Shown here: positions 1-64,000 of the stretch, in pieces
Numbering within the stretch: position 1 is the first letter of the stretch
Layout: every line of letters begins with the position of its first letter
NCBI GenBank assembly: GCA_963843575.1
Contig: CAWJKZ010000017.1
Span: forward strand, 224,001-288,000
Length of the DNA stretch: 64,000 bases
Source: an uncultured Acidobacteriota bacterium
Lineage (GTDB): Bacteria; Acidobacteriota; UBA6911
Direction of reading: 5' to 3'
The notes under the pieces: model-generated
The model's input: the letters and a program-made list of their open reading frames with translations, nothing else
What the model was told of the DNA's origin: nothing
Database searches by the model: none
Program-made: the position numbers and the translations under genes

Positions 1-1281
1 CTAATCGTCGTGCTCAAGACGCTGGCGCTGCGCACGAACAACCCGGTGTATGACGACTCCGCGCGTTTCTGGGCCAGGATCTTCGGGATCAATTTTCTGG
101 CCGGGGTGGTCACGGGCATCCCGATGGAGTTTCAGTTCGGGACCAACTGGGCCAGGTTCTCGCAGCTCACGGGCGGGGTGATCGCGCAGCCGCTGGCGAT
201 GGAAGGGGTGTTCTCGTTTTTCCTGGAATCGGCGTTCGTCGGGCTGTTCCTGTTCGGGGAGAAACGCCTTTCGCGCATCGGGCACTGGTGGGTCGGGTTT
301 CTGGTGTTCGTGGGGACGTGGCTGTCCGGTTTCTTCATCGTCGCCGCGGACGCCTGGATGCAGCACCCGGTCGCCTACAACCGGCTCGGCGGACGGCTCG
401 TTCGAGGTGACGGGGTTCTGGGGCGTACTGACCAATCCCGTGGGCGCTGATCCAGTACGCGCACACGATGAGCGGAGCGGGCATCACCGGCGCGTTTGCG
501 ATGGCGGGCACGGGCGCGTACTACCTGCTCAGCGGCCGGCACCGGACGCACGGCGAGATTTTCGTGCGCGTCGGCACCGTCGCGGGCCTGCTCTTCACCG
601 TCCTCCAGGTGTTCCCGACCGGCGACATCCACGGCAAGTTGCTGGCCCACCATCAGCCCGTCACCACGGCGGCCATGGAAGGGATCTTCAGCACCGAGCG
701 GGGTGCGCCCCTGATCCTCGTGGGCCAGCCCGACGTCGAGCGGCAGCGCATCGACAACCCGATCCGGCTCAACCGCGTCCTCAGCTTCCTGATTTACGGC
801 ACCACCGGCGGCCGAAGTCCGCGGCCTGAACGAGTTTCCCCGCGAGAACTGGCCGACCAACATTCCGCTGCTCTATTTCGCGTATCACATCATGGCCGGC
901 CTGGGCACGATATTCGTCGCGATCATGGTCGTGTCGGCGATCCTGCTCTGGCGCCGGAAGCTGGCCGAGACCCGCTGGATGCTCTGGATCCTGCTGCTGG
1001 CGATCCCGTTCCCGTACATCGCCAACACCGCCGGCTGGATGGCGGCGGAGGTCGGCAGGCAGCCGTGGCTCGTCTACGGACTGCTGCGCACGAGCGAGGG
1101 GTTTTCGCACAACGTGTCGGCGGCCAACGGTCTCTTCACCCTGCTCGGGTTCATGGGATTGTACGCCCTGCTCACGATCCTCTTCCTGTATCTCGTTCAC
1201 CTGACGGTAGCGCGCGGTCCGGAGCCGCTGCCCTCGGGCCAGGAACACTCCCCGGCTCCCGTTGCCGGGGGCAACGCTTAG
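1..1281 (+). CDS. cydA: Cytochrome bd ubiquinol oxidase subunit I (5'-partial, frameshifted)
   Basis: Motifs GVVTGIPMEFQFGTNW, LAMEGVFSFFLES, AWMQHP, HQPVTTAAMEG and GWMAAEVGRQPW are spread over frames 10..450, 468..~812 and ~815..1281. Indels near 400, 445 and 812. Confidence 0.93.
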
Positions 1282-1290
1282 GAGATCGCC

Positions 1291-2338
1291 GTGGCCACAG
1301 TCTGGTACGTGCTCGTCGCCCTGATGCTGATCGGCTACGTGGTCCTCGACGGGTTCGACCTGGGCGCGGGAGCCCTGCACCTGGTGGGCGCCCGAACGAA
1401 CGAAGAACGCCGGACCCTGCTGGGTTCGGTCGGCCCGGTGTGGGACGGCAACGAGGTCTGGCTGCTCGCGGCGGGGGGCACGCTCTTCTACGCCTTTCCC
1501 CTGCTGTACGCTTCGAGTTTCAGCGGTTTCTACCTGCCCCTGATGATCGTGCTCTGGCTGCTCGTGCTGCGCGCGCTCGGGCATCGAGTTCCGGGCGCAC
1601 GTGGCAGACAGGCTCTGGCATGATTTCTTCGACGGCGTGTTTTCGCTTTCGAGCGCGCTGCTGATCATCTTTTTCGGCGCGGCTTTCGGCAACGTCATCC
1701 GCGGGGTTCCGCTGGACGCGAACCATTACTTCTTCGTGCCGTTGTGGACTGATTTCCTCCCGGGCGGGCCCGAACCGGGGGTGCTGGATTGGTACACGAT
1801 CCTGTCGGCCGTCGCCACCCTCGCGGCCCTGATGCTGCACGGCGCTCTCTTCGTCACGCTGAAATCCGCAGGGAGTCTCAACGCGCGCATGCGGCGTATT
1901 TCGGGACTGCTGTTGCCGGCCGTCGTCGCGCTGACGGTGCTGAGCCTGATAGCGACCATCCGGGTCCGTCCCGCTGTGCTGGACAACTACGCCGCGTTCG
2001 CGCCGGGCTGGATCATCCCGGCCGCCGTGGCCGCCGCGCTGCTGGGCATCTACCGTTTCCGCCGCGCGGGCAGCGAACGGAACGCCTTTCTGTGCTCGTG
2101 CGCGTATCTCATCGCCATGCTCGCCGGGGCCGCCTTCGCGCTCTATCCGAACCTGCTCCCGGCGACCACGTCCCCGTCAAACAGCGTAACGATTTACAAC
2201 GCCGCCGCGGGCGAGCGGTCGCTGTGGCTCGGCCTGTTCTGGTGGAGCGGCGGCATGCTGATCGCGGTGGGCTACTTCGTCTTCGTCTACCGCATGTTCC
2301 GCGGCAAGGTCCTCTCCGGCACGGAGGGTCATTTCTGA
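1291..2338 (+). CDS. cydB: Cytochrome bd ubiquinol oxidase subunit II (one frameshift near 1580)
   Basis: YVVLDGFDLGAG and GPVWDGNEVWL motifs; GGAG RBS before GTG; continues in ORF 1601..2338 (GNVIRGVPL, YRMFRGKV). Confidence 0.93.
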
Positions 2339-2444
2339 AGCGACCCGAAATCCCGGCACACCGAACTATGGGAACGTAGGCACTCTTTTCCAGGAACAAA
2401 ACCGAAAGAGCTGTCGATGAGTATTCTGGCCGGACGTTTTTTCG

Positions 2445-3629
2445 ATGAAATTCGCCTACTTGACCACATACGATGCGAAGGACTGCCACAACTGGTCGGG
2501 CACAGCCACCCACATGGCGCGCGCCTTCCAGAGACAGGGGGTGGACGTCCATTTCGTCGGCAACCTCGGCGGCACGTCGCACGGGCTTCGGTTGGCCAAG
2601 GAGTTCGTCTACTCCCGGATCCTGGGGCAGCGCTACCTGCCGGAAAGAAGCCCTCTCCATCTGAAATCCTGTGCCCGCATCGCCTCCCGCCGCCTCTTGC
2701 GCCTGGATCCCGACATCGTTTTCAGCCCCGGCTCGCTCCCCGTCGCCTGTCTCGACACGCGCGTTCCCGTCGTCTTCTGGACGGATGCCACCTTCGCGGG
2801 AATGGTCGACTACTACCCGACCTACACCGGGCTGTGTCGTGAAACCGTGCGGAACGGCAACCGTATGGAGCAGGCCGCCCTCGACAGGTGCGCCCTGGCT
2901 GTCTATTCCTCCGAGTGGGCGGCAAAGACGGCGCTGAAGCGCTACCGGGTCGCGCCGGAGAAGGTGAGGGTCGTCCCGTTCGGGGCCAACCTCGAATGCA
3001 GCCCGTCGACTGCGGAGGTCGAGGAAGCTCTCCGGGAGCGCCCGCGTGCAACCTGCAGACTGCTGCTGATCGGCGTCAACGAGACACGGAAGGGCACCGA
3101 CATCGCCCTGCAGGTTGCGGCGGAATTGAACGCCCGTGGGCTCCCTGCCCAGCTGACCCTCGTGGGAGCCAGGCCTGCGGGCATCCTGCCCGATTACGTT
3201 CACTCGACGGGATATATCGACAAGGGGACGCCGCGCGGGCACGCGGAACTCGTGCGACTCCTGGCGCGCGCGCACTTCCTGCTCGGCCCCTCGCGGGCAG
3301 ACTGCACGCCGATCGCCTTCTGCGAGGCGAATGCGTTCGGGGTACCGTGCCTGGCGCGCGATACCGGTGGGGTCGGCTCACTGATCCGCAACGGCGTCAA
3401 CGGCTATCTCTTCGGAGCCGCCGCGCGCGCGGCGGCATACGCCGATTGCATCGAGTCCCTGATGCGGGACAACGGACGGTACCGTGAACTGGCCCGGTCT
3501 GCGCACGAGTGCTACCGGTCGCGGCTGAACTGGGACACCGCGGTGTGCGAGGTCCTGAGACACATCCGGGAGTTACCGACGACACGCTGCCGGCAGGCAG
3601 GTTGCGGCTGCGAGCTGCGGTTCGGATAA
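2445..3629 (+). CDS. Glycosyltransferase family 4
   Basis: GT-B fold signatures: RKGTDIA, PSRADCTPIAFCEANAFGVP, NGVNGYL. Confidence 0.85.
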   Translation: MKFAYLTTYDAKDCHNWSGTATHMARAFQRQGVDVHFVGNLGGTSHGLRLAKEFVYSRILGQRYLPERSPLHLKSCARIASRRLLRLDPDIVFSPGSLPVACLDTRVPVVFWTDATFAGMVDYYPTYTGLCRETVRNGNRMEQAALDRCALAVYSSEWAAKTALKRYRVAPEKVRVVPFGANLECSPSTAEVEEALRERPRATCRLLLIGVNETRKGTDIALQVAAELNARGLPAQLTLVGARPAGILPDYVHSTGYIDKGTPRGHAELVRLLARAHFLLGPSRADCTPIAFCEANAFGVPCLARDTGGVGSLIRNGVNGYLFGAAARAAAYADCIESLMRDNGRYRELARSAHECYRSRLNWDTAVCEVLRHIRELPTTRCRQAGCGCELRFG

Positions 3630-3633
3630 GGCC

Positions 3634-5199
3634 ATGCTCGTTCGCTCCCACGAAATCGAAGACGAGAAAACCATCCAGGCGGATACCTGCATCGTCGGTG
3701 CCGGCCCTGCGGGCCTGACCCTGGCGCGCGAGCTGGCTGGGGCGCGCCTCGACATCTGCGTATTGGAGAGCGGCGGGCTGGCGCCGGAACTCCAAACGCA
3801 GTCACTGGCCCGCGCCGCAAACATCGGCCTCCCCTACTATCCCTTGCACGCCAACCGGCAACGGGCGTTTGGCGGCACCCTCAGGCTCTGGGCGGGTTGG
3901 AGCCGGCCGCTGGACGACATCGATTTCCAGCGGCGCTCCTGGGTTCCCGGCAGCGGCTGGCCGATCGACCGGGCAGCGCTCGTCCCCTATTACAAGAGGG
4001 CGCATAGGCTGCTCGGCCTGGGTGAGTTCAACTACGACGTCGAGCACTGGGAGCGGGTCGCGGGAACCGGGAGAATCCCTTTCCAGCGGGATATCGAAAC
4101 CAGGTTTTACCACCTCGCGGAACGGAGGAAACTGGCGGCGGAGTCCCGCGCGCAGATGGAATCGGCTCCGAACGTCCGCGTCGTGCTCGGAGCCAACGCC
4201 ACCGAGATCGAATCGAACGAGTACGCGAACTGCATCACGGGGGTTACGGCCCGCTCCCTCGAGGGAAGGCGCTTTCGTGTTGAGGCCAGGCGTTACATCC
4301 TGGCAACCGGAGGGATCGAAAACGCCCGACTGCTCCTGATCTCCAACCGGATACAGTCGGCCGGCCTCGGAAACGCCCACGACGTGGTCGGAAGATACTT
4401 CATGGAGCACCTCCATTTTCCCCTCGGTGTCATTCGCCTCGACAGGCCGGGCGACGTCGCTCCCTCGATCTACTTTCGTACGGGTAGGCCGGTGACGGCG
4501 CGGCTTTTCCTCTCGCCTCAAGCACAGGAGCGCGAGGGGATCCTCCACTACAACGTCATGTTGGAGCCGAATTACCCGGGGCTGTTCGACCGGTCGTTCC
4601 TGAAGGTGCAGAGCCTGGCCGCATCTCTCGATTCATCCGCGGTGGCCAACCGGCTCGCCGCCCACCTGCTGCGCCGGTACATCACGCCGCTCATGGCGAT
4701 CGCGTATCGCCAAGGGATCCCGGGGGGCGACCGCCCTGCCCCGCTGGTCGGCCTCGCCCATACCCAGGAACAGGCGCCCAATCCGGACAGCCGCGTAACG
4801 CTGAGCACGGAGAGGGATGCCCTGGGTATGAACCAGGTCGAGATGAACTGGCAGACGACGGACCTGGACCGTAGAACCGCGGCGAGGGGGCGCGTCGCTC
4901 TGGGCCGGGAATTCGCGCGCGCTGAACTGGGACAGATGAGATTGCGCCGGGGGGAAGACGAGTCGGCATGGCCGCCCCGACCGCTCCAGGGGCTGCGCGG
5001 GCATCACATGGGCACGACCCGGATGCACGCCAACCCGCGCGAGGGCGTGGTCGACGAGCACTGCCGCGTCCACGGGGTCGGCAACCTGTACATCGCCGGC
5101 AGCTCCGTCTTCCCAACTGCCGGGGCAGGGACCCCAACCGTCACTATCATTGCGCTCGCCATCCGGCTGGCGGACCACCTCAGGGCCTCCGAGGGTTAG
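3634..5199 (+). CDS. GMC family FAD oxidoreductase
   Basis: IVGAGPAG Rossmann motif, LATGGIENARLLL, GRYFMEH, HHMGTTRM, GSSVFPT..PTVTI. Confidence 0.9.
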   Translation: MLVRSHEIEDEKTIQADTCIVGAGPAGLTLARELAGARLDICVLESGGLAPELQTQSLARAANIGLPYYPLHANRQRAFGGTLRLWAGWSRPLDDIDFQRRSWVPGSGWPIDRAALVPYYKRAHRLLGLGEFNYDVEHWERVAGTGRIPFQRDIETRFYHLAERRKLAAESRAQMESAPNVRVVLGANATEIESNEYANCITGVTARSLEGRRFRVEARRYILATGGIENARLLLISNRIQSAGLGNAHDVVGRYFMEHLHFPLGVIRLDRPGDVAPSIYFRTGRPVTARLFLSPQAQEREGILHYNVMLEPNYPGLFDRSFLKVQSLAASLDSSAVANRLAAHLLRRYITPLMAIAYRQGIPGGDRPAPLVGLAHTQEQAPNPDSRVTLSTERDALGMNQVEMNWQTTDLDRRTAARGRVALGREFARAELGQMRLRRGEDESAWPPRPLQGLRGHHMGTTRMHANPREGVVDEHCRVHGVGNLYIAGSSVFPTAGAGTPTVTIIALAIRLADHLRASEG

Positions 5200-5228
5200 G
5201 CCCTTCAGTTCACGAAACGGGACCACCC

Positions 5229-6452
5229 ATGGCTTCCAGGATCCTGGTCATCTGCGCAGCACTACCGCCGCAACAGACTCCAGAGGCGGACCACACGTGG
5301 GAGATCTGCCGGCGACTGGCGGCGCAAGGCATGGATATACATGTGCTGACCACACGCGGCAACGGCCTGCCCGGCAGCCCCTACACGCTTTACCCCGTCA
5401 TGCGGGACTGGACGTGGCCCGAGGTTCCCCGGCTGGCCAGCGTGCTGCGCCGGTGCTCGCCCGATGCCGTCTTCCTGGATTATGTCGCCTGGATGTACCA
5501 CGACCACCCGATGATTACGTTTGCACCGGCGATCACGAAGGCCCTCAAGCCCTCCACCCGCTTCGTGACGCAGTTTGAAAATGTCGTCCCGCCCCGGTCG
5601 CACTCCCGCAACATCCCCAGGCGCGTCGCCCGGGAATTGGCCAATATCTTCGCCGGCAGGAAGGACATGGATCCTGTTTTCGGCACGCTGCTTCGCGACA
5701 GCAACAGCATCGTCGTCCTGAGCGACGTCCACCGACAGAGGCTGGCCGAGCGGCCGGGCCGCGTCGACCGACGGTGGGTCCTGCTCCCACCCCCGCCCCT
5801 GATGCGCATCGCGCCCCCTTCCCCCGAAGACCGCCTCCGACTGCGGGCGCGTCATCGGATCGACGAGGAGACGTTCCTGCTCGTTTACTTTGGCTACCTC
5901 TATCCCGGGAAGGGGATCGACAACCTCCTTCAGGCGATGCAGGCACTGGTGAACGAAGGGAGGAGGCTCCACCTTGCGGTGCTCGGAACGGAAGCTCACC
6001 CACTGCTCGGGATTCATCCGACCTATGCCTCCGACATGGTTCGATACGCCAGGGAGCGCGGGTTGGAAAACCGCGTGACCTGGGCAGGAACCTATCGGTG
6101 GCGCAGCGACGACGTCTCTCCCTGGTTGCGCGCAGCCGACGCCTGCGTGCTGCCACACGATTACGGCATTCAGTTGAACAACCGGGCGCTGGCGGCCGTG
6201 AGCGCCCACGGGCTTCCTACCGCCGCAATCCGCGGGAAGATCAGGGAGGACGCCCTGCGTGATCGCGAAAACCTGCTCCTCGGTCCCCCGCACGCTCCGG
6301 AGAGCCTTGCACAGATGCTTCGGTGCCTGATGGACAGTCCCGAACTGCGACGGACGCTGAGTGGCGGAATCCTGCAGCTGTCTGCCGACTGGTTCGACTG
6401 GGACAAGACCACGGACAAGCTCGTGGCGATCCTGTCGGACCCTCGCCCTTGA
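5229..6452 (+). CDS. Glycosyltransferase family 4
   Basis: MASRILVIC start; YFGYLYPGKGIDNLL and AADACVLP GT-B motifs. True start is 5229 rather than the ORF start at 4968. Confidence 0.82.
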   Translation: MASRILVICAALPPQQTPEADHTWEICRRLAAQGMDIHVLTTRGNGLPGSPYTLYPVMRDWTWPEVPRLASVLRRCSPDAVFLDYVAWMYHDHPMITFAPAITKALKPSTRFVTQFENVVPPRSHSRNIPRRVARELANIFAGRKDMDPVFGTLLRDSNSIVVLSDVHRQRLAERPGRVDRRWVLLPPPPLMRIAPPSPEDRLRLRARHRIDEETFLLVYFGYLYPGKGIDNLLQAMQALVNEGRRLHLAVLGTEAHPLLGIHPTYASDMVRYARERGLENRVTWAGTYRWRSDDVSPWLRAADACVLPHDYGIQLNNRALAAVSAHGLPTAAIRGKIREDALRDRENLLLGPPHAPESLAQMLRCLMDSPELRRTLSGGILQLSADWFDWDKTTDKLVAILSDPRP

Positions 6453-6495
6453 GGCGCCCGAGCCGGGAGAATCCGGGAGCTCTTTGAAGTGCGTT

Positions 6496-7512
6496 CTACG
6501 GCTCTCCTCGAAGAGCCGTAGAACGCGGTAGGGCGCCAAGGGTTTCCCAGGCCCGCCGCACCGCCTCGGCTTCGTCTTCGCACCACATTGCCAAAGGCGA
6601 CTCCCGCGTCCAGGTTTCGTAAAAGCTCTGCAACTTCCCGTAGCTGTTGTCGCTGATGCAGTGAGGGATCCCAAGCAGGAGCGAGAGAATGTGACCGTGC
6701 AGGCGGTTGGTGATCACCACTTCCCCGCTGCTCAGGAAACGACAGGCACGCTCGAGCCGTTTGACGGCCAGGCCGTCATAGATGGAAGAAAGCATCGGGT
6801 GAGTCCAGGAGAGTGCGGTCCGGCTGCATGTCACCGCCGCGGCGAGGCCGAGGTAGCCCCGTTCGGGAAGCGTGGGCCCGTCGAAGAGGTAATCACAAGG
6901 TTCGAGGATTCCTGCAGGTTGCACGGCCCCGGGCGACTCCTTGTCCCTCCGTGAAATCCAGAGCACCGGCCGGACCGACGGCGACCTTTGCAGCGATCCG
7001 ATGCCAAAGCTCATGTCCGGACACAGGAGGGTCGGCACGTGGAACTCGTTGAGCGCAATCTCCAGGCTGCGCCGGTCGCGCACGAGCAGCGTGAAACAGG
7101 GGTGGCGGCCGAATGCCTCTCGGGCACGCTGCAGGCTGGACGTCGAGCAGAAGTGGATCGACTGCGGCAGCTGCACGATCGGACGATCCGGGAATTCCTT
7201 CAGGACCTTCTCCCTGAAGAGCTGATGGCTCTCCCAGAGATCGCCGAGGTTGCCGCCGCCGGTAATCAGGATTGTTCCAGGAACCCGCGCAAGCGCCTCA
7301 CGGGAGTAGGTCGACTGGTCGCAGGCATAGGCAGGTCTGGGATAGCCGAGTTGTGCGCAGATGCGCAGGGCCCCGAGCCAGATTGCCGTGTCCCCGGGGT
7401 TCGCGTATCCCGGCCGGTCGAGCAGGCTGATGCAGGGCGTCCCCGTGAGCAAGGGCCGCAGCGCGGACACCAGAAGACCCTGCAATCTGGCGACGAGGTT
7501 CGCGGTCTCCAT
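6496..7512 (-). CDS. Polysaccharide pyruvyl transferase family protein
   Basis: NPGDTAIWLG, GGGNLGDLW, QLPQSIHF, VRDRRS, CPDM, VITNRLHGHI and DNSYGK motifs. Confidence 0.88.
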   Translation of the reverse strand: METANLVARLQGLLVSALRPLLTGTPCISLLDRPGYANPGDTAIWLGALRICAQLGYPRPAYACDQSTYSREALARVPGTILITGGGNLGDLWESHQLFREKVLKEFPDRPIVQLPQSIHFCSTSSLQRAREAFGRHPCFTLLVRDRRSLEIALNEFHVPTLLCPDMSFGIGSLQRSPSVRPVLWISRRDKESPGAVQPAGILEPCDYLFDGPTLPERGYLGLAAAVTCSRTALSWTHPMLSSIYDGLAVKRLERACRFLSSGEVVITNRLHGHILSLLLGIPHCISDNSYGKLQSFYETWTRESPLAMWCEDEAEAVRRAWETLGALPRSTALRGEP

Positions 7513-7651
7513 CGTGCGTGACTCAGCCAGCAAAAGTCCTCGAGTGGGTCCGGGCTTCAGCCCGGTGGTTCTTCGCGGTCGCCAGGTAGCGCAGACCGGC
7601 ATCTGATCGGGCAGCCGATCGGGGAAACCGTTTCGCGCCGGAAACGAACGG

Positions 7652-8704
7652 CTACATGCTCGATGCAGCTTGCTTCTTCGCTTCGGCGAGAATCCCCTTC
7701 ATGTATTCGGCCGCGAGCTGCGCGTTCTTGTCGACGAACTCGATGCCCACGGTCTGGCCGTTTACCTTGGGCAGGGGATGACACAGTTCGAAGCCGGCAT
7801 ATCCGCGGTAGCCGATCTCGAGGAGGCCCAGCATCTCCGCGAGGCAATGCTCGTCTCCCTTCAGCGCGATCTTGCCGTCGGGCGTCTTGTCGTATTCGCC
7901 GCCGAAGTGCCACAACGACTGCAGCGGGCCGACTTCGACCGTGGCTTTCCGGATGGCCTCGTCGTCCAGCGTATGTTCCAGACGGGCGTCGAAACATACC
8001 TTGAGATGAGGGGACCCCACGTCCTTCACCATGCGTAGGCAGTCCTTGTATCCCTTGATGACCGGAACGTGGTTCTGCAGCGCGAGCGTGACGCCCACCT
8101 CCCCGGCGTAGCGGGCGGCCTCCGCTATCGTCTCGCGGCACCAAGCCCAGGTCTGATCCTCTGAAAACTCCTGGTGGACGTGCTTCCAAGTGGACTGTGC
8201 GATGTCGTAGCGCGAGCCGCCCTCGGGCACCATCGTCACGCCCGGCCAGGCCAGGAACACGCGCATGACCTTCGCCCCGAGGTCTGCCGTCATCCGGATC
8301 AGCTCCCTCGCATAGACCAGCTGGGATTCGCGATGCTCGGGTATGGGGCTGCTGAAGTCGTTATTGCCGGCGACGGCATAAATCTCGATGCCCTGGTCGG
8401 CCGCCATCTTGCGCAGTTGCTGGCAACGACTCTTGGGCATGTCGAGAGGGTTGCCGTGCGGCCTTTTCCCGTCGATCTCGACACCCTGGTAGCCGAACTT
8501 CCTGGCCCGCTGAATCACCTGTTCGACCGTCAGCGCGTCGCCACGGTACCAGACTCCCAGGTAAGTAATGCTGTACAGGCCGACTTTTACGTCCGCCACA
8601 GGCGCGGCGGCACGGATCGTTCCCTGTGCGCCCAGCGCCCCGGCGGTGATTACGGCGGCTCGCGCAAAGTCGCGCCGGCTCATGAGATTTGTTCTCGGTT
8701 GCAT
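7652..8704 (-). CDS. Tat-signal sugar phosphate isomerase/epimerase (xylose isomerase-like TIM barrel)
   Basis: SRRDF twin-arginine signal; GYQGVEI, LALQNH, KVCFD and GYRGYAGFE motifs. Confidence 0.8.
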   Translation of the reverse strand: MQPRTNLMSRRDFARAAVITAGALGAQGTIRAAAPVADVKVGLYSITYLGVWYRGDALTVEQVIQRARKFGYQGVEIDGKRPHGNPLDMPKSRCQQLRKMAADQGIEIYAVAGNNDFSSPIPEHRESQLVYARELIRMTADLGAKVMRVFLAWPGVTMVPEGGSRYDIAQSTWKHVHQEFSEDQTWAWCRETIAEAARYAGEVGVTLALQNHVPVIKGYKDCLRMVKDVGSPHLKVCFDARLEHTLDDEAIRKATVEVGPLQSLWHFGGEYDKTPDGKIALKGDEHCLAEMLGLLEIGYRGYAGFELCHPLPKVNGQTVGIEFVDKNAQLAAEYMKGILAEAKKQAASSM

Positions 8705-8907
8705 ATTCACATTACCCCCATAGTCGGAAATCAGCGTCGAAACAACGGCAGGCCCGCCCGCTGATTCTTCGGCGGTCGCCCGGCAGATGTCAAGAGATCT
8801 GTCGATGCTTCGTTCGATGCTCACCGCGAACTCGACAAATAAAACCCGGGGGGAAATCGTTTTCGCGGTATCTTTGGGCTACAGACCTATGCACGGGGAT
8901 GACGACC

Positions 8908-10410
8908 ATGAAACACTCCGAGACAAACACGCTTTCCCGACGAACCTTCCTGGCAACCGCCGCCGTAGGGGCGCTCCACGGACCCTTCATGATCTGCCGC
9001 GGCGCCGCTCGTGTGGCGAAACCCCTGACCCGTCCCCTGGGACGCACCGGTTACGGGGTCACGACCTTGGGACTGGGCGGGCAGGCCTCGCTGCAGTGGA
9101 CCCCGGTGGGCATCGATCCCGAGCGCATCATCGTAAAGGCCTTCGATCTGGGCGTTACCTACTTCGACACGTCCAACGTCTACGGGCCCAGCCAGGTCAA
9201 CTACGGCAAGGCGTTCCGGGCCCTGCATCTCGTCCCCGGCGTGCCGGGTTATCAAGAGGCGAAGCGCCGCTCGATCGTGCTTGCGAGCAAGACTATGGTG
9301 CGACACGCCAAGGGCTCTCACCCGGAGGTAAGCGACCGCAGCGAGGGGCCGGGCGGCTCCAAAGCGGTCGACGACTTGAAGCGGTCGCTGTCCCAGATGT
9401 TCGGCGACGGGCAGGGGAACTATCCGAAGGGGGCCTACCTGGACATTTTCCAGATCCACAACCTGAACACCCTGGCGGAGGTGGACGCGATCTACGTCGG
9501 GCTCGACAAACCCGACCCAAAAGCCGATCGCATGGGGGCCTTGCTCGCCCTGAGAGATTACCGCGACGGCACCAACGTCAGCGGGTTGAATCCCAAGGAG
9601 GAGAAACTGATCCGGCACATCGGCATCACCGGCCACATCTCCTCGCCCGTAATGATGGAGTGCCTCCAGCGCGACGAGCAGAGCCTGATCGACACGATGC
9701 TTATCGCGATCAACGCGAACGACCGGCTTTATCTCAACCACCAGTACAACGCGATTCCGGTCGCGGCGGCCAGAAACCTGGGCATCATCGCCATGAAGGT
9801 CTTCGCCGACGGAGCGATGTATACAAAGGAGCCGCGCTGGTCGAGAAACCCCCAGGACGTGGTGCTGACGGTCGGGAGCCCCACGCTGCCCAGCAGGGCT
9901 CTGGTCGAATATGCCCTTTCCACCCCGGGAATTTCCACGGCCATCATCGGCATCGGCCGGGTCGACGATCAGGACAAGGAGTGTCAGCTGATCCAAAACA
10001 TGGCTGCCGCTCAGATCGGGCCTTCAGGGCTCGGCGAATCCGACAGGAGGGAGGCGGAGGCCAAGGCCGCGCAGGCAAAAAACGGAAAGACAAACTGGTT
10101 CCAGCTGGCTCCACAACCGCTCGGGGCACCGCGAGAACCGTCCGTCGCGCAACAACGGCGCGGCGATCAGCGCGTGGCGCGGCTGAGCTGGCACACGGCA
10201 TACGCCGCGGAAAACCCGATCCGCCATTATGAGGTCTTGCGCGACGGGCAGAAGATCGGCCAGATCGCTCACAAGCCTCAGACAAGCAAGGCGCCGTTCA
10301 GCTTCGAGGACAAACTGGGGGACCAGGCGGGGCACGGCTACCGGTTGGTTTCTGTCGACAGCGCCGGCAGGAGAGCGGAGACACAGGAATTGAGGATTGC
10401 CGGCGCTTGA
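8908..10410 (+). CDS. Tat-signal aldo/keto reductase with C-terminal FN3-like domain
   Basis: SRRTFL signal; RPLGRTG, YFDTSNVYG, ASKT, QIHN, IGITGH and GIIAMKVF motifs; tail LSWH..IRHYEVLRDG..YRLVSVDSAG. Confidence 0.82.
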   Translation: MKHSETNTLSRRTFLATAAVGALHGPFMICRGAARVAKPLTRPLGRTGYGVTTLGLGGQASLQWTPVGIDPERIIVKAFDLGVTYFDTSNVYGPSQVNYGKAFRALHLVPGVPGYQEAKRRSIVLASKTMVRHAKGSHPEVSDRSEGPGGSKAVDDLKRSLSQMFGDGQGNYPKGAYLDIFQIHNLNTLAEVDAIYVGLDKPDPKADRMGALLALRDYRDGTNVSGLNPKEEKLIRHIGITGHISSPVMMECLQRDEQSLIDTMLIAINANDRLYLNHQYNAIPVAAARNLGIIAMKVFADGAMYTKEPRWSRNPQDVVLTVGSPTLPSRALVEYALSTPGISTAIIGIGRVDDQDKECQLIQNMAAAQIGPSGLGESDRREAEAKAAQAKNGKTNWFQLAPQPLGAPREPSVAQQRRGDQRVARLSWHTAYAAENPIRHYEVLRDGQKIGQIAHKPQTSKAPFSFEDKLGDQAGHGYRLVSVDSAGRRAETQELRIAGA

Positions 10411-10450
10411 GGGGGGGCGGAAGCGGCATATCCGAAGAGAGAAGCCTCGG

Positions 10451-10780
10451 TTATTCTTTGCGCTTGGACCCCGGTCTGGTTCTCCCCTTCGTGTTCGGGT
10501 GGCCGTCCCGGTACACGGCTATGTCGGAAGTGCTCACCGGGGCGTGCGCGGGTATGCGTGTTTCGGCCGTCTCGCTGCGCAGGTCTGTCAGGAGCTTCTG
10601 GTAACAGAGGTCCGGCGCTTCCTGATACATCAATTCCCGTCTGAGGAATATCCCGTTATCGATCGTCAGGACCACGATTCGGTCCCCGGTCTCCTTGTCC
10701 CCGATGTGAAACCCGTATTCCCGGTACCTTGACTGGGGTATGACACCGATGTACCGAAGCTGCAACACGAGATTGTTCAT
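10451..10780 (-). CDS. Hypothetical protein (109 aa) downstream of RRM gene
   Basis: GGAG RBS, ATG start, protein-like composition (YQEAPDLCYQKL), co-oriented with the RRM gene. Confidence 0.65.
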   Translation of the reverse strand: MNNLVLQLRYIGVIPQSRYREYGFHIGDKETGDRIVVLTIDNGIFLRRELMYQEAPDLCYQKLLTDLRSETAETRIPAHAPVSTSDIAVYRDGHPNTKGRTRPGSKRKE

Positions 10781-10897
10781 GCTGTCTCCTTCCCTGAAAG
10801 ACCCCGTCGGGCGGAGTCAAACCCTGTTTTCGCAAGGTCCCGCGCCAGACCGCGGCGCATTTCAGTCTCCCCGAAGTTAACGAGGGAGTTCGGTGCG

Positions 10898-11266
10898 TCA
10901 GTAGAGTTCCGGCCCCCGGCGCCGCGGGCGATCACGGTCGGCAGAGCCACGACGGCCGGACTTGCCGCCCCGGTTGAAACCGCCGCCGCCACCACCGCCG
11001 CCGAACTCGCGCTTCTTTTGCGGGCGGGCTTCATTGACGGTGAGGGGCCGACCCTCTATCACCTTCCCGTTGAGCTGCTTGATGGCCGATTCCATGTCGG
11101 CCTCCGGCGCTAGTTCCACGAAGGCGAATCCCCTGGAGCGGCCGGTGTCCATGTCGCGCATCACCTTCACGCTCTCGACGGGTATATTGAGACTGGCAAA
11201 AAGCTCGTTCAACTGGGCATCCGCCATGTTGAAGGACAGGTTCCCTACAAACAGCTTGCTCGGCAT
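10898..11266 (-). CDS. RRM RNA-binding protein with Gly/Arg-rich tail
   Basis: RNP2 KLFVGNL, RNP1 RGFAFVE, GRPLTVNEARP, poly-Gly tail. Confidence 0.95.
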   Translation of the reverse strand: MPSKLFVGNLSFNMADAQLNELFASLNIPVESVKVMRDMDTGRSRGFAFVELAPEADMESAIKQLNGKVIEGRPLTVNEARPQKKREFGGGGGGGGFNRGGKSGRRGSADRDRPRRRGPELY

Positions 11267-11349
11267 ATTCTCCCTTTGCTGCAGTGATGCGCGCCCTTCA
11301 GAGTTCGGAACGGTGCCGGAGGACTCGCGAATTCAACACCTCTTAAAGC

Positions 11350-11385
11350 AAAAAAGGCTGCTTCCCCACGTCAGGAGTTGCAGCC
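11350..11385 (-). terminator. Intrinsic terminator-like hairpin in the RRM gene leader
   Basis: Minus strand reads GGCTGC-AA-CTCC-TGACGT-GGGG-AA-GCAGCC-TTTTTT. Confidence 0.65.
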
Positions 11386-11429
11386 GTCGTCAGCTATCGG
11401 TTGTAACAAAAACCTGATCAGACCTACTC

Positions 11430-11458
11430 AGTATATATTATGTGGACCGCACCCACAA
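11430..11458 (-). promoter_or_regulatory. Sigma70-type promoter for the RRM gene
   Basis: TTGTGG-17 nt-TATACT on the minus strand. Confidence 0.5.
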
Positions 11459-11467
11459 GGGCGAGTC

Positions 11468-11560
11468 GGGTCTGGAGGATCTCCGGGAACTTCGGGCCCT
11501 GGAGGTAAATCGCGGGACTTGCCTCCAGGGCTCGGAGGACTCAAAGACTCTCCAAGACCC
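11468..11560. repeat. Long imperfect palindrome after the radical SAM gene stop
   Basis: TTCGGGCCCTGGAGGTAAATC / GACTTGCCTCCAGGGCTCGGA core with outer GGGTCTGGAG / CTCCAAGACCC arms. Confidence 0.7.
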
Positions 11561-11570
11561 AGCCACTGGC

Positions 11571-13232
11571 TCAGTGCGACACCGAGCCCCAGTTGCGGCG
11601 CTCCACGAATGTGGGGGGCTCGTAGGTCCAACCGCGCCGCAGCCGCCGTTCTTCGGACCAGATCCTGAACCTGAGAAATCCGCCCGAGATGGCCGCCAGG
11701 ACCCGCGCCTTGAGTCTAAACTCGGCGTTGATCTCCTGGCGCACCGCGCTGATCTTCTGCGCCAGCACGCGATTCCGGTCGCGAAAGTACCCTTCCATAG
11801 CCCACACGGCACCGCCGAACTTGATTGCGAAATGCCGCGCTTCGCGGCGGAACCTGTCGCGCACCCTCGTTTCGGGATGGTTTTTGTAACGCTTCCAACC
11901 CTGGAACAGGGTCCGGGTCATACGAAGAAGGCTCGGCCCGTTTATCTCGAAATCCCGGCGGAAGGCGCGCAGCAGGAACTCCCCCGACTGCTCCCGCGAA
12001 ATTGCGCGGTGGCGGAAGTTGAAGTGGAACTGGCCGTGGTAATCCGCGAGGTCAACCCCGGGGTCGAGGGTGCCGGCGGCCTTGTGTTCCTCGTACAGCG
12101 GCGTTCCAGGGACCGGGGTGTAGAGCATGAACTGGTGGAAGTCGGTGTCGTGACTGACGGCATAGTCGATCGCCTGGTCGATGTTCTCCGGCGTGTGGTT
12201 CTCCAGGCCGATAATCGTCGACCCGAGCACGCGTATACCGTGTGACTGGAGCTCCTTCACGAGACGCCGCGTCTTGGTGCCGTTCAACTTGGAGTACCGG
12301 CTTTCCTCACCCTCCAGCCCCATCCACAGCCACGACACGCCGAGCCCCACCAGCTCGTCCATGGTGTACTTGCGTAAGGCGTTCGCCGACGAGAACAGGT
12401 AAAGCGACCAAGCCTTGCCATGGCGGCGCATCAGCTCGAGGAGTTGCAGGGCACGCTCGCGGTAGAGCAGGAAATTCTCGTCCATGACAAAAAACGAGTC
12501 TACCTTCAGGCGTTCTTCCATGCTGTTCATGATCTCGAACAGCTCCGCACCGGAGTCGTAGAAGTTGACAAAATTCCCCTTCCCGCCAAACAGGGCGGAG
12601 GTCGAGCAGAAGTTGCACCCCATTGGGCAGCCGACCGAGGGGATCAGCACGGCGGCGACGTCCCCCTGACTCTCCCGCAGCGGCACCCCCATGATGCGGC
12701 CCCCAAAGCCGGAAATGATGTCCGGGTGCACTACGGGACGCGCCGGGTCTTCGCCCAGGTAGCGCCGCATCCAGTTCACGCCCTCGCCCTTCACGATAAA
12801 ATCTGCGTCGATCATCAACTCCAGACCGGGCAGGTTCGCGATGTGCCCGCCGATCACGATCCGGCTGCCCGGGCGGTACTGGCGGATCAACTCGCACATC
12901 TTCTTGACCTTCCCAACGTTCATGACGATGGAGCTGATCCCGATGATGTCGTACTCTTGTTCGCGGATCTCGTCGGAGAAGCGTTCCAGGGTCGGAAAGT
13001 CCAACAACGTGGACGGGGCAGAGATGTTCGACTGGATCATCATCAGTCCCCAGGAACGATGGAACATGCGCAGTGAAAACGGCCCCTGCACACGCGTCAC
13101 CTGGTTGTGATAAAGCTCCATCGGATTCATGCTGCGACTGCCGTATTCGTCGTCCTGCGCGTACGGCCCGAACACGGATGTCAAGAGCACACGCGCCTGC
13201 GTGCCCTTTGGATGCTGCGTTTCGGTAAGCAC
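11571..13232 (-). CDS. B12-binding domain radical SAM protein
   Basis: N-terminal cobalamin-binding region (YDIIGISS, IVIGGH, GEG); GCPMGCNFC CxxxCxxC; DENF, GLE, TPVPGTPLY; GTG start with AGGAG RBS. Confidence 0.88.
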   Translation of the reverse strand: MLTETQHPKGTQARVLLTSVFGPYAQDDEYGSRSMNPMELYHNQVTRVQGPFSLRMFHRSWGLMMIQSNISAPSTLLDFPTLERFSDEIREQEYDIIGISSIVMNVGKVKKMCELIRQYRPGSRIVIGGHIANLPGLELMIDADFIVKGEGVNWMRRYLGEDPARPVVHPDIISGFGGRIMGVPLRESQGDVAAVLIPSVGCPMGCNFCSTSALFGGKGNFVNFYDSGAELFEIMNSMEERLKVDSFFVMDENFLLYRERALQLLELMRRHGKAWSLYLFSSANALRKYTMDELVGLGVSWLWMGLEGEESRYSKLNGTKTRRLVKELQSHGIRVLGSTIIGLENHTPENIDQAIDYAVSHDTDFHQFMLYTPVPGTPLYEEHKAAGTLDPGVDLADYHGQFHFNFRHRAISREQSGEFLLRAFRRDFEINGPSLLRMTRTLFQGWKRYKNHPETRVRDRFRREARHFAIKFGGAVWAMEGYFRDRNRVLAQKISAVRQEINAEFRLKARVLAAISGGFLRFRIWSEERRLRRGWTYEPPTFVERRNWGSVSH

Positions 13233-13447
13233 TTCTGCACTCCTGAAAAAACCCACACCGAGGCATAAATTATCCGCCCAGCCCGAGGAGGTGCCGTGTA
13301 AAAGAAATGTAATGGTTGACAGGCATGTCGGCCTGCCCGCCCGAGGGCACACCGATCTACTGCGGAATAGATGGGATCGAGACAGAGCTCAACGAGCAAC
13401 GCGGCCCCGGAGGGCGGGGTCACGACGGCGCCGACGCGGTCGCGCTC

Positions 13448-13924
13448 TCAGTCCCGGCATTCCCCGTGCGCTTGGACGACCTCGACGGTCGTTTCGCCGT
13501 TGGCGTTGACGGTCACGTGAGAAGTCAGGTGAACGAGGAAATTCTCCCCGGACCCCTCGCTCACGAGGTTGAAGGACTGCAGAGCCGTCGACTCGGCCTG
13601 GAGGCCGTCGCCGTTGACGACCACCTCCAGGTTCCGGGTGGCGTGATAGGTGCGGCCCGCATCCGACACTCCTCTGAGCCCCTGTGCGTTGGTCCGAATC
13701 ACCCAGTGCACGCGGTTCCCGTCCGTCGTGATCCGGGTGACGGTGTGGAGTTCACCGCTCAGCCCGACCAACTCCCCCGCGCACGGGTTCCAGATTCCCA
13801 GCGAAATGGTGGTCGTGGCCTGCCTGGCGCCTGCAGAAACGAAGCCCCATGGGCTTGACAACGCGAGCACGAGCGCCGCAGCCGCCCAGCGTGCCGAGCA
13901 CGTTCCGTACGGTAGGATGCGCAT
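13448..13924 (-). CDS. Hypothetical secreted beta-rich protein
   Basis: Hydrophobic signal (WAAAALVLAL), NPCAGE near the mature N-terminus, C-terminal HVTVNANG..EC; two Cys that may pair. Confidence 0.65.
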   Translation of the reverse strand: MRILPYGTCSARWAAAALVLALSSPWGFVSAGARQATTTISLGIWNPCAGELVGLSGELHTVTRITTDGNRVHWVIRTNAQGLRGVSDAGRTYHATRNLEVVVNGDGLQAESTALQSFNLVSEGSGENFLVHLTSHVTVNANGETTVEVVQAHGECRD

Positions 13925-14177
13925 TTATGCCGGTCCCCTGTTGAAGACGAATACAAGAGCTTCCGAAACCGCCCGATCCGGTTCGATGTTAACACGACCG
14001 ACGCCCGTGGCAATTCAGAATGCGCCCCGCATCTTAGGGTCTGTCACAGAATAACAGGCCCACTTTAGGCGCGAGCGCCGGGCGGGCAGATGCAAGGCGC
14101 CGCGACGCAGGCGATGTGGTGACATCGTCCAGGAGCGGCAACGCCGCAGATGCCCGCCCGCCGCCGCACTCCGGAGG

Positions 14178-14249
14178 GCTGACGGCTCCGTTAATAGCAA
14201 TCTCCTATCGTTGCTTGGTGTAGGATCTGTTAGCTTGGGAGCCGTCAGC
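14178..14249 (+). ncRNA. Candidate structured RNA (rod-like hairpin)
   Basis: GCTGACGGCTCC/GGAGCCGTCAGC perfect 12-bp stem, then GTTAATAG/CTGTTAGC (2 G-U pairs) and TCCTA/TAGGA. Confidence 0.4.
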
Positions 14250-14385
14250 AAAATGTGGAATTATTCTTGCACGAGCCCTTAGCCCGCCCACTTGATGGGC
14301 GGGCGGCTAGAAGTCACTATTACGACCGGCATCCGAAAACCCGGAGTGTCCATGTTCCTGGGAAACTTAACAAGGTGAGGCACGC

Positions 14386-17300
14386 ATGAGCGCACTGAGA
14401 AACCGGGCGGCGATCGCCGTCCTTTTCCTGTTCTCTTCACTTCTGGCCGAAGCAACGGCCTTTGCTGAAATCGACGCCCGCATGTTGCGTTACCCGGCAG
14501 TGTCGTCGGAGCGGATCGCGTTCGTCTACGCGGGCGATATCTGGCTGGTGGCCCGGAGAGGAGGAACGGCCGTACGCCTGAGTTCGTCAGCCGGGGAGGA
14601 GTCGTTCCCGCGCTTTTCCCCTGACGGCTCGAGGATCGCCTTCAGCGCCGCCTATGACGGCAATACCGACGTGTACGTCGTCGCGGTCTCCGGTGGCGAA
14701 CCGGTGCGGTTGACCTACCACCCTATGCCGGACCGCGTGGTCGGTTGGACGCCCGACGGCAAGCGCGTCCTTTTTGCCTCGGGCCGGGAAAGCGGCAGGC
14801 AGCGCTACAACCAGTTCTTCACGGTAGGGCTCGACGGCGGACTTCCCGAAAAACTTCCTGTCCCTTACGGCGAGTTCGGCGTGTATTCGCCGGACGGCAC
14901 CCAGTTCGTCTACATGCCGCAGTCGCAGGACTTCCGCACGTGGAAGCGCTACCGCGGCGGCTGGGCGCCCGACCTGTGGCTCTTCGACCTGAAGACGTAC
15001 GCGTCGCGCAACCTCACGAACGACCCGGCAAACGACGCGCAGCCCATGTGGCACGGGAAAACCTTGTATTTCCTGTCGGACCGCGGCGCGAACCAGCGCA
15101 ACAACATCTGGGCGTATGACCTGGCCAGCGGCAAGGTGCGGCAGGTCACCCAGTTCACCGACTTCGACCTCACTTTCCCGTCCCTCGGCCCCGACGCGAT
15201 CGTGTTCCAGGCCGGGGGCAGGCTGTACCTCCTGGATCTCTCCTCCGAGAAATCGACCGAGGTTCCCGTCCGCGTCGTCACCGACGAGTCGACGCTCCGG
15301 CCGAGGACTGCAAAGGCCGACGCGCTTATCGGCGGGGGCTCTGCCTCGCCATCCGGTAAGCGCGCGGTCTTCGAGGCGCGCGGCGACGTCTTCACGGTCC
15401 CGGCCGAAGAGGGGGCCGTCGTCAACGTGACGCGCTCTTCCGGCGTGTCCGAGCGCTACCCCCGCTGGTCCCCGGACGGCAAGACGCTTGCCTTCTGGAG
15501 CGATCGCAGCGGCGAATACGAACTGACACTCGCGCCCTCCGAAACTCCCGGTCGGGAGACGAAGCACACGTCTCTCGGCGCCGGCTTCCGCTACCCGCCG
15601 CGCTGGTCCCCGGACAACCGCAAGATCGCCTTCATCGATCAGGCGATGCGCATCCGCATCCTCGAACTGGACGGCGACCGCATCACCGATGTCGACAGGA
15701 GCCCTCAGTGGATCGCCCATGGCGGCCTCGAGAGCTTCGTCATGAACTGGTCCCCGGATTCGCGCTGGCTGACCTACGCCCGCCCCACCGTCTCGGGCAA
15801 CAACGCGATCTTCCTCTACGACACCCGGAATGCGAAGCTGCACCAGGCGACGGCCGGATACCTGAACGACGCCCAGCCGGTGTTCGACCCCGACGGCAAG
15901 TACCTGTTTTATGCCTCGGATCGCGAGTTCGAGCCCGTCTACGGCAGTTTCGACAACAGCTGGACCTACCCCAACCCGACGCGGCTCGTCGCCGTGCCCC
16001 TGCGCAAGGACGTGAAGTCGCCGCTCGCGGCCCGCAACAACGCCGAAAACCCGGCGCTCGACACCGCCAAGAAGGATGAACCGAAGCCGGGCCAGGGAAA
16101 GGACAAAGAAGGCGAAAAGAAAGAGCAGGCGGCTGCCGCTCCCCCTCCGGCCCCAGTCGAGATCGACCTCGACGGCTTCGAGGCACGCGCGGTCGTGCTC
16201 CCTCCCAAGGCCGGAAACTACGCCGACCTTTCGGCCGTCAAGGACAAGCTGCTCTACCGCCGCCTGCCCCGCACCGGCTCGGGGGAAGAGAAGAACCCGG
16301 TCGTCTATTTCGATCTCGAGGCGCGGGAGGAGAAGAAGGTCCTCGACGACGCCGACGGCCTCGAAAGCACCTTCGACGGCAAGAAGCTGTTTGTCGCGAC
16401 CAAAGGGAAATTCGCGATGGTCGACATCAAGCCGGACCAGAAAGTCGAGAAGACGATGCCCACCGGCGACATGGAGGTCCCGGTGGACCCGCGCGCCGAG
16501 TGGAGGCAGATGTTCACCGACACCTACCGGTTCGAGCGCGATTTCTTCTACGACCCGAACATGCACGGGGTCGACTGGGCGGGGCTGCGCACACGCTACG
16601 CCAAGCTGCTGGAGGACGCGGTTACACGCTGGGACGTGAATTTCGTGCTGGGTGAGTTTATCGCCGAGCTTAACGCCTCCCACACCTACCGTGGCGGCGG
16701 CGACGAGGAACACCCGCCGGCGCGGTCGGTCGGGATGCTCGGGGTCGATTGGGAGCTCTCCGGCGGCGCCTACCGGGTGAAACGGATCATCCGCGGCGGG
16801 CCGTGGGACGTCTCGGTGCGCTCGCCCCTGGACGAGCCCGGCGTCAATGTCAGGGAAGGCGAGTATATCCTCGCCGTCAACGGCGTCCCCATCGACGCCA
16901 AACTGGACCCCTGGGCGGCGTTCCAGGGGCTGGGAGAGAAGACCGTCGTCCTCACCGTCAACGCCACCCCATCTCCGGAGGGCGCGCGCCAGGTCGTCGT
17001 CAAGACGCTGGGCGACGAAACCGAGCTTCGCTTCCGGGCCTGGATCGAAGAGCGCCGGCAGCGCGTCGACCAGGCGACTGGCGGCAAGGTGGGCTACATC
17101 TACGTCCAGAGCACGGGCCGGGACGCGCAGAATGAACTCGTCAAACAGTTCATGGCGCAGTGGAAGAAGGACGGCCTGGTCATCGACGAGCGATTCAACA
17201 GCGGCGGGCAGATCCCGGACCGGTTCATCGAGCTGCTCAATCGGCCGATACTCTCCTACTGGGCCGTCCGGGACGGCCCGAGCCAGCAGTGGCCGCCGGT

Positions 17301-17697
17301 CGCCCACCGCGGCCCCCAGGTCATGCTGATCAACGGCTGGAGCGGGTCGGGAGGGGACGCCTTCCCGTTCTATTTTCGTGAAGCCGGACTGGGACCGCTG
17401 ATCGGCACCCGCACCTGGGGCGGGTTGATCGGCATCAGCGGTGCACCCGCGCTGACCGACGGCGGCGGCGTAACCGTACCGACCTTCCGCATGTACGATC
17501 CGAAAGGGCGCTGGTTCGCGGAAGGCCACGGCGTCGACCCCGATATTAAGGTCGACGAGGACCCGACGCAGCTGGCCAAGGGAGGAGATCCGCAACTCGA
17601 GCGGGCGATCAAGGTGGTGACCGACGGGATCGCAAAGCAGGCACCGGCCCCGCCGCGCCCGCCGTACGAAAAGCGCGTCCCAGGCATCGCGCCATAG
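14386..17697 (+). CDS. Tricorn protease (S41 family, PD40 propellers + PDZ)
   Basis: Signal peptide, IAFVYAGDIW, PRFSPDG repeats, ELNASH, DERFNSGG, GSGGD, GTRTWGG, EGHGVDPD, DPQLERAI. Confidence 0.95.
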   Translation: MSALRNRAAIAVLFLFSSLLAEATAFAEIDARMLRYPAVSSERIAFVYAGDIWLVARRGGTAVRLSSSAGEESFPRFSPDGSRIAFSAAYDGNTDVYVVAVSGGEPVRLTYHPMPDRVVGWTPDGKRVLFASGRESGRQRYNQFFTVGLDGGLPEKLPVPYGEFGVYSPDGTQFVYMPQSQDFRTWKRYRGGWAPDLWLFDLKTYASRNLTNDPANDAQPMWHGKTLYFLSDRGANQRNNIWAYDLASGKVRQVTQFTDFDLTFPSLGPDAIVFQAGGRLYLLDLSSEKSTEVPVRVVTDESTLRPRTAKADALIGGGSASPSGKRAVFEARGDVFTVPAEEGAVVNVTRSSGVSERYPRWSPDGKTLAFWSDRSGEYELTLAPSETPGRETKHTSLGAGFRYPPRWSPDNRKIAFIDQAMRIRILELDGDRITDVDRSPQWIAHGGLESFVMNWSPDSRWLTYARPTVSGNNAIFLYDTRNAKLHQATAGYLNDAQPVFDPDGKYLFYASDREFEPVYGSFDNSWTYPNPTRLVAVPLRKDVKSPLAARNNAENPALDTAKKDEPKPGQGKDKEGEKKEQAAAAPPPAPVEIDLDGFEARAVVLPPKAGNYADLSAVKDKLLYRRLPRTGSGEEKNPVVYFDLEAREEKKVLDDADGLESTFDGKKLFVATKGKFAMVDIKPDQKVEKTMPTGDMEVPVDPRAEWRQMFTDTYRFERDFFYDPNMHGVDWAGLRTRYAKLLEDAVTRWDVNFVLGEFIAELNASHTYRGGGDEEHPPARSVGMLGVDWELSGGAYRVKRIIRGGPWDVSVRSPLDEPGVNVREGEYILAVNGVPIDAKLDPWAAFQGLGEKTVVLTVNATPSPEGARQVVVKTLGDETELRFRAWIEERRQRVDQATGGKVGYIYVQSTGRDAQNELVKQFMAQWKKDGLVIDERFNSGGQIPDRFIELLNRPILSYWAVRDGPSQQWPPVAHRGPQVMLINGWSGSGGDAFPFYFREAGLGPLIGTRTWGGLIGISGAPALTDGGGVTVPTFRMYDPKGRWFAEGHGVDPDIKVDEDPTQLAKGGDPQLERAIKVVTDGIAKQAPAPPRPPYEKRVPGIAP

Positions 17698-17707
17698 CCA
17701 GAGTGAA

Positions 17708-17772
17708 GTGGGCCGCGGCGTCTCGCCGCGGCCCCCGAGACGTCCGGGCGTGGGCGGGCCGCCCCCGCCCAC
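17708..17772. repeat. Inverted pair of 27-nt GTGG-footed REP elements
   Basis: GTGGGCCGCGGCGTCTCGCCGCGGCCC (+, 17708-17734) and GTGGGCGGGGGCGGCCCGCCCACGCCC (-, 17746-17772), between convergent genes. Confidence 0.75.
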
Positions 17773-17776
17773 TTGC

Positions 17777-18560
17777 TTACATCGGCTTCAACGCGATGAC
17801 CGCGACCACGGCACCGGTCGGGTCCTGAAGCACCGAGAAGCGCCCGGTACCCGGCACGTCCTGCGGCGGCACCAGCACCTTCCCGCCAAGGGCCTGGGCA
17901 CGCGCTACCGATGAGTTGCAGTCGGCCACCGAGAGGTACGACATCCAGTTCGGCGGCACACCCTGCATCTGCGGCCCCTCGATCTTCATCATGCCGGCGG
18001 CGGGTTTGCCGTCGAGTTGGAACACGGTGTACGTCATGCCCGGGCCCATCGGCATCTCCGTGTGGGTCCAGCCCAGCAGCGCCTCGTAGAAGTTCCGCGC
18101 ACCCTCGACGCTGGTGGTCATCAATTCGGTCCAGGCGAAAGCTCCCGGCTTGGGCGACAGGCGCGCGGAGCCCTGGTGTTCCCGCCCCATGAATACGGCG
18201 AAATGCGCTCCCTGCGGATCCTGCAGGAACGCCATGCGCCCGACGTTGGGAACATCCATCGGGGGCGCAACGATCTTGCCACCCAACGCGGCCGCCTTGC
18301 CGACAGTGGCGTCCACGTCGTTCACCCACACGTAGGCCATCCAGTGCGGGGGCACCCCTTCGAACTGCGGGCCGCCCATCTGGTAACCCCCGCCGACATC
18401 CTTGCCCTCGAGCTGGAAAATGTAATAGATCCCATGCTCACCCATGTCATGTTCGTGGGTTCCCCAGCCCATCCAGCTGCGTGTAGAACTGACGCGCCGC
18501 CTTGATGTCCCGCGTCCCGAGCTCGTACCAGCAAAACTCCCCCTGCCTGTAGTCCGCCAT
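17777..18560 (-). CDS. Two-domain VOC/glyoxalase family protein (frameshift near 18472)
   Basis: MADYRQGEFCWYELGTRD start, then PHWMAYVWVNDVD, GRMAFLQDPQGA, AFAWTELMT, GRFSVLQDPTGA. Confidence 0.85.
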
Positions 18561-18803
18561 GTTTCCTCCCCTCGGATAGTTGAGCTGCCTGGCATGCTTC
18601 GTTCACCAAACTTTAGGTTCCCGGGGTCTCCGGGTCAAGGGCCCAGGAGGAGCGGGCCGGGCGGCCACGGGGGCAGCCCGGACAGCTCCTTGGCCCTCTC
18701 CGGGTTGAGGCTAAGAATTAAGAGATTGTCTTCCAGGAGGAGCGGCATGACACTTGCGGAACTGGCGCGCTTTGCGCTCCGCATCAGTCAGCGCGGGGCG
18801 GCT

Positions 18804-19223
18804 TCAGGGCTGGGGGCGTGGCCCGGGGACCGGGCCATCTCCCGGAGGCCGCCAGCGCCCCATCCTGCGGTCCATCTCGCGCACCAGTTCCTCGAATTTC
18901 TTTTTCTGGGGTTCGTCGAGTATCGCCAGGATGCGGGCGTCGGTTTCGACGCGGATGGCTTTGAATTTCGGCGCGCTTTCGGCCTGGAGAGCCTCCATCC
19001 GGCTCCGGGACTCCTCCATGATGGTGTCGAAGCTCTTCTGCTGCTCGGGCGAGAGATGGAGCACATCGAGCATCCTCGGCCTGCCGCCCTTGCCGGGAGG
19101 GCCAAATGGGCGGTCGCTGGCCGAAGCACGGAGGGTGTACAGGTGATATGCCGCCGCCCCGATCACGCTCCCCAGTAGGAATACCGCAATCAGCACGGTC
19201 AAAGCCCGAGCGCGCTCAGTCAT
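18804..19223 (-). CDS. Membrane-anchored periplasmic Spy/CpxP-like protein
   Basis: TM segment VLIAVFLLGSVIG; LHLSPEQ and ILDEPQKKKF LTxxQ-like motifs; overlaps the anti-sigma stop. Confidence 0.7.
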   Translation of the reverse strand: MTERARALTVLIAVFLLGSVIGAAAYHLYTLRASASDRPFGPPGKGGRPRMLDVLHLSPEQQKSFDTIMEESRSRMEALQAESAPKFKAIRVETDARILAILDEPQKKKFEELVREMDRRMGRWRPPGDGPVPGPRPQP

Positions 19224-19668
19224 ACTTGTCCCCACGCATTGACACCAGGGCGCGGAATTCGTCGTAGCCCTGGACTTTCTCCCCCCGAACCAGCTGTTCG
19301 CTTTCCTCCACCAGCAACTCGTACTTGCCGTAGGTCGGTGAAGCCGTGCGGGAAGAGACCAGGACGAGGGCCGCGAAAATACAGGCGGCGAGCGCCGCGA
19401 CGGCCCAGGCTTGGCGAAGCGGCAGCCACGACAGTAGAATGCGGTCCCAGGACTGGCCGCCGGCGAATGCCTTCGCGGCAACCCGGGTGGCGAACATTGC
19501 CGGTATTGCGGGTTCGGCGACGTCTATCGCCCGGACCAGGTTGTCGAGCAAGCGCATGCGCAGCAGGCACTCGCCACAGCCGGGAAGGTGCTCCTCGAAG
19601 GCGGCCCGCTGCGCGGGATCCATTTCCCCGTCCCGATACTGGTCAAACTGAGTGCAAACCCGTTTCAT
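19216..19668 (-). CDS. zf-HC2 anti-sigma factor
   Basis: YRDGEM..FEEHLPGCGEC (HxxxCxxC) plus one TM helix; ATGA overlap with the sigma gene. Confidence 0.85.
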   Translation of the reverse strand: MKRVCTQFDQYRDGEMDPAQRAAFEEHLPGCGECLLRMRLLDNLVRAIDVAEPAIPAMFATRVAAKAFAGGQSWDRILLSWLPLRQAWAVAALAACIFAALVLVSSRTASPTYGKYELLVEESEQLVRGEKVQGYDEFRALVSMRGDKYD

Positions 19669-20276
19669 CCTTTTCTCTTCAACAGACCGTCGAGGTGGAG
19701 CCGAAACCGCCGCTGGATCTCGGCGCGCGCCCGGCACACGCGGCCGCGCGCCCCAGCCTCGGCGAGGCCGAGCTGCCTCGCGATGTCAGGATAAGCCCAT
19801 CCCTCGATTTCGCGCAACACCAATGCCGACCTGTACTTAGGTTTCAACTCATCGACCAGGGAAAGCGCGATGCGCTGGTATTCCTCCGGCCCGTCCGTGA
19901 TCAATGACTCGAAGTCGCCGTTGAGCGACATGCCCTTGAGCAGCCGCTCCTGCTCTCCCTCCTCAAGTTCCGACCACAGGCGGCAGGGACGCGCCTTCCT
20001 GCTGCGCAGCTGGTCGATGCAATAATTCGCGGTGATACGCCTGATCCAGGCGCCGAACGGGTACGCCGGGTTGAACCGCTTCAGCGAAACGAACGCCCTG
20101 AGAAAGACTTCCTGGACCGCATCCTCGATCTCGCTCGAGTTGCCCAGGATGCGCCGCGCCGTGCGCCAGACGGGTGTCTGATAACGCCGGACTAATTCCG
20201 CGAAGGCCCGTTCATCCTTCTGCAGGGTGCGTTCGACCAGGACCGCGTCTTCGGGCGCCGCCGTTACTTCATCCAT
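19665..20276 (-). CDS. ECF RNA polymerase sigma factor
   Basis: AFAELVRRYQ, EDAVQEVF, FGAWIRRITANYCIDQLR (region 2); LVLREIEGWAYPDIA (region 4). Confidence 0.93.
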   Translation of the reverse strand: MDEVTAAPEDAVLVERTLQKDERAFAELVRRYQTPVWRTARRILGNSSEIEDAVQEVFLRAFVSLKRFNPAYPFGAWIRRITANYCIDQLRSRKARPCRLWSELEEGEQERLLKGMSLNGDFESLITDGPEEYQRIALSLVDELKPKYRSALVLREIEGWAYPDIARQLGLAEAGARGRVCRARAEIQRRFRLHLDGLLKRKG

Positions 20277-20300
20277 ACGAGGGAGAGCGCAAATGTAACA
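20275..20300 (-). promoter_or_regulatory. ECF promoter motif, copy at the sigma gene 5' end
   Basis: TGTTAC-15 nt-CGTAT; the -10 element overlaps the called ATG. Confidence 0.5.
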
Positions 20301-20385
20301 GGAAATAGGAAAAAAACCGTGCCTACTATTCGATATTCCCTCCGCGGAAAGAGTTCAGAAAATTCTTCGAGCCGCCACGGAAACG

Positions 20386-23300
20386 TCAGAAGTCAAATCT
20401 CACCGCCGCCTGGATCTGGCGCGGGTAGCCCCGGACCGAGCTGAACCGGCCGAAGGAGGTCAGTTCGCTCAGATTTGATCCGGGCACCCCGAAATTCGTG
20501 TGATTCAGTACGTTATATACCTCCGCGCGCACGGAAACACGGCTGCGTCCCCGCACCGCGAAGCTCTTGACCAGCGACATATCGAAGTTGAAATAGTTCG
20601 GACCGATGAAGGCGTTGCGTCCCGACGAGCCGACCTGGCCTGCGGCCGGGAGGCTGAAATTGCCCAGATCGTCCGCCGAAAACCAGTACACGCCGTCGCT
20701 GGCGCGGATGAGCGCGCCCGCCTTGTTGCTCCCGGCGTAGTCGGCCCTGCTCGCGATCCCGGCCCGCGCCGTCTCCAGGCCCGAACTCACGCTGAAGCGT
20801 TCGCCATTCTCCCACACGCTGAGCACGCCGACGGTCCAGCCGCTGATCATGCGTTTGAACACGTTGGCATCGGCCTCAGGGCGGGGGAGCATGTACAACA
20901 GCCAGGAGTTGAACACGCGCGGACGGTCCGTGTCGCTGGGCGCCCTGTTCGCCTCGGGGACGAAGCTGTCGATCGGGAGCGCACACGCGGCGCAGTTTCC
21001 CCCTGGCACGTTGTCGAGGGACTTGCTCCACGTGTAGTGCGCATACACCTTCAGCGGCCCGGATATACGTCGTGCGCTGACCTGAAGGGAATCATAGGAC
21101 GAACGCCCGTCGTTGGTCCCCACAACGAACCTGTCGTACTGGGGGAAATTGCGCAAATAGAAGTCGCTGACGGAGGCGGAGGCGTAATTCCCGTAGAAGA
21201 GACGGTCGACCGTGTCCGCCGCGCTCCCGGCCAGCCCCTGGTCAAGCGCGCTGCCGCCCATGGCGCGCACCGCCGCGCCCACCGACCCGAACATCTTCAC
21301 CAACGCGTTGGTCGAGGAAACCGGTGTGCCGCCGGCCCGGAAGTTCTGGATCTCCTTGAACGCCTGCAGGAAGCCGCCGTCGATCTTGAGCTGGTTCAGG
21401 TCCGCGTTCATGAAGAGGCTGCGGCCGCGCTGACCCGCGTAGCCGACCTCGAGGAACGTGTCGCGCACCACCTCCCGCTGTATGCTCAGGTTGAAATGGC
21501 GGACGTAGCCGGTTTCCAGGTCCTGCAGGAAAACCGCGGCGGATGTGGACCGGGTCGAAGGCAACGTCAGGACCGGCGTGCCCGGGGGCGAGGCCGACGG
21601 GACGCCATCGCTCAATCGCAGGTCGCCACCAGCCGCGTTGGGGTAACTCGTCACGGTCACAAAGCTGCCCGGGGTGTTGTCGTTCACGAAGTTCGCGGCG
21701 GTACCCGGGAGACGGTCGAAAAAGAGGCCGAACCCGCCTCGCACCACCATCTTGGAGCTGTTGCGGGGTGACCAGGCGAATCCTGCGCGCGGGGCGAAGT
21801 TGTTCGCGTCTTTCTTGTACCACGCGCTTCCGCGCTGCACCGTGAAGTTCGCGATGTGGGCGGTCGGGCCGATGGAACCGGCCTGGTCAAGCGCGCCGAT
21901 GATGCCATCGCGCTCCGAGGGAACGCCGCCCAGCTCGTAGCGGACGCCGACATTCAGGGTCACGTTCGGCCTGAATTTCCAGTCGTCCTGCAGGAACACG
22001 CCATATTCACGAAACGCGAAATCGCGCACGCCCGCGCTCCCCGGCCCCAGATAGGATTGAAGGTCACCGTAAAACGTCTGCGTCACCCGGTCCATCCGGC
22101 CCAGCAGGTCGTTGTACAGGTTTTCGAACACCTGGCGGTCGCTCTGCGTGATCGTGCTCCCTGAGGGTCCGATCGAGGTCGCCGGGACGTTGCCGTTTGC
22201 CCGGGCAAGAGTCACATCGGGCCAGGTTCCCGCCTGGTTGGAGCTCTTCTGCCGCGTGTAACGGAAGTCGGCGCCGGCCTTCAGCGTGTGGTTGCCGCGG
22301 GCCTGGGTCAGGTTGTCCTCGAACTGAGTCACGGGCGAGTTGCGCCGGCGCCCGAACGAAGGGTCGACCGGGTCGGTCCACGAGTTGGCCAGGAACATCG
22401 GCCCCGAAAGCCGGGCAGGACGGTCGAGGTTCACCTCGGCGGTCCGGTACCCGGCTCGGAACTGGTTGACCGTGCGCGGCGAGACGACCCAGTCCGAGCC
22501 TCCCGCAAAGCCCTGGCTGCGCTGCTCTGTGGTCCCTTCCGCCGAGTCTGGATAGCGCGCGTCCGCCGCAGCATCGACCCCGCTGATATCCGACCAGTTG
22601 TACCGGAAAAACAGATGGTGGCCTGGCGAGACTGCGCGGTCCGCTCGAAAGGTAACCTGGTCGCTGTGGCTACCGTCGCCGCTGTTGAATCGGTATCCCG
22701 CCGTATTGACGGTGTCGCCCACGTCCTCGTTGTTCGGCTCGGGCATCAGCTTCAGGACCGAGGCGACCTGGGGGTCGATGCCGAGCCCGCGCGGATCGTT
22801 GCGAACGATGTCGAACGAGCTCAGGCTCGACCCGCCCGGAGCAGTCCAGCGGAAGATCCCCTCCCTGGCCTCGGCGGTGAGTACGGTCCGGTTCCGCACG
22901 GTTTCGTGCGCGGTGCGCCGTCCCTCGTAGTTGCCGAGGACGAAGATGCCGCTGTCGCCGACCGGGCCGCCGGCCGAGACACCGAACCGGTTCTGGTTGT
23001 ATTTCGGCCTTGAGAGATTCCCCGAGTTATTAAAGAAATCGTTCGCGTTCAGAGCCTTGTTGCGGAAATAGTCGAACGCGGAGCCGTGCCAGCGTGTCTC
23101 GCCGCCCCGGGTGGACAGCAGCACTTGCGCCCCGGCATTCCGTCCGAACTCGGCCTTGGCCAGGCTGGTGACGACGGAAAAAAGTCCGATCGAGTCGGGG
23201 TTGATCCCGGTCACCGAAAGCCCCAGCCTCGGTTCGACCGCGTCGTTGACGTCGAGGCCGTCCAGCGTGACATTATTGCTTCCCAGGCGGTTGCCGTTGA

Positions 23301-23820
23301 CATGCGAGGAACCCGAATCCCCTCCCCGGATTTCGACGCCGGCCTGGAATACAGCCAGATCCAGCGGATTTCGGTCGAGCAGGGGCAGGGCACCCAATTC
23401 GTGCCCCAAGAAAGCGCCGCCCGGCGCGGATTCCAGGGTGTCGAGACGGCCTTGACGCGCCTGCACGGTTTCCCCCTCGGTCGCCTCCCCGGGCGTAAGG
23501 ACGAAGTCTTCCGCGACGGCGCCCGCCATTACGGCCGGAACTCCCTCGTGGGTCACGGGTCGAAGCCCCTTGGCTTGGGCCGTGACCGTATAGCTGCCGG
23601 GAGGCAAGGCCGGAAACGAGAACCTGCCCCCGTCGTCGGTTTCCACGCGCGTGCTCCAAGGGGTCCCGGTGAGCGTGGCCGTGACGGCGGCGCCGGCAAT
23701 GCCGGTGCCCGCGGAGTTCTGGACCGTGCCTTCGATGCGCGCGGCCGGGATCTGGGCGTCAAGCGCCTTTGGCAGTATCAGCGCTAGGAGTGCGACAAGT
23801 ACGGTACGGCTTAGAGACAC
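20386..23820 (-). CDS. TonB-dependent receptor (Oar-like, carboxypeptidase-regulatory N-domain)
   Basis: GTG start with GGAGG RBS; IEGTVQ..PPGSYTVTA, FRNKALNANDFF, FLQDDWK..LNVGVRYE, NNFAPRAGFAWSP, C-terminal PRQIQAAVRFDF. Confidence 0.92.
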   Translation of the reverse strand: MSLSRTVLVALLALILPKALDAQIPAARIEGTVQNSAGTGIAGAAVTATLTGTPWSTRVETDDGGRFSFPALPPGSYTVTAQAKGLRPVTHEGVPAVMAGAVAEDFVLTPGEATEGETVQARQGRLDTLESAPGGAFLGHELGALPLLDRNPLDLAVFQAGVEIRGGDSGSSHVNGNRLGSNNVTLDGLDVNDAVEPRLGLSVTGINPDSIGLFSVVTSLAKAEFGRNAGAQVLLSTRGGETRWHGSAFDYFRNKALNANDFFNNSGNLSRPKYNQNRFGVSAGGPVGDSGIFVLGNYEGRRTAHETVRNRTVLTAEAREGIFRWTAPGGSSLSSFDIVRNDPRGLGIDPQVASVLKLMPEPNNEDVGDTVNTAGYRFNSGDGSHSDQVTFRADRAVSPGHHLFFRYNWSDISGVDAAADARYPDSAEGTTEQRSQGFAGGSDWVVSPRTVNQFRAGYRTAEVNLDRPARLSGPMFLANSWTDPVDPSFGRRRNSPVTQFEDNLTQARGNHTLKAGADFRYTRQKSSNQAGTWPDVTLARANGNVPATSIGPSGSTITQSDRQVFENLYNDLLGRMDRVTQTFYGDLQSYLGPGSAGVRDFAFREYGVFLQDDWKFRPNVTLNVGVRYELGGVPSERDGIIGALDQAGSIGPTAHIANFTVQRGSAWYKKDANNFAPRAGFAWSPRNSSKMVVRGGFGLFFDRLPGTAANFVNDNTPGSFVTVTSYPNAAGGDLRLSDGVPSASPPGTPVLTLPSTRSTSAAVFLQDLETGYVRHFNLSIQREVVRDTFLEVGYAGQRGRSLFMNADLNQLKIDGGFLQAFKEIQNFRAGGTPVSSTNALVKMFGSVGAAVRAMGGSALDQGLAGSAADTVDRLFYGNYASASVSDFYLRNFPQYDRFVVGTNDGRSSYDSLQVSARRISGPLKVYAHYTWSKSLDNVPGGNCAACALPIDSFVPEANRAPSDTDRPRVFNSWLLYMLPRPEADANVFKRMISGWTVGVLSVWENGERFSVSSGLETARAGIASRADYAGSNKAGALIRASDGVYWFSADDLGNFSLPAAGQVGSSGRNAFIGPNYFNFDMSLVKSFAVRGRSRVSVRAEVYNVLNHTNFGVPGSNLSELTSFGRFSSVRGYPRQIQAAVRFDF

Positions 23821-23862
23821 TTCTCCCTCCCGGATGCAAATTCCCTCTCGCTTTCTTGCTAC

Positions 23863-23888
23863 ATACGGAACGGGGGCGAATTGTGACG
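23863..23888 (-). promoter_or_regulatory. ECF promoter motif for the TonB receptor
   Basis: CGTCAC-15 nt-CGTAT, about 40 nt upstream of the GTG at 23820. Confidence 0.6.
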
Positions 23889-23916
23889 ATTTAGCGCAGC
23901 AAGAGTCCAAAATAAA

Positions 23917-23942
23917 TGTCACGAACCCCAGATCAAACGTAT
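23917..23942 (+). promoter_or_regulatory. ECF promoter motif for the Kelch protein
   Basis: TGTCAC-15 nt-CGTAT, about 40 nt upstream of the ATG at 23985. Confidence 0.6.
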
Positions 23943-23984
23943 AGGACTGGTGTACTCCGACACTTCGAATTGGAGATGTGTGTC

Positions 23985-26900
23985 ATGCGCCCTCATATGA
24001 GATTTCGCCCCGTGCTGTTGCTCCTGCTGGTCATCGTCGTAGCGTGGACGGAGGCACGCGCCCAAAAGAGAATGTTCGCCAAGGTTGAACCCAACGCGAA
24101 CACCGTGACCTCCAGCGCCGAGACTTACGATCCGGCCGGCGGCGGCTTTAGCCGCGTCGGCAGCAGCATGTCTTCGGGACGTGAGGGGCATGCGGCCGTG
24201 ATGATGCGCAACGGGAAGGTCCTGCTCGCCGGCGGGTACAACGGCGCTTATCTCAGTACCGCGGACATCTACGACGTGGCAAGCGGCACCCTCACTGCCT
24301 CGACGGGGTCGTTGTCGACCGCGCGCAACCTGCACACCGCGACCCTGCTGCAGGACGGCCGGGTCCTGATCACGGGGGGGTATGACGGCAGCTCGTACCT
24401 GAGCTCCGCCGAGTTGTACGACCCGTCCACCGACGCGTTCACGTCCGTCTCCAACTCGCTCATCACGGGGCGCCGCGCCCACACCGCGACCCTGCTCCCC
24501 AGCGGCAAGGTGCTGATCGCGGGCGGCTACAGCGGGAGCTACCTCAGTTCCGCCGAGCTCTACGATCCTTCGGCAGGAACCTTCACCGCGACCGGCTCGA
24601 TGACTGCGGCGCGTGCAGGACATACCGCCACCCTGCTGGAAAGCGGCAAGGTGCTGATCGCGGGGGGTGATAACGGCAGCTATCTGAATTCGGCCGAGAT
24701 TTTCGATCCGAGCACCGGCACCTTCGCGGCGACTTCAGGCGCCATGGCCGACGCGCGTGCCGGCCACGCCGCGACGCTGCTGCAGGGGGGCAAGGTGCTG
24801 CTGTCCGGCGGCTACAGCGGCAGCTACCTCACGGGGGCCGAGATCTACGATCCGTCCACCAACCGCTTCGCGGCGGCGGGTTCGATGGCCGTCCCGCGCA
24901 GCGGCCACGCGGCGGCCTTGCTGACCGGCGGCAAGGTGCTGGTCAGCGGAGGATACAACGGCGCCTATCTGAGCGACGCCGAGCTGTTTGACCCGTCCGC
25001 CGGGACCTTCAGCGCCGTCGCGAGTTCGATGACGATCGCGCGTCAATTGCACGCGGCAACGCTCCTTCCCAGCGGAAGGGTGCTGATTACCGGGGGCCAG
25101 AACGCTCCCTTGCTGGTGTTCGACATCAACCTGGACCAGACCGACAACGTCGCCCCCAACGTCGTCTTCTCCGCCGACTCAAGCACAGGATTTCTCGCGT
25201 TCACCGGCTCGGGCGTCGTCCTCGCCTTCTCACCCGAGACTGGAGCCGTCCTCAAGCTCATCGAGACGGGCGGCAAACCGGCCTTCGCCACGCCGCTGGC
25301 CGACGGCAGGACCCTGGCCGTGGTGTCGATGTGGGAGAACAAGATTTTTCTGATCGACATGCCGTCGCTTTCGGTCAAGGGCGCCTACACGTTCTCCAAC
25401 GCCGTCTTCGGGTTCGGAAGCATCCTGACCCTGTCGCCCGACGGCGGTACCGGGTATATTTCCTCGACGGGCACGGCGGAGGTCATTAAGTTCAACGCCT
25501 CCACCGGCGCCGAGTCCGGCCGTTTGAAGGGCCTGCAGGCCCCAGCCCAGGTCACCGTCTCCAAGGACGGGGGGACGATAATCGTCGTCGACACGGCGGC
25601 CGAAGAACTGGTTTTCGCCGACGCTCCGTCCATGGCGCGCAAGGCCACCTTCAAACCGAGGGAGAAGGTGGCTACGGCGGACTTGACCATATTCAACAAG
25701 GCGGTGCTGGCGCCCGACGGCAGCACAGGGATCATCGCCTGCCGCGACACGAGCGGCAGCCTGTACAGCGGGACGGCCTTCGTATTCAGGACCTCGAGCG
25801 GCGAGATCCTCGACACCGAAACGGTCGGCTCCCAGCCCGGTTTCACGGCGCTCACCCCGAACGGGCAGAATTGGGTGGTCCTCAACGAGTCGACGATCTC
25901 GCTGATCCCCTCCTACGATCCCGGCGCCCGCCAGGAAATCGCGACGGCCCAGGGCGACCCCCTCGGCTCGGCAAACATCGCGATCTCGTCCGACTCGCGC
26001 TACGCGTATTACACGTCGGCCACCCAGGACCTCGTCTTCCAGCACGACCTGATCACGCAGGGCGTGGTCGGGCAAGTATCGGTGAAAAACACCGCCAACA
26101 AGGGATTGGAGCAGGCGTCGACCGTCGCCCTCACCCCTGACGAGAAGGTCCTCGCGGCCGTCTCCTACATAGGCAACAGCATCGCCTTGATCCGCGACGT
26201 CACAGCCCTGAACGGGGCGCGATTCCTGGTTTCCAGCGGCCAGTTCAGCGGCCTCAGCCTGGTCAACCTGTCGGGCAAATCGACAAACCTGACCGTCTCG
26301 CTGCTGGACAACTACGGCGCGCTCGTCACCCAGGACGAACTGGTCAATCCGCTGGAGCTGACCTTGGGGCCGAATGCCCAGGTCTCGGCCAACATCTCCC
26401 AGCTCTTCAATCTCGACCCCAGCAAGGACCTCGCCGGGTGGATTTCCGTCGTGTCGGACCAGCCTCAGGTAGTCGGCTACCTCTCGTCGGGGCGGATCGA
26501 GGCAACCTGGTTCGGCTACTACCTGAGCCGGATGGACGGCGCCCCGCTGTTGCGGCAACAGGTCCACGACTGGGTCATCCCGGAGATCGTGACCGGCGGC
26601 GGCGGTAGCGCACAGTTCGACCTGGTCAACGCCAACTACTCCCAGGAGCTCTACGACCTGAGGCACTACGCCAAGGACGGGACCCTTTCCGGAGAGAAAC
26701 TGGGGAATGTCGCATACCCGACAAACAGACTGGAACAGAGTTTCAGCGACCTATTCACCGTCACGGGTGCCGACAAGGTGCTGGTCGCCGGCGGCCAGAC
26801 CTCCAGCGCCACCCTCAGCAGCGCAGATGTGTACGACGTGGCCGGCAAGACCTTCGACGGCCACCGGGGCGATGACTTCCCCACGCTTTGGCCACACCGC

Positions 26901-28567
26901 CACGCTGCTGCTCAACGGCAAGGTCCTGATCGCCGGCGGTAAGAACGGAACCACCGGGCTAGACAGCGCCGAAACCTACGACATCGCCACCGGAACAGAC
27001 ACGGCCACCGCCGATGTCATGAGATCTGTGCGCTATCGCCACACCGCCACCCTGCTGCCCAGCGGCAAGGTGCTGCTCGCCGGGGGACAGAACGCCACCT
27101 CGGTAAACGACACCGCCGAGGTCTACGATCCCACTTCCAACAACTTCACGGCCACCACCGGCAACATGACCGCCCCCAGGGACTCGCATACGGCCACCCT
27201 CCTGCCGACCGGCAAGGTGCTGATTGCCGGAGGCATCAACGGCGACGCGGTCACCGCCACGGCCGAATCGTATGACCCAGCGACCGGGAAATTCACCGCC
27301 GCGGAACCGATGAAGGCCGCACGTGTGTTCCACACCGCCACGCGGTTGTCCAACGGCCGCGTACTGCTGGCGGGAGGTTTCGACGGGAGCTACCTCAACT
27401 CGGCGGAGATCTACGATCCGGCCACCGGAACCTTCCGGCTCACGAGCGGGTCGATGATCTCACGGCGCGACGGACACACGGCCACTCTGCTCGACGACGG
27501 CCGCGTGCTGCTCGCCGGCGGCACGGACGGGAACGGGGCCTTGAACTCCGCGGAATTCTACGACCCGTCGACCGACTCGTTCTCGCTGGTCGCCGGCACC
27601 ATGACCGCAGCCCGTAACGGGCACACGGCAGCGCTGCAATCGGAGACCCAGGTGCTCATCCTCGGCGGAACCAACGCCACCGACGGCGCCCTCAAATCGG
27701 CTGAAATATTCGACGCCGACACCCAGAGTTTCACGGCCGTGTCGGCCTCCATGACAGCCGCCCGCAACGGCCACACGGCCACGCTCCTGGAGCCGAGCGG
27801 GGAAGGCTACGTCCGGGTAGACTGCCAGGAAGGCCTGGTGTTCACCGAGTTCTACGGCATGAAACGCGACGGCGCCATGATGAACGGCATCGATGTCCAG
27901 AAATACAGGGACGTCACCCGGCTGTACTCCCCGCAGTTCGCCATCATGACCGGCTTCAAGACCCTCCTGAACCTGATCAACGCCAACCCGGACAACGACG
28001 CCCAGGTGACCGTGACGCTACACGCCCCCGACGGCCGCGTGCTCGGGACCCCGGCGACCCTTCAGATCATGCACAACGGCAAGGTCCAGGACGACCTGCA
28101 CAACATCTTCCAGCTGGACGCCGGCGTGCAGAACACGACCGGCTGGATCGAGATCAGCAGCTCGAACGACCGCGTCCTCGGCACCGTCAGCTTCACGAAC
28201 GAGGACGATGTCTTCCTGACGAGCTTCGAGCTGTCCGGGGCGCCGCTGACGCGGTTTCGTCTATCCGCTCGCCGCGGAGGACAGCTTGTACCAGACGGGA
28301 ATCGCGCTGCTGAACGCCGGCACCGCCGCCGCCAACGTCACGCTGGAGCTCTGGTCGCCCGAGGGCACCGTGCTGCGGACCGCACAGTCGTCCCTGGCTC
28401 CGGGGACCCGCACCGCGCTGTACCTGAGCGACTACTTCCCCAACATGGAACCGTACGTCGTCGGCAATATCCGGGTCCGGTCGGACCAGCCGGTGCACAG
28501 CATCGGCCTCATCAACGACCGCGCTTTCCATTTCATAGCGGCCGTCCCCCCGATCGCCACTCCGTGA
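23985..28567 (+). CDS. Large secreted Kelch-repeat / beta-propeller / beta-sandwich-repeat protein (frameshifts near 26858 and 28256)
   Basis: Signal peptide; two sets of 7 Kelch repeats (R..HTATLL.GKVLIAGG..SAE.YDP); YVTN-like propeller; four GxxLxN..LF..GW/YI modules. Joins ORFs 23916..26942, 26707..28659 and 28286..28567. Confidence 0.82.
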
Positions 28568-28589
28568 CCTGCCCGGCACAGGAGCCATG

Positions 28590-28616
28590 GGGCCACGGCG
28601 AGCCGCCGCGGCCCAC
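28590..28616 (-). repeat. 27-nt REP element
   Basis: Reverse complement is GTGGGCCGCGGCGGCTCGCCGTGGCCC, near-identical to 17708-17734. Confidence 0.7.
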
Positions 28617-28691
28617 CCGGCCGAAAAACCCAATTCATAACGCCCCGCCCCGGCGGTAGAATCGTCCGGCATGACTTCGAAGGAGTCGCCG

Positions 28692-29465
28692 ATGACGGAC
28701 TTTCCGAACTTCGACCTCGATGGGCAGGTGGCGCTCGTGACCGGCGCCGCGCGCGGACTGGGCCGCGCCATTGCGCTGGCGCTGGCGCACGCGGGAGCCG
28801 ACGTCGCCCTGGGGCTGCGCGACGTGAACAGCGGCGGCGACCTGGCCCGGGAAATAGAAGCGCTTGGACGCCGCGCCCTGCCCCTCCAGATGGACATGAC
28901 CCGGCTGGATCAGGTGTCCGCCGCCGTCGACGCCGCGGCCGCTCACTTCGGCAGGCTGGATATTCTGGTCAACAACGCCGGGGTATCGCGCCCGACAACC
29001 CGGCCGAGAGTCGTCCGCGAGGAGGACTTCGACCGGACGCTCGCCGTCAACCTGAAAGGCACGTTCTTCGCCAGCCAGGCGGCGGCGCGGATCATGATCC
29101 GCCAGCGGCGTGGCCGCATCGTCAACATGAGTTCGCAGGCCGGCTTCGTGGCACTGCCGACCGAGTCGGTCTACTGCATGACCAAGGCCGGCATCGCCCA
29201 CCTGACCAAGTGCCTGGCCGTGGAGTGGGGGAAATACAACATCCTGGTCAATGCCGTCGCGCCGACGTTCATCCACACCCCCGGAACGCGGGAGTGCCTG
29301 TCGGACCCGCGCTTCCGGGCCGACACGGAGGAGCGCATCGCGGCCCTGCACCGGATCGGCCAGCCCATGGAAGTGGCCGGCGCCGTCGTCTTCCTCGCCT
29401 CACCCGCCGCCTCGCTCATCACCGGTCACACCCTCCTGATCGACGGCGGCTGGACCGCCCGGTGA
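28692..29465 (+). CDS. SDR family oxidoreductase
   Basis: TGAARGLG, LVNNAG, YCMTK (YxxxK), IDGGW; AAGGAG RBS. Confidence 0.92.
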   Translation: MTDFPNFDLDGQVALVTGAARGLGRAIALALAHAGADVALGLRDVNSGGDLAREIEALGRRALPLQMDMTRLDQVSAAVDAAAAHFGRLDILVNNAGVSRPTTRPRVVREEDFDRTLAVNLKGTFFASQAAARIMIRQRRGRIVNMSSQAGFVALPTESVYCMTKAGIAHLTKCLAVEWGKYNILVNAVAPTFIHTPGTRECLSDPRFRADTEERIAALHRIGQPMEVAGAVVFLASPAASLITGHTLLIDGGWTAR

Positions 29466-29516
29466 GAGCAGAAGCCGGATGCCGAAGCCGGGAAGCCGCG
29501 GCGCTCATTTTTTCTG

Positions 29517-29550
29517 TTGACTTATTTCGTATTTCTGCTATTATCGAAAT
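29517..29550 (+). promoter_or_regulatory. Sigma70 promoter with overlapping ArsR-type operator
   Basis: TTGACT-16 nt-TATTAT; inverted repeat ATTTC-N10-GAAAT (29531-29550) across the -10 box. Confidence 0.65.
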
Positions 29551-29565
29551 TATATTTCGGTGACG

Positions 29566-29990
29566 ATGGGAATAACAGCATGACGCCCCACTGATCACGG
29601 ACGAACAGATCGCACGGCACGCCGACCGGTTCGCGGCCATGGGCAACGACGCCCGGCTGCGCATCATGCGGCTGCTCCTGTCGGCCCACCCGGACGGGAT
29701 GATTGTGGGCGACATCCAGGCCGAGCTGGGCATCCCGAGCTCCACGCTGTCGCACCACCTCGAAAAGCTCAGGACCGAGGACCTGGTCCATGTCAGGCGC
29801 CACGGGACCTTCCTCAGATACTCCGCCAACGCAGAGGCGCTCCGAGGACATCCTGACGTTCCTCTACGCGGAGTGCTGCACACGGAACAAGGCAATACAA
29901 CCGCAATCGATCGTGGAGATTTCCGGGCGGTGCACCGGACCCCGCGCGGACGACAAGGAGAAGACGCGATGGACGTCAAGAAAGTCGTGA
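29566..29990 (+). CDS. arsR: ArsR family repressor with C-terminal vicinal Cys pair (frameshifted)
   Basis: FAAMGNDARLRIMRLL, SSTLSHHLEKL; shifts frame near 29843 into EDILTFLYAECC. The 5' end also appears disrupted. Confidence 0.82.
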
Positions 29991-30781
29991 AGGAGAAGTA
30001 TGGAGAGGCCGCTTTGAGGGTGATCTCTGGAGGGGGCCACGCCTGCTGCGGCAGCAGCCCCTCGTCCTGCGCCAACCCCGACCCCGTCACGACCGACCTG
30101 TACGACGAAGGCCAGAAGGGGGAACTGCCGGACGCGGCGGTGCTGGCGTCGCTGGGATGCGGCAATCCCACCGCCCTGGCCGAACTGAAGCCGGGGGAGA
30201 CGGTGCTCGACCTGGGGAGCGGCGGCGGCATCGACGTGCTGCTGTCGGCCCGAAGGGTGTCTCCGGGGGGCAAGGCGTACGGTCTGGACATGACCGATGA
30301 GATGTTGGCCCTGGCCCGCGCGAACCAGGAAAAAGCGGGTGCGACAAATGTCGAGTTCCTCAAGGGTGAGATCGAGCACATCCCGCTGCCCGACAACTCG
30401 GTCGACGTGATAATCTCAAACTGCGTCATTAATCTCTCGGCCGACAAGGACCGGGTCCTGCGCGAAGCGTTCCGTGTGTTGAAGCCGGGGGGCAGGTTCG
30501 CCGTGTCCGACGTGGTCACGAGGGGTTTCATCCCCGCGGACATCCGCAGGAGTGCGCTGCTGTGGGCTGGGTGCGTGGCCGGGGCGCTCGACGAGGAGGA
30601 GTACCGGACCAAGCTGGCGTCGGCCGGGTTCTCGGGCATCGACGTCGAGCCGACCCGGATCTATGGGCTCGAGGAGGCGACGTCGTTCCTGCGCGACCAG
30701 AGCATCGATGCGGAGACCGTCGGACCGCAGGTGGAAGGAAAGTTCATGAGCGCGTTCATCCGCGCCCGCAAACCCGAGTAA
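29969..30781 (+). CDS. arsM: Arsenite S-adenosylmethionine methyltransferase
   Basis: VKEKYG, ACCG, ASLGCGNP, VLDLGSGGGID, IISNCVINL, WAGCVAGAL, SAFIRARKP; AAGGAG RBS. Confidence 0.93.
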   Translation: MDVKKVVKEKYGEAALRVISGGGHACCGSSPSSCANPDPVTTDLYDEGQKGELPDAAVLASLGCGNPTALAELKPGETVLDLGSGGGIDVLLSARRVSPGGKAYGLDMTDEMLALARANQEKAGATNVEFLKGEIEHIPLPDNSVDVIISNCVINLSADKDRVLREAFRVLKPGGRFAVSDVVTRGFIPADIRRSALLWAGCVAGALDEEEYRTKLASAGFSGIDVEPTRIYGLEEATSFLRDQSIDAETVGPQVEGKFMSAFIRARKPE

Positions 30782-31482
30782 TGCGCTCGGGCGACATGCC
30801 ACAGGGAGCGCCAGTGCGGAATCGTCGCAATTACTACCGCCTGCTCCAGGTTCAGCCGGACGCACCGGTCGAGGTGATCCGCGCGAGCTACCGCGCCCTG
30901 ATGAGGGACTTGAAGCAGCATCCGGACCTGGGCGGGTCCACCGAGGCCGCCGCGTTGCTGAACGAGGCGCACCGGGTGTTGACCAACCCGGCGCTGCGCG
31001 CCGATTATGACCGGGCGCTCTCGGCGCGTTTCCCGAGGCGGACCGTCCAGGACGCGGAGGCCGCGCCCCCGGCCCCGGACTGTAACTTCTGCGGGACCCC
31101 GCTGGACGGCGAGCCGGACCCCGGCCAGCTTTGTCCGACCTGCCGGTGTCCGCTGCGCTCGCGCCCTGCCGCGGAGCTCGAAAGGCTTTCGCGGCGGGCC
31201 GTCGCGCGCATGAGCCGCCACGAGCCTGTCTACTACCGCTCACGGTGGCCGCAGGAGCCCCGCGAGGCGGTCATGGTCGATCTTTCCCCCACCGGCATCC
31301 GATTCCTGTGCCCGGAAGAACTCGCTCCGGGCGCCGTCCTGAAACTCGCCGGTGCCGGTTTCGAGGCCACCGCTGTGGTGAAGAATTCGCGAAGGGACGG
31401 CGAGCTTCACGCGGTGGGCGCCGCCTTCCTCGCCGTCGAGTTCGACAACCCGCGCGGCTCCTTTCTCTCGACCTCGGCGTAA
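30781..31482 (+). CDS. J-domain / zinc-ribbon / PilZ domain protein
   Basis: NYYRLLQV..HPD..LLNEAHRVL..RADYD; CNFC...CPTC; RRAVAR (RxxxR) and DLSPTG (DxSxxG). Confidence 0.82.
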   Translation: MRSGDMPQGAPVRNRRNYYRLLQVQPDAPVEVIRASYRALMRDLKQHPDLGGSTEAAALLNEAHRVLTNPALRADYDRALSARFPRRTVQDAEAAPPAPDCNFCGTPLDGEPDPGQLCPTCRCPLRSRPAAELERLSRRAVARMSRHEPVYYRSRWPQEPREAVMVDLSPTGIRFLCPEELAPGAVLKLAGAGFEATAVVKNSRRDGELHAVGAAFLAVEFDNPRGSFLSTSA

Positions 31483-31514
31483 CCCGAATGCGGGGGGAAT
31501 GAGCAGGATCCACC

Positions 31515-31541
31515 GGGCCGCGGCGCGCCGCCGCGGCCCAC
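31515..31541 (-). repeat. 27-nt REP element
   Basis: Reverse complement is GTGGGCCGCGGCGGCGCGCCGCGGCCC. Confidence 0.7.
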
Positions 31542-31569
31542 TTTTTATACAGGACGACAGGTTGGTCTC

Positions 31570-32322
31570 ATGGATGTGAGCGTCTGGCAATGGGTTGTGC
31601 TGGCCGCCGGGTCGTTCCTGGTCGGGGTGTCCAAGACCGGGATCGCGGGCCTCGGGATGCTCACGGTGGCCATATTTGCGGCCCTGCTCCCGGCGCGCGC
31701 TTCGACCGGCGTGCTGCTCCCGCTCCTCATATGCGGCGACTTCGTCGCGGTGGCCGCCTACCGGCGTCACGCCGTCTGGTCCCACCTGATCCGGCTCTGT
31801 CCGTGGGTCGCCGCCGGTGTCGTCTCCGGATACGCGGCGATGGGGCGTCTGCAGGGTGACCGGGGCTTCCAGAACCTGATCGGATGGATCCTGCTCGCCA
31901 TGAGCGCCGTGCACGTCTGGCGCCAGTACCGGCTGTCGCGTGCGGATTCAGCCACCGACGGCCTGCCTCATTCGCGCTGGTTCGCGGCGGTCATGGGGGT
32001 CCTGGCGGGCTTCACGACCATGGTCGCCAACGCTGCCGGGCCCGTGATGATCCTGTACCTGCTCGCGATGCAGCTCCCGAAGATGGAGTTCCTCGGCACC
32101 GGCGCCTGGTTCTTTCTGGGAGTGAACCTGTTCAAGGTCCCGTTCAGCTGGCAGCTCGGACTGATTACCCCGGCGTCGCTGGCGATCGACCTCAAACTGG
32201 CCGCAGCCGTCGTCGTGGGCGCCCTCGCGGGCCGCGCCCTGGTGCGCCACATCAACCAGCGCTTGTTCGAAGCGCTGGCCCTCGCGCTCTCCGCACTCGC
32301 CGCCCTGCGGATGGTGGTGTAG
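31570..32322 (+). CDS. TauE/SafE family sulfite exporter
   Basis: GVSKTGIAG, LLPLLICGD, GFTTMVANAAGP, FLGTGAWFFLGVNLFKVPF; multi-TM. Confidence 0.87.
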   Translation: MDVSVWQWVVLAAGSFLVGVSKTGIAGLGMLTVAIFAALLPARASTGVLLPLLICGDFVAVAAYRRHAVWSHLIRLCPWVAAGVVSGYAAMGRLQGDRGFQNLIGWILLAMSAVHVWRQYRLSRADSATDGLPHSRWFAAVMGVLAGFTTMVANAAGPVMILYLLAMQLPKMEFLGTGAWFFLGVNLFKVPFSWQLGLITPASLAIDLKLAAAVVVGALAGRALVRHINQRLFEALALALSALAALRMVV

Positions 32323-32536
32323 GGCCCGAGCCCGGGTCAGCCGCAAGGCTTCAGCCCAGCGACGATGCGGAACGCCGACTTGTGGTTCTCCGCGATACCC
32401 CTTTGCTGCTTCGACACGGCCTGTTACCATTTCCCGAATAAGATTTTCGTTGAAGACTCCTCGGCGTCACGCTGCGGATAGCCGTGATGTGCGGGGAACT
32501 TGTTTCGCGGATTCTCACGCCAACACGCGGAGCTGC

Positions 32537-34798
32537 ATGGTCAGATATCTCTATGGACTGGCGCTTCTGACGCTCGCCGCACTCCTCCGGATCTCGGTGG
32601 ACCCGTGGCTCGGGCCCACGCTCTCGCATCCGACAATCTTCACCGCGGTCCTGCTCACGACCTGGTACTTCGGGACCGGTCCCGCCATCCTGAGCGCGTT
32701 GGCGGGATACCCCGTTGTCGAGATGTTCGTACTCGAACATGCCGTCGAGCGGTGGAACCTCCCCTACCTCGTCCCCAGCCTCGGCCTGTACATCGGGCTG
32801 AACGCGATCATCATCGCTTTCGTCGCCAGATTCCGGCAGGAACGCGACAGGCTGCGGAAGGCTGAGACGACCCTCAGGGACAGCGAGCAGCGCATTCGTG
32901 CCTGCTTCGACAATGCGGCCCTTGGGATCGTCGAAACGGACGGCCAGGATCGCATCACCGCGGTCAACGACCGCATCTGCCAGATCCTCGGCTACGCCGC
33001 CGCAGAACTGCGTGGGATGACCGTTCACGACCTCACGGCCCCCGAGGATCGTCCGCTGAGCGACGACTTGAATGCAAAGCTCCACGCAGGGACGGTGAAC
33101 CGGCTGGACTACGAGAAGCGCTACGTGCGGGGGGACGCCTCCACCACCTGGGTTCACGTCACCGTCGCCGCGATACGCGACGGCGCGGGGCGCTACCTCC
33201 ACTCCATCGGCACCGTCGAGGATATCAACCAACGCAAGCAGGCGGACGAGGCGCTGCGGGAGAGCGAGCTGAGGCTGCGCCTCGCCCAGGATGCGGCGCG
33301 AATAGGCGTGTTCGACCTGAATGTCCAGACCGGCGTGAACGTGTGGAGCCCGCAGCTCGAGGCCCTGTACGGACTGCCCCCCTCGAGCTTTCCCGGAACC
33401 CAGTCCGCATGGGAGCAACTCGTTCATCCCGACGACCGGGTGGAAGCCCTGCGCAGAATCCAGGTTGCCTTCGACACCGGCGAGCAGGGAGGGGCCGAAT
33501 GGCGGGTCGTCTGGCCGGATGGCAGCGTGCACTGGATCGCCGGGTTGTTCCAGGTCTTCCGGGACCCGGCCGGCAGACCGCTGCGTCTGACGGGCGTCAA
33601 CATCGACATCACCGGGCGTAAACGGCTGGAGCAGGACCTTCGCGCCGCCGTCACCAGCACCGAGCGAGCCAAGGAGGCCGCGGAGGACGCAAACAGCGCA
33701 AAGGACCAGTTCCTCGCAGTGCTGTCGCACGAACTTCGGACGCCCCTCACCCCGGTTCTAGCCGCCGTCCAGCTCATGCAACGCAAGGCGGATCTCGATG
33801 CGGAGACCCGGCACCGCCTGGAGATCATCCGCCGAAATCTTGAGCTCGAAGCCCGCTTGATCGACGACCTGCTGGACCTGACCCGGATCGTGCGCGGGAA
33901 AATCGTCCTCGAACGAAGGCAGATAGATGTCCCGACCGTCATTGAGCGCGTGGTGGAAATATGCAGGCCGGACATCGCGGCTCGGAAACTCCATTTCGGC
34001 GTCGACATGCAAGGCGGCCCGCTCATTATCAACGGAGACCCGTCCCGGCTGCAGCAGGTGTTCTGGAATGTCCTCAAGAACGCCATCAAGTTCACCCCGG
34101 ACGGCGGATGCGTCGGCATCCGCTGCTGCCAGGAAAATGGACAGGTCCTCGTGGAGGTCAGCGACAGCGGCGTCGGGATAGAGCCGGAGTCGACCGTCCG
34201 GATATTCGACGCATTCGAACAGGGCGGTCAGCGGGTGACGCGTCAGTTCGGAGGTCTTGGTCTCGGGCTGGCGATCAGCAAGCGGATCCTGGAGCTGCAC
34301 AACGGCACGATCACCGCCCACAGCGAGGGCAGGGACAAGGGATCGGTATTCAGGATCGCCCTGCCACAGGTCCGCGCCGGGGCGGAGGCGGCCAGCGAGC
34401 CGAAACCGCAACAGCCCGCCGCGGACGCGCCGCCGAAAGCAGCCCGCATCCTGCTGGTCGAAGACCACGGGGACTCGGCGCTGATGATGCACATGCTGCT
34501 GGAGGCGGCGGGATACCAGGTCGAAACCGCCGGCGACGTGCGGCAGGCTTTGGACATCGCCGCCTCCTGCAAGATCGACTTGCTCATCAGCGACCTTGGC
34601 CTCCCGGACCGCAGCGGCCTCGACCTCATCAGGGAACTGCGATTTCGCGGGAGCACGCTCAAGGCGATCGCGCTGAGCGGCTTCGGACGGGAAGACGATA
34701 TCCGGCGCAGCAAGGAAGCCGGTTTTGAGCTCCACCTCACCAAGCCCGTCGACTCGGACACCCTGATGAGGGCGGTAGGAAACGTAATCAGGCGCTAA
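32537..34798 (+). CDS. Hybrid sensor histidine kinase (DUF4118-like TM, 2 PAS, HisKA, HATPase, REC)
   Basis: LSHELRTPL, NAIKFT, DSGVGI, GGLGLGL, ILLVED..DLGLPD..HLTKP. Confidence 0.92.
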   Translation: MVRYLYGLALLTLAALLRISVDPWLGPTLSHPTIFTAVLLTTWYFGTGPAILSALAGYPVVEMFVLEHAVERWNLPYLVPSLGLYIGLNAIIIAFVARFRQERDRLRKAETTLRDSEQRIRACFDNAALGIVETDGQDRITAVNDRICQILGYAAAELRGMTVHDLTAPEDRPLSDDLNAKLHAGTVNRLDYEKRYVRGDASTTWVHVTVAAIRDGAGRYLHSIGTVEDINQRKQADEALRESELRLRLAQDAARIGVFDLNVQTGVNVWSPQLEALYGLPPSSFPGTQSAWEQLVHPDDRVEALRRIQVAFDTGEQGGAEWRVVWPDGSVHWIAGLFQVFRDPAGRPLRLTGVNIDITGRKRLEQDLRAAVTSTERAKEAAEDANSAKDQFLAVLSHELRTPLTPVLAAVQLMQRKADLDAETRHRLEIIRRNLELEARLIDDLLDLTRIVRGKIVLERRQIDVPTVIERVVEICRPDIAARKLHFGVDMQGGPLIINGDPSRLQQVFWNVLKNAIKFTPDGGCVGIRCCQENGQVLVEVSDSGVGIEPESTVRIFDAFEQGGQRVTRQFGGLGLGLAISKRILELHNGTITAHSEGRDKGSVFRIALPQVRAGAEAASEPKPQQPAADAPPKAARILLVEDHGDSALMMHMLLEAAGYQVETAGDVRQALDIAASCKIDLLISDLGLPDRSGLDLIRELRFRGSTLKAIALSGFGREDDIRRSKEAGFELHLTKPVDSDTLMRAVGNVIRR

Positions 34799-35057
34799 CT
34801 CGCGTGTGTGCCGGGCAGTCGCGGGCCGCTTTTGTTTGACCCTTTGCACGAACCCGCCTGGCAGCGGAGGCGTCCAGGAGGTACAGCGCTCCAGCCGCCA
34901 TCGTGAGGCCGACGAAGGCGATACCAAGCCCATGCGTGGTGTGATCACGCCCTCGCCGGCGGGACGCGGCGGTTGGCGCATGAGACCCGCGTCTGCGGGA
35001 TCGACGCCGAGGGCAAGCGCGGGGGTCCCTCGGTCGGGTTGCGGTCGCGGGACAATG

Positions 35058-36047
35058 CTACCGGAAATTCCACAGAAGTTCGATGTCGGCCCCCCCTATG
35101 GCCTGCGTGCTATGGTACGCAAATCGGCCAGAGCCCGGCTTCCCCTTCTCGCCCCAGGCGCCTCCCTGAACAAAGGGGAAGCCGAGCGAGTTCCAGCGCG
35201 CGATTTCCCCGTCCAGGTCGGGCACCTCGAAGGCGATGTGATGCACGCCCTCGCCGTGGCGGTCCAGGTGGTCCTGGTAGACAGTCGGCCCCTTCAACGG
35301 CAGGATCCATTCGTAGACAACCTTCCCGTGGCGCTGCCACCCGAGCTCCGCGTCGAAATTGCCCGGCTGGTCGTGATAGCGCAGGTCCGACAGAGGTGGG
35401 TGGGTGACCGACGTCTGGGTGAAGCCAAGCCGTCTCCAGTACTCGAGAACCGGTTCGAGCTTGCGGACCGCAAACGCATACTGAACCACCGTCGCATACG
35501 GTCCGGAGGCGGCTGGCGGAACCGGCACAGGCTCCGCTGAGAGGGCCAGCCCGAGCACGTACTTACCCCCAGGCTCCGTGTCCAGATAGGTGAAGTGGGT
35601 GGGGGATACGGCGCCGGGTGCTTCCACGGATTGCAGGACCGCGACGCCCAACCCCCGCATGCGCTGCACCTCCGATTCGAGCGCCTGACGACTGGGAACC
35701 CGGTGTACGATGCTGAAGATCCCGCTGCCGTGCCGGGCGTGAAATTCGGAGAAGGCGTCGTGGCCGTCCCGAAGCTGATACCAGTCCACGGCGAGGTTCC
35801 CCAGCCAGCCCGAAGCGGCGCGACATCTCACCTTGTCCTGATGCCCGCGGAACTTGACGGCCAGCTCGATCTCCCCGGGTTCGCGAACGTTCTCAAACCC
35901 CAGCCGCTTCCAGCCCCGGACGGTGGCATCCAGGTCATCCACGATCCACGTCACGCGGTCCACTTCGCGGTAAAAACCTGGGAAGGGCGAAGGCGTCGCG
36001 GACTGAAACCCGAAGAACAGCGCCAAAGCAGCGCACACACGGTTCAT
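35058..36047 (-). CDS. Signal-peptide-bearing tandem VOC (methylmalonyl-CoA epimerase-like) protein
   Basis: MNRVCAALALFFG signal; two domains with FHARHGSGI / HLDRHGEGVHHIAF and YLDTE / DIEL motifs. Confidence 0.7.
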   Translation of the reverse strand: MNRVCAALALFFGFQSATPSPFPGFYREVDRVTWIVDDLDATVRGWKRLGFENVREPGEIELAVKFRGHQDKVRCRAASGWLGNLAVDWYQLRDGHDAFSEFHARHGSGIFSIVHRVPSRQALESEVQRMRGLGVAVLQSVEAPGAVSPTHFTYLDTEPGGKYVLGLALSAEPVPVPPAASGPYATVVQYAFAVRKLEPVLEYWRRLGFTQTSVTHPPLSDLRYHDQPGNFDAELGWQRHGKVVYEWILPLKGPTVYQDHLDRHGEGVHHIAFEVPDLDGEIARWNSLGFPFVQGGAWGEKGKPGSGRFAYHSTQAIGGADIELLWNFR

Positions 36048-36065
36048 GAGGATCACCCTTTCCTG

Positions 36066-38183
36066 TTAGCGTTCTTCGACGATGGCCAGATCCCACGGGG
36101 CGAGAGCCATGGACGTCCCGCGTTCGACCGGCCGCTCGGTGAGGAGGTCGAGGCCTGAGGCGTACGGGTACGCGAACTTCTGTGCTTGCCCGGAATAGTT
36201 CAGATAAAAGTGAAGGTTCTTCCCGGCCGCGGACACCGCGTGCTTGACACGCACCGCAGCAGGCAGCTGCTGATCCGGACCGGTCAGCCCCGCCCGTGCC
36301 AACACCTCGGCCATCACCCTGAGCTGAAGCGTCGGGGAGAGGACGGTCCCCTCGTAGGTCAGGGTGCCCTTGCCGAACTGGTTGCGCGTGACGGCGGGGT
36401 AGCGGCCGAAAAATTCGTGATCGTAAACAGCCACGGCGGCCGCGCTCTCCGGAATCAGGAATTCGGCCCACCCCGACACCCGGTTGTCGGCCCCGGCCTG
36501 GTAAGGATCCCCTTTCAACGCGATCGGTTCTTTCAGATTTGAGAATTCCTGGTAGCGGAATCCGGCCGCCTCACGCAACGGTCCGGGGGCGATCGCCCAG
36601 CGCACCGTCGAGTGCTCGTCGGCAAACCCGCTCTTGAGCGACATCACCACATGACCTCCGGACCTGACGTAGTTCGAAAGCCGGACCAGGAGGTCGTCCG
36701 AAGCGATGTAAAGCGGGGGCACGACGAGCAGCTTGTACTGTTCCAGATTCCGGCTTTGCGGGAAGACGAAGTCGACGCCCGCGTTCAGCTGGTACAGCGC
36801 ACGATAGAACTGGTGCAGGATGCTGAGGTAATCGTCCTGGTCCGAGAACGGCATGAAGCGGATGCCGTTGAACGAGTCGATGCTGTACAGGATCGCCACG
36901 TCGCTCGTGCGCCGCAGGTTGGCCAGCCGGGGGCCGAGCTTTTTGAACTCGCTCCCGATTCGGCTTACCTCGGCGTACGCCCGGTTGGGCTCGAGGTCGT
37001 GCGAGAGCACCCCTTTCCAGTAAGTCTCCTGGCCGTAGTGGAGCGAATGCCAATGCCAGTAAGCAACCATTTCGGCGCCGCTCGCGACATGGCTGAAGGC
37101 GCTGAGCCTCAGCTGCCCGTCGTAGGGGGGGTACTGCGTCCGCGAGTCCCAACCTATGGTCTGAGCATTCGTCTCGGTGACCAGGTAATTCTGCTGCTTC
37201 AGCGAGCGGCACAGGTCCCCGGAAAGGCTGATGGGGAAGCCGTCGAGTTCGTCCTGCATGGCGTGGTAGGGATTGACCGCCGTGATGTCGAGGTGTTGTG
37301 CGATGTCCTGCTCGTCGATGTTGGTCCGGATGCCGCCGACGAAATTGTGCATTATGAACTGGCCGGGTTTGCGGTACTCGGACACGATGCGCGCCTGCCA
37401 GGCCAGGAAATCGGTCACGATCTTCCGTTGGAAGCGCTCCCATTCCAGCTTGTAGCCCGGGTTCAGGATTCCGTCGCGGGCGGGAAACTCGTCCCAGCCG
37501 TTCACGAGCTGCCCCCAGTAGGACAATCCCCAGAGTTGATTGAGACGCTGGGGAGTCCCGAACTTCCGCTTGAGGTACTCGACGAATGCGATCTGGACGT
37601 TGCGCAGCGGCAGCCCGTTCGGCCCCGTCTCGTTGTCGATCTGGTAACCAATCACCGCCGGATGGTCCTTGAAGTGCGACACAACCTGGCGGATGACGCG
37701 CTCGGCATAGAACAGGTACGCGGGGTGCGTGATGTCCATGTTCTGGCGCGGTCCGTAAGCCCCCGGCGGCCTGGCTCCGGGATAGCTGGGCGACGTGGGA
37801 TCGGACAGGGGCGGAGCCGTCGTCAGCTGCACCACGACGATCTCGGGATGTCTGGCGTAGAGCCAGGGGGGGATGGAGTAGGTCGGGGTGCCCAGGATCA
37901 CTTTGATGCCGGCCCGGTGCAGCCGGTCGAGGATGCGTTCCATCCAATCGAACCGGAATTCACCGTCGCGGGGTTCCCAGCTACTCCACGTGGATTCGCC
38001 CAGCCGAACCACCGAGATGTTGGCCTTCTGCATCAGCTCCACATCCTTGTCGAGCCGCTCGTAGGGCATGTACTCGTGGTAGTAGGAGGCGCCGTAGAGC
38101 AACGTGTCGATGCGGGCCTGCTGCGCCGCCAGGGGCAAGCACCCGATGGCGAGGGACACAAGGACGAATGTCGTTCGACCCAT
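36066..38183 (-). CDS. Secreted beta-galactosidase (GH42-like)
   Basis: Signal peptide; YGASYYHEY, GESTWS, GTPTYSIPPWL, QIDNE, VTETNAQ, YWHWHS; trimerisation domain. Confidence 0.9.
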   Translation of the reverse strand: MGRTTFVLVSLAIGCLPLAAQQARIDTLLYGASYYHEYMPYERLDKDVELMQKANISVVRLGESTWSSWEPRDGEFRFDWMERILDRLHRAGIKVILGTPTYSIPPWLYARHPEIVVVQLTTAPPLSDPTSPSYPGARPPGAYGPRQNMDITHPAYLFYAERVIRQVVSHFKDHPAVIGYQIDNETGPNGLPLRNVQIAFVEYLKRKFGTPQRLNQLWGLSYWGQLVNGWDEFPARDGILNPGYKLEWERFQRKIVTDFLAWQARIVSEYRKPGQFIMHNFVGGIRTNIDEQDIAQHLDITAVNPYHAMQDELDGFPISLSGDLCRSLKQQNYLVTETNAQTIGWDSRTQYPPYDGQLRLSAFSHVASGAEMVAYWHWHSLHYGQETYWKGVLSHDLEPNRAYAEVSRIGSEFKKLGPRLANLRRTSDVAILYSIDSFNGIRFMPFSDQDDYLSILHQFYRALYQLNAGVDFVFPQSRNLEQYKLLVVPPLYIASDDLLVRLSNYVRSGGHVVMSLKSGFADEHSTVRWAIAPGPLREAAGFRYQEFSNLKEPIALKGDPYQAGADNRVSGWAEFLIPESAAAVAVYDHEFFGRYPAVTRNQFGKGTLTYEGTVLSPTLQLRVMAEVLARAGLTGPDQQLPAAVRVKHAVSAAGKNLHFYLNYSGQAQKFAYPYASGLDLLTERPVERGTSMALAPWDLAIVEER

Positions 38184-38269
38184 CTCAACTCCTCGATGTC
38201 GTGTACCGCCATATTCGCACTCATCCCCCCGCAAAGAAACCCTCATCCGTCGCTGAAGGTCATCCCGCG

Positions 38270-38296
38270 GGGCAGGGAGGAGCCGCCCCCGCCCAC
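38270..38296 (-). repeat. 27-nt REP element (variant B)
   Basis: Reverse complement is GTGGGCGGGGGCGGCTCCTCCCTGCCC. Confidence 0.6.
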
Positions 38297-38450
38297 CACT
38301 TCGGCCGCGACTTGCAGCGGCGGTTCCGGGTCGTGCGCCGGCCCCGGGGACGACGACCGAAAAACGCGCCAACCCCCCCGGAGTTTGCCGGTTTGCGGAA
38401 CAGGAAGTTGGTATATCATGCGGCTTCTGCGAAATCCCAGGGAGCCGGTA

Positions 38451-40292
38451 ATGGGCACAAAGTTCAGCACGTGCACACTCTTGCTGCAGAACGCGCCCCC
38501 ACGATCCCACCTAACCAGCCTCGACTGGTTGATGATCGCCATTTACTTCGCAGTCCTGCTCTGTGTCGCCTGGTGGGTCGTGCGCAAGAGCAAAGACAAC
38601 GCCACGGACTATTTTCTGGCAGGCCGCAATCTCGGCTGGTGGATCATCGGCGCGTCGATCTTTGCTTCAAATATCGGTTCAGAGCACGTGGTCGGGCTGG
38701 CCGGCTCGGGGGCAACCGATGGCGTGGCGATGGCCCACTATGAGCTGCACGCCTGGTGCCTGCTTGTGCTCGCGTGGGTCTTTGTCCCGTTCTACGCGCG
38801 CTCTCTCGTGTTCACCATGCCCGAGTTTCTCGAGAGGCGATTCTCCACTCCTTCGAGATATGTGCTGTCGGTGGTTTCCCTGATCACCTTCATCGTCTCC
38901 AAGATCGCGGTCGGAATCTTCGCAGGCGGCGTTGTCTTCAGTACCCTGCTGCCGGAACTGCGCCTCAACATCTGGGGAGTGGAGGTCGACAGCTTCTGGA
39001 TCGGCTCCATTCTCGTGATCGTCCTGACGGGACTGTACACGATTCTCGGCGGCATGCGCGCCGTTGCCTACAACGACGCCGTGCAGGTTACGGTCCTCAT
39101 CACCGGGTCCGCGCTCCTCACCTTCTATGGGCTCAACAAACTGGGGGGTTGGGCAGAGCTTCGCCACTGGTGCGGGTCGGACATGTTCAACTTGTGGAAA
39201 CCCCTCATTCCGCCCGGCGTGGAAGGCACATGGGCTCCCGTGATGGAACGAGATGCGCTCGGGAATGTCGTAAAACAGGCGTGGTATTTCAACGGACATT
39301 TCCCCTGGCTCGGCATGCTGTTCTGCGCACCGATCATAGGGCTGTGGTATTGGTGCACCGATCAATACATCGTGCAGCGAGCGCTGGGCGCCCCCAACGA
39401 GACAATCGCCCGCCGGGGCAGCATTTTTGCCGCTTTCCTCAAGCTTTTTCCCGTTTACCTCTTCATTATCCCGGGGCTCGTCTGCTTCGCACTGGCGAAG
39501 AGCGGCAGGGTACCGGAACTGCAGAGCATCCTGATCGCGCCCGACGGCTCCGTTACAAAAGAAGCTCAAGGGGCGTTCCCGCTGATGGTGCAATACCTGC
39601 TGCCGCCGGGCCTGCGCGGCATCGTCGTGGCCGGCTTGCTCTCGGCACTGATGGGATCGCTGGCGGGTGTGTTCAACGCCTGCTCGACCCTCTTTACCGT
39701 GGACATTTACGAGAAATGGAAACCCAAGGCCACCCAGCATGATCTCGTACGCACCGGCCGCATCGCGACCGCCATCATGGTCCTGATCGCCCTCGCCTGG
39801 ATCCCGGTGATCAAGGGAGCTTCAGGCCTGTACAACTACCTGCAGGCCGTTCAGGGCTATCTCGCGCCCCCCATATTCGTGGTCTTCTTCTTCGGCGTTT
39901 TCTTCAAAAGGCTCAACGCCAAGGGCTGTTTGTGGGCCATGCTCGTAGGCTTCGTCCTGGGTATCTTCCGGATGCTCGTGGATACACCGGTCACGCTTGG
40001 GCTGAAGGGCTTCGAGAACGGCTACGAGCCCGGCTCTTTTCTCTGGATTGTCAACAACATCTACTTCCAGTACTTCAGCGTGCTGATTACCGTCGTCTCC
40101 GCCGTGGTGATGGTGGTGGTGAGCTACATGACCACTGAGCCGGACTATGAGAGGATCAAGAGCCTGACATACGGCACGATCACCCAGGAGGACCGCAAAC
40201 TCACACGTTTGAGCTGGGATTGGCGGGATCTCCTTTCGTCGGCAGTGGTGCTCGCCTGTATCCTGGGAGCTTACCTCTACTTCACAGGCTAG
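38451..40292 (+). CDS. Sodium:solute symporter (SGLT-like sugar transporter)
   Basis: DYFLAGR, FASNIGSEH, TMPEFLERRF, GGMRAVAYND, WYWCTDQYIVQRAL. Confidence 0.93.
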   Translation: MGTKFSTCTLLLQNAPPRSHLTSLDWLMIAIYFAVLLCVAWWVVRKSKDNATDYFLAGRNLGWWIIGASIFASNIGSEHVVGLAGSGATDGVAMAHYELHAWCLLVLAWVFVPFYARSLVFTMPEFLERRFSTPSRYVLSVVSLITFIVSKIAVGIFAGGVVFSTLLPELRLNIWGVEVDSFWIGSILVIVLTGLYTILGGMRAVAYNDAVQVTVLITGSALLTFYGLNKLGGWAELRHWCGSDMFNLWKPLIPPGVEGTWAPVMERDALGNVVKQAWYFNGHFPWLGMLFCAPIIGLWYWCTDQYIVQRALGAPNETIARRGSIFAAFLKLFPVYLFIIPGLVCFALAKSGRVPELQSILIAPDGSVTKEAQGAFPLMVQYLLPPGLRGIVVAGLLSALMGSLAGVFNACSTLFTVDIYEKWKPKATQHDLVRTGRIATAIMVLIALAWIPVIKGASGLYNYLQAVQGYLAPPIFVVFFFGVFFKRLNAKGCLWAMLVGFVLGIFRMLVDTPVTLGLKGFENGYEPGSFLWIVNNIYFQYFSVLITVVSAVVMVVVSYMTTEPDYERIKSLTYGTITQEDRKLTRLSWDWRDLLSSAVVLACILGAYLYFTG

Positions 40293-40459
40293 CGGCCGGC
40301 AAACGGGTGGCGCCGGGCTGCAGACTCCCGAATCTGCAATGGCCCGGAGCGATGAAGCAGTGTTGCCCTTCGACACGAATTGCCCGACTGGCAGCCGGGA
40401 CAGGTGCGGGCGAACAGGCCCCGCGGCGTGCCGTTCAATGAGTGGAATCCGGAGACGAA

Positions 40460-40828
40460 ATGAGCCTTTCGACTGAGCTGTCGGCACAGAGTGCCTCGAC
40501 CCTCATCCTGATAAACCGCGACGGCATGGGATCGGCCGAAGAGGCGCTGCGCCGCAAGCTGCTGCGCATCTATCTGACCATGCTCCTCGAAAATGAGCTG
40601 TTACCCGGCGCCATCTGCTTCTATGCCGACGGGGTGAGGATGGTGGTGCAGGATTCCCCGGTCCTCGACCTGCTGCTCGCGCTGGAAGCGAAGGGAGTTC
40701 ACCTCGTCGTCTGCACGACCTGCCTTCAGCATTTCGGTTTGGCGAACAAGGTGGCGGTAGGGGTCGCCGGGGGAATGCCCGATATTCTTCTGGCGCAGTG
40801 GAAGGCGAGCAAGGTGATTACACTCTGA
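40460..40828 (+). CDS. DsrE/YedF-like sulfurtransferase-family protein
   Basis: DGMGS.EEAL..KLL, ICFYADGV, VCTTCLQHFG, KVAVG. Confidence 0.75.
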   Translation: MSLSTELSAQSASTLILINRDGMGSAEEALRRKLLRIYLTMLLENELLPGAICFYADGVRMVVQDSPVLDLLLALEAKGVHLVVCTTCLQHFGLANKVAVGVAGGMPDILLAQWKASKVITL

Positions 40829-40838
40829 ACGGGCACGG

Positions 40839-40952
40839 GTGGGCGGGTTCGGCCCGACCCCGTCCCGCCGAACAAGCAGCGATTACGAATATAGGTGAAA
40901 ACGCCCGATCATCATCAGGTTCCCTGGGCCGCGTCGGGCCGCCGTGGCCCAC
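40839..40952. repeat. Inverted REP pair between convergent genes
   Basis: GTGGGCGGGTTCGGCCCGACCCCGTCC (+, 40839-40865) and GTGGGCCACGGCGGCCCGACGCGGCCC (-, 40926-40952; inside the permease 3' tail). Confidence 0.65.
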
Positions 40953-43240
40953 CGCGCGCGTCATCGGGCAGGCTCGGTCCGTCTTCCTGGGTGTCACCGC
41001 TGGTTTCGTCCTCCCCCTCCCGGACGCCGGTCTCAGGCTCGCGGTTGGATAGTTCGGCAACGACATCCGACAACACCCTTTGCCTGGTCGCCGACCGCAG
41101 CTCCCGGTTCATGCGGCGGAGAGCCACGCCAACCACGTCGCGATGGTGCAGCCTGACACCGAACTTCTCGGTGAGGTCGAGCCACATCTGGTGAAGCAGT
41201 TCGAGGTCCTGCGGCCACAGGCGCGGGCGGGTGCGGCCCCATGTTCACGTAAATCGACGGACGGTCGGGCGAGATGATCTCCAGCGAAAAAGCGTGCCGC
41301 CCCTCGGACGTCTTTTCCCAGGCCTGGCCTATGCGGCGCGCCAGAACTTCCGATACCATCCGGGCGGAGACCCCGGTCACCAGCCGCGCGGCCTTGAGCT
41401 TGGAGGCCGAATAAACCATCGCCTCGAACGGGTCGATCCCGGGTACTACGACGAGCTCGACCGGTTTCCCCTCCTTCTCCGCCATCGCGACGACCCGCGA
41501 AAACAACTCCTGTTCGTAACTCGTGAACAGCTGGCCTTCGCGCAGCTGGTATTCTCCCGTGCCCGCGGTGGAAACGCGCCGCACCGTCATGACGACTACG
41601 TCCTGCTTGAGCGTGTTCGTCTTCTGCAGAACCGATTGCAGGTGCAGCATGCGGTTGTAGTCGCGGACCGCCACCAGCACGCACCCAGGCCTGACGTGCA
41701 TCCCCTTCTGGTCGAGATCGGCGCGCATGTCGAGCCTGAACTGCTCGAGCCCTGCCTTGACGCGCTTCGCCCGCATCATCCGCTCGGAGATGGTGAAAAC
41801 CACGAATAGAATCATGGTGAAGGCGAATCCGGACAGGGTGGCGATCCGCTTCGAGAAGAGGTTGGCCACGGCGACGGAGAACAGCACCAGGATGGTCAGC
41901 CCCAACCCGACGGGGATTTCCAGCTTCCCCACCCTTACGTTCAGCGGAACCTTGTACTCCTGATCGTGACGCTGGAACCGGAGCACGAAAACACCAAGCG
42001 ACTTCAGGAAGAAACTCCACACGATCCCGAAAGCATAGGCCTCTCCGAGAAGGTACGTGTTGCCACGGCTGGCGACGATCGTGGCGAGCTGCAGAACCGT
42101 GATGATGTTTATGATGCGATAGGTGGTGCCGTAGCGGCGGTGAGGTTTCTGGAAGGCGCTGTGGAGCACGCCGTCCTCCGCAACGCGGTTCATTACGCCG
42201 TTGGCGCCGATGATCGAGGTGTTGACCGCGCCGGAGAGGATCAGGATGCCGACGATCACGACGAACACGTGAAAAATGAGGCGGAGCAGCTCCGGACCGG
42301 CCAGGTGCATCGCCAGCCCTCCCAGCAGGTTTTCCACGTAATTCCCTCGCACGTTGTCCGGGATGATCATCGCCGCCAGAATCGTGATAACCCCCGTCGA
42401 AACGGCGGCATAGGTGCACACGATCGTGGCCGTGATCTTCAGGTTCTTCAGCTTCGGGGCGGCGAGCTCGCGGTAGACCTGCGCCAGCGTCTCGAATCCG
42501 CTCATGGACAGGAGCGAGTGACCGAATGCGATGATGATGGCTACCACCGGTATGGTGGGCCAGAATGTACCCTCGAACCACCCGAGCGATTCACTGCTGA
42601 AGCGCAGGTGCGACGGGGTCGGCGCCGGCGGAATCTGGGCCGGTCCTCGAAGGATAAGGGTTAGCGAGCACCAGACCAAAAACATGACGATCATGACCGT
42701 GGTGATCTGCATGATCCTGAGCGCTTTGCTGCTGGACTCCGGAATGCCCTTGGTGTTCAGCCACCAGAAGTAGACGGTAACGGCCAGCGCAAACGCCACC
42801 GCGAACATCTCCGGCGATATCCGCAAGGCCGAGTGCATCGTCTCGGCTGCTTCGTTGATCAGTCGCCCAAGGTACTGGCCCGCGCTCACGCTGCTGATTG
42901 GTCCGGTCAGGATGTAGTCAAAGATCAGTGCCGAAACGGAAAGCCGTGCTACGAACGACCCCATGGCGTCGCGTATCACGACGTAGACGCCTCCGCGCAC
43001 GAACATGCTGCTGCTTTCCATGTAGACCGCGCGAACGGCGAAGGTGAAAAGCATCACCCCGAGAATGAACCATGGAGCGCTCCTGCCGATGGCCCGCTCG
43101 GCGATGCCGCCGGCGTAATAGACGCTGGAGCCAAGGTCGTTGAGGACAATGGCCGCCGCCCGCCAGAACGAGATGAACGAGAGCATCACCGTGCTGGCGA
43201 CGACAACCTTCGTGGGCGTGGTTTTCTCCGAACCGGGCAT
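40915..43240 (-). CDS. APC family permease, KimA/YdaO-like, with cytoplasmic C-terminal domain (frameshift near 41232)
   Basis: DLGSSVYYAGG, RGGVY, DYILTGPIS, SGFETL, AYAFG; C-terminus continues as LWPQDLELLHQMWLDL..HHRDVV. Confidence 0.85.
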
Positions 43241-43247
43241 TGAATTC

Positions 43248-43760
43248 CTACCTGTAGGTCACCTTGATCACTTCGCGGCCGCGCCGTCGAAGCGATGCGA
43301 CGAGTCGCTCCGTCTTCAGGAAAGGCCGGGGGACGATCCCCCACCCGCGCAGACCGACAGAAAGGGGTGAGTGCTTGTGGAACTGCGCCGAGAAGCCCTT
43401 CCAGGACGTCACGGCAGAGGCAAAGGTAAAGGTGCGGCCGTGCGCCGACCGACGACGCGAGCCCTCTGAGCCTCTGGAAGGTAAACGCCGGAGAAACAGG
43501 GGGGCGCTGGAGGCACAGCGGGTAAGGAACAACTTGGGGGACTATAAGAGCAACCTGCGCATCCAGACCGGCTGACATCGAGATTGCGGTTGAGAGTGCC
43601 GCCCTCGTGCCTTCCGTGGTCGTGAATACCACGCAGATCCGCAGGTACTCCCAAGCCGTGCGTGCTTCCGGTAAAACGATCCGAAGGTCGAGGGCAGTTC
43701 ACCAACCGGCTGCAACACGACGGCGCACGATCTGCTGCCATCCTGATCCATGACAAGCAT
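43248..43760 (-). CDS. Small Kdp-locus-associated protein, USP-like (frameshifted)
   Basis: VVFTTTEGTRAAL..VALIVPQVVPYPL..PPVS..LCLCRD, then ERLVASLRRRGREVI in another frame. Confidence 0.6.
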
Positions 43761-43769
43761 CCGATGTGA

Positions 43770-43827
43770 ATTTTAGGCGGCGATCCGTAAGGAAGTCATA
43801 AAGAGAGCATCAGGAATCCCTCAGTGG
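43770..43827 (-). promoter_or_regulatory. Tandem 11-bp-period operator (KdpE/OmpR-type) plus -10 box
   Basis: Minus strand CCACTGA-N4-TTCCTGA-N4-CTCTTTA-N4-TTCCTTA, followed by TAAAAT at 43770-43775. Confidence 0.6.
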
Positions 43828-43856
43828 GCAGGCGGTGTGGAGGCCGGAACGGGGAC

Positions 43857-43923
43857 TGCCACGGAAGACACTGGGCACACGGACTCGGCCCGGCTTCCGT
43901 GTCCTTCATTGTCTTCCGTGGCA
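43857..43923. repeat. Palindromic element with 14-bp perfect arms
   Basis: TGCCACGGAAGACA ... TGTCTTCCGTGGCA with an inner ACACGGA/TCCGTGT stem. Confidence 0.75.
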
Positions 43924-43996
43924 AGTTATTGATTCCCGGCCAGTCAGGACCGACTTGGACTTTGGGCTTTACCCGGCGGTTGCGGGCAAAACGGGG

Positions 43997-44688
43997 CTAT
44001 TCGGGGAGAACAAGCCGGTATCCGACCCAGGGCTCGGTCAGAAGGTAGCGGGGCGTAGAAGGGTTGCGTTCGATCTTCTTGCGCAGCTGATTCACGAACA
44101 CGCGCAGGTACTCGACCTCGTCGCGGTAATCCGGCCCCCAGACCGCCTGCAGAAGCCGGGCGTGCGAGATCGGGATGTTGGGGTGGGCCACCAGGTACTG
44201 GAGAAGGTCGAACTCCTTCGGGGTCAGCCGCACCTCGCGCCTCGCCCGCCGTGACGCGCCGCGTGGTGAAGTTGACTTCGACCTCGTCGAATCGAACCAG
44301 CTGCGGAACGCCGGCTCCGGCACTCGCGCGTCTCAGCGCCGCCCGGATGCGGGCCAGCAGTTCCGGGAAGCTGAAGGGCTTCGTCACGTAGTCGTCGGCC
44401 CCCGCGTCGAGGGCCTGCACCTTGTCCGGTTCGCTGTCCCGGACGGTGAGCATGATGATGGCTCCGTTGAAGCCTGACCGCAGCGAGCGGCAGGTCTCGA
44501 TCCCGCCGATCCCGGGCATGTTCATGTCGAGCAGGACGAGGTCGAGTCTCTCGGCCCGCACGCGTTCGAGCGCCTCTTCCCCGTTGCGGGCGTCGTCGAC
44601 CTCGTAGCCCTGAGAGACCAGGGCGGTGCGCAGGACGCGCCGGATCTGCGGGTCGTCGTCCACCACGAGTATGCGTCCGGAACTCATG
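43997..44688 (-). CDS. kdpE: KdpE-like OmpR-family response regulator (frameshift near 44245)
   Basis: ILVVDDDPQIRR, ALDAGADDYVTKPF; then LTPKEFDLL, VWGPDY..EYLRVFVNQLRKKIE..PRYLLTEPWVGYR. Confidence 0.88.
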
Positions 44689-46161
44689 CTTCCTCCCGCT
44701 GCGGCGCCTGATCGGGAATCGCAGGACAAATTCCGTCCCGCGCTCGGCGCTGCTCGCGACCGCCGATGGTGCCTCCGTGCGCCAGCAGGATTTCCCGTGC
44801 TATGGCCAGCCCCATGCCGGTGCCGAGAACGTGCTGCCCCACATTCGGACCGCGATAGAACTTGTCGAATACCCGCGCCTGCTCTTCGGCGCGAGAGCGG
44901 TTCGCCCCAGTTGTGCACCCCTATTTCGACCACGCCGCCGACCGCCTTCGCGCTGATCCCGACCGGGGACCGTCGCGCCGAATACTTGACGGCGTTGTCG
45001 AGCAGCTGCCGGAGAGCGACCTGCATCAGTTGCAGATCGATCTCCACGGGGGGCAGACCCGGCGCTATCGAGAGATCGACGGCGCGCCCGTCGCGTCCGA
45101 GCGACATCTGGTCCAGCGCGCCGCCGATCAGGCCGGAGACGGAGTGCGCCCGCCTGTTGAGATCGACCTTGCCCGCTTCGATGCGCGCGAGGTGCGTGGT
45201 CTCGGTCACGAGCCTGTTCAGTCTCTCCGCTTCTTGGTCCACGACGGTGAGGAGTTCCTCCCGCTGCTTTTCGTTTATGTTGCCGCCGGAAAGAAGGGCC
45301 GTCGTCGCCCCCTTGATGGACGTCAGCGGTGTCTTGAATTCGTGCGCCAGCGCATCGAGCAGCGTGGACTTGAACTCTTCGCTCTGCCGGACAGCCGCGG
45401 CACTGGTGGCGATCTGGTGGCTGCGCGCATTCTCCAGCGTAATCGCGATCAGGTTCAGCAGCGCCTGGACGGCCGGGTCCGGCGAGGTGCTCCCCGCCAG
45501 AAGAACGCTCCCGATGCACTTCCCGCCCGGACATGAGCGGACGGATCATGCTTTCGCTCTCGGGCTGATCCAGCGGAGTACAGTCCCGGGCAGCCACTTT
45601 CAACCGGAGTTCCAGATCCGTCATGGGGCACTTCCCGGCCGAGTACACCGCGCGCCGCGCGGCATCGAAGATTGCGACGCCCCGGGCGGGGTAGATCCGC
45701 AGCACCTCGTCGGCGACCTGCGCGGCAATCGAAGGATTCGGCTCGATCAGCATGATGGCGCGGCTGAGTTCGTAGAGCCGTTCCACCTCGAGCCTCCTGC
45801 TGGTCGCCTCCGCCGCCCTATGCCTGGCAGCAGCCGAAAGCTCACTCGCAATCAGCGCCGTCGCCAGGAAGGCGAAAAACGCCACCCAGTTGTGAGGGTC
45901 GCTGATTTCCCATGTCCCGATCGGCGGGAGGAAGAAGTAATTGAAGCAGAACGCAGCCGCAATCGCCGCCGCAACGGATTCGTAGAATCCACCGTACGCC
46001 GCAGTGACGAGCACCTCGATCAGATACGCAAAACCTGCCGTGCTCGCGTTGACGGGAATGGCGAGGGTGAAGACTGCAGTCGCACCCACTACACTGCCCA
46101 GCGCGGCCATTCCAACAAGCATCGTCCTCGTGAGGTGAGAGTGGCGTGTCCGTCGAGGCAT
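44685..46161 (-). CDS. kdpD: KdpD-like sensor kinase lacking the N-terminal KdpD/USP domains (frameshifted)
   Basis: FNYFFLPPIGTWEISDPHNW (DUF4118), GAF-like region, DALAHEFKTPLTSIK, LLDNAVKYS, GTGMGL; indels near 45515, 44890 and 44760. Confidence 0.8.
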
Positions 46162-46458
46162 CTTGTCCGTCCGCTTCGGCTCCGTGGTATCAAACCGGAA
46201 GCAAGGTGGCGCGGCACCGCCGCACAACCTATACAGTACACTTGAAGGTCAACGCGATAAAACAGCTGGTTCCAGGAGATGAGCTGCAGAAGACCCGGAT
46301 GGGGAGTGCAAAAGCGTTGTTTCGGACGCGACCGGTCCCTGGCTGTAGTGAGGGGAGCCAATGATCAGGGGGTGAACTTGCCGCGTGGTTGCGCCGGGTG
46401 CCCTCGAACACAGGGACACCGCGCTGTCGCTGCGCCGGCTCGGTTCGCCTCCCGGGCC

Positions 46459-46496
46459 GGCTGGCGCCGCGAAAAGGATCGCGGCGCCAGCCCTAC
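46459..46496 (-). repeat. GTAG-footed REP-like hairpin
   Basis: Minus strand GTAG-GGCTGGCGCCGCGA-TCCTTT-TCGCGGCGCCAGCC, a 14-bp perfect stem. Confidence 0.65.
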
Positions 46497-46696
46497 CGTG
46501 TTCGACGCGCCTTTGCCGGACGTATCGCTGGAGCCTGCCGAGAACCTCGGCCAGCCTTCGCGCGAGCAGTCAACGCTCGGATCCACCTCGCCTGGATGCC
46601 ACTGCCAGGCACGCGATGGGGCGATACCAGGAGATTAAGCGTCGGGCACTCGACGGTTCCTGCAATCGGCTGTAATGCCGGTAAGCTTCTTCGTTG

Positions 46697-47794
46697 CTAT
46701 TTCTTCAGAATCCGCAATGCGTTATCCCGATAGAGCTTTTTGAGAGTGGCATCGCTAAGCCCTACTCCGGAGAGGGCAAATCGCGTAGTTTGCCACATCC
46801 CAGGCGTAGAAGTGTTCGTCGAGCGTCTCCCAGATATGGAATGAATTCCGATACATGGGCAGGCTGTAACCCTGGTCGGTACCCCAGACCAGGCGGTCAG
46901 CGTACTTCTCCATAAACTGCTTTGCGAACCTGGGGATGGCTGCTACATACGCTTCTCTCTGGGATACGTCGGCATACAGGTTTGGATACTTATCAAGCAT
47001 TCTTCCGAGCTGATTCAGATCGTATGTCTGGTTCATGAAATGGCAGGCGACGAAAGTCGTTCGCGGATGTTTTTTCACGGCGCTTTCCAGGATAGCTCCC
47101 ATTTCTTCAAGGTTCAAAATGTTCCGGCTTATTGTCGAGCCGGAAATTGAGTAGCCTCGAACAACAGGTCATTGTGATCGTCCATCGGTTCGTACATCCA
47201 TTTCGGATCTCCCATGTGGACGTTGATCGGCAGTTTGAGGTCGGCAAGTTTTTCCAGAATAGGATCCATGCGCGGATCGTCGAGGTGCATTGGCGGGGTT
47301 GTACCGCGCATATCCGGCTCCCTTTATCACTGATCTCGCCGACGCCCTTGGCGCCGAGCTTCACGCATCTTTCCAGTTCAGCTATGGTCGAAGCAGGGAC
47401 GTAGCCTGAAAAATCGAACCCGCACCACAGTTCGATGCGATCGGGGTATTTTCCGAAAACGGCCGCCAGGTCATCGAATGCCTTCCCTGTACCGCAAAAG
47501 AGAATGGTTTTTTGAATGCCACATTCATCCATGTTTTTCAACAGCTCGGCAGCGGCCTTATTCAAATCGCCGCCTCCGCGAGGGGCATGCATGTGCATGT
47601 CAATGGCCGGATACTTGGCCTTTAGAACCTGGGTCTGGGGCGTCTTAAAAATGGATTGCGGTCTGTAATCCTTCAGAAGCAGCGTGTCCTGCAATCCCGG
47701 CTGCTCTGAATTGACGTTGCTGCGCCTGCGAAACAAGAATGATTACAGAACACAACAATGAGAATAGTAAACTTTTCAATAGTAGTTTTTTCAT
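46697..47794 (-). pseudogene. Secreted amidohydrolase-family protein, multiply frameshifted, lower GC
   Basis: MKKLLLKSLLFSLLCS signal at 47794; LLLKDYRPQS, IDMHMH, GVGEISDKG, INVHMGDP, FVACH, WGTD, LKKLYRDNALRIL in successive frames. May be assembly error rather than a true pseudogene. Confidence 0.65.
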
Positions 47795-48138
47795 AAGGTT
47801 ATCCCATCACGTTAGATTAAGAGCTCACGTAGAACCAGGCGAGGCATGGCGACTCTCCGGTTATCAGAAGCAAGAGAAAGCGAACTCCTGATCCAAAACG
47901 ACGACTCTTTCTGTCCTATCCCTCGCATTGCCTTGTCAAGCAAAATTCTCATTGACTCCGGCGAATCCGACGCCGCAGCTGGCCGGCCTGGCTGGCGGCC
48001 CGGGACCTCAATACTGTGGAACGAAAGCGGACCTCCTGAACGTTTCTCAGGACGCCGATGTACGCGGATTTTCGCAGATCAAAAAAGAGGCATTGGTGAC
48101 AGGTCGCGCCGTGAACCCGTAAAATCCGGAACACCGGG

Positions 48139-51100
48139 TTAGGTGCGGGGCGGCGATTCCTCCGCCCCCTGCCGCAGTTCCCACGGCCGGCCCGAGACGA
48201 GGTGGGTCCCGCACACGGTGACGGCTTCGTTCAGCTCGTCGTCCGTCAACGCGGTGACGCGCAGGCCCGTGATGCGGGCCAGCACCGCGTCGAGACTCGA
48301 TCCGTCCAGGAGCGCCAGCGGCAGCAGCGCCTTCAATCCCTCCCAGTCCGAGTTTTCCGGCGGCCACGACCAGCGTGCGGAAGTAGAGTCGAGGAATGCA
48401 ATGCGCATTTCGCGATCGGACATGGCGGCGAATTCATCGAGCACGAGCTTGAGGCTGGGCACGTCCCGCGCCAGCCAGCCCCGGCAGGCTTTGACCAGGC
48501 GCACCCGGTCCTCGCGGAACTTCGGGTCTCGAACATTCGACGCCCTCTTCAGTGCCAGGTCGGCCAGAAGCTCGACCCGGCCCTCGGGGTTGCCGATTTC
48601 AATGCAGCGGTTAGCCAGCGCCATGTAAGCCATGCTGATGTAACCAGAGTAACCGCTGGCAAGGGCTTCGGCTTCCCCTATCGCACAGAACGCTTCGGCT
48701 TTCTTGCCCTGCCGAAAAAGAGCGGCGGCGCGAGCGGAGCGTTCCCGCATCCTCGTGCCCCAGCGGTCGCAGGCGGCGCGTGCCTTCCCGAGATAGGCGG
48801 CCAGGACCGGGGCTTCCCGGTTGCGGCGCCCGCATTCCGCGAGCAGGACTGCGGCGAGGTCAAAAGTAAAAGTGACCCCTTCCCCCTGCATCGCGGCGCG
48901 CAGAATGCGACGGAGTCTCTGTCGGGCCCACGCCGGATCGGGCACCGCAAGCACGGCGAGGCTGATTGCCAGGAACGCGATGTCGCGGTAGCGAGGGTAG
49001 GGGTTTCTTTCGGCAATATCCAGCGCGTCCTCGATTTGGCCCCGGTCGGCGGAATCCCCGGTCAGCTTGCGCAGCGGCCCAAAATCCATGTCGAGACGCC
49101 CCGTGCGCTGCTCGTCCACCAACGAATCGTCGCCGTAGCCCGTGTCCGGGAGCAGCCCCTGCAGAACCTGCATCCTGAGGCTGTTGATGCGTTCGTCGAG
49201 AGTCGCGATTAGTTCCTGCCGCTTCCGGGCGTCGAGTGGTGCCTCTTTGCAGCACTCGACCAACTTTCCCGCTTCGGGACCGCGGCTGAACGCTCCGATC
49301 CAGACGGAGGGGGCGTCCGCGGTCGGCGCGAGGATGCGGGCAGCCCGGGTGAGCAGTGTCTCGCACAGGGGAAGAGTGTGGCTTGGCTGGATCGCGCAGG
49401 TCGCGGTTGCGGCCGTTACCGCCTCCTCGAGCTTCCCGGCCAGCGCCGCCTCCCAGGCAAGATAGGAGAAGACGACCCCTTCCCAGGCTCCCGAATGGCA
49501 CAGCAGCCTCGCCCAGGCGAGCGCTTCGGTAAAATCTCCTCTGTCGACGCACTTGAGAAGGTCCTCGGTGAGGCTGGCTCTGGGAGCCGTTTCACGGTAG
49601 GCGCCTGCGCAAGCCAGGGCCTTGACGGTGTGGTCCTGCTCGAGGGCGACATGCAAGGCCAGCCGCAGATCTCCGAGGGTGTTCTCTGGACGGCCGAGGA
49701 TCTCTCTCTGGGCCGCTCGGAATTGCGGATCGAGCACGAGGGAGTAAAGCTTGTCGAGCTGTCCGGCCGCCTTGAGGTGCTCGGCGTAGTGGCTCAGCGG
49801 GTAACTGCTCCGGTTGCGTTTCCAGTCGGCGCAGTAGGCCAGCAGCCTGTCCCGATACACCTCGGTTTTGATGCACTTGCGCATGTACTGGCGCAGGCGC
49901 GGGTGGGCGAGGGCATAGCCATGAGTGTCGTTGCCCACGACGAAGCGGCGCACCCGCTGCAGGATGTCCTCGAAGAAGTCCTGCCCCCAGTCGTTTACGA
50001 GGCTCGGGTTCACAGCCTCGAGATCCGACCTGAACATCGGGCCAAAGCAGGCCGTGAGGGTCCCGAAGAGATCGCGCGCCGGGGCGTCGCCGGCGAGTTG
50101 CTTGATTTCCTCCCACCACTGATCGAGATAGTTCGCCAGCCCCTGCGGTTGCGCGGCGAGATTCGCAGCGGTCAGCCGGCCATCGGCCAGGTCCTCCGCG
50201 AGCAGGCGCATGTAAAACGGATCGCATCCGAGGGTCGGATCGCCCTGGTACGAGGAGATCCGCACAACCTCGTCCAGCGCCGCGGAGTCGTCTGCGACCG
50301 CAGCGGCGGAGGTCCCGGCGGCACGAAGGACCGCGGAAACATCGGCGGTTGTCAGGCCCCCAAGTGGCAGGTGTTCCGTCTGGTGCGGCGGCATGCCGTA
50401 AATCGCCGACCAATCCTGACCCACATCCCGGACTGTCAGGATCAAGTGGAGCCTGGCCGGAAGATGGCGGCTAAGGTACGGCCTCAGCTGCCAGGTCGTG
50501 ACCTCGTCCAACCCGTCGATGACCAGGACGCGCATGCAGTCCAGGTACTCGTCCAGGAGCTTGTGATACAGCGCCCGCAGTTCGTGGACCTTTTCGGGGA
50601 TCGGGTAGGTGTGAGCGTGCCACTGGGCCATCTGCTGCACCACGTTGCGCAGGAAGAACTCCTCGCCGAGGCTTCCCGTACCGTAGAGAGGAGTGAAAAA
50701 ATGGTAAGCGAAAGCCTCCGGATTACGTTTGACGATATTGGCCATCAGGGCCGTTTTGCCGAATCCGGCCGGGGCGGTGATCATCAGATACCCCCCCGCG
50801 GGCCCGGCAGCGAATTCTTCCACGCGGGCCTGGATGTCTTCGCGGCCCGCGAAAAGAGCGGTCCGGTCGTCCAGGAGGGGGGCGAAGACCTCGCGCAGGG
50901 CTGGCTTGACCGGTGAGTACCGTTCTTCGGCCGCCGCAACCGGGGGCCCGATGCGCCACTGGTAGTGACAAACCGCGATGTCCAGGGCGAAGCGGAATGG
51001 CCTCTCCGGGCAGTCCAGCTGCTCGCGCCCGGCGGCGGCTGCGCGCTCGAAGGAAAGGACCCCGGGGTCCGTGCGTCCCGCGGCTTCGGGGACCCCCACG

Positions 51101-51636
51101 GGCAGCACCTTGCTCTGCGCGAAACCCGTGCATTCGACCGTGATGTAAGCGCCCCCGTCGACCAGCTCCCGCAGCGGGCCTGGATCGGTCATCGGCCCGG
51201 CCTGGAACAGTTCGCGCTCGTGCCGGTCGAGCGCGTTCCAGTCGCGCAGGCCGTGAGTGAGTGAGACGGCGGCAAACGCGTGCCCCTCGGTCACCACCAG
51301 AACTGGAAGCAGCTCGTTGCCCAGGCAGAGACCGCAGAAAAGTACGGCGAGGTCGAGGCACGTTCCCTCGCGGGGCGCCTCCAGGACGTCGGCAGGCCGG
51401 CGGATCGGCTGCAGGGCATCGGAGGGATGATACATCTCGGCGGCATAGCGGATCTGCTTCGCCAGGAGAGCACCGTAGATGGCTTCGACCAGACGGCGGC
51501 GTCCCTCGGGCTCGGCTGCCAAGTCCAGGCGGTTCACGGGCAAGCGGAGTAGTGTGACGGCGTCAGGCGTCACGAAACGCGCCAGTCCCCTCTCATCGAC
51601 CTTCGACCATTCCCTCGGAAACTCGGCGACCGGCAC
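48139..51636 (-). CDS. Transglutaminase-like (Cys-His-Glu) domain + STAND/NACHT-like NTPase + helical C-terminus
   Basis: EGTCLDLAVLFCG, EGHAF, VECTG; FAGRE, Walker A APAGFGKT, Walker B VLVIDGLDE, LILTVR, PFYMRL, YALAHPRLRQY; AAGGAG RBS before GTG. Confidence 0.85.
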   Translation of the reverse strand: MPVAEFPREWSKVDERGLARFVTPDAVTLLRLPVNRLDLAAEPEGRRRLVEAIYGALLAKQIRYAAEMYHPSDALQPIRRPADVLEAPREGTCLDLAVLFCGLCLGNELLPVLVVTEGHAFAAVSLTHGLRDWNALDRHERELFQAGPMTDPGPLRELVDGGAYITVECTGFAQSKVLPVGVPEAAGRTDPGVLSFERAAAAGREQLDCPERPFRFALDIAVCHYQWRIGPPVAAAEERYSPVKPALREVFAPLLDDRTALFAGREDIQARVEEFAAGPAGGYLMITAPAGFGKTALMANIVKRNPEAFAYHFFTPLYGTGSLGEEFFLRNVVQQMAQWHAHTYPIPEKVHELRALYHKLLDEYLDCMRVLVIDGLDEVTTWQLRPYLSRHLPARLHLILTVRDVGQDWSAIYGMPPHQTEHLPLGGLTTADVSAVLRAAGTSAAAVADDSAALDEVVRISSYQGDPTLGCDPFYMRLLAEDLADGRLTAANLAAQPQGLANYLDQWWEEIKQLAGDAPARDLFGTLTACFGPMFRSDLEAVNPSLVNDWGQDFFEDILQRVRRFVVGNDTHGYALAHPRLRQYMRKCIKTEVYRDRLLAYCADWKRNRSSYPLSHYAEHLKAAGQLDKLYSLVLDPQFRAAQREILGRPENTLGDLRLALHVALEQDHTVKALACAGAYRETAPRASLTEDLLKCVDRGDFTEALAWARLLCHSGAWEGVVFSYLAWEAALAGKLEEAVTAATATCAIQPSHTLPLCETLLTRAARILAPTADAPSVWIGAFSRGPEAGKLVECCKEAPLDARKRQELIATLDERINSLRMQVLQGLLPDTGYGDDSLVDEQRTGRLDMDFGPLRKLTGDSADRGQIEDALDIAERNPYPRYRDIAFLAISLAVLAVPDPAWARQRLRRILRAAMQGEGVTFTFDLAAVLLAECGRRNREAPVLAAYLGKARAACDRWGTRMRERSARAAALFRQGKKAEAFCAIGEAEALASGYSGYISMAYMALANRCIEIGNPEGRVELLADLALKRASNVRDPKFREDRVRLVKACRGWLARDVPSLKLVLDEFAAMSDREMRIAFLDSTSARWSWPPENSDWEGLKALLPLALLDGSSLDAVLARITGLRVTALTDDELNEAVTVCGTHLVSGRPWELRQGAEESPPRT

Positions 51637-51760
51637 CGCTTTCTCCTTGACCCATCCTGCACTTCCCCGCCAAGGGGAACCTGTCGAGTGCAGAGGGTGC
51701 GGAAAAAAACATCGCCGCCGCGTCGCGGACTGGGCGTCCCCGTGGCGGCGTCATTCTCTT

Positions 51761-53209
51761 TTACTGCTTCAGAATCTCGAATATGTCGTGCACCGCAGGG
51801 GGCGATGCGGGACCCGCTTTCCGCGTGCCGACCTCCACCCGGTACAGCCCGGGGGGCATCTGGTCACGCTCGAGCACCCACTCGCCGTCCAACTCCCGGA
51901 ACTCCGTCTTCACTGCCGGTCCGCCCGCGAGAGGCTGGATCCGGGCACCCATTCCACCCGGGTCGTCCCCATAATTCACGAGCCGAGCCCGCATGAGCAC
52001 CGGATCCCCCGCCACATAGATATCCTCCAGGTCGAGGGCGATGGCCGCCCCCTGCTCCCTGTCCGCACTGATCTCCGGGCCGCGAATCGCCCCCAGGCCC
52101 GGGATCTGCATCTGCCTGAGCCGGTTCCGGAGCTCGTTGAGCATCTGCAGATTGTTTTGCAGGCACCCGTGCCGTTCGGGTATGTAGCTCTCCCTGTACT
52201 CCGCGGAAAGTTCGATCGGAATGGCCGAGAGGTACGGAACTGTCCCGTCGCCGTCGTCGAGCAACGGGTCGATCCCGGACGGGAGCGTGCGGCTGGTCAC
52301 GACGCGCCCATTTGCTAGGCAAGCCGATTGCAGAGTCGGCTGGCGGGTCCCTACAACCGGCACGATCCGGTATCCGGCCTTGGCGTACTCCGGATCGCCC
52401 TGATGGAGCGACACGGCCTGCTCGATCTCCCTGTGAAACTCCAGCGCGTCCTCCGCCTTCTCCCTGGCGATTCCCGGAACGCCGTCCGTTTCGGCGATTC
52501 TGTTGACGGAGCCCCCGCACTCGAGGACTTTGTAAATCGGGAGCAACTGGTAGACCGACGTGAAGGACCGCATCATGTCGGTCAGATCGAGAAATAGCTT
52601 CTTGTAGCCGTTGGCGAGGAAGTCGACGGCGTTCACGGAACCGCGATACGGGGTGCCAAAGGTCACGAGCGCCCTGCAGTCCCTCCAACCCTCCAGGACT
52701 TCCAGGTAGTAGCGTGCCACCAGCCCGCCCATGCTGTGCGCCAGAAAGATGACCTTCGCATCGGCGGCACCGCTGTGCTTGCGCCAGAGGGGGAGACGGT
52801 CCCGGATGAAGGCCTGCAGGCGCCTCGCCGAGCAACGATTGTCGCGGCGCCAGTCGTAAGGGAATTCGAAAAAATTGGCGGGATTGCCATTCTCGATACT
52901 GCCGGCGACAACCTCGAACTCACCTGCGACGAGCCTCGACATCCCGGAGTACCCGTCGATCTTCACCAGGCCGGGGACCAGGTGGGCGTCGGCCATCACC
53001 CGGACCGCCCGCACCCCATCCCCGAGGTCGTCAATCGCCGGATCGTCCCCTGAGAGTTTCAACCGCTGCAGCGCCGACCCCAAGGTGACAAGTGCGCTCC
53101 ATGCGGCCTGACCCGAGATTGCCCAGAGATCTTTCCCATCTTTCTGAAGCACGCTTCCCGTGATCCCCGGCAGCAGAATCACGAGGTCCCGCATGCGCAA
53201 TTTGGCCAT
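51761..53209 (-). CDS. LCAT/PGAP1-like alpha/beta-hydrolase (lipase/acyltransferase) with C-terminal beta domain
   Basis: ILLPGITGS, FPYDWRR, AHSMGG nucleophile, FGTPYRGS, DGDGTVP, ERHGCL. Confidence 0.9.
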   Translation of the reverse strand: MAKLRMRDLVILLPGITGSVLQKDGKDLWAISGQAAWSALVTLGSALQRLKLSGDDPAIDDLGDGVRAVRVMADAHLVPGLVKIDGYSGMSRLVAGEFEVVAGSIENGNPANFFEFPYDWRRDNRCSARRLQAFIRDRLPLWRKHSGAADAKVIFLAHSMGGLVARYYLEVLEGWRDCRALVTFGTPYRGSVNAVDFLANGYKKLFLDLTDMMRSFTSVYQLLPIYKVLECGGSVNRIAETDGVPGIAREKAEDALEFHREIEQAVSLHQGDPEYAKAGYRIVPVVGTRQPTLQSACLANGRVVTSRTLPSGIDPLLDDGDGTVPYLSAIPIELSAEYRESYIPERHGCLQNNLQMLNELRNRLRQMQIPGLGAIRGPEISADREQGAAIALDLEDIYVAGDPVLMRARLVNYGDDPGGMGARIQPLAGGPAVKTEFRELDGEWVLERDQMPPGLYRVEVGTRKAGPASPPAVHDIFEILKQ

Positions 53210-53284
53210 TGGTCCTGCCTCCTGGACGCCGATTAACGCGGAATTCCCGGGGGAATCCGTGGTTTGTCCGTTCGCGGTTTCATG

Positions 53285-54160
53285 TCAGACCAGGAGCCGG
53301 TACCCGGGATCCAGTTTCTGGTATCCGATCAGGATCTCGTGGATGTTGTAGGGGTGGGTTTCTTCACCGCTCAGCGTGTTGCCCACGACCTGAAACACGT
53401 GTTCGATCCCTTGGGCGTCGTCGATGTCCACATCCGCCATGAACTCCAGCGTCTCCGGTTTGCTGAAGAATGTGACCTGCAGGTTTCCGTAGCGCTCCAT
53501 CGTCTTGAAGCTGTCTGCCAGGCAGAATCCGGGTGGGGGAACGTGCAGGGTTCCCGGAACTTCATGGAACAGATCCGCGGCGATGCTGTTCTTGACCTCA
53601 TCGCGCAGCTCCTTTTCGACACGCGCGAAAAAACGGTCGCCTCGAATGCGAGTCAGGCTGGCCACAAAGGAAAAAGCGTCACGCCCGTTGGGAAACCGGG
53701 TCGCCTTCATCCTGGAGTAGATATTCAGAAGCCCGGCCTTGCGCAGGTCGTCCAGCGCGGAATAGAGTGCCGGCCCGGCGAGGTCCCCGGTTCCCTCGAC
53801 GACCGACCGCGCGAGAACCTGCTGCAGGTCCGCGGCGCAGGACGCGTAATCAGGAAACTCCGCCTTGATGACACGTCGGGGGTCCACGGGCAGCGTGATG
53901 GCGTAACGAACGGTCTTCCCCTCGCTGACCTGCACGAAGCGGCTCACCGGAAGGTGGCGCATCGGAAAGACGCCCACGCGGTAGCAACCGTTGGGCGGGC
54001 ATTCCAGGTCCCGGATACGCAGCCTTTTTGTTGCCTGCACATCTCTTGCCTGGGTCACGTTGCCGAGCAACGTGTGGGTCAGCGAGACATCCAGCCGGTC
54101 GTCCGGCCGCTCTCCGTTCACATCTGCGAAATCCAACAGCAAGTCGCCTTTGTTGGTCAT
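53285..54160 (-). CDS. Hypothetical protein (291 aa)
   Basis: GAGGG RBS; N-terminal beta-sandwich-like region; C-terminal LH..PPGF..DSFKT..YGNLQVTFF, DVDIDD, EH, THPYNIHE. Confidence 0.7.
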   Translation of the reverse strand: MTNKGDLLLDFADVNGERPDDRLDVSLTHTLLGNVTQARDVQATKRLRIRDLECPPNGCYRVGVFPMRHLPVSRFVQVSEGKTVRYAITLPVDPRRVIKAEFPDYASCAADLQQVLARSVVEGTGDLAGPALYSALDDLRKAGLLNIYSRMKATRFPNGRDAFSFVASLTRIRGDRFFARVEKELRDEVKNSIAADLFHEVPGTLHVPPPGFCLADSFKTMERYGNLQVTFFSKPETLEFMADVDIDDAQGIEHVFQVVGNTLSGEETHPYNIHEILIGYQKLDPGYRLLV

Positions 54161-54236
54161 CGATCCCTCTGCGATCGGCGGCACGCTTCGATCGGGAAGC
54201 ACGGCCCTGAGTCGCCGCAAACGGCCGCCGCCTTAC

Positions 54237-57200
54237 TTATGACACTCTCTCGAGCACGTAGTTCAGAACCATCGAATTCTGCCGGGGCTCAAGGTAGCCA
54301 CACAGCGCGGGCTGGAGAACTGGGTCCCGGAGCCACAGGGCCGAAGGGGCGGACACCCACCTGCCGAGCATCGTCTGGTCGTCCACGATCCGCATCTCCT
54401 CCGCTATGCCCGCCGAAGCCACGAGTCTCGCGAACTCGTCGGTCCAATAAGTCGGGCCGCCTGCAGGGCCGAGTCCAAAGCTAAACCTCGCTTCTGCGCC
54501 GTTGGCTGTGGGCAGGAATCTGACGTGGAAGGCGACCGGGTTGACCTGGTTGAGCAGGCTCACGTCCGGCCTGGTCAAAAAGAGGATGTGCCCTCTCCAC
54601 TCTCCCGCGATTTCGGTCGGTTTCGGGACGCGTGCCCGGTCGCCGGTGAATATGGCCAGGTGATCGGGGACGGACATGTTCTTGAAGGGATAGTTGTGCC
54701 GCGCCATCACGAACGTCGCAAACTCGAGACCCGTCGGAAACGTGCCCAGGTGCATGACCCCTATACAGTCGTTCTCGCCAACCGCTTTGATGACGTCGTA
54801 GACCATCCGGTACGGCGCATTCGTGTATGTCAAAAGCAGGACGTCGTCTCCTGCCTTGACGAACTTGCGGTTGTCGTCTGGGTAGCGCAACTGCTCGACG
54901 ACGGGCCTCCCGGGCAAGCACTGAAGCTCGTAATTGACGACGTAGCCTGAAAGCGACCCGCTCCGCATCCCGTCGAAGCGCTTCCAGAAACTCCCCCCGG
55001 TGTATCGCTCGGCGGGGGGGCGTTCACCCAGCGCCAGGGCGGCGGCACGCAGGCGTTCCTCCCACCCGAGCAGGGTGTCCCGCGCGAACGATCCTTTCCA
55101 GAAAGAGTCGCGCAGGATGCGGCGATTCGCGTAGTCGATCCGGACGCTCCCCCGGTTGAGCAGCGTTTCGAGCGGCCGCGTAGGGGTCTCGCGCATGATG
55201 GTCTGCAGTTCCGGCGTCGGGCGGGTGCTGAAATAGTCGGGGATCTCGGCCCCGCGCAGGACCGCCTCGCGCACTTCTTCCGCGGCAAACCCGCCCTGAG
55301 CGCTGAGGGGATCGTACTCACGCATCACGAACTGGTTGGTCAACGCCAGGAACCGGAGCAGGCCGCGCGCTTTCAGGAGGGGATTGTCCGTGCCGGTCAC
55401 CTCGAAGGAGCGCAGAAAGGCCGCGAAGCTGCCTGCCGCCTCGATGTCTTCGAAGGTCCGGAACCTGAGCAGCCCGGAGCCCAGGCCGGCGCCGGATGCC
55501 GTGTCGGAAAGCCGGCAGTAGAGCGTGGTGTAGTCCCGCAGGATTTCGCGAATCCCGGCAATGCCGCCGCGCTTGTTCTTCTGCATGTACTTGCGTCCGT
55601 GCAGCAGGTATTCCGTGCGTGCGGGATCGCGGAAATAGACGTGATAGAGCATTTCCGCTTCGCCGGTCGCCGGGTTGATGCGCAAGTAGTTGAAGTAGCT
55701 TTTGTCCGCATTGATCTCGAAGGTTGCGGGGCCCTGTCCTCCGAAGTCGCCGAAGTGGATTGTCCCCCGCATGCGCGCTTCGTGTTCGGGGCTTTCGAAA
55801 AATTCGTTCAGGTCGCGCACCGTCATCCGGACCTGGAAACTGCAGGGCAGCTTCTGCTCCGGCCCCGAGACCCTGGCTTCGATTGCCCCATCCCCTTCGA
55901 ATCCCGGCGGAGGCAGAAACCCGGGGAAGTAGTGGCCGGTCATTTCCTCGTCGAACGTCATGCCCAGCCCATCCGGGAGCCGGACATCGAGGAGTGGGGC
56001 CAGGAAGGGGGAGGGCGGCGGTTTGTCGGGGCCGCTCCTGCGCAGCGTGTAGTAGAAGGAAAACTGCGGCGCTCCGCCGGCGCCGGACTCGAGCTGGAAG
56101 AGGCCGATGGAGCTCGGTCCAAACAGCTGCGCGAGTCCCGGGGGAGACGCCGTGGTGTACTTTCCGACCATGAGATCCGGACCGATCGCGCGGATCTCGT
56201 CGTGGAAGGGGGTAAAGTCGTTGAGTTGGAAGTGGTCGTGCGCGAACACGGGTTCGGCCATGCCCTCGAGCAACCCGAGCAGCTGGTATCGCGTTTCGAG
56301 GCGGCCGTCTGGTTTCAGCTCGAAATTCAGGTACGCCACGACGCCGGTGTTCGCCGCGTTGGAAACCATGCGCATCTCCCACAGGCCGGCGAGCTGCTCT
56401 TTGGCCGGGGCCGGCGCGCTCTCGTAGAGACGGCGGTGATCTGCCACCGTCGCCTCGTCGAGGCCGTAAACCCGTGTCATGGGGAAGGTGAAGAGCCGGA
56501 GACCGTTCGGGAATTCGCCCAGGTACACCCTGCCGATCAGCAGTTCCTCGTTGACGATCTTGAACACATCGTAGAAACCGCGCCAGGGATCGTCAGGATA
56601 GCGCAGCAGGATGTACTTGCCCGGTTCCAGGGTGGCGGTCCTGGTGGTGATGTGGATCTCCTCGAGCGTGTTCCTGGCGCGAATGCGGCCGTCCGAATCG
56701 GATGTCTCGCCCGTGATGCCCCCGGCAGTGCGCGTAAACCGCTTTTTAAACCCGGCGAAGAATGCCGTCGAGAACTGGTTCAGGATGTGGCGTCGCGGGA
56801 AGAAACCCTTCCAGCACGTGTCATTCCTGATAATGCCCCGATCGCCATCGATGCCCACTTCGCCGCCGTTGACGATGGTCGCGACACCCAGGCTCTCGAC
56901 GCGGCTGAAGATACGCTCCAGGTCCGCTTCCTTGTAGTTGAGCACCTCCAGCGGATCGAGCCCGGGCACGGTGATCCGGGCAGGGCGCTCCGGATAAGCT
57001 TCCCCCCCGACCGAACGGACGAGCCTGTCGGCGATCCGCTCGGAGAGGGCCGAGATCGTGAGGAACGGGTTCACCCCCAGTGCCGAGGGGATAAGTGAAC
57101 CGTCGGCAACGAACAGCCCCGGGTGGATGCTGCCGTCGCCGGCGAACACCCTCCCGAACTCGTCGGCCGCCCCCTGCATGTAGTCCTCGCCGAGGGGGCA

Positions 57201-58703
57201 GCCGCCGAGCGGGTGGGCAGTGATCAGGTTGCGCACCGTGACAAAGTTCCACAACGGGTTCGTCATGAAGCTGCCGCCGAGGGCGCGCGCGTGGCGCCGG
57301 ATTTCCTCGTTGATGAGGGTGAAGACCGGCTGGCGCCCGACATTGTCCCAATCGACGGCCACGTGCTCGTCCTGTTCGAGAAAACTCCTTTTCAGGTGAA
57401 GCATCCCCTTGGCGTCGTCGCGCCCCATGATCAGGTAGAGCATGGTGTGGTTGAGCGCGTTGTGTTCCTGGTAGACATCGAAGACGTTGTCGCGCCGGCG
57501 CCGTTCGAACTCCTCTTTTTCGTCTCCCACGTCCATGTCCTCGGCGCCTCCGAGCGCGGCCACGGAGCCGAAGGCGAGCATCGCCGATCCCACGTAGGCG
57601 CCTGGGAACGAGAAGTCCTCGACGGCGATACGCTGTTCCAGCGGCAGGCTGGAATCGTACTTGACGCACCCGACGATGCTTGGCCCCGGTGCATTGCCCT
57701 GCTTGCGCCACGGGTGCATGGGGTCGGCGCCGAACCCGAGCGTGTTGACCTGCTGATCCGCGTTGTAGGCCAGGGCGAAGAAATCGCCGTTCCCCGTGAA
57801 CTGGGTGCCGAGTTTCGGCGAAAGCGACAAGCCGTGCGCTTCGGATTTCAGCAGGATCTCAACCGTACCCAGCGAGCCTGCAGCCAGGATCACGTTGGCG
57901 GTCTCGAGACTGAATTTCTCGGTGGACGCCGGTTGGAGGAAGCGCGTGCCATGAATCCGCCAGCCTCCGCCCGGCAGACGCTCGACCCGGTCAACCTGCA
58001 TCCGCGTAAATATGTCGGTGCCGTTTCGGTGCGCCACGGGCAGGTAGTTCATATAGAGAGTGTTTTTCGCACCCGTGTTGCACCCTGTGACGCAGTCGCC
58101 GCAGTCTATGCAGGGAGTCTGGTTCCGGCCGTGCGGATTCACCCCGTCTATGTCGAAATTGACCGTGAGATCCAGGCCGAAGGCGCGCCTGCCGATTTCG
58201 CGGGCGCGCTTGTCGAGGGCTTTGACCTTCAACAGGCAGTCCTGCTGGTCCGGATTCGAGCGCGGGTGGGGACGCGCGGCGAGCATTTGCCTCGCCTTGT
58301 CATAGTGCGGGAGCAGTTCCTGCAGCGTGATATTGCGCGGCCAGGCGACCTGGTCAAAAATGTCCGCATCGGGCACGATCGCCACGTTCGCGTTGATCAG
58401 CGACGTGCCGCCCAGACCGGACCCCTTCAGTACGGATATGTCGGGGAACACCAGGAAATCGTAGAGCCCCAGCGGATTGAGAAGCGGATTGCGGACGGCG
58501 GAGAGGATCTCGTTCAGCCGGTCCGGGAATTCGCCCGAGACCCACTCCCTTCCGCGTTCGAGCAGGCAAACGGAGGGCTTGGGAGACGCGTTGGATATCC
58601 GGGCAGCCGTGATCGCGCCACCATATCCAGACCCGATCACCGCAAAATCGTATTTCTGACGCCTCCGGCTCCAGTCCTTTGACAGGCGTTCGTCTGCGGG
58701 CAT
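54237..58703 (-). CDS. Cholesterol-oxidase-like GMC oxidoreductase with ~900-aa C-terminal extension
   Basis: VIGSGYGG, LLERGRE, GSGLGGTSLINANV, CIDCGDCVTGC, AAGSLGT, AHPLGGC, ADGSLIPSALGVNPFLTI. Confidence 0.88.
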   Translation of the reverse strand: MPADERLSKDWSRRRQKYDFAVIGSGYGGAITAARISNASPKPSVCLLERGREWVSGEFPDRLNEILSAVRNPLLNPLGLYDFLVFPDISVLKGSGLGGTSLINANVAIVPDADIFDQVAWPRNITLQELLPHYDKARQMLAARPHPRSNPDQQDCLLKVKALDKRAREIGRRAFGLDLTVNFDIDGVNPHGRNQTPCIDCGDCVTGCNTGAKNTLYMNYLPVAHRNGTDIFTRMQVDRVERLPGGGWRIHGTRFLQPASTEKFSLETANVILAAGSLGTVEILLKSEAHGLSLSPKLGTQFTGNGDFFALAYNADQQVNTLGFGADPMHPWRKQGNAPGPSIVGCVKYDSSLPLEQRIAVEDFSFPGAYVGSAMLAFGSVAALGGAEDMDVGDEKEEFERRRRDNVFDVYQEHNALNHTMLYLIMGRDDAKGMLHLKRSFLEQDEHVAVDWDNVGRQPVFTLINEEIRRHARALGGSFMTNPLWNFVTVRNLITAHPLGGCPLGEDYMQGAADEFGRVFAGDGSIHPGLFVADGSLIPSALGVNPFLTISALSERIADRLVRSVGGEAYPERPARITVPGLDPLEVLNYKEADLERIFSRVESLGVATIVNGGEVGIDGDRGIIRNDTCWKGFFPRRHILNQFSTAFFAGFKKRFTRTAGGITGETSDSDGRIRARNTLEEIHITTRTATLEPGKYILLRYPDDPWRGFYDVFKIVNEELLIGRVYLGEFPNGLRLFTFPMTRVYGLDEATVADHRRLYESAPAPAKEQLAGLWEMRMVSNAANTGVVAYLNFELKPDGRLETRYQLLGLLEGMAEPVFAHDHFQLNDFTPFHDEIRAIGPDLMVGKYTTASPPGLAQLFGPSSIGLFQLESGAGGAPQFSFYYTLRRSGPDKPPPSPFLAPLLDVRLPDGLGMTFDEEMTGHYFPGFLPPPGFEGDGAIEARVSGPEQKLPCSFQVRMTVRDLNEFFESPEHEARMRGTIHFGDFGGQGPATFEINADKSYFNYLRINPATGEAEMLYHVYFRDPARTEYLLHGRKYMQKNKRGGIAGIREILRDYTTLYCRLSDTASGAGLGSGLLRFRTFEDIEAAGSFAAFLRSFEVTGTDNPLLKARGLLRFLALTNQFVMREYDPLSAQGGFAAEEVREAVLRGAEIPDYFSTRPTPELQTIMRETPTRPLETLLNRGSVRIDYANRRILRDSFWKGSFARDTLLGWEERLRAAALALGERPPAERYTGGSFWKRFDGMRSGSLSGYVVNYELQCLPGRPVVEQLRYPDDNRKFVKAGDDVLLLTYTNAPYRMVYDVIKAVGENDCIGVMHLGTFPTGLEFATFVMARHNYPFKNMSVPDHLAIFTGDRARVPKPTEIAGEWRGHILFLTRPDVSLLNQVNPVAFHVRFLPTANGAEARFSFGLGPAGGPTYWTDEFARLVASAGIAEEMRIVDDQTMLGRWVSAPSALWLRDPVLQPALCGYLEPRQNSMVLNYVLERVS

Positions 58704-58781
58704 GGCAAAGCTCTCCCGAAATGAGCGCTAGAAATTGAGGTTCAAGCCAGTTCCCCGAGTAACTGAACGTACTTGTTACAG

Positions 58782-58811
58782 AATGTGATACCGTGCGCAG
58801 CGGCTTGTCAA
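58782..58811 (-). promoter_or_regulatory. Possible sigma70 promoter for the GMC-lipase-STAND arm
   Basis: TTGACA-18 nt-CACATT on the minus strand in the divergent intergenic region. Confidence 0.4.
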
Positions 58812-58991
58812 GCCCGATTGCAGGCTGGAATACGATGCCGTTTTTTCGGACGCGGATGGACGCAGGTCCGCGCAGATAGAAAACAAAGGCATTAGTGCCA
58901 GGCCGGTGTTCATCTACGTCCCGCTGTTTATATTCCGACAATTCTGTGTTACTTCTAGGCCATTCGATTGTCCTCACCAGGAGTGCACGAC

Positions 58992-60881
58992 ATGGCACAG
59001 CCGCACGCACGTCGCAGCGCAGTTTCCCCGCCGGCGTACCGGCGGCTGCGAACCTATGCTTTCGATCCCAGCCTCGTCAAACTCGAGACGGCAGGGCTCA
59101 ACCTGGCGACCCTCAAGGTCCGGTGGGAGAGGGACGCAAAAACCAGGGCCGAACTGCTGCAGCCGGGGCCGGTAGGCGAATACGTGGAGGTCGTGGACTA
59201 CGACCCGGCGAGCGAATGTTTCTACCTGCCCGTCGATCTGAACGATTTCCGCCTCGTAGCGCAGGACGGCCTGGACCCGTCGGAAGGCAACCCTCAGTTT
59301 CACCAGCAGATGGTTTATGCCGTCTCGATGAGCACGATCCAGAATTTCGAGAGGGCGCTGGGCCGCGTTGCCCTGTGGTCGGCGCGCGATCCGGGTGGGA
59401 ACGCGCGGGGGCGGTATGTCCAGCGCCTGCGCGTATACCCGCACGCGATGCGCGATGCCAACGCGTACTACAGCCCGGCCCGGAAAGCGCTTCTGTTTGG
59501 GTATTTCCCGGCCTCGCTCGAAAACCCGGGGAGCAATCTGCCCGGCGGGACGGTTTTCACGTGCCTTTCCCACGACATCGTCGCGCACGAGACGACGCAC
59601 GCGCTGCTGGATGGCCTGCACCCGTGGTTTGCGGAGCCCAGCAATCCCGACGTGCTCGCATTCCACGAGGCGTTCGCGGACCTGGTTGCGCTGCTGCAGC
59701 ACTTCACCCACCCGGAAGTGCTGCAGCACCAGATCGCCAGGACCCGGGGCGACCTTGCCAGGCAGAACCTCCTGGGCCAGCTGGCGCAGCAGTTCGGTCA
59801 GGCCATAGGTCGCTACGGTGCGTTGCGCGATGCCCTCGGGAGGGTGAATGCCGAAACGCATGCCTGGGAGGTCCTCCAGCCCGATCCGGCCGACTACGCG
59901 GCGGCGGCGGAGCCGCACGACCGCGGCGCAATACTGGTGGCTGCCGTCTTCGATGGTTTCCTCTCCATCTATAAGGCGCGCATAGCGGATCTGATCCGCA
60001 TCGCGACCGGCGGCAGCGGCGTGCTGGCCGAGGGGGAACTGAACGCGGACCTGGTCCGCCGGCTTGCCGAGGAGGCCGCCAAATCGGCGCAGCATGTCCT
60101 GACCATGTGCATCCGGGCGCTCGATTACTGCCCGCCCGTCGATATTACCTTCGGCGAATACCTGCGGGCCCTCATCACGGCGGATGCGGACCTCGTGCCG
60201 GACGATGACCGGGGATATCGCCTCGCCGTGATCGAAGCGTTCCGCAGGAGGGGCATCTATCCCGGCGGCGTGCGCAACCTCGCCGAAGACAGCTTGCGCT
60301 GGCATGAGCCGCTGCTGCCCGATTTCCCCGGATTCGCCGGCACGAAGCGCACTCTCGAGCTGGAATGGGACCAGAAGACCGATCGATTCGCCGTCTGGCA
60401 GGCGATGCAGGCCAACCGCAACGTGATCAAGGATTGGCTCGCTTCGGGAGTTCTAACCTGCGACTACGCCGAACAGTTGGGCCTGGCGCTCGGCCGCGAT
60501 GCCCCGGCCACCATCCCACGCGACAGGAGCGGCGCCCCCTGCCTCGAGGTTTCCTCCGTGCGTCCGGTCCGGCGCGTCGGACCGGACGGCCAGCTCATGG
60601 TCGACCTGGTTGTCGAGCTGACGCAGAAGCGTGTCGAGTTGCTCGACGAGCGGAACAGGAACTCCGGCACCTTCACGTTCCGCGGCGGCTGCTCGCTGGT
60701 GGTGGACCTGGAAGCGTACAAGGTGCGATGCGCGGTCGCCAAGAATATCCTGAGCGAGCACAGGCTGCGGCGGCAGAGGGATTTCACGGCCGATTCGTCG
60801 CAGCAGTCGCTTCACGCGACCTACTTCGGCGCCGAGCGCGCGGGGGCCGAACCGTTCCTGCGCCTTCACCGCGGTTTGTAG
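58992..60881 (+). CDS. Cytoplasmic M4/M36-like zinc metallopeptidase (gluzincin)
   Basis: ANAYYS, DIVAHETTH (HExxH), FHEAFAD third ligand, EPHDRG; AGGAG RBS; no signal peptide or FTP/PepSY propeptide evident. Confidence 0.85.
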   Translation: MAQPHARRSAVSPPAYRRLRTYAFDPSLVKLETAGLNLATLKVRWERDAKTRAELLQPGPVGEYVEVVDYDPASECFYLPVDLNDFRLVAQDGLDPSEGNPQFHQQMVYAVSMSTIQNFERALGRVALWSARDPGGNARGRYVQRLRVYPHAMRDANAYYSPARKALLFGYFPASLENPGSNLPGGTVFTCLSHDIVAHETTHALLDGLHPWFAEPSNPDVLAFHEAFADLVALLQHFTHPEVLQHQIARTRGDLARQNLLGQLAQQFGQAIGRYGALRDALGRVNAETHAWEVLQPDPADYAAAAEPHDRGAILVAAVFDGFLSIYKARIADLIRIATGGSGVLAEGELNADLVRRLAEEAAKSAQHVLTMCIRALDYCPPVDITFGEYLRALITADADLVPDDDRGYRLAVIEAFRRRGIYPGGVRNLAEDSLRWHEPLLPDFPGFAGTKRTLELEWDQKTDRFAVWQAMQANRNVIKDWLASGVLTCDYAEQLGLALGRDAPATIPRDRSGAPCLEVSSVRPVRRVGPDGQLMVDLVVELTQKRVELLDERNRNSGTFTFRGGCSLVVDLEAYKVRCAVAKNILSEHRLRRQRDFTADSSQQSLHATYFGAERAGAEPFLRLHRGL

Positions 60882-60888
60882 GAGAGTT

Positions 60889-64000: not shown

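Follow-up and report, generated by a model that had tools for sequence, protein, structure and literature searches.

A putative two-gene conflict module pairing an NLR-like protein that carries a transglutaminase-fold domain with an LCAT/PGAP1-like lipase

We propose, with moderate confidence, that two neighboring genes (51761-53209 and 48139-51636) in the window, a 64,000-nucleotide stretch of DNA from an uncultured Acidobacteriota bacterium, constitute a conflict module of the "sensor-protease plus latent effector" type, in which a thiol protease licenses a lipase. The role in conflict is probably anti-phage and abortive-infection in nature, and the lipase is probably the killing enzyme switched on by the sensor. 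The locus comprises the following features, in window coordinates:

48139-51636, minus strand: NLR-like open reading frame, 1165 aa, open from GTG
51761-53209, minus strand: partner hydrolase gene, 482 aa, directly upstream of the NLR gene
51637-51760, minus strand: spacer of 124 nt from hydrolase stop to NLR start
50944-51612, minus strand: N-terminal transglutaminase/papain-fold domain, residues 9-231 of the NLR
49867-50874, minus strand: NACHT-type STAND NTPase module, residues about 255-590 of the NLR
48142-49866, minus strand: C-terminal all-helical TPR-like solenoid, presumed sensor, residues about 591-1165 of the NLR

As a working mechanism for defense, we infer that the helical C-terminus of the NLR would bind a trigger and the NACHT NTPase would then oligomerize, bringing the Cys-His-Glu N-domains together as active thiol peptidases. 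The substrate of these peptidases would be the LCAT/PGAP1-like lipase encoded next door, with the cut possibly falling at the conserved Arg376 of the linker that precedes the lipase's C-terminal domain; once freed, the lipase would attack membrane lipids so that the cell is stopped or killed. The directly observed starting points for this proposal are the folds, the conserved catalytic residues, the strict linkage of the two genes, the swapping of sensors, and the fact that metagenomic members of the lipase family neighbor caspase-type proteases instead.

A search of 1.84 billion proteins with the 245-aa N-terminus of the NLR returned 841 representative clusters (clustering at 50% identity) at E<=1e-3 and 266 at E<=1e-30, matches that, judged by sequence, lie far above chance. 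Within this domain, the motifs GTCLDLA (residues 91-97, with Cys93), GHAF (118-121, His119), and VECT (167-170, Glu168) supply a putative Cys93-His119-Glu168 triad in the canonical order for transglutaminase/papain-like thiol enzymes. Among 159 aligned N-domains, Cys93 is retained in 157 (the other two have Ser), His119 in all 159, and Glu168 in 158 (the remaining one has Asp); Gln76 and Asp95 are each kept in 159 of 159, and Arg79, Arg188, and Asp219 are further invariant residues. In the AF2 model of the domain (pLDDT 93.4), Cys93 opens helix 93-106, His119 opens strand 119-129, and Glu168 follows strand 164-167. The best VIA-align rows for this model are transglutaminase-fold proteins, with Z up to 9.4 and an rmsd of 3.1 Å over 130 residues (3kd4 9.4, TglA 8.7, PeiW 8.2, PNGase 7.9, LapG 7.5); arylamine N-acetyltransferases of the NAT family follow at Z 5-6.7, and Foldseek finds the same fold weakly (E>=2.5e-3). 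The original prediction of a transglutaminase-like N-terminus with conserved Cys, His, and Glu is thus borne out by both the alignment and the model.

Because the N-domain falls below threshold for Pfam Transglut_core (PF01841; E 0.066, 13.9 bits versus 23) and DUF553 (12.7 bits versus 20.5), and no Peptidase_C93 (LapG) match appears among its Pfam matches at E<=10, it is a separate sequence family inside the transglutaminase/papain-like fold. The sole PDB match of the N-domain profile, MCM2 at E 0.04, was taken as chance, and the whole NLR protein matched nothing among PDB sequences at E<=1. The window's copy is the only one found in its own genome, with no paralogue. The fold does not fix the chemistry of the N-domain, since it also houses deamidases, transamidases, and acyltransferases.

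The remainder of the NLR was described earlier as an NTPase with intact Walker motifs, presumed to be of the STAND class, followed by about 550 aa of helical sequence. The open reading frame and all of the quoted motifs are present in the translation, though the start codon may be a few residues off (homologues start about 5 residues further in). The NTPase module contains Walker A (GFGKT, 291-295), Walker B (LVIDGLDE, 371-378, with DGLDE at 374-378), ILTVRD (399-404), and a conserved GYALAHPRLRQY at 573-584 that includes YALAHPRLRQY at 574-584. It exceeds the Pfam cut-off for NPHP3_N (25.5 bits versus 24.8), lies just under that for NACHT (25.6 versus 26.7), and is also matched by AAA_16. Close relatives, 50-60% identical and carrying PF05729/PF24883, are NACHT modules with TIR, caspase, trypsin, CHAT, WD40, or TPR partners. 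These matches point to a STAND-class NTPase of the NACHT type, in agreement with the earlier class assignment.

The helical C-terminus begins near residue 590 and is therefore closer to 575 aa long, and the AF2 model of residues 630-1165 (pLDDT 85.4) is indeed all-helical, with 29 helices and no strands. It had been proposed as a new module lacking clear TPR repeats. In keeping with this, Pfam yields no family besides a sub-threshold TPR_2; however, Foldseek on the model returns TPR proteins only, weakly (E>=7e-3), and the region is also found in about 30 other NACHT proteins, at 26-42% identity to the 24 that were aligned. The model thus suggests a TPR-like solenoid, presumed to be the sensor, and its sequence relatives indicate a module common to other NACHT proteins rather than one unique to the window's NLR. 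The noted motifs lie at 878-885 (NPYPRYRD), 920-927 (GVTFTFDL), 957-960 (DRWG), and 995-999 (GYSGY); across 25 aligned C-terminal homologues, Y880, Y883, and R884 never vary, while at least 90% keep N878, P879, and D885.

The upstream gene at 51761-53209 (minus strand), which the original prediction had missed, encodes an LCAT/PGAP1/DUF676-like alpha/beta hydrolase of lipase or acyltransferase type. It matches Pfam LCAT (E 9e-14, 51.9 bits versus 21), PGAP1 (E 4.4e-6, 27 bits versus 24.3), and DUF676 (E 4e-4), and its atlas neighbors are LCAT/PGAP1 lipase clusters. The protein has an oxyanion loop (PGITGS) at residue 14, a nucleophile Ser159 in HSMGG, Asp321 in GDGTVP, and His347, and the triad S159, D321, and H347 is invariant in 66 aligned sequences (68 in another alignment). 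A variable linker holding I-R376-G-P precedes a C-terminal domain of about 90 aa. Since the N-domain triad is near-invariant and the hydrolase triad invariant, both enzymes look active. A hydrolase search of 400 other genomes sampled from the window's phylum gave 28 matches, including one weak match in the unpublished genome G152; all were weak (the best at E 1.7e-22, 35% identity over residues 49-263) and hence were regarded as general lipase relatives, leaving no close orthologue found in that sample. Co-folding of the N-domain and hydrolase alignments, run without controls, gave no answer (score 0.00) and weighs neither for nor against the pairing.

The two genes are strictly linked. Of 78 genome loci with the N-domain gene, 75 also contain a hydrolase homologue, which in 70 lies immediately upstream on the same strand, at an estimated gap of -16 to +265 nt; the 124-nt spacer in the window is longer than that of most of these relatives. 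Two of the three loci without a hydrolase have less than 500 bp of upstream DNA, and a close hydrolase copy adjoins the N-domain gene in all five genomes checked whole. The hydrolase is upstream whatever sensor the N-domain is fused to, and in 52 loci the regions that follow the N-domain sort into 16 clusters unrelated to one another. Among 54 representative proteins, fusions include NACHT, NB-ARC, nSTAND1, nSTAND3, iSTAND, AAA_16, Ig/ASH arrays, and FGE-sulfatase, and 21 complete N-domain open reading frames are only 242-432 aa long; STAND or WD40 domains are encoded by six of ten genes located 3' of such short frames. Between N-domain and hydrolase, pairwise distances show a correlation of r = 0.83, a value that none of 999 permutations reached and that shared ancestry inflates. 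N-domain and hydrolase travel together as one cassette, with the sensor varying between loci.

The same hydrolase family also adjoins another type of protease. In metagenome contigs, hydrolase-family genes are followed by clan-CD proteases in 6 of 10 downstream open reading frames scanned: Peptidase_C14 (L116, L117, and L126), CHAT (L122 and L125), and a C25-like protease (L121). A seventh downstream frame, truncated, carries TCAD7, and one contig has an HsdM neighbor. These metagenomic hydrolase relatives are full-length, 42-47% identical to the window's protein, and keep the PGxxGS, HSMGG, GDGTVP, and His motifs. The listed N-domain loci belong mostly to Cyanobacteriota, with others in Actinomycetota, Planctomycetota, and Chloroflexota, and plasmid copies of the N-domain were seen.

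In the window, the pair is surrounded by a GMC-oxidoreductase-like open reading frame, transporters, and a response regulator, and the locus is no obvious defense island. Open reading frames upstream (53285-54220, minus; 53264-54484, plus; 54237-58703, minus) and downstream (46755-47736, minus) were rejected as parts of the module, having no tblastn match in the 78 related loci. Against PADLOC v2, the NLR matched no known defense system, NLR/Avs models included; two 20-residue P-loop matches to GajB (E 0.011 and 0.067) were taken as noise. Nor did the N-domain, the hydrolase, or the three upstream open reading frames match a known defense system in PADLOC.

The conservation of the upstream lipase gene favors reading the N-domain as a licensing protease that acts on a separate effector, over the terminal-effector role suggested for it earlier. 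In the latter role, the transglutaminase-fold domain itself would, upon oligomerization, target host or phage proteins with protease, deamidase, or cross-linking activity, the lipase being a parallel effector or accessory. We consider this rather unlikely. The N-domain does sit in the slot that TIR, caspase, trypsin, and CHAT fill on closely related NACHT modules, the same domain is part of ProA-type helicases, where the one locus examined has no annotated hydrolase close by, and transglutaminase-like peptidases appear among the NACHT effectors in the legend and supplementary discussion of Kibby et al. (10.1101/2022.07.19.500537). However, terminal action would explain neither why 75 of 78 loci retain the lipase gene beside the domain, whatever the fusion partner (at least 16 different ones), nor why this lipase family is elsewhere teamed with caspase-type proteases. 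Nothing here favors either deamidase or cross-linker chemistry. Acyl transfer or another non-proteolytic relay, in which, for example, a NAT-like Cys acyl-enzyme and an LCAT-like acyltransferase would jointly modify a lipid or a protein, is very improbable: arylamine N-acetyltransferases, including the Cys-His-Glu enzyme 4dmo, match the fold at Z 5.2-6.7, and the hydrolase scores best in Pfam against LCAT, a family of acyltransferases, but the top structural matches of the N-domain are peptidases and isopeptidases, and the other partners observed for the hydrolase are proteases rather than acyltransferases.

It is also improbable that the genes form a non-immune, STAND-regulated lipase system serving development, stress response, or lipid signaling in the multicellular or filamentous bacteria where the module is commonest. 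The predominance of Cyanobacteriota among the listed loci, together with Actinomycetota, Planctomycetota, and Chloroflexota, would fit such a role, as would the lack of known defense genes in the window neighborhood and of a close hydrolase orthologue in the 400 phylum genomes sampled. Sensor shuffling, patchy distribution, plasmid copies, and the one HsdM neighbor are instead typical of conflict systems, and the N-domain is common to Prometheus ProA, which is reported as experimentally validated (PMC13700489). Finally, the N-domain could serve only for docking, bringing the lipase to the oligomer without any catalysis of its own, given that translationally coupled gene pairs often form complexes and that non-enzymatic transglutaminase-fold proteins exist (Rad4/XPC, menin). 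Inactive relatives normally lose catalytic residues, whereas here each of Cys, His, and Glu persists in 157-159 of 159 sequences, along with Gln76 and Asp95, which makes docking alone extremely unlikely.

Proteolytic licensing of death effectors by sensor-fused proteases is an emerging general logic of bacterial immunity, with parallels in inflammasome, caspase, and gasdermin signaling. A close precedent is the caspase/hydrolase module (LcCaspase/LcHydrolase), in which, as here, a hydrolase gene adjoins a cysteine-protease domain fused to diverse STAND or other sensors. According to Kaur et al. 2020 (PMC7159879), an alpha/beta-hydrolase is invariably encoded beside the caspase domains of these systems, and the 2025 preprint of Evans et al. 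(PMC12642450) describes a caspase-like protease that cleaves and thereby activates such a hydrolase, cutting at Arg73 and Arg117 to give fragments of 8.1, 4.7, and 19.8 kDa. The arrangement that defines those modules, an effector gene conserved beside a protease domain fused to diverse sensors, is found here in 75 of 78 loci with at least 16 fusion-partner clusters, and a further link is that the window's hydrolase family itself adjoins Peptidase_C14, CHAT, and C25-like genes, with TCAD7 ternary-system domains. The protease slot in the window, by contrast, has the transglutaminase/papain fold (Cys, His, Glu order) rather than the caspase fold, and LcHydrolase is described as much shorter (~33 kDa) than this 482-aa LCAT/PGAP1-like enzyme with its extra C-terminal domain. 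Neither "transglutaminase" nor "papain" occurs in the main text of the Evans et al. preprint. The locus points to a widespread cassette (841 clusters) in which another protease fold takes the place of the caspase beside the same lipase family, and it offers a compact two-gene system for finding the lipase's target and how the lipase is kept silent.

The bNACHT proteins of Kibby et al. and Avs resemble the window's NLR in having an N-terminal effector, a NACHT NTPase, and a C-terminal helical sensor, the last being a family-specific solenoid in the window's protein. Transglutaminase-like domains on bacterial NLRs are already catalogued: a figure legend and the supplementary discussion of Kibby et al. 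(10.1101/2022.07.19.500537) name a "bacterial transglutaminase-like cysteine protease" and a "transglutaminase-like papain-like peptidase" among N-terminal domains, and those parts of the paper mention no tested protein with such a domain and no lipase partner. None of the papers we read describes a transglutaminase-like domain with a lipase partner; such an architecture, or the neighboring gene, may be listed in the supplements to Kaur 2020, Kaur 2021, and Kibby.

The tie to DUF4011/DUF3320 helicases, noted earlier, was also confirmed. Prometheus ProA (DUF4011-helicase-nuclease-DUF3320; NCBIfam NF058533) shares the transglutaminase-fold domain: its model matches the NLR at E 3.3e-14 over profile positions 159-311 only, and a plasmid DUF3320 helicase from Comamonas is 31% identical to the N-domain (E 3e-15), with Cys, His, and Glu kept, in a domain at residues about 190-342, just before DUF4011 (397-569). 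Unlike ProA, the NLR has no helicase, nuclease, or DUF3320, the N-domain being all that the two have in common, and its full-length ProA score is 51.3 bits against a cut-off of 1500. The locus suggests a testable function for the uncharacterized N-terminal domain of Prometheus-type helicases; if the domain in ProA is a protease, a validated helicase-nuclease defense would also use a proteolytic step. Tentatively, and with some doubt, the trypsin, caspase, and subtilisin types of licensing protease in prokaryotic immunity may be joined by a fourth, the N-domain. Carried by NLR-like and other STAND sensors, it would switch on an LCAT-like phospholipase zymogen by cutting off the zymogen's C-terminal domain at the conserved linker arginine, and ProA defense would likewise include a proteolytic step.

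Transglutaminase-fold thiol peptidases (LapG/BTLCP, PeiW/PeiP, CPR-C4, PNGase, and the putative proteases 3kd4 and 3isr) have the same fold as the N-domain (Z 5.9-9.4 over 118-148 residues), likewise with the nucleophile Cys at a helix start and His and an acidic residue at strand ends. They differ from it in sequence (8-17% identity), the N-domain having Glu as its third triad residue and extra invariant Gln76, Asp95, Arg79, Arg188, and Asp219. Among eukaryotes, the SesB-like lipase domains of fungal NLRs are lipase-type NLR effectors. In bacteria, alpha/beta-hydrolase effectors are fused to Death-like domains (Kaur et al. 2021, PMC8195603). Both resemble the present system in placing a lipase-like, presumably membrane-directed death effector downstream of a STAND sensor, whereas the window's lipase stands apart as a protein of its own, paired with a protease domain rather than fused to the sensor or adaptor.

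The NLR-like gene of the window and the alpha/beta-hydrolase gene upstream of it form a two-gene module:

48139-51636, minus strand: NLR gene, 1165 open codons, start codon GTG
51761-53209, minus strand: hydrolase gene, a 482-aa alpha/beta-hydrolase with LCAT, PGAP1 and DUF676 matches, 124 nt upstream of the NLR

The original prediction described the NLR from its sequence, and its observations held: the N-terminal motifs GTCLDLA (Cys93), GHAF (His119) and VECT (Glu168), the intact Walker A (GFGKT, 291-295) and Walker B (LVIDGLDE, 371-378) motifs, YALAHPRLRQY (574-584) and, in the C-terminal half, NPYPRYRD, GVTFTFDL, DRWG and GYSGY were all found. Its interpretation, an N-terminal transglutaminase-like effector activated by oligomerisation, was partly right and fell short in the functional unit, which is the gene pair; the adjacent hydrolase had gone unnoticed. 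Pfam places a NACHT-type NTPase at NLR residues 262-438 (NPHP3_N above the cut-off, NACHT 1.1 bits under it). Outside the NTPase no Pfam family reached threshold, with TPR_2 alone sub-threshold in the C-terminus and Transglut_core and DUF553 sub-threshold (E 0.07-0.09) at the N-terminus.

Linkage between the N-terminal domain (N-domain) and the hydrolase extends well beyond the window. Searching one genome per species with an N-domain alignment yielded 78 loci, 75 of which contained a tblastn match to the window's hydrolase; in 70 of the 78, the hydrolase lay directly upstream on the same strand, with an estimated -16 to +265 nt between the two genes. Elsewhere it was adjacent but divergent (locus L008), separated by 613 nt (L069), 5.6-6.6 kb away (L012 and L043) or matched as a fragment (L074). 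tblastn found no hydrolase at L032 and L076, with less than 500 bp of upstream DNA present, or within the 1857 bp upstream at L026. Five genomes searched whole each held one close hydrolase copy, every copy adjoining an N-domain gene, and one of the five carried a second N-domain gene 8 kb off, without its own hydrolase. In the Nostoc sp. 106C genome that contains locus L002 (G401, C71:72385-83169), N-domain genes with frames of 630 and 1403 aa lie 8 kb apart with a single hydrolase gene, and one effector may be common to two sensors; the spacing at L012, with the hydrolase 5.6 kb upstream, is similar. A three-gene form occurs on a conjugative Rhizobium johnstonii plasmid (L111, NZ_CP140847.1, 4532-10630) in the order hydrolase (477 aa, named 'hypothetical protein' in RefSeq), N-domain plus NTPase (651 aa) and an 890-aa protein, possibly a detached sensor, for which Pfam has no family; an IS91 transposase is close by. 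The PG..GS oxyanion loop, Ser159 (HSMGG), Asp321 (GDGTVP) and His347 do not vary across 66 aligned hydrolases, and the hydrolase looks active as an enzyme.

The N-domain is present in a single copy in the window's genome, and no close hydrolase orthologue was found among 400 other genomes sampled from the phylum. Cyanobacterial copies are nearest to the window's hydrolase on a quick, unrooted tree with long branches, and the pair may have been horizontally acquired, but its G+C content (~65%) is that of its surroundings. Just downstream of the NLR (46755-47736, minus strand), two ORFs in different frames, 47107-47736 (209 aa, no Pfam match) and 46755-47117 (120 aa), have a G+C content of 0.50-0.54 against ~0.64 around them and look like a single broken gene. 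Further off, a 1488-aa ORF (54237-58703, minus strand) has GMC-oxidoreductase domains confined to its first ~550 residues, with no match in Pfam or PADLOC for the remaining ~900 aa. A 1226-aa ORF (36612-40292, plus strand) has a sodium:solute symporter domain at 667-1113 only; its first ~660 aa match nothing in Pfam and may be there because the ORF was called too long.

Among 1.84 billion representative proteins, the N-domain (residues 1-245 as query) matched 841 clusters with E<=1e-3, of which 266 reached E<=1e-30. It was N-terminal in 149 of the 150 matches listed, in proteins of 163 to 2171 aa, the sole exception being a 2360-aa protein (P0190) with the domain at residues 201-424. The putative triad is strongly conserved in 159 aligned copies (Cys93 in 157, with 2 Ser; His119 in 159; Glu168 in 158, with 1 Asp), as are Gln76 and Asp95 (both invariant in all 159) and Arg79, Arg188 and Asp219 (157 each). 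In an AlphaFold2 model from a 50-sequence alignment (pLDDT 93.4, pTM 0.91), Cys93 starts helix 93-106, His119 starts strand 119-129 and Glu168 follows strand 164-167, a predicted order that is the papain and transglutaminase-fold layout. Foldseek against the PDB returned weak rows only (best E 2.5e-3): 3isr, TglA, CPR-C4, LapG, RavJ, menin, PNGase, TgpA and XPC, all transglutaminase-fold proteins, plus axonemal chains. When 48,161 chains were compared by VIA-align, eight rows reached Z>=8 and 37 reached Z>=5; they include 3kd4 (9.4), TglA (8.7), PeiW (8.2), PNGase (7.9), Rad4, LapG (7.5), TG2/TG3/factor XIII, arylamine N-acetyltransferases, vasohibin and protein-glutaminase, and the transglutaminase-fold superfamily dominates these rows. 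The assignment of the modelled N-domain to the transglutaminase/papain fold therefore stands; in sequence it is a family distinct from Pfam Transglut_core and the LapG-type BTLCPs.

The original prediction had also pointed to a similar domain in DUF4011/DUF3320 helicases, and this kinship was borne out. The NCBIfam model of ProA, the Prometheus helicase-nuclease, matches NLR residues 47-231 at profile positions 159-311 of 1903 (E 3.3e-14), and a plasmid tblastn with the N-domain gave six records matching inside a gene annotated 'DUF3320 domain-containing protein'. One is a 2212-aa gene of Prometheus type on a Comamonas antarctica plasmid (L110, NZ_CP054841.1, 6434-13072), in which an un-annotated transglutaminase-fold domain at ~190-342 stands immediately before DUF4011 (397-569), with the helicase, MTES_1575 nuclease and DUF3320 domains all after it. 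This stretch aligns with the N-domain at 31% identity (E 3e-15); Cys, His and Glu are all conserved, which suggests that a region of ProA outside any Pfam family is catalytic. A 2026 paper (PMC13700489) describes Prometheus as a defence system of one protein that was validated in Pseudomonas aeruginosa.

The rest of the NLR has other kin. Modules sharing 50-60% identity with its NTPase occur behind TIR, caspase, trypsin or CHAT domains, or without any N-terminal domain, and are followed by TPR or WD40 C-termini. The C-terminal region is 26-37% identical to 14 proteins of a first search (residues 641-1165; BLASTP over at least 300 residues) and 33-41% identical to 12 of a second (640-1165), with protein P0012 common to both. 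All these relatives are of NACHT type, with an N-terminus that is DUF4062, short or missing, and among the retrieved sets the window's NLR alone joins this C-terminal region to the N-domain; proteins such as P0090 (33% identical over 91% of the length) share its overall plan. Residues 630-1165 were modelled (pLDDT 85.4) as 29 helices without strands, with disorder at 200-219 and in the last 10 residues, and Foldseek returned weak TPR proteins only (such as Tom70, APC subunits and IFIT5; E>=7e-3, TM <0.2). Since the model is all-helical and these rows are TPR proteins, the C-terminus is predicted to be a TPR-like solenoid that has diverged but keeps a conserved patch, formed by NPYPRYRD and neighbouring motifs; solenoids of this kind serve as the sensor in Avs and bNACHT proteins.

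Across the family, the N-domain and hydrolase are a mobile cassette and the sensor is variable. Pfam families in 54 representative N-domain proteins included NB-ARC (8), NACHT (6), nSTAND1 (5), iSTAND (5), AAA_16 (9) and nSTAND3 (2), along with Ig/ASH arrays (5-7), FGE-sulfatase (2) and beta-propellers (2); two very long proteins contain the PIN domain of the TPR-GreAB-C-PIN system. In the 52 of 78 loci long enough for comparison, the 400 aa following the N-domain fall into 16 unrelated clusters. Across the 78 loci, 21 complete N-domain ORFs measure just 242-432 aa, and ten of the genes that follow such short forms encode nSTAND3 (2), NACHT/NPHP3_N (2), a WD40-rich protein (1), a weak nSTAND5 (1) or no detected family (4). 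Pairwise N-domain and hydrolase distances are correlated (Pearson 0.83, reached by 0/999 permutations), a value that kinship inflates and that we read only as the two genes probably travelling together; pairs that share a fusion partner (0.51) are much like pairs that do not (0.56).

The reverse survey, with a hydrolase alignment against metagenomes, gave 80 loci, in 27 of which the match covers at least 350 residues. The N-domain was immediately downstream in 5 of the 27, and ten downstream ORFs without it were scanned for families:

L116, L117, L126: Peptidase_C14
L122: CHAT, plus TCAD7 and DUF7363
L125: CHAT
L121: Peptidase_C25, weak
L119: TCAD7 and DUF7363, the ORF ending at the contig end
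L113, L136: no family
L127: HsdM methylase

Hydrolases of the seven caspase-type or TCAD7 loci share 42-47% identity with that of the window along most or the whole of the latter's length; every catalytic motif is retained, as is the C-terminal domain in the complete sequences. One lipase family thus has either clan-CD proteases or the transglutaminase-fold N-domain as its partner. A quick tree of 85 hydrolases, unrooted, requires two changes of partner type (transglutaminase- versus caspase-type), two long branches making the details unsafe. The swap of partners is in our view the strongest argument for a protease role of the N-domain, exerted on the lipase or jointly with it.

We lean towards a mechanism in which trigger sensing would lead to NACHT oligomerisation of the NLR, oligomerisation would activate the N-domain as a transglutaminase-fold thiol protease, and the protease would license the adjacent LCAT-like lipase. 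A candidate cleavage site, I-R-G-P, lies at hydrolase residues 375-378 (52076-52087, minus strand), in the variable linker between the core and the C-terminal domain. Arg376 is conserved in 50/66 hydrolases and Gly377 in 51/66, with Gln in eleven sequences and Asn in eleven at these positions, and Arg occupies the 376 position in 12 of 18 hydrolases drawn from both partner classes, including the caspase-type.

Alternatively, the N-domain may itself be the terminal effector; we regard this as rather unlikely. A non-immune, regulatory role is improbable: the genes flanking the pair in the window, none of them a defence gene, speak for it, and the recurrence of the same domain in Prometheus-type helicases speaks against it. 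It is slightly less probable still that the N-domain and hydrolase form an acyl-transfer relay; the arylamine N-acetyltransferases among the structural matches favour this, and the clan-CD proteases in the same position beside the lipase count against it. That the N-domain is a docking module without catalysis seems very improbable next to a triad retained in nearly every copy.

A full-text literature search found no description of a lipase pairing for the transglutaminase-like domain, though supplementary tables may hold one. In a preprint by Kibby et al. (10.1101/2022.07.19.500537), the N-terminal domains catalogued for bacterial NACHT proteins include a transglutaminase-like cysteine protease. 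Evans et al. 2025 (PMC12642450), whose main text mentions neither transglutaminase nor papain, describe a caspase-like protease that cuts an alpha/beta-hydrolase at two Arg-Gly sites, yielding toxic fragments. In the account of NTP-dependent conflict systems by Kaur et al. 2020 (PMC7159879), caspase domains always neighbour an alpha/beta-hydrolase gene and transglutaminase-like thiol peptidases take the caspase position 'on rare occasions'. On metagenome contigs L119 (5385-6515) and L122 (5293-7524), genes 3' of the hydrolase bring together DUF7363, CHAT and the ternary-complex-associated domain TCAD7, linking this lipase family with the vWA-MoxR ternary systems in the same account.
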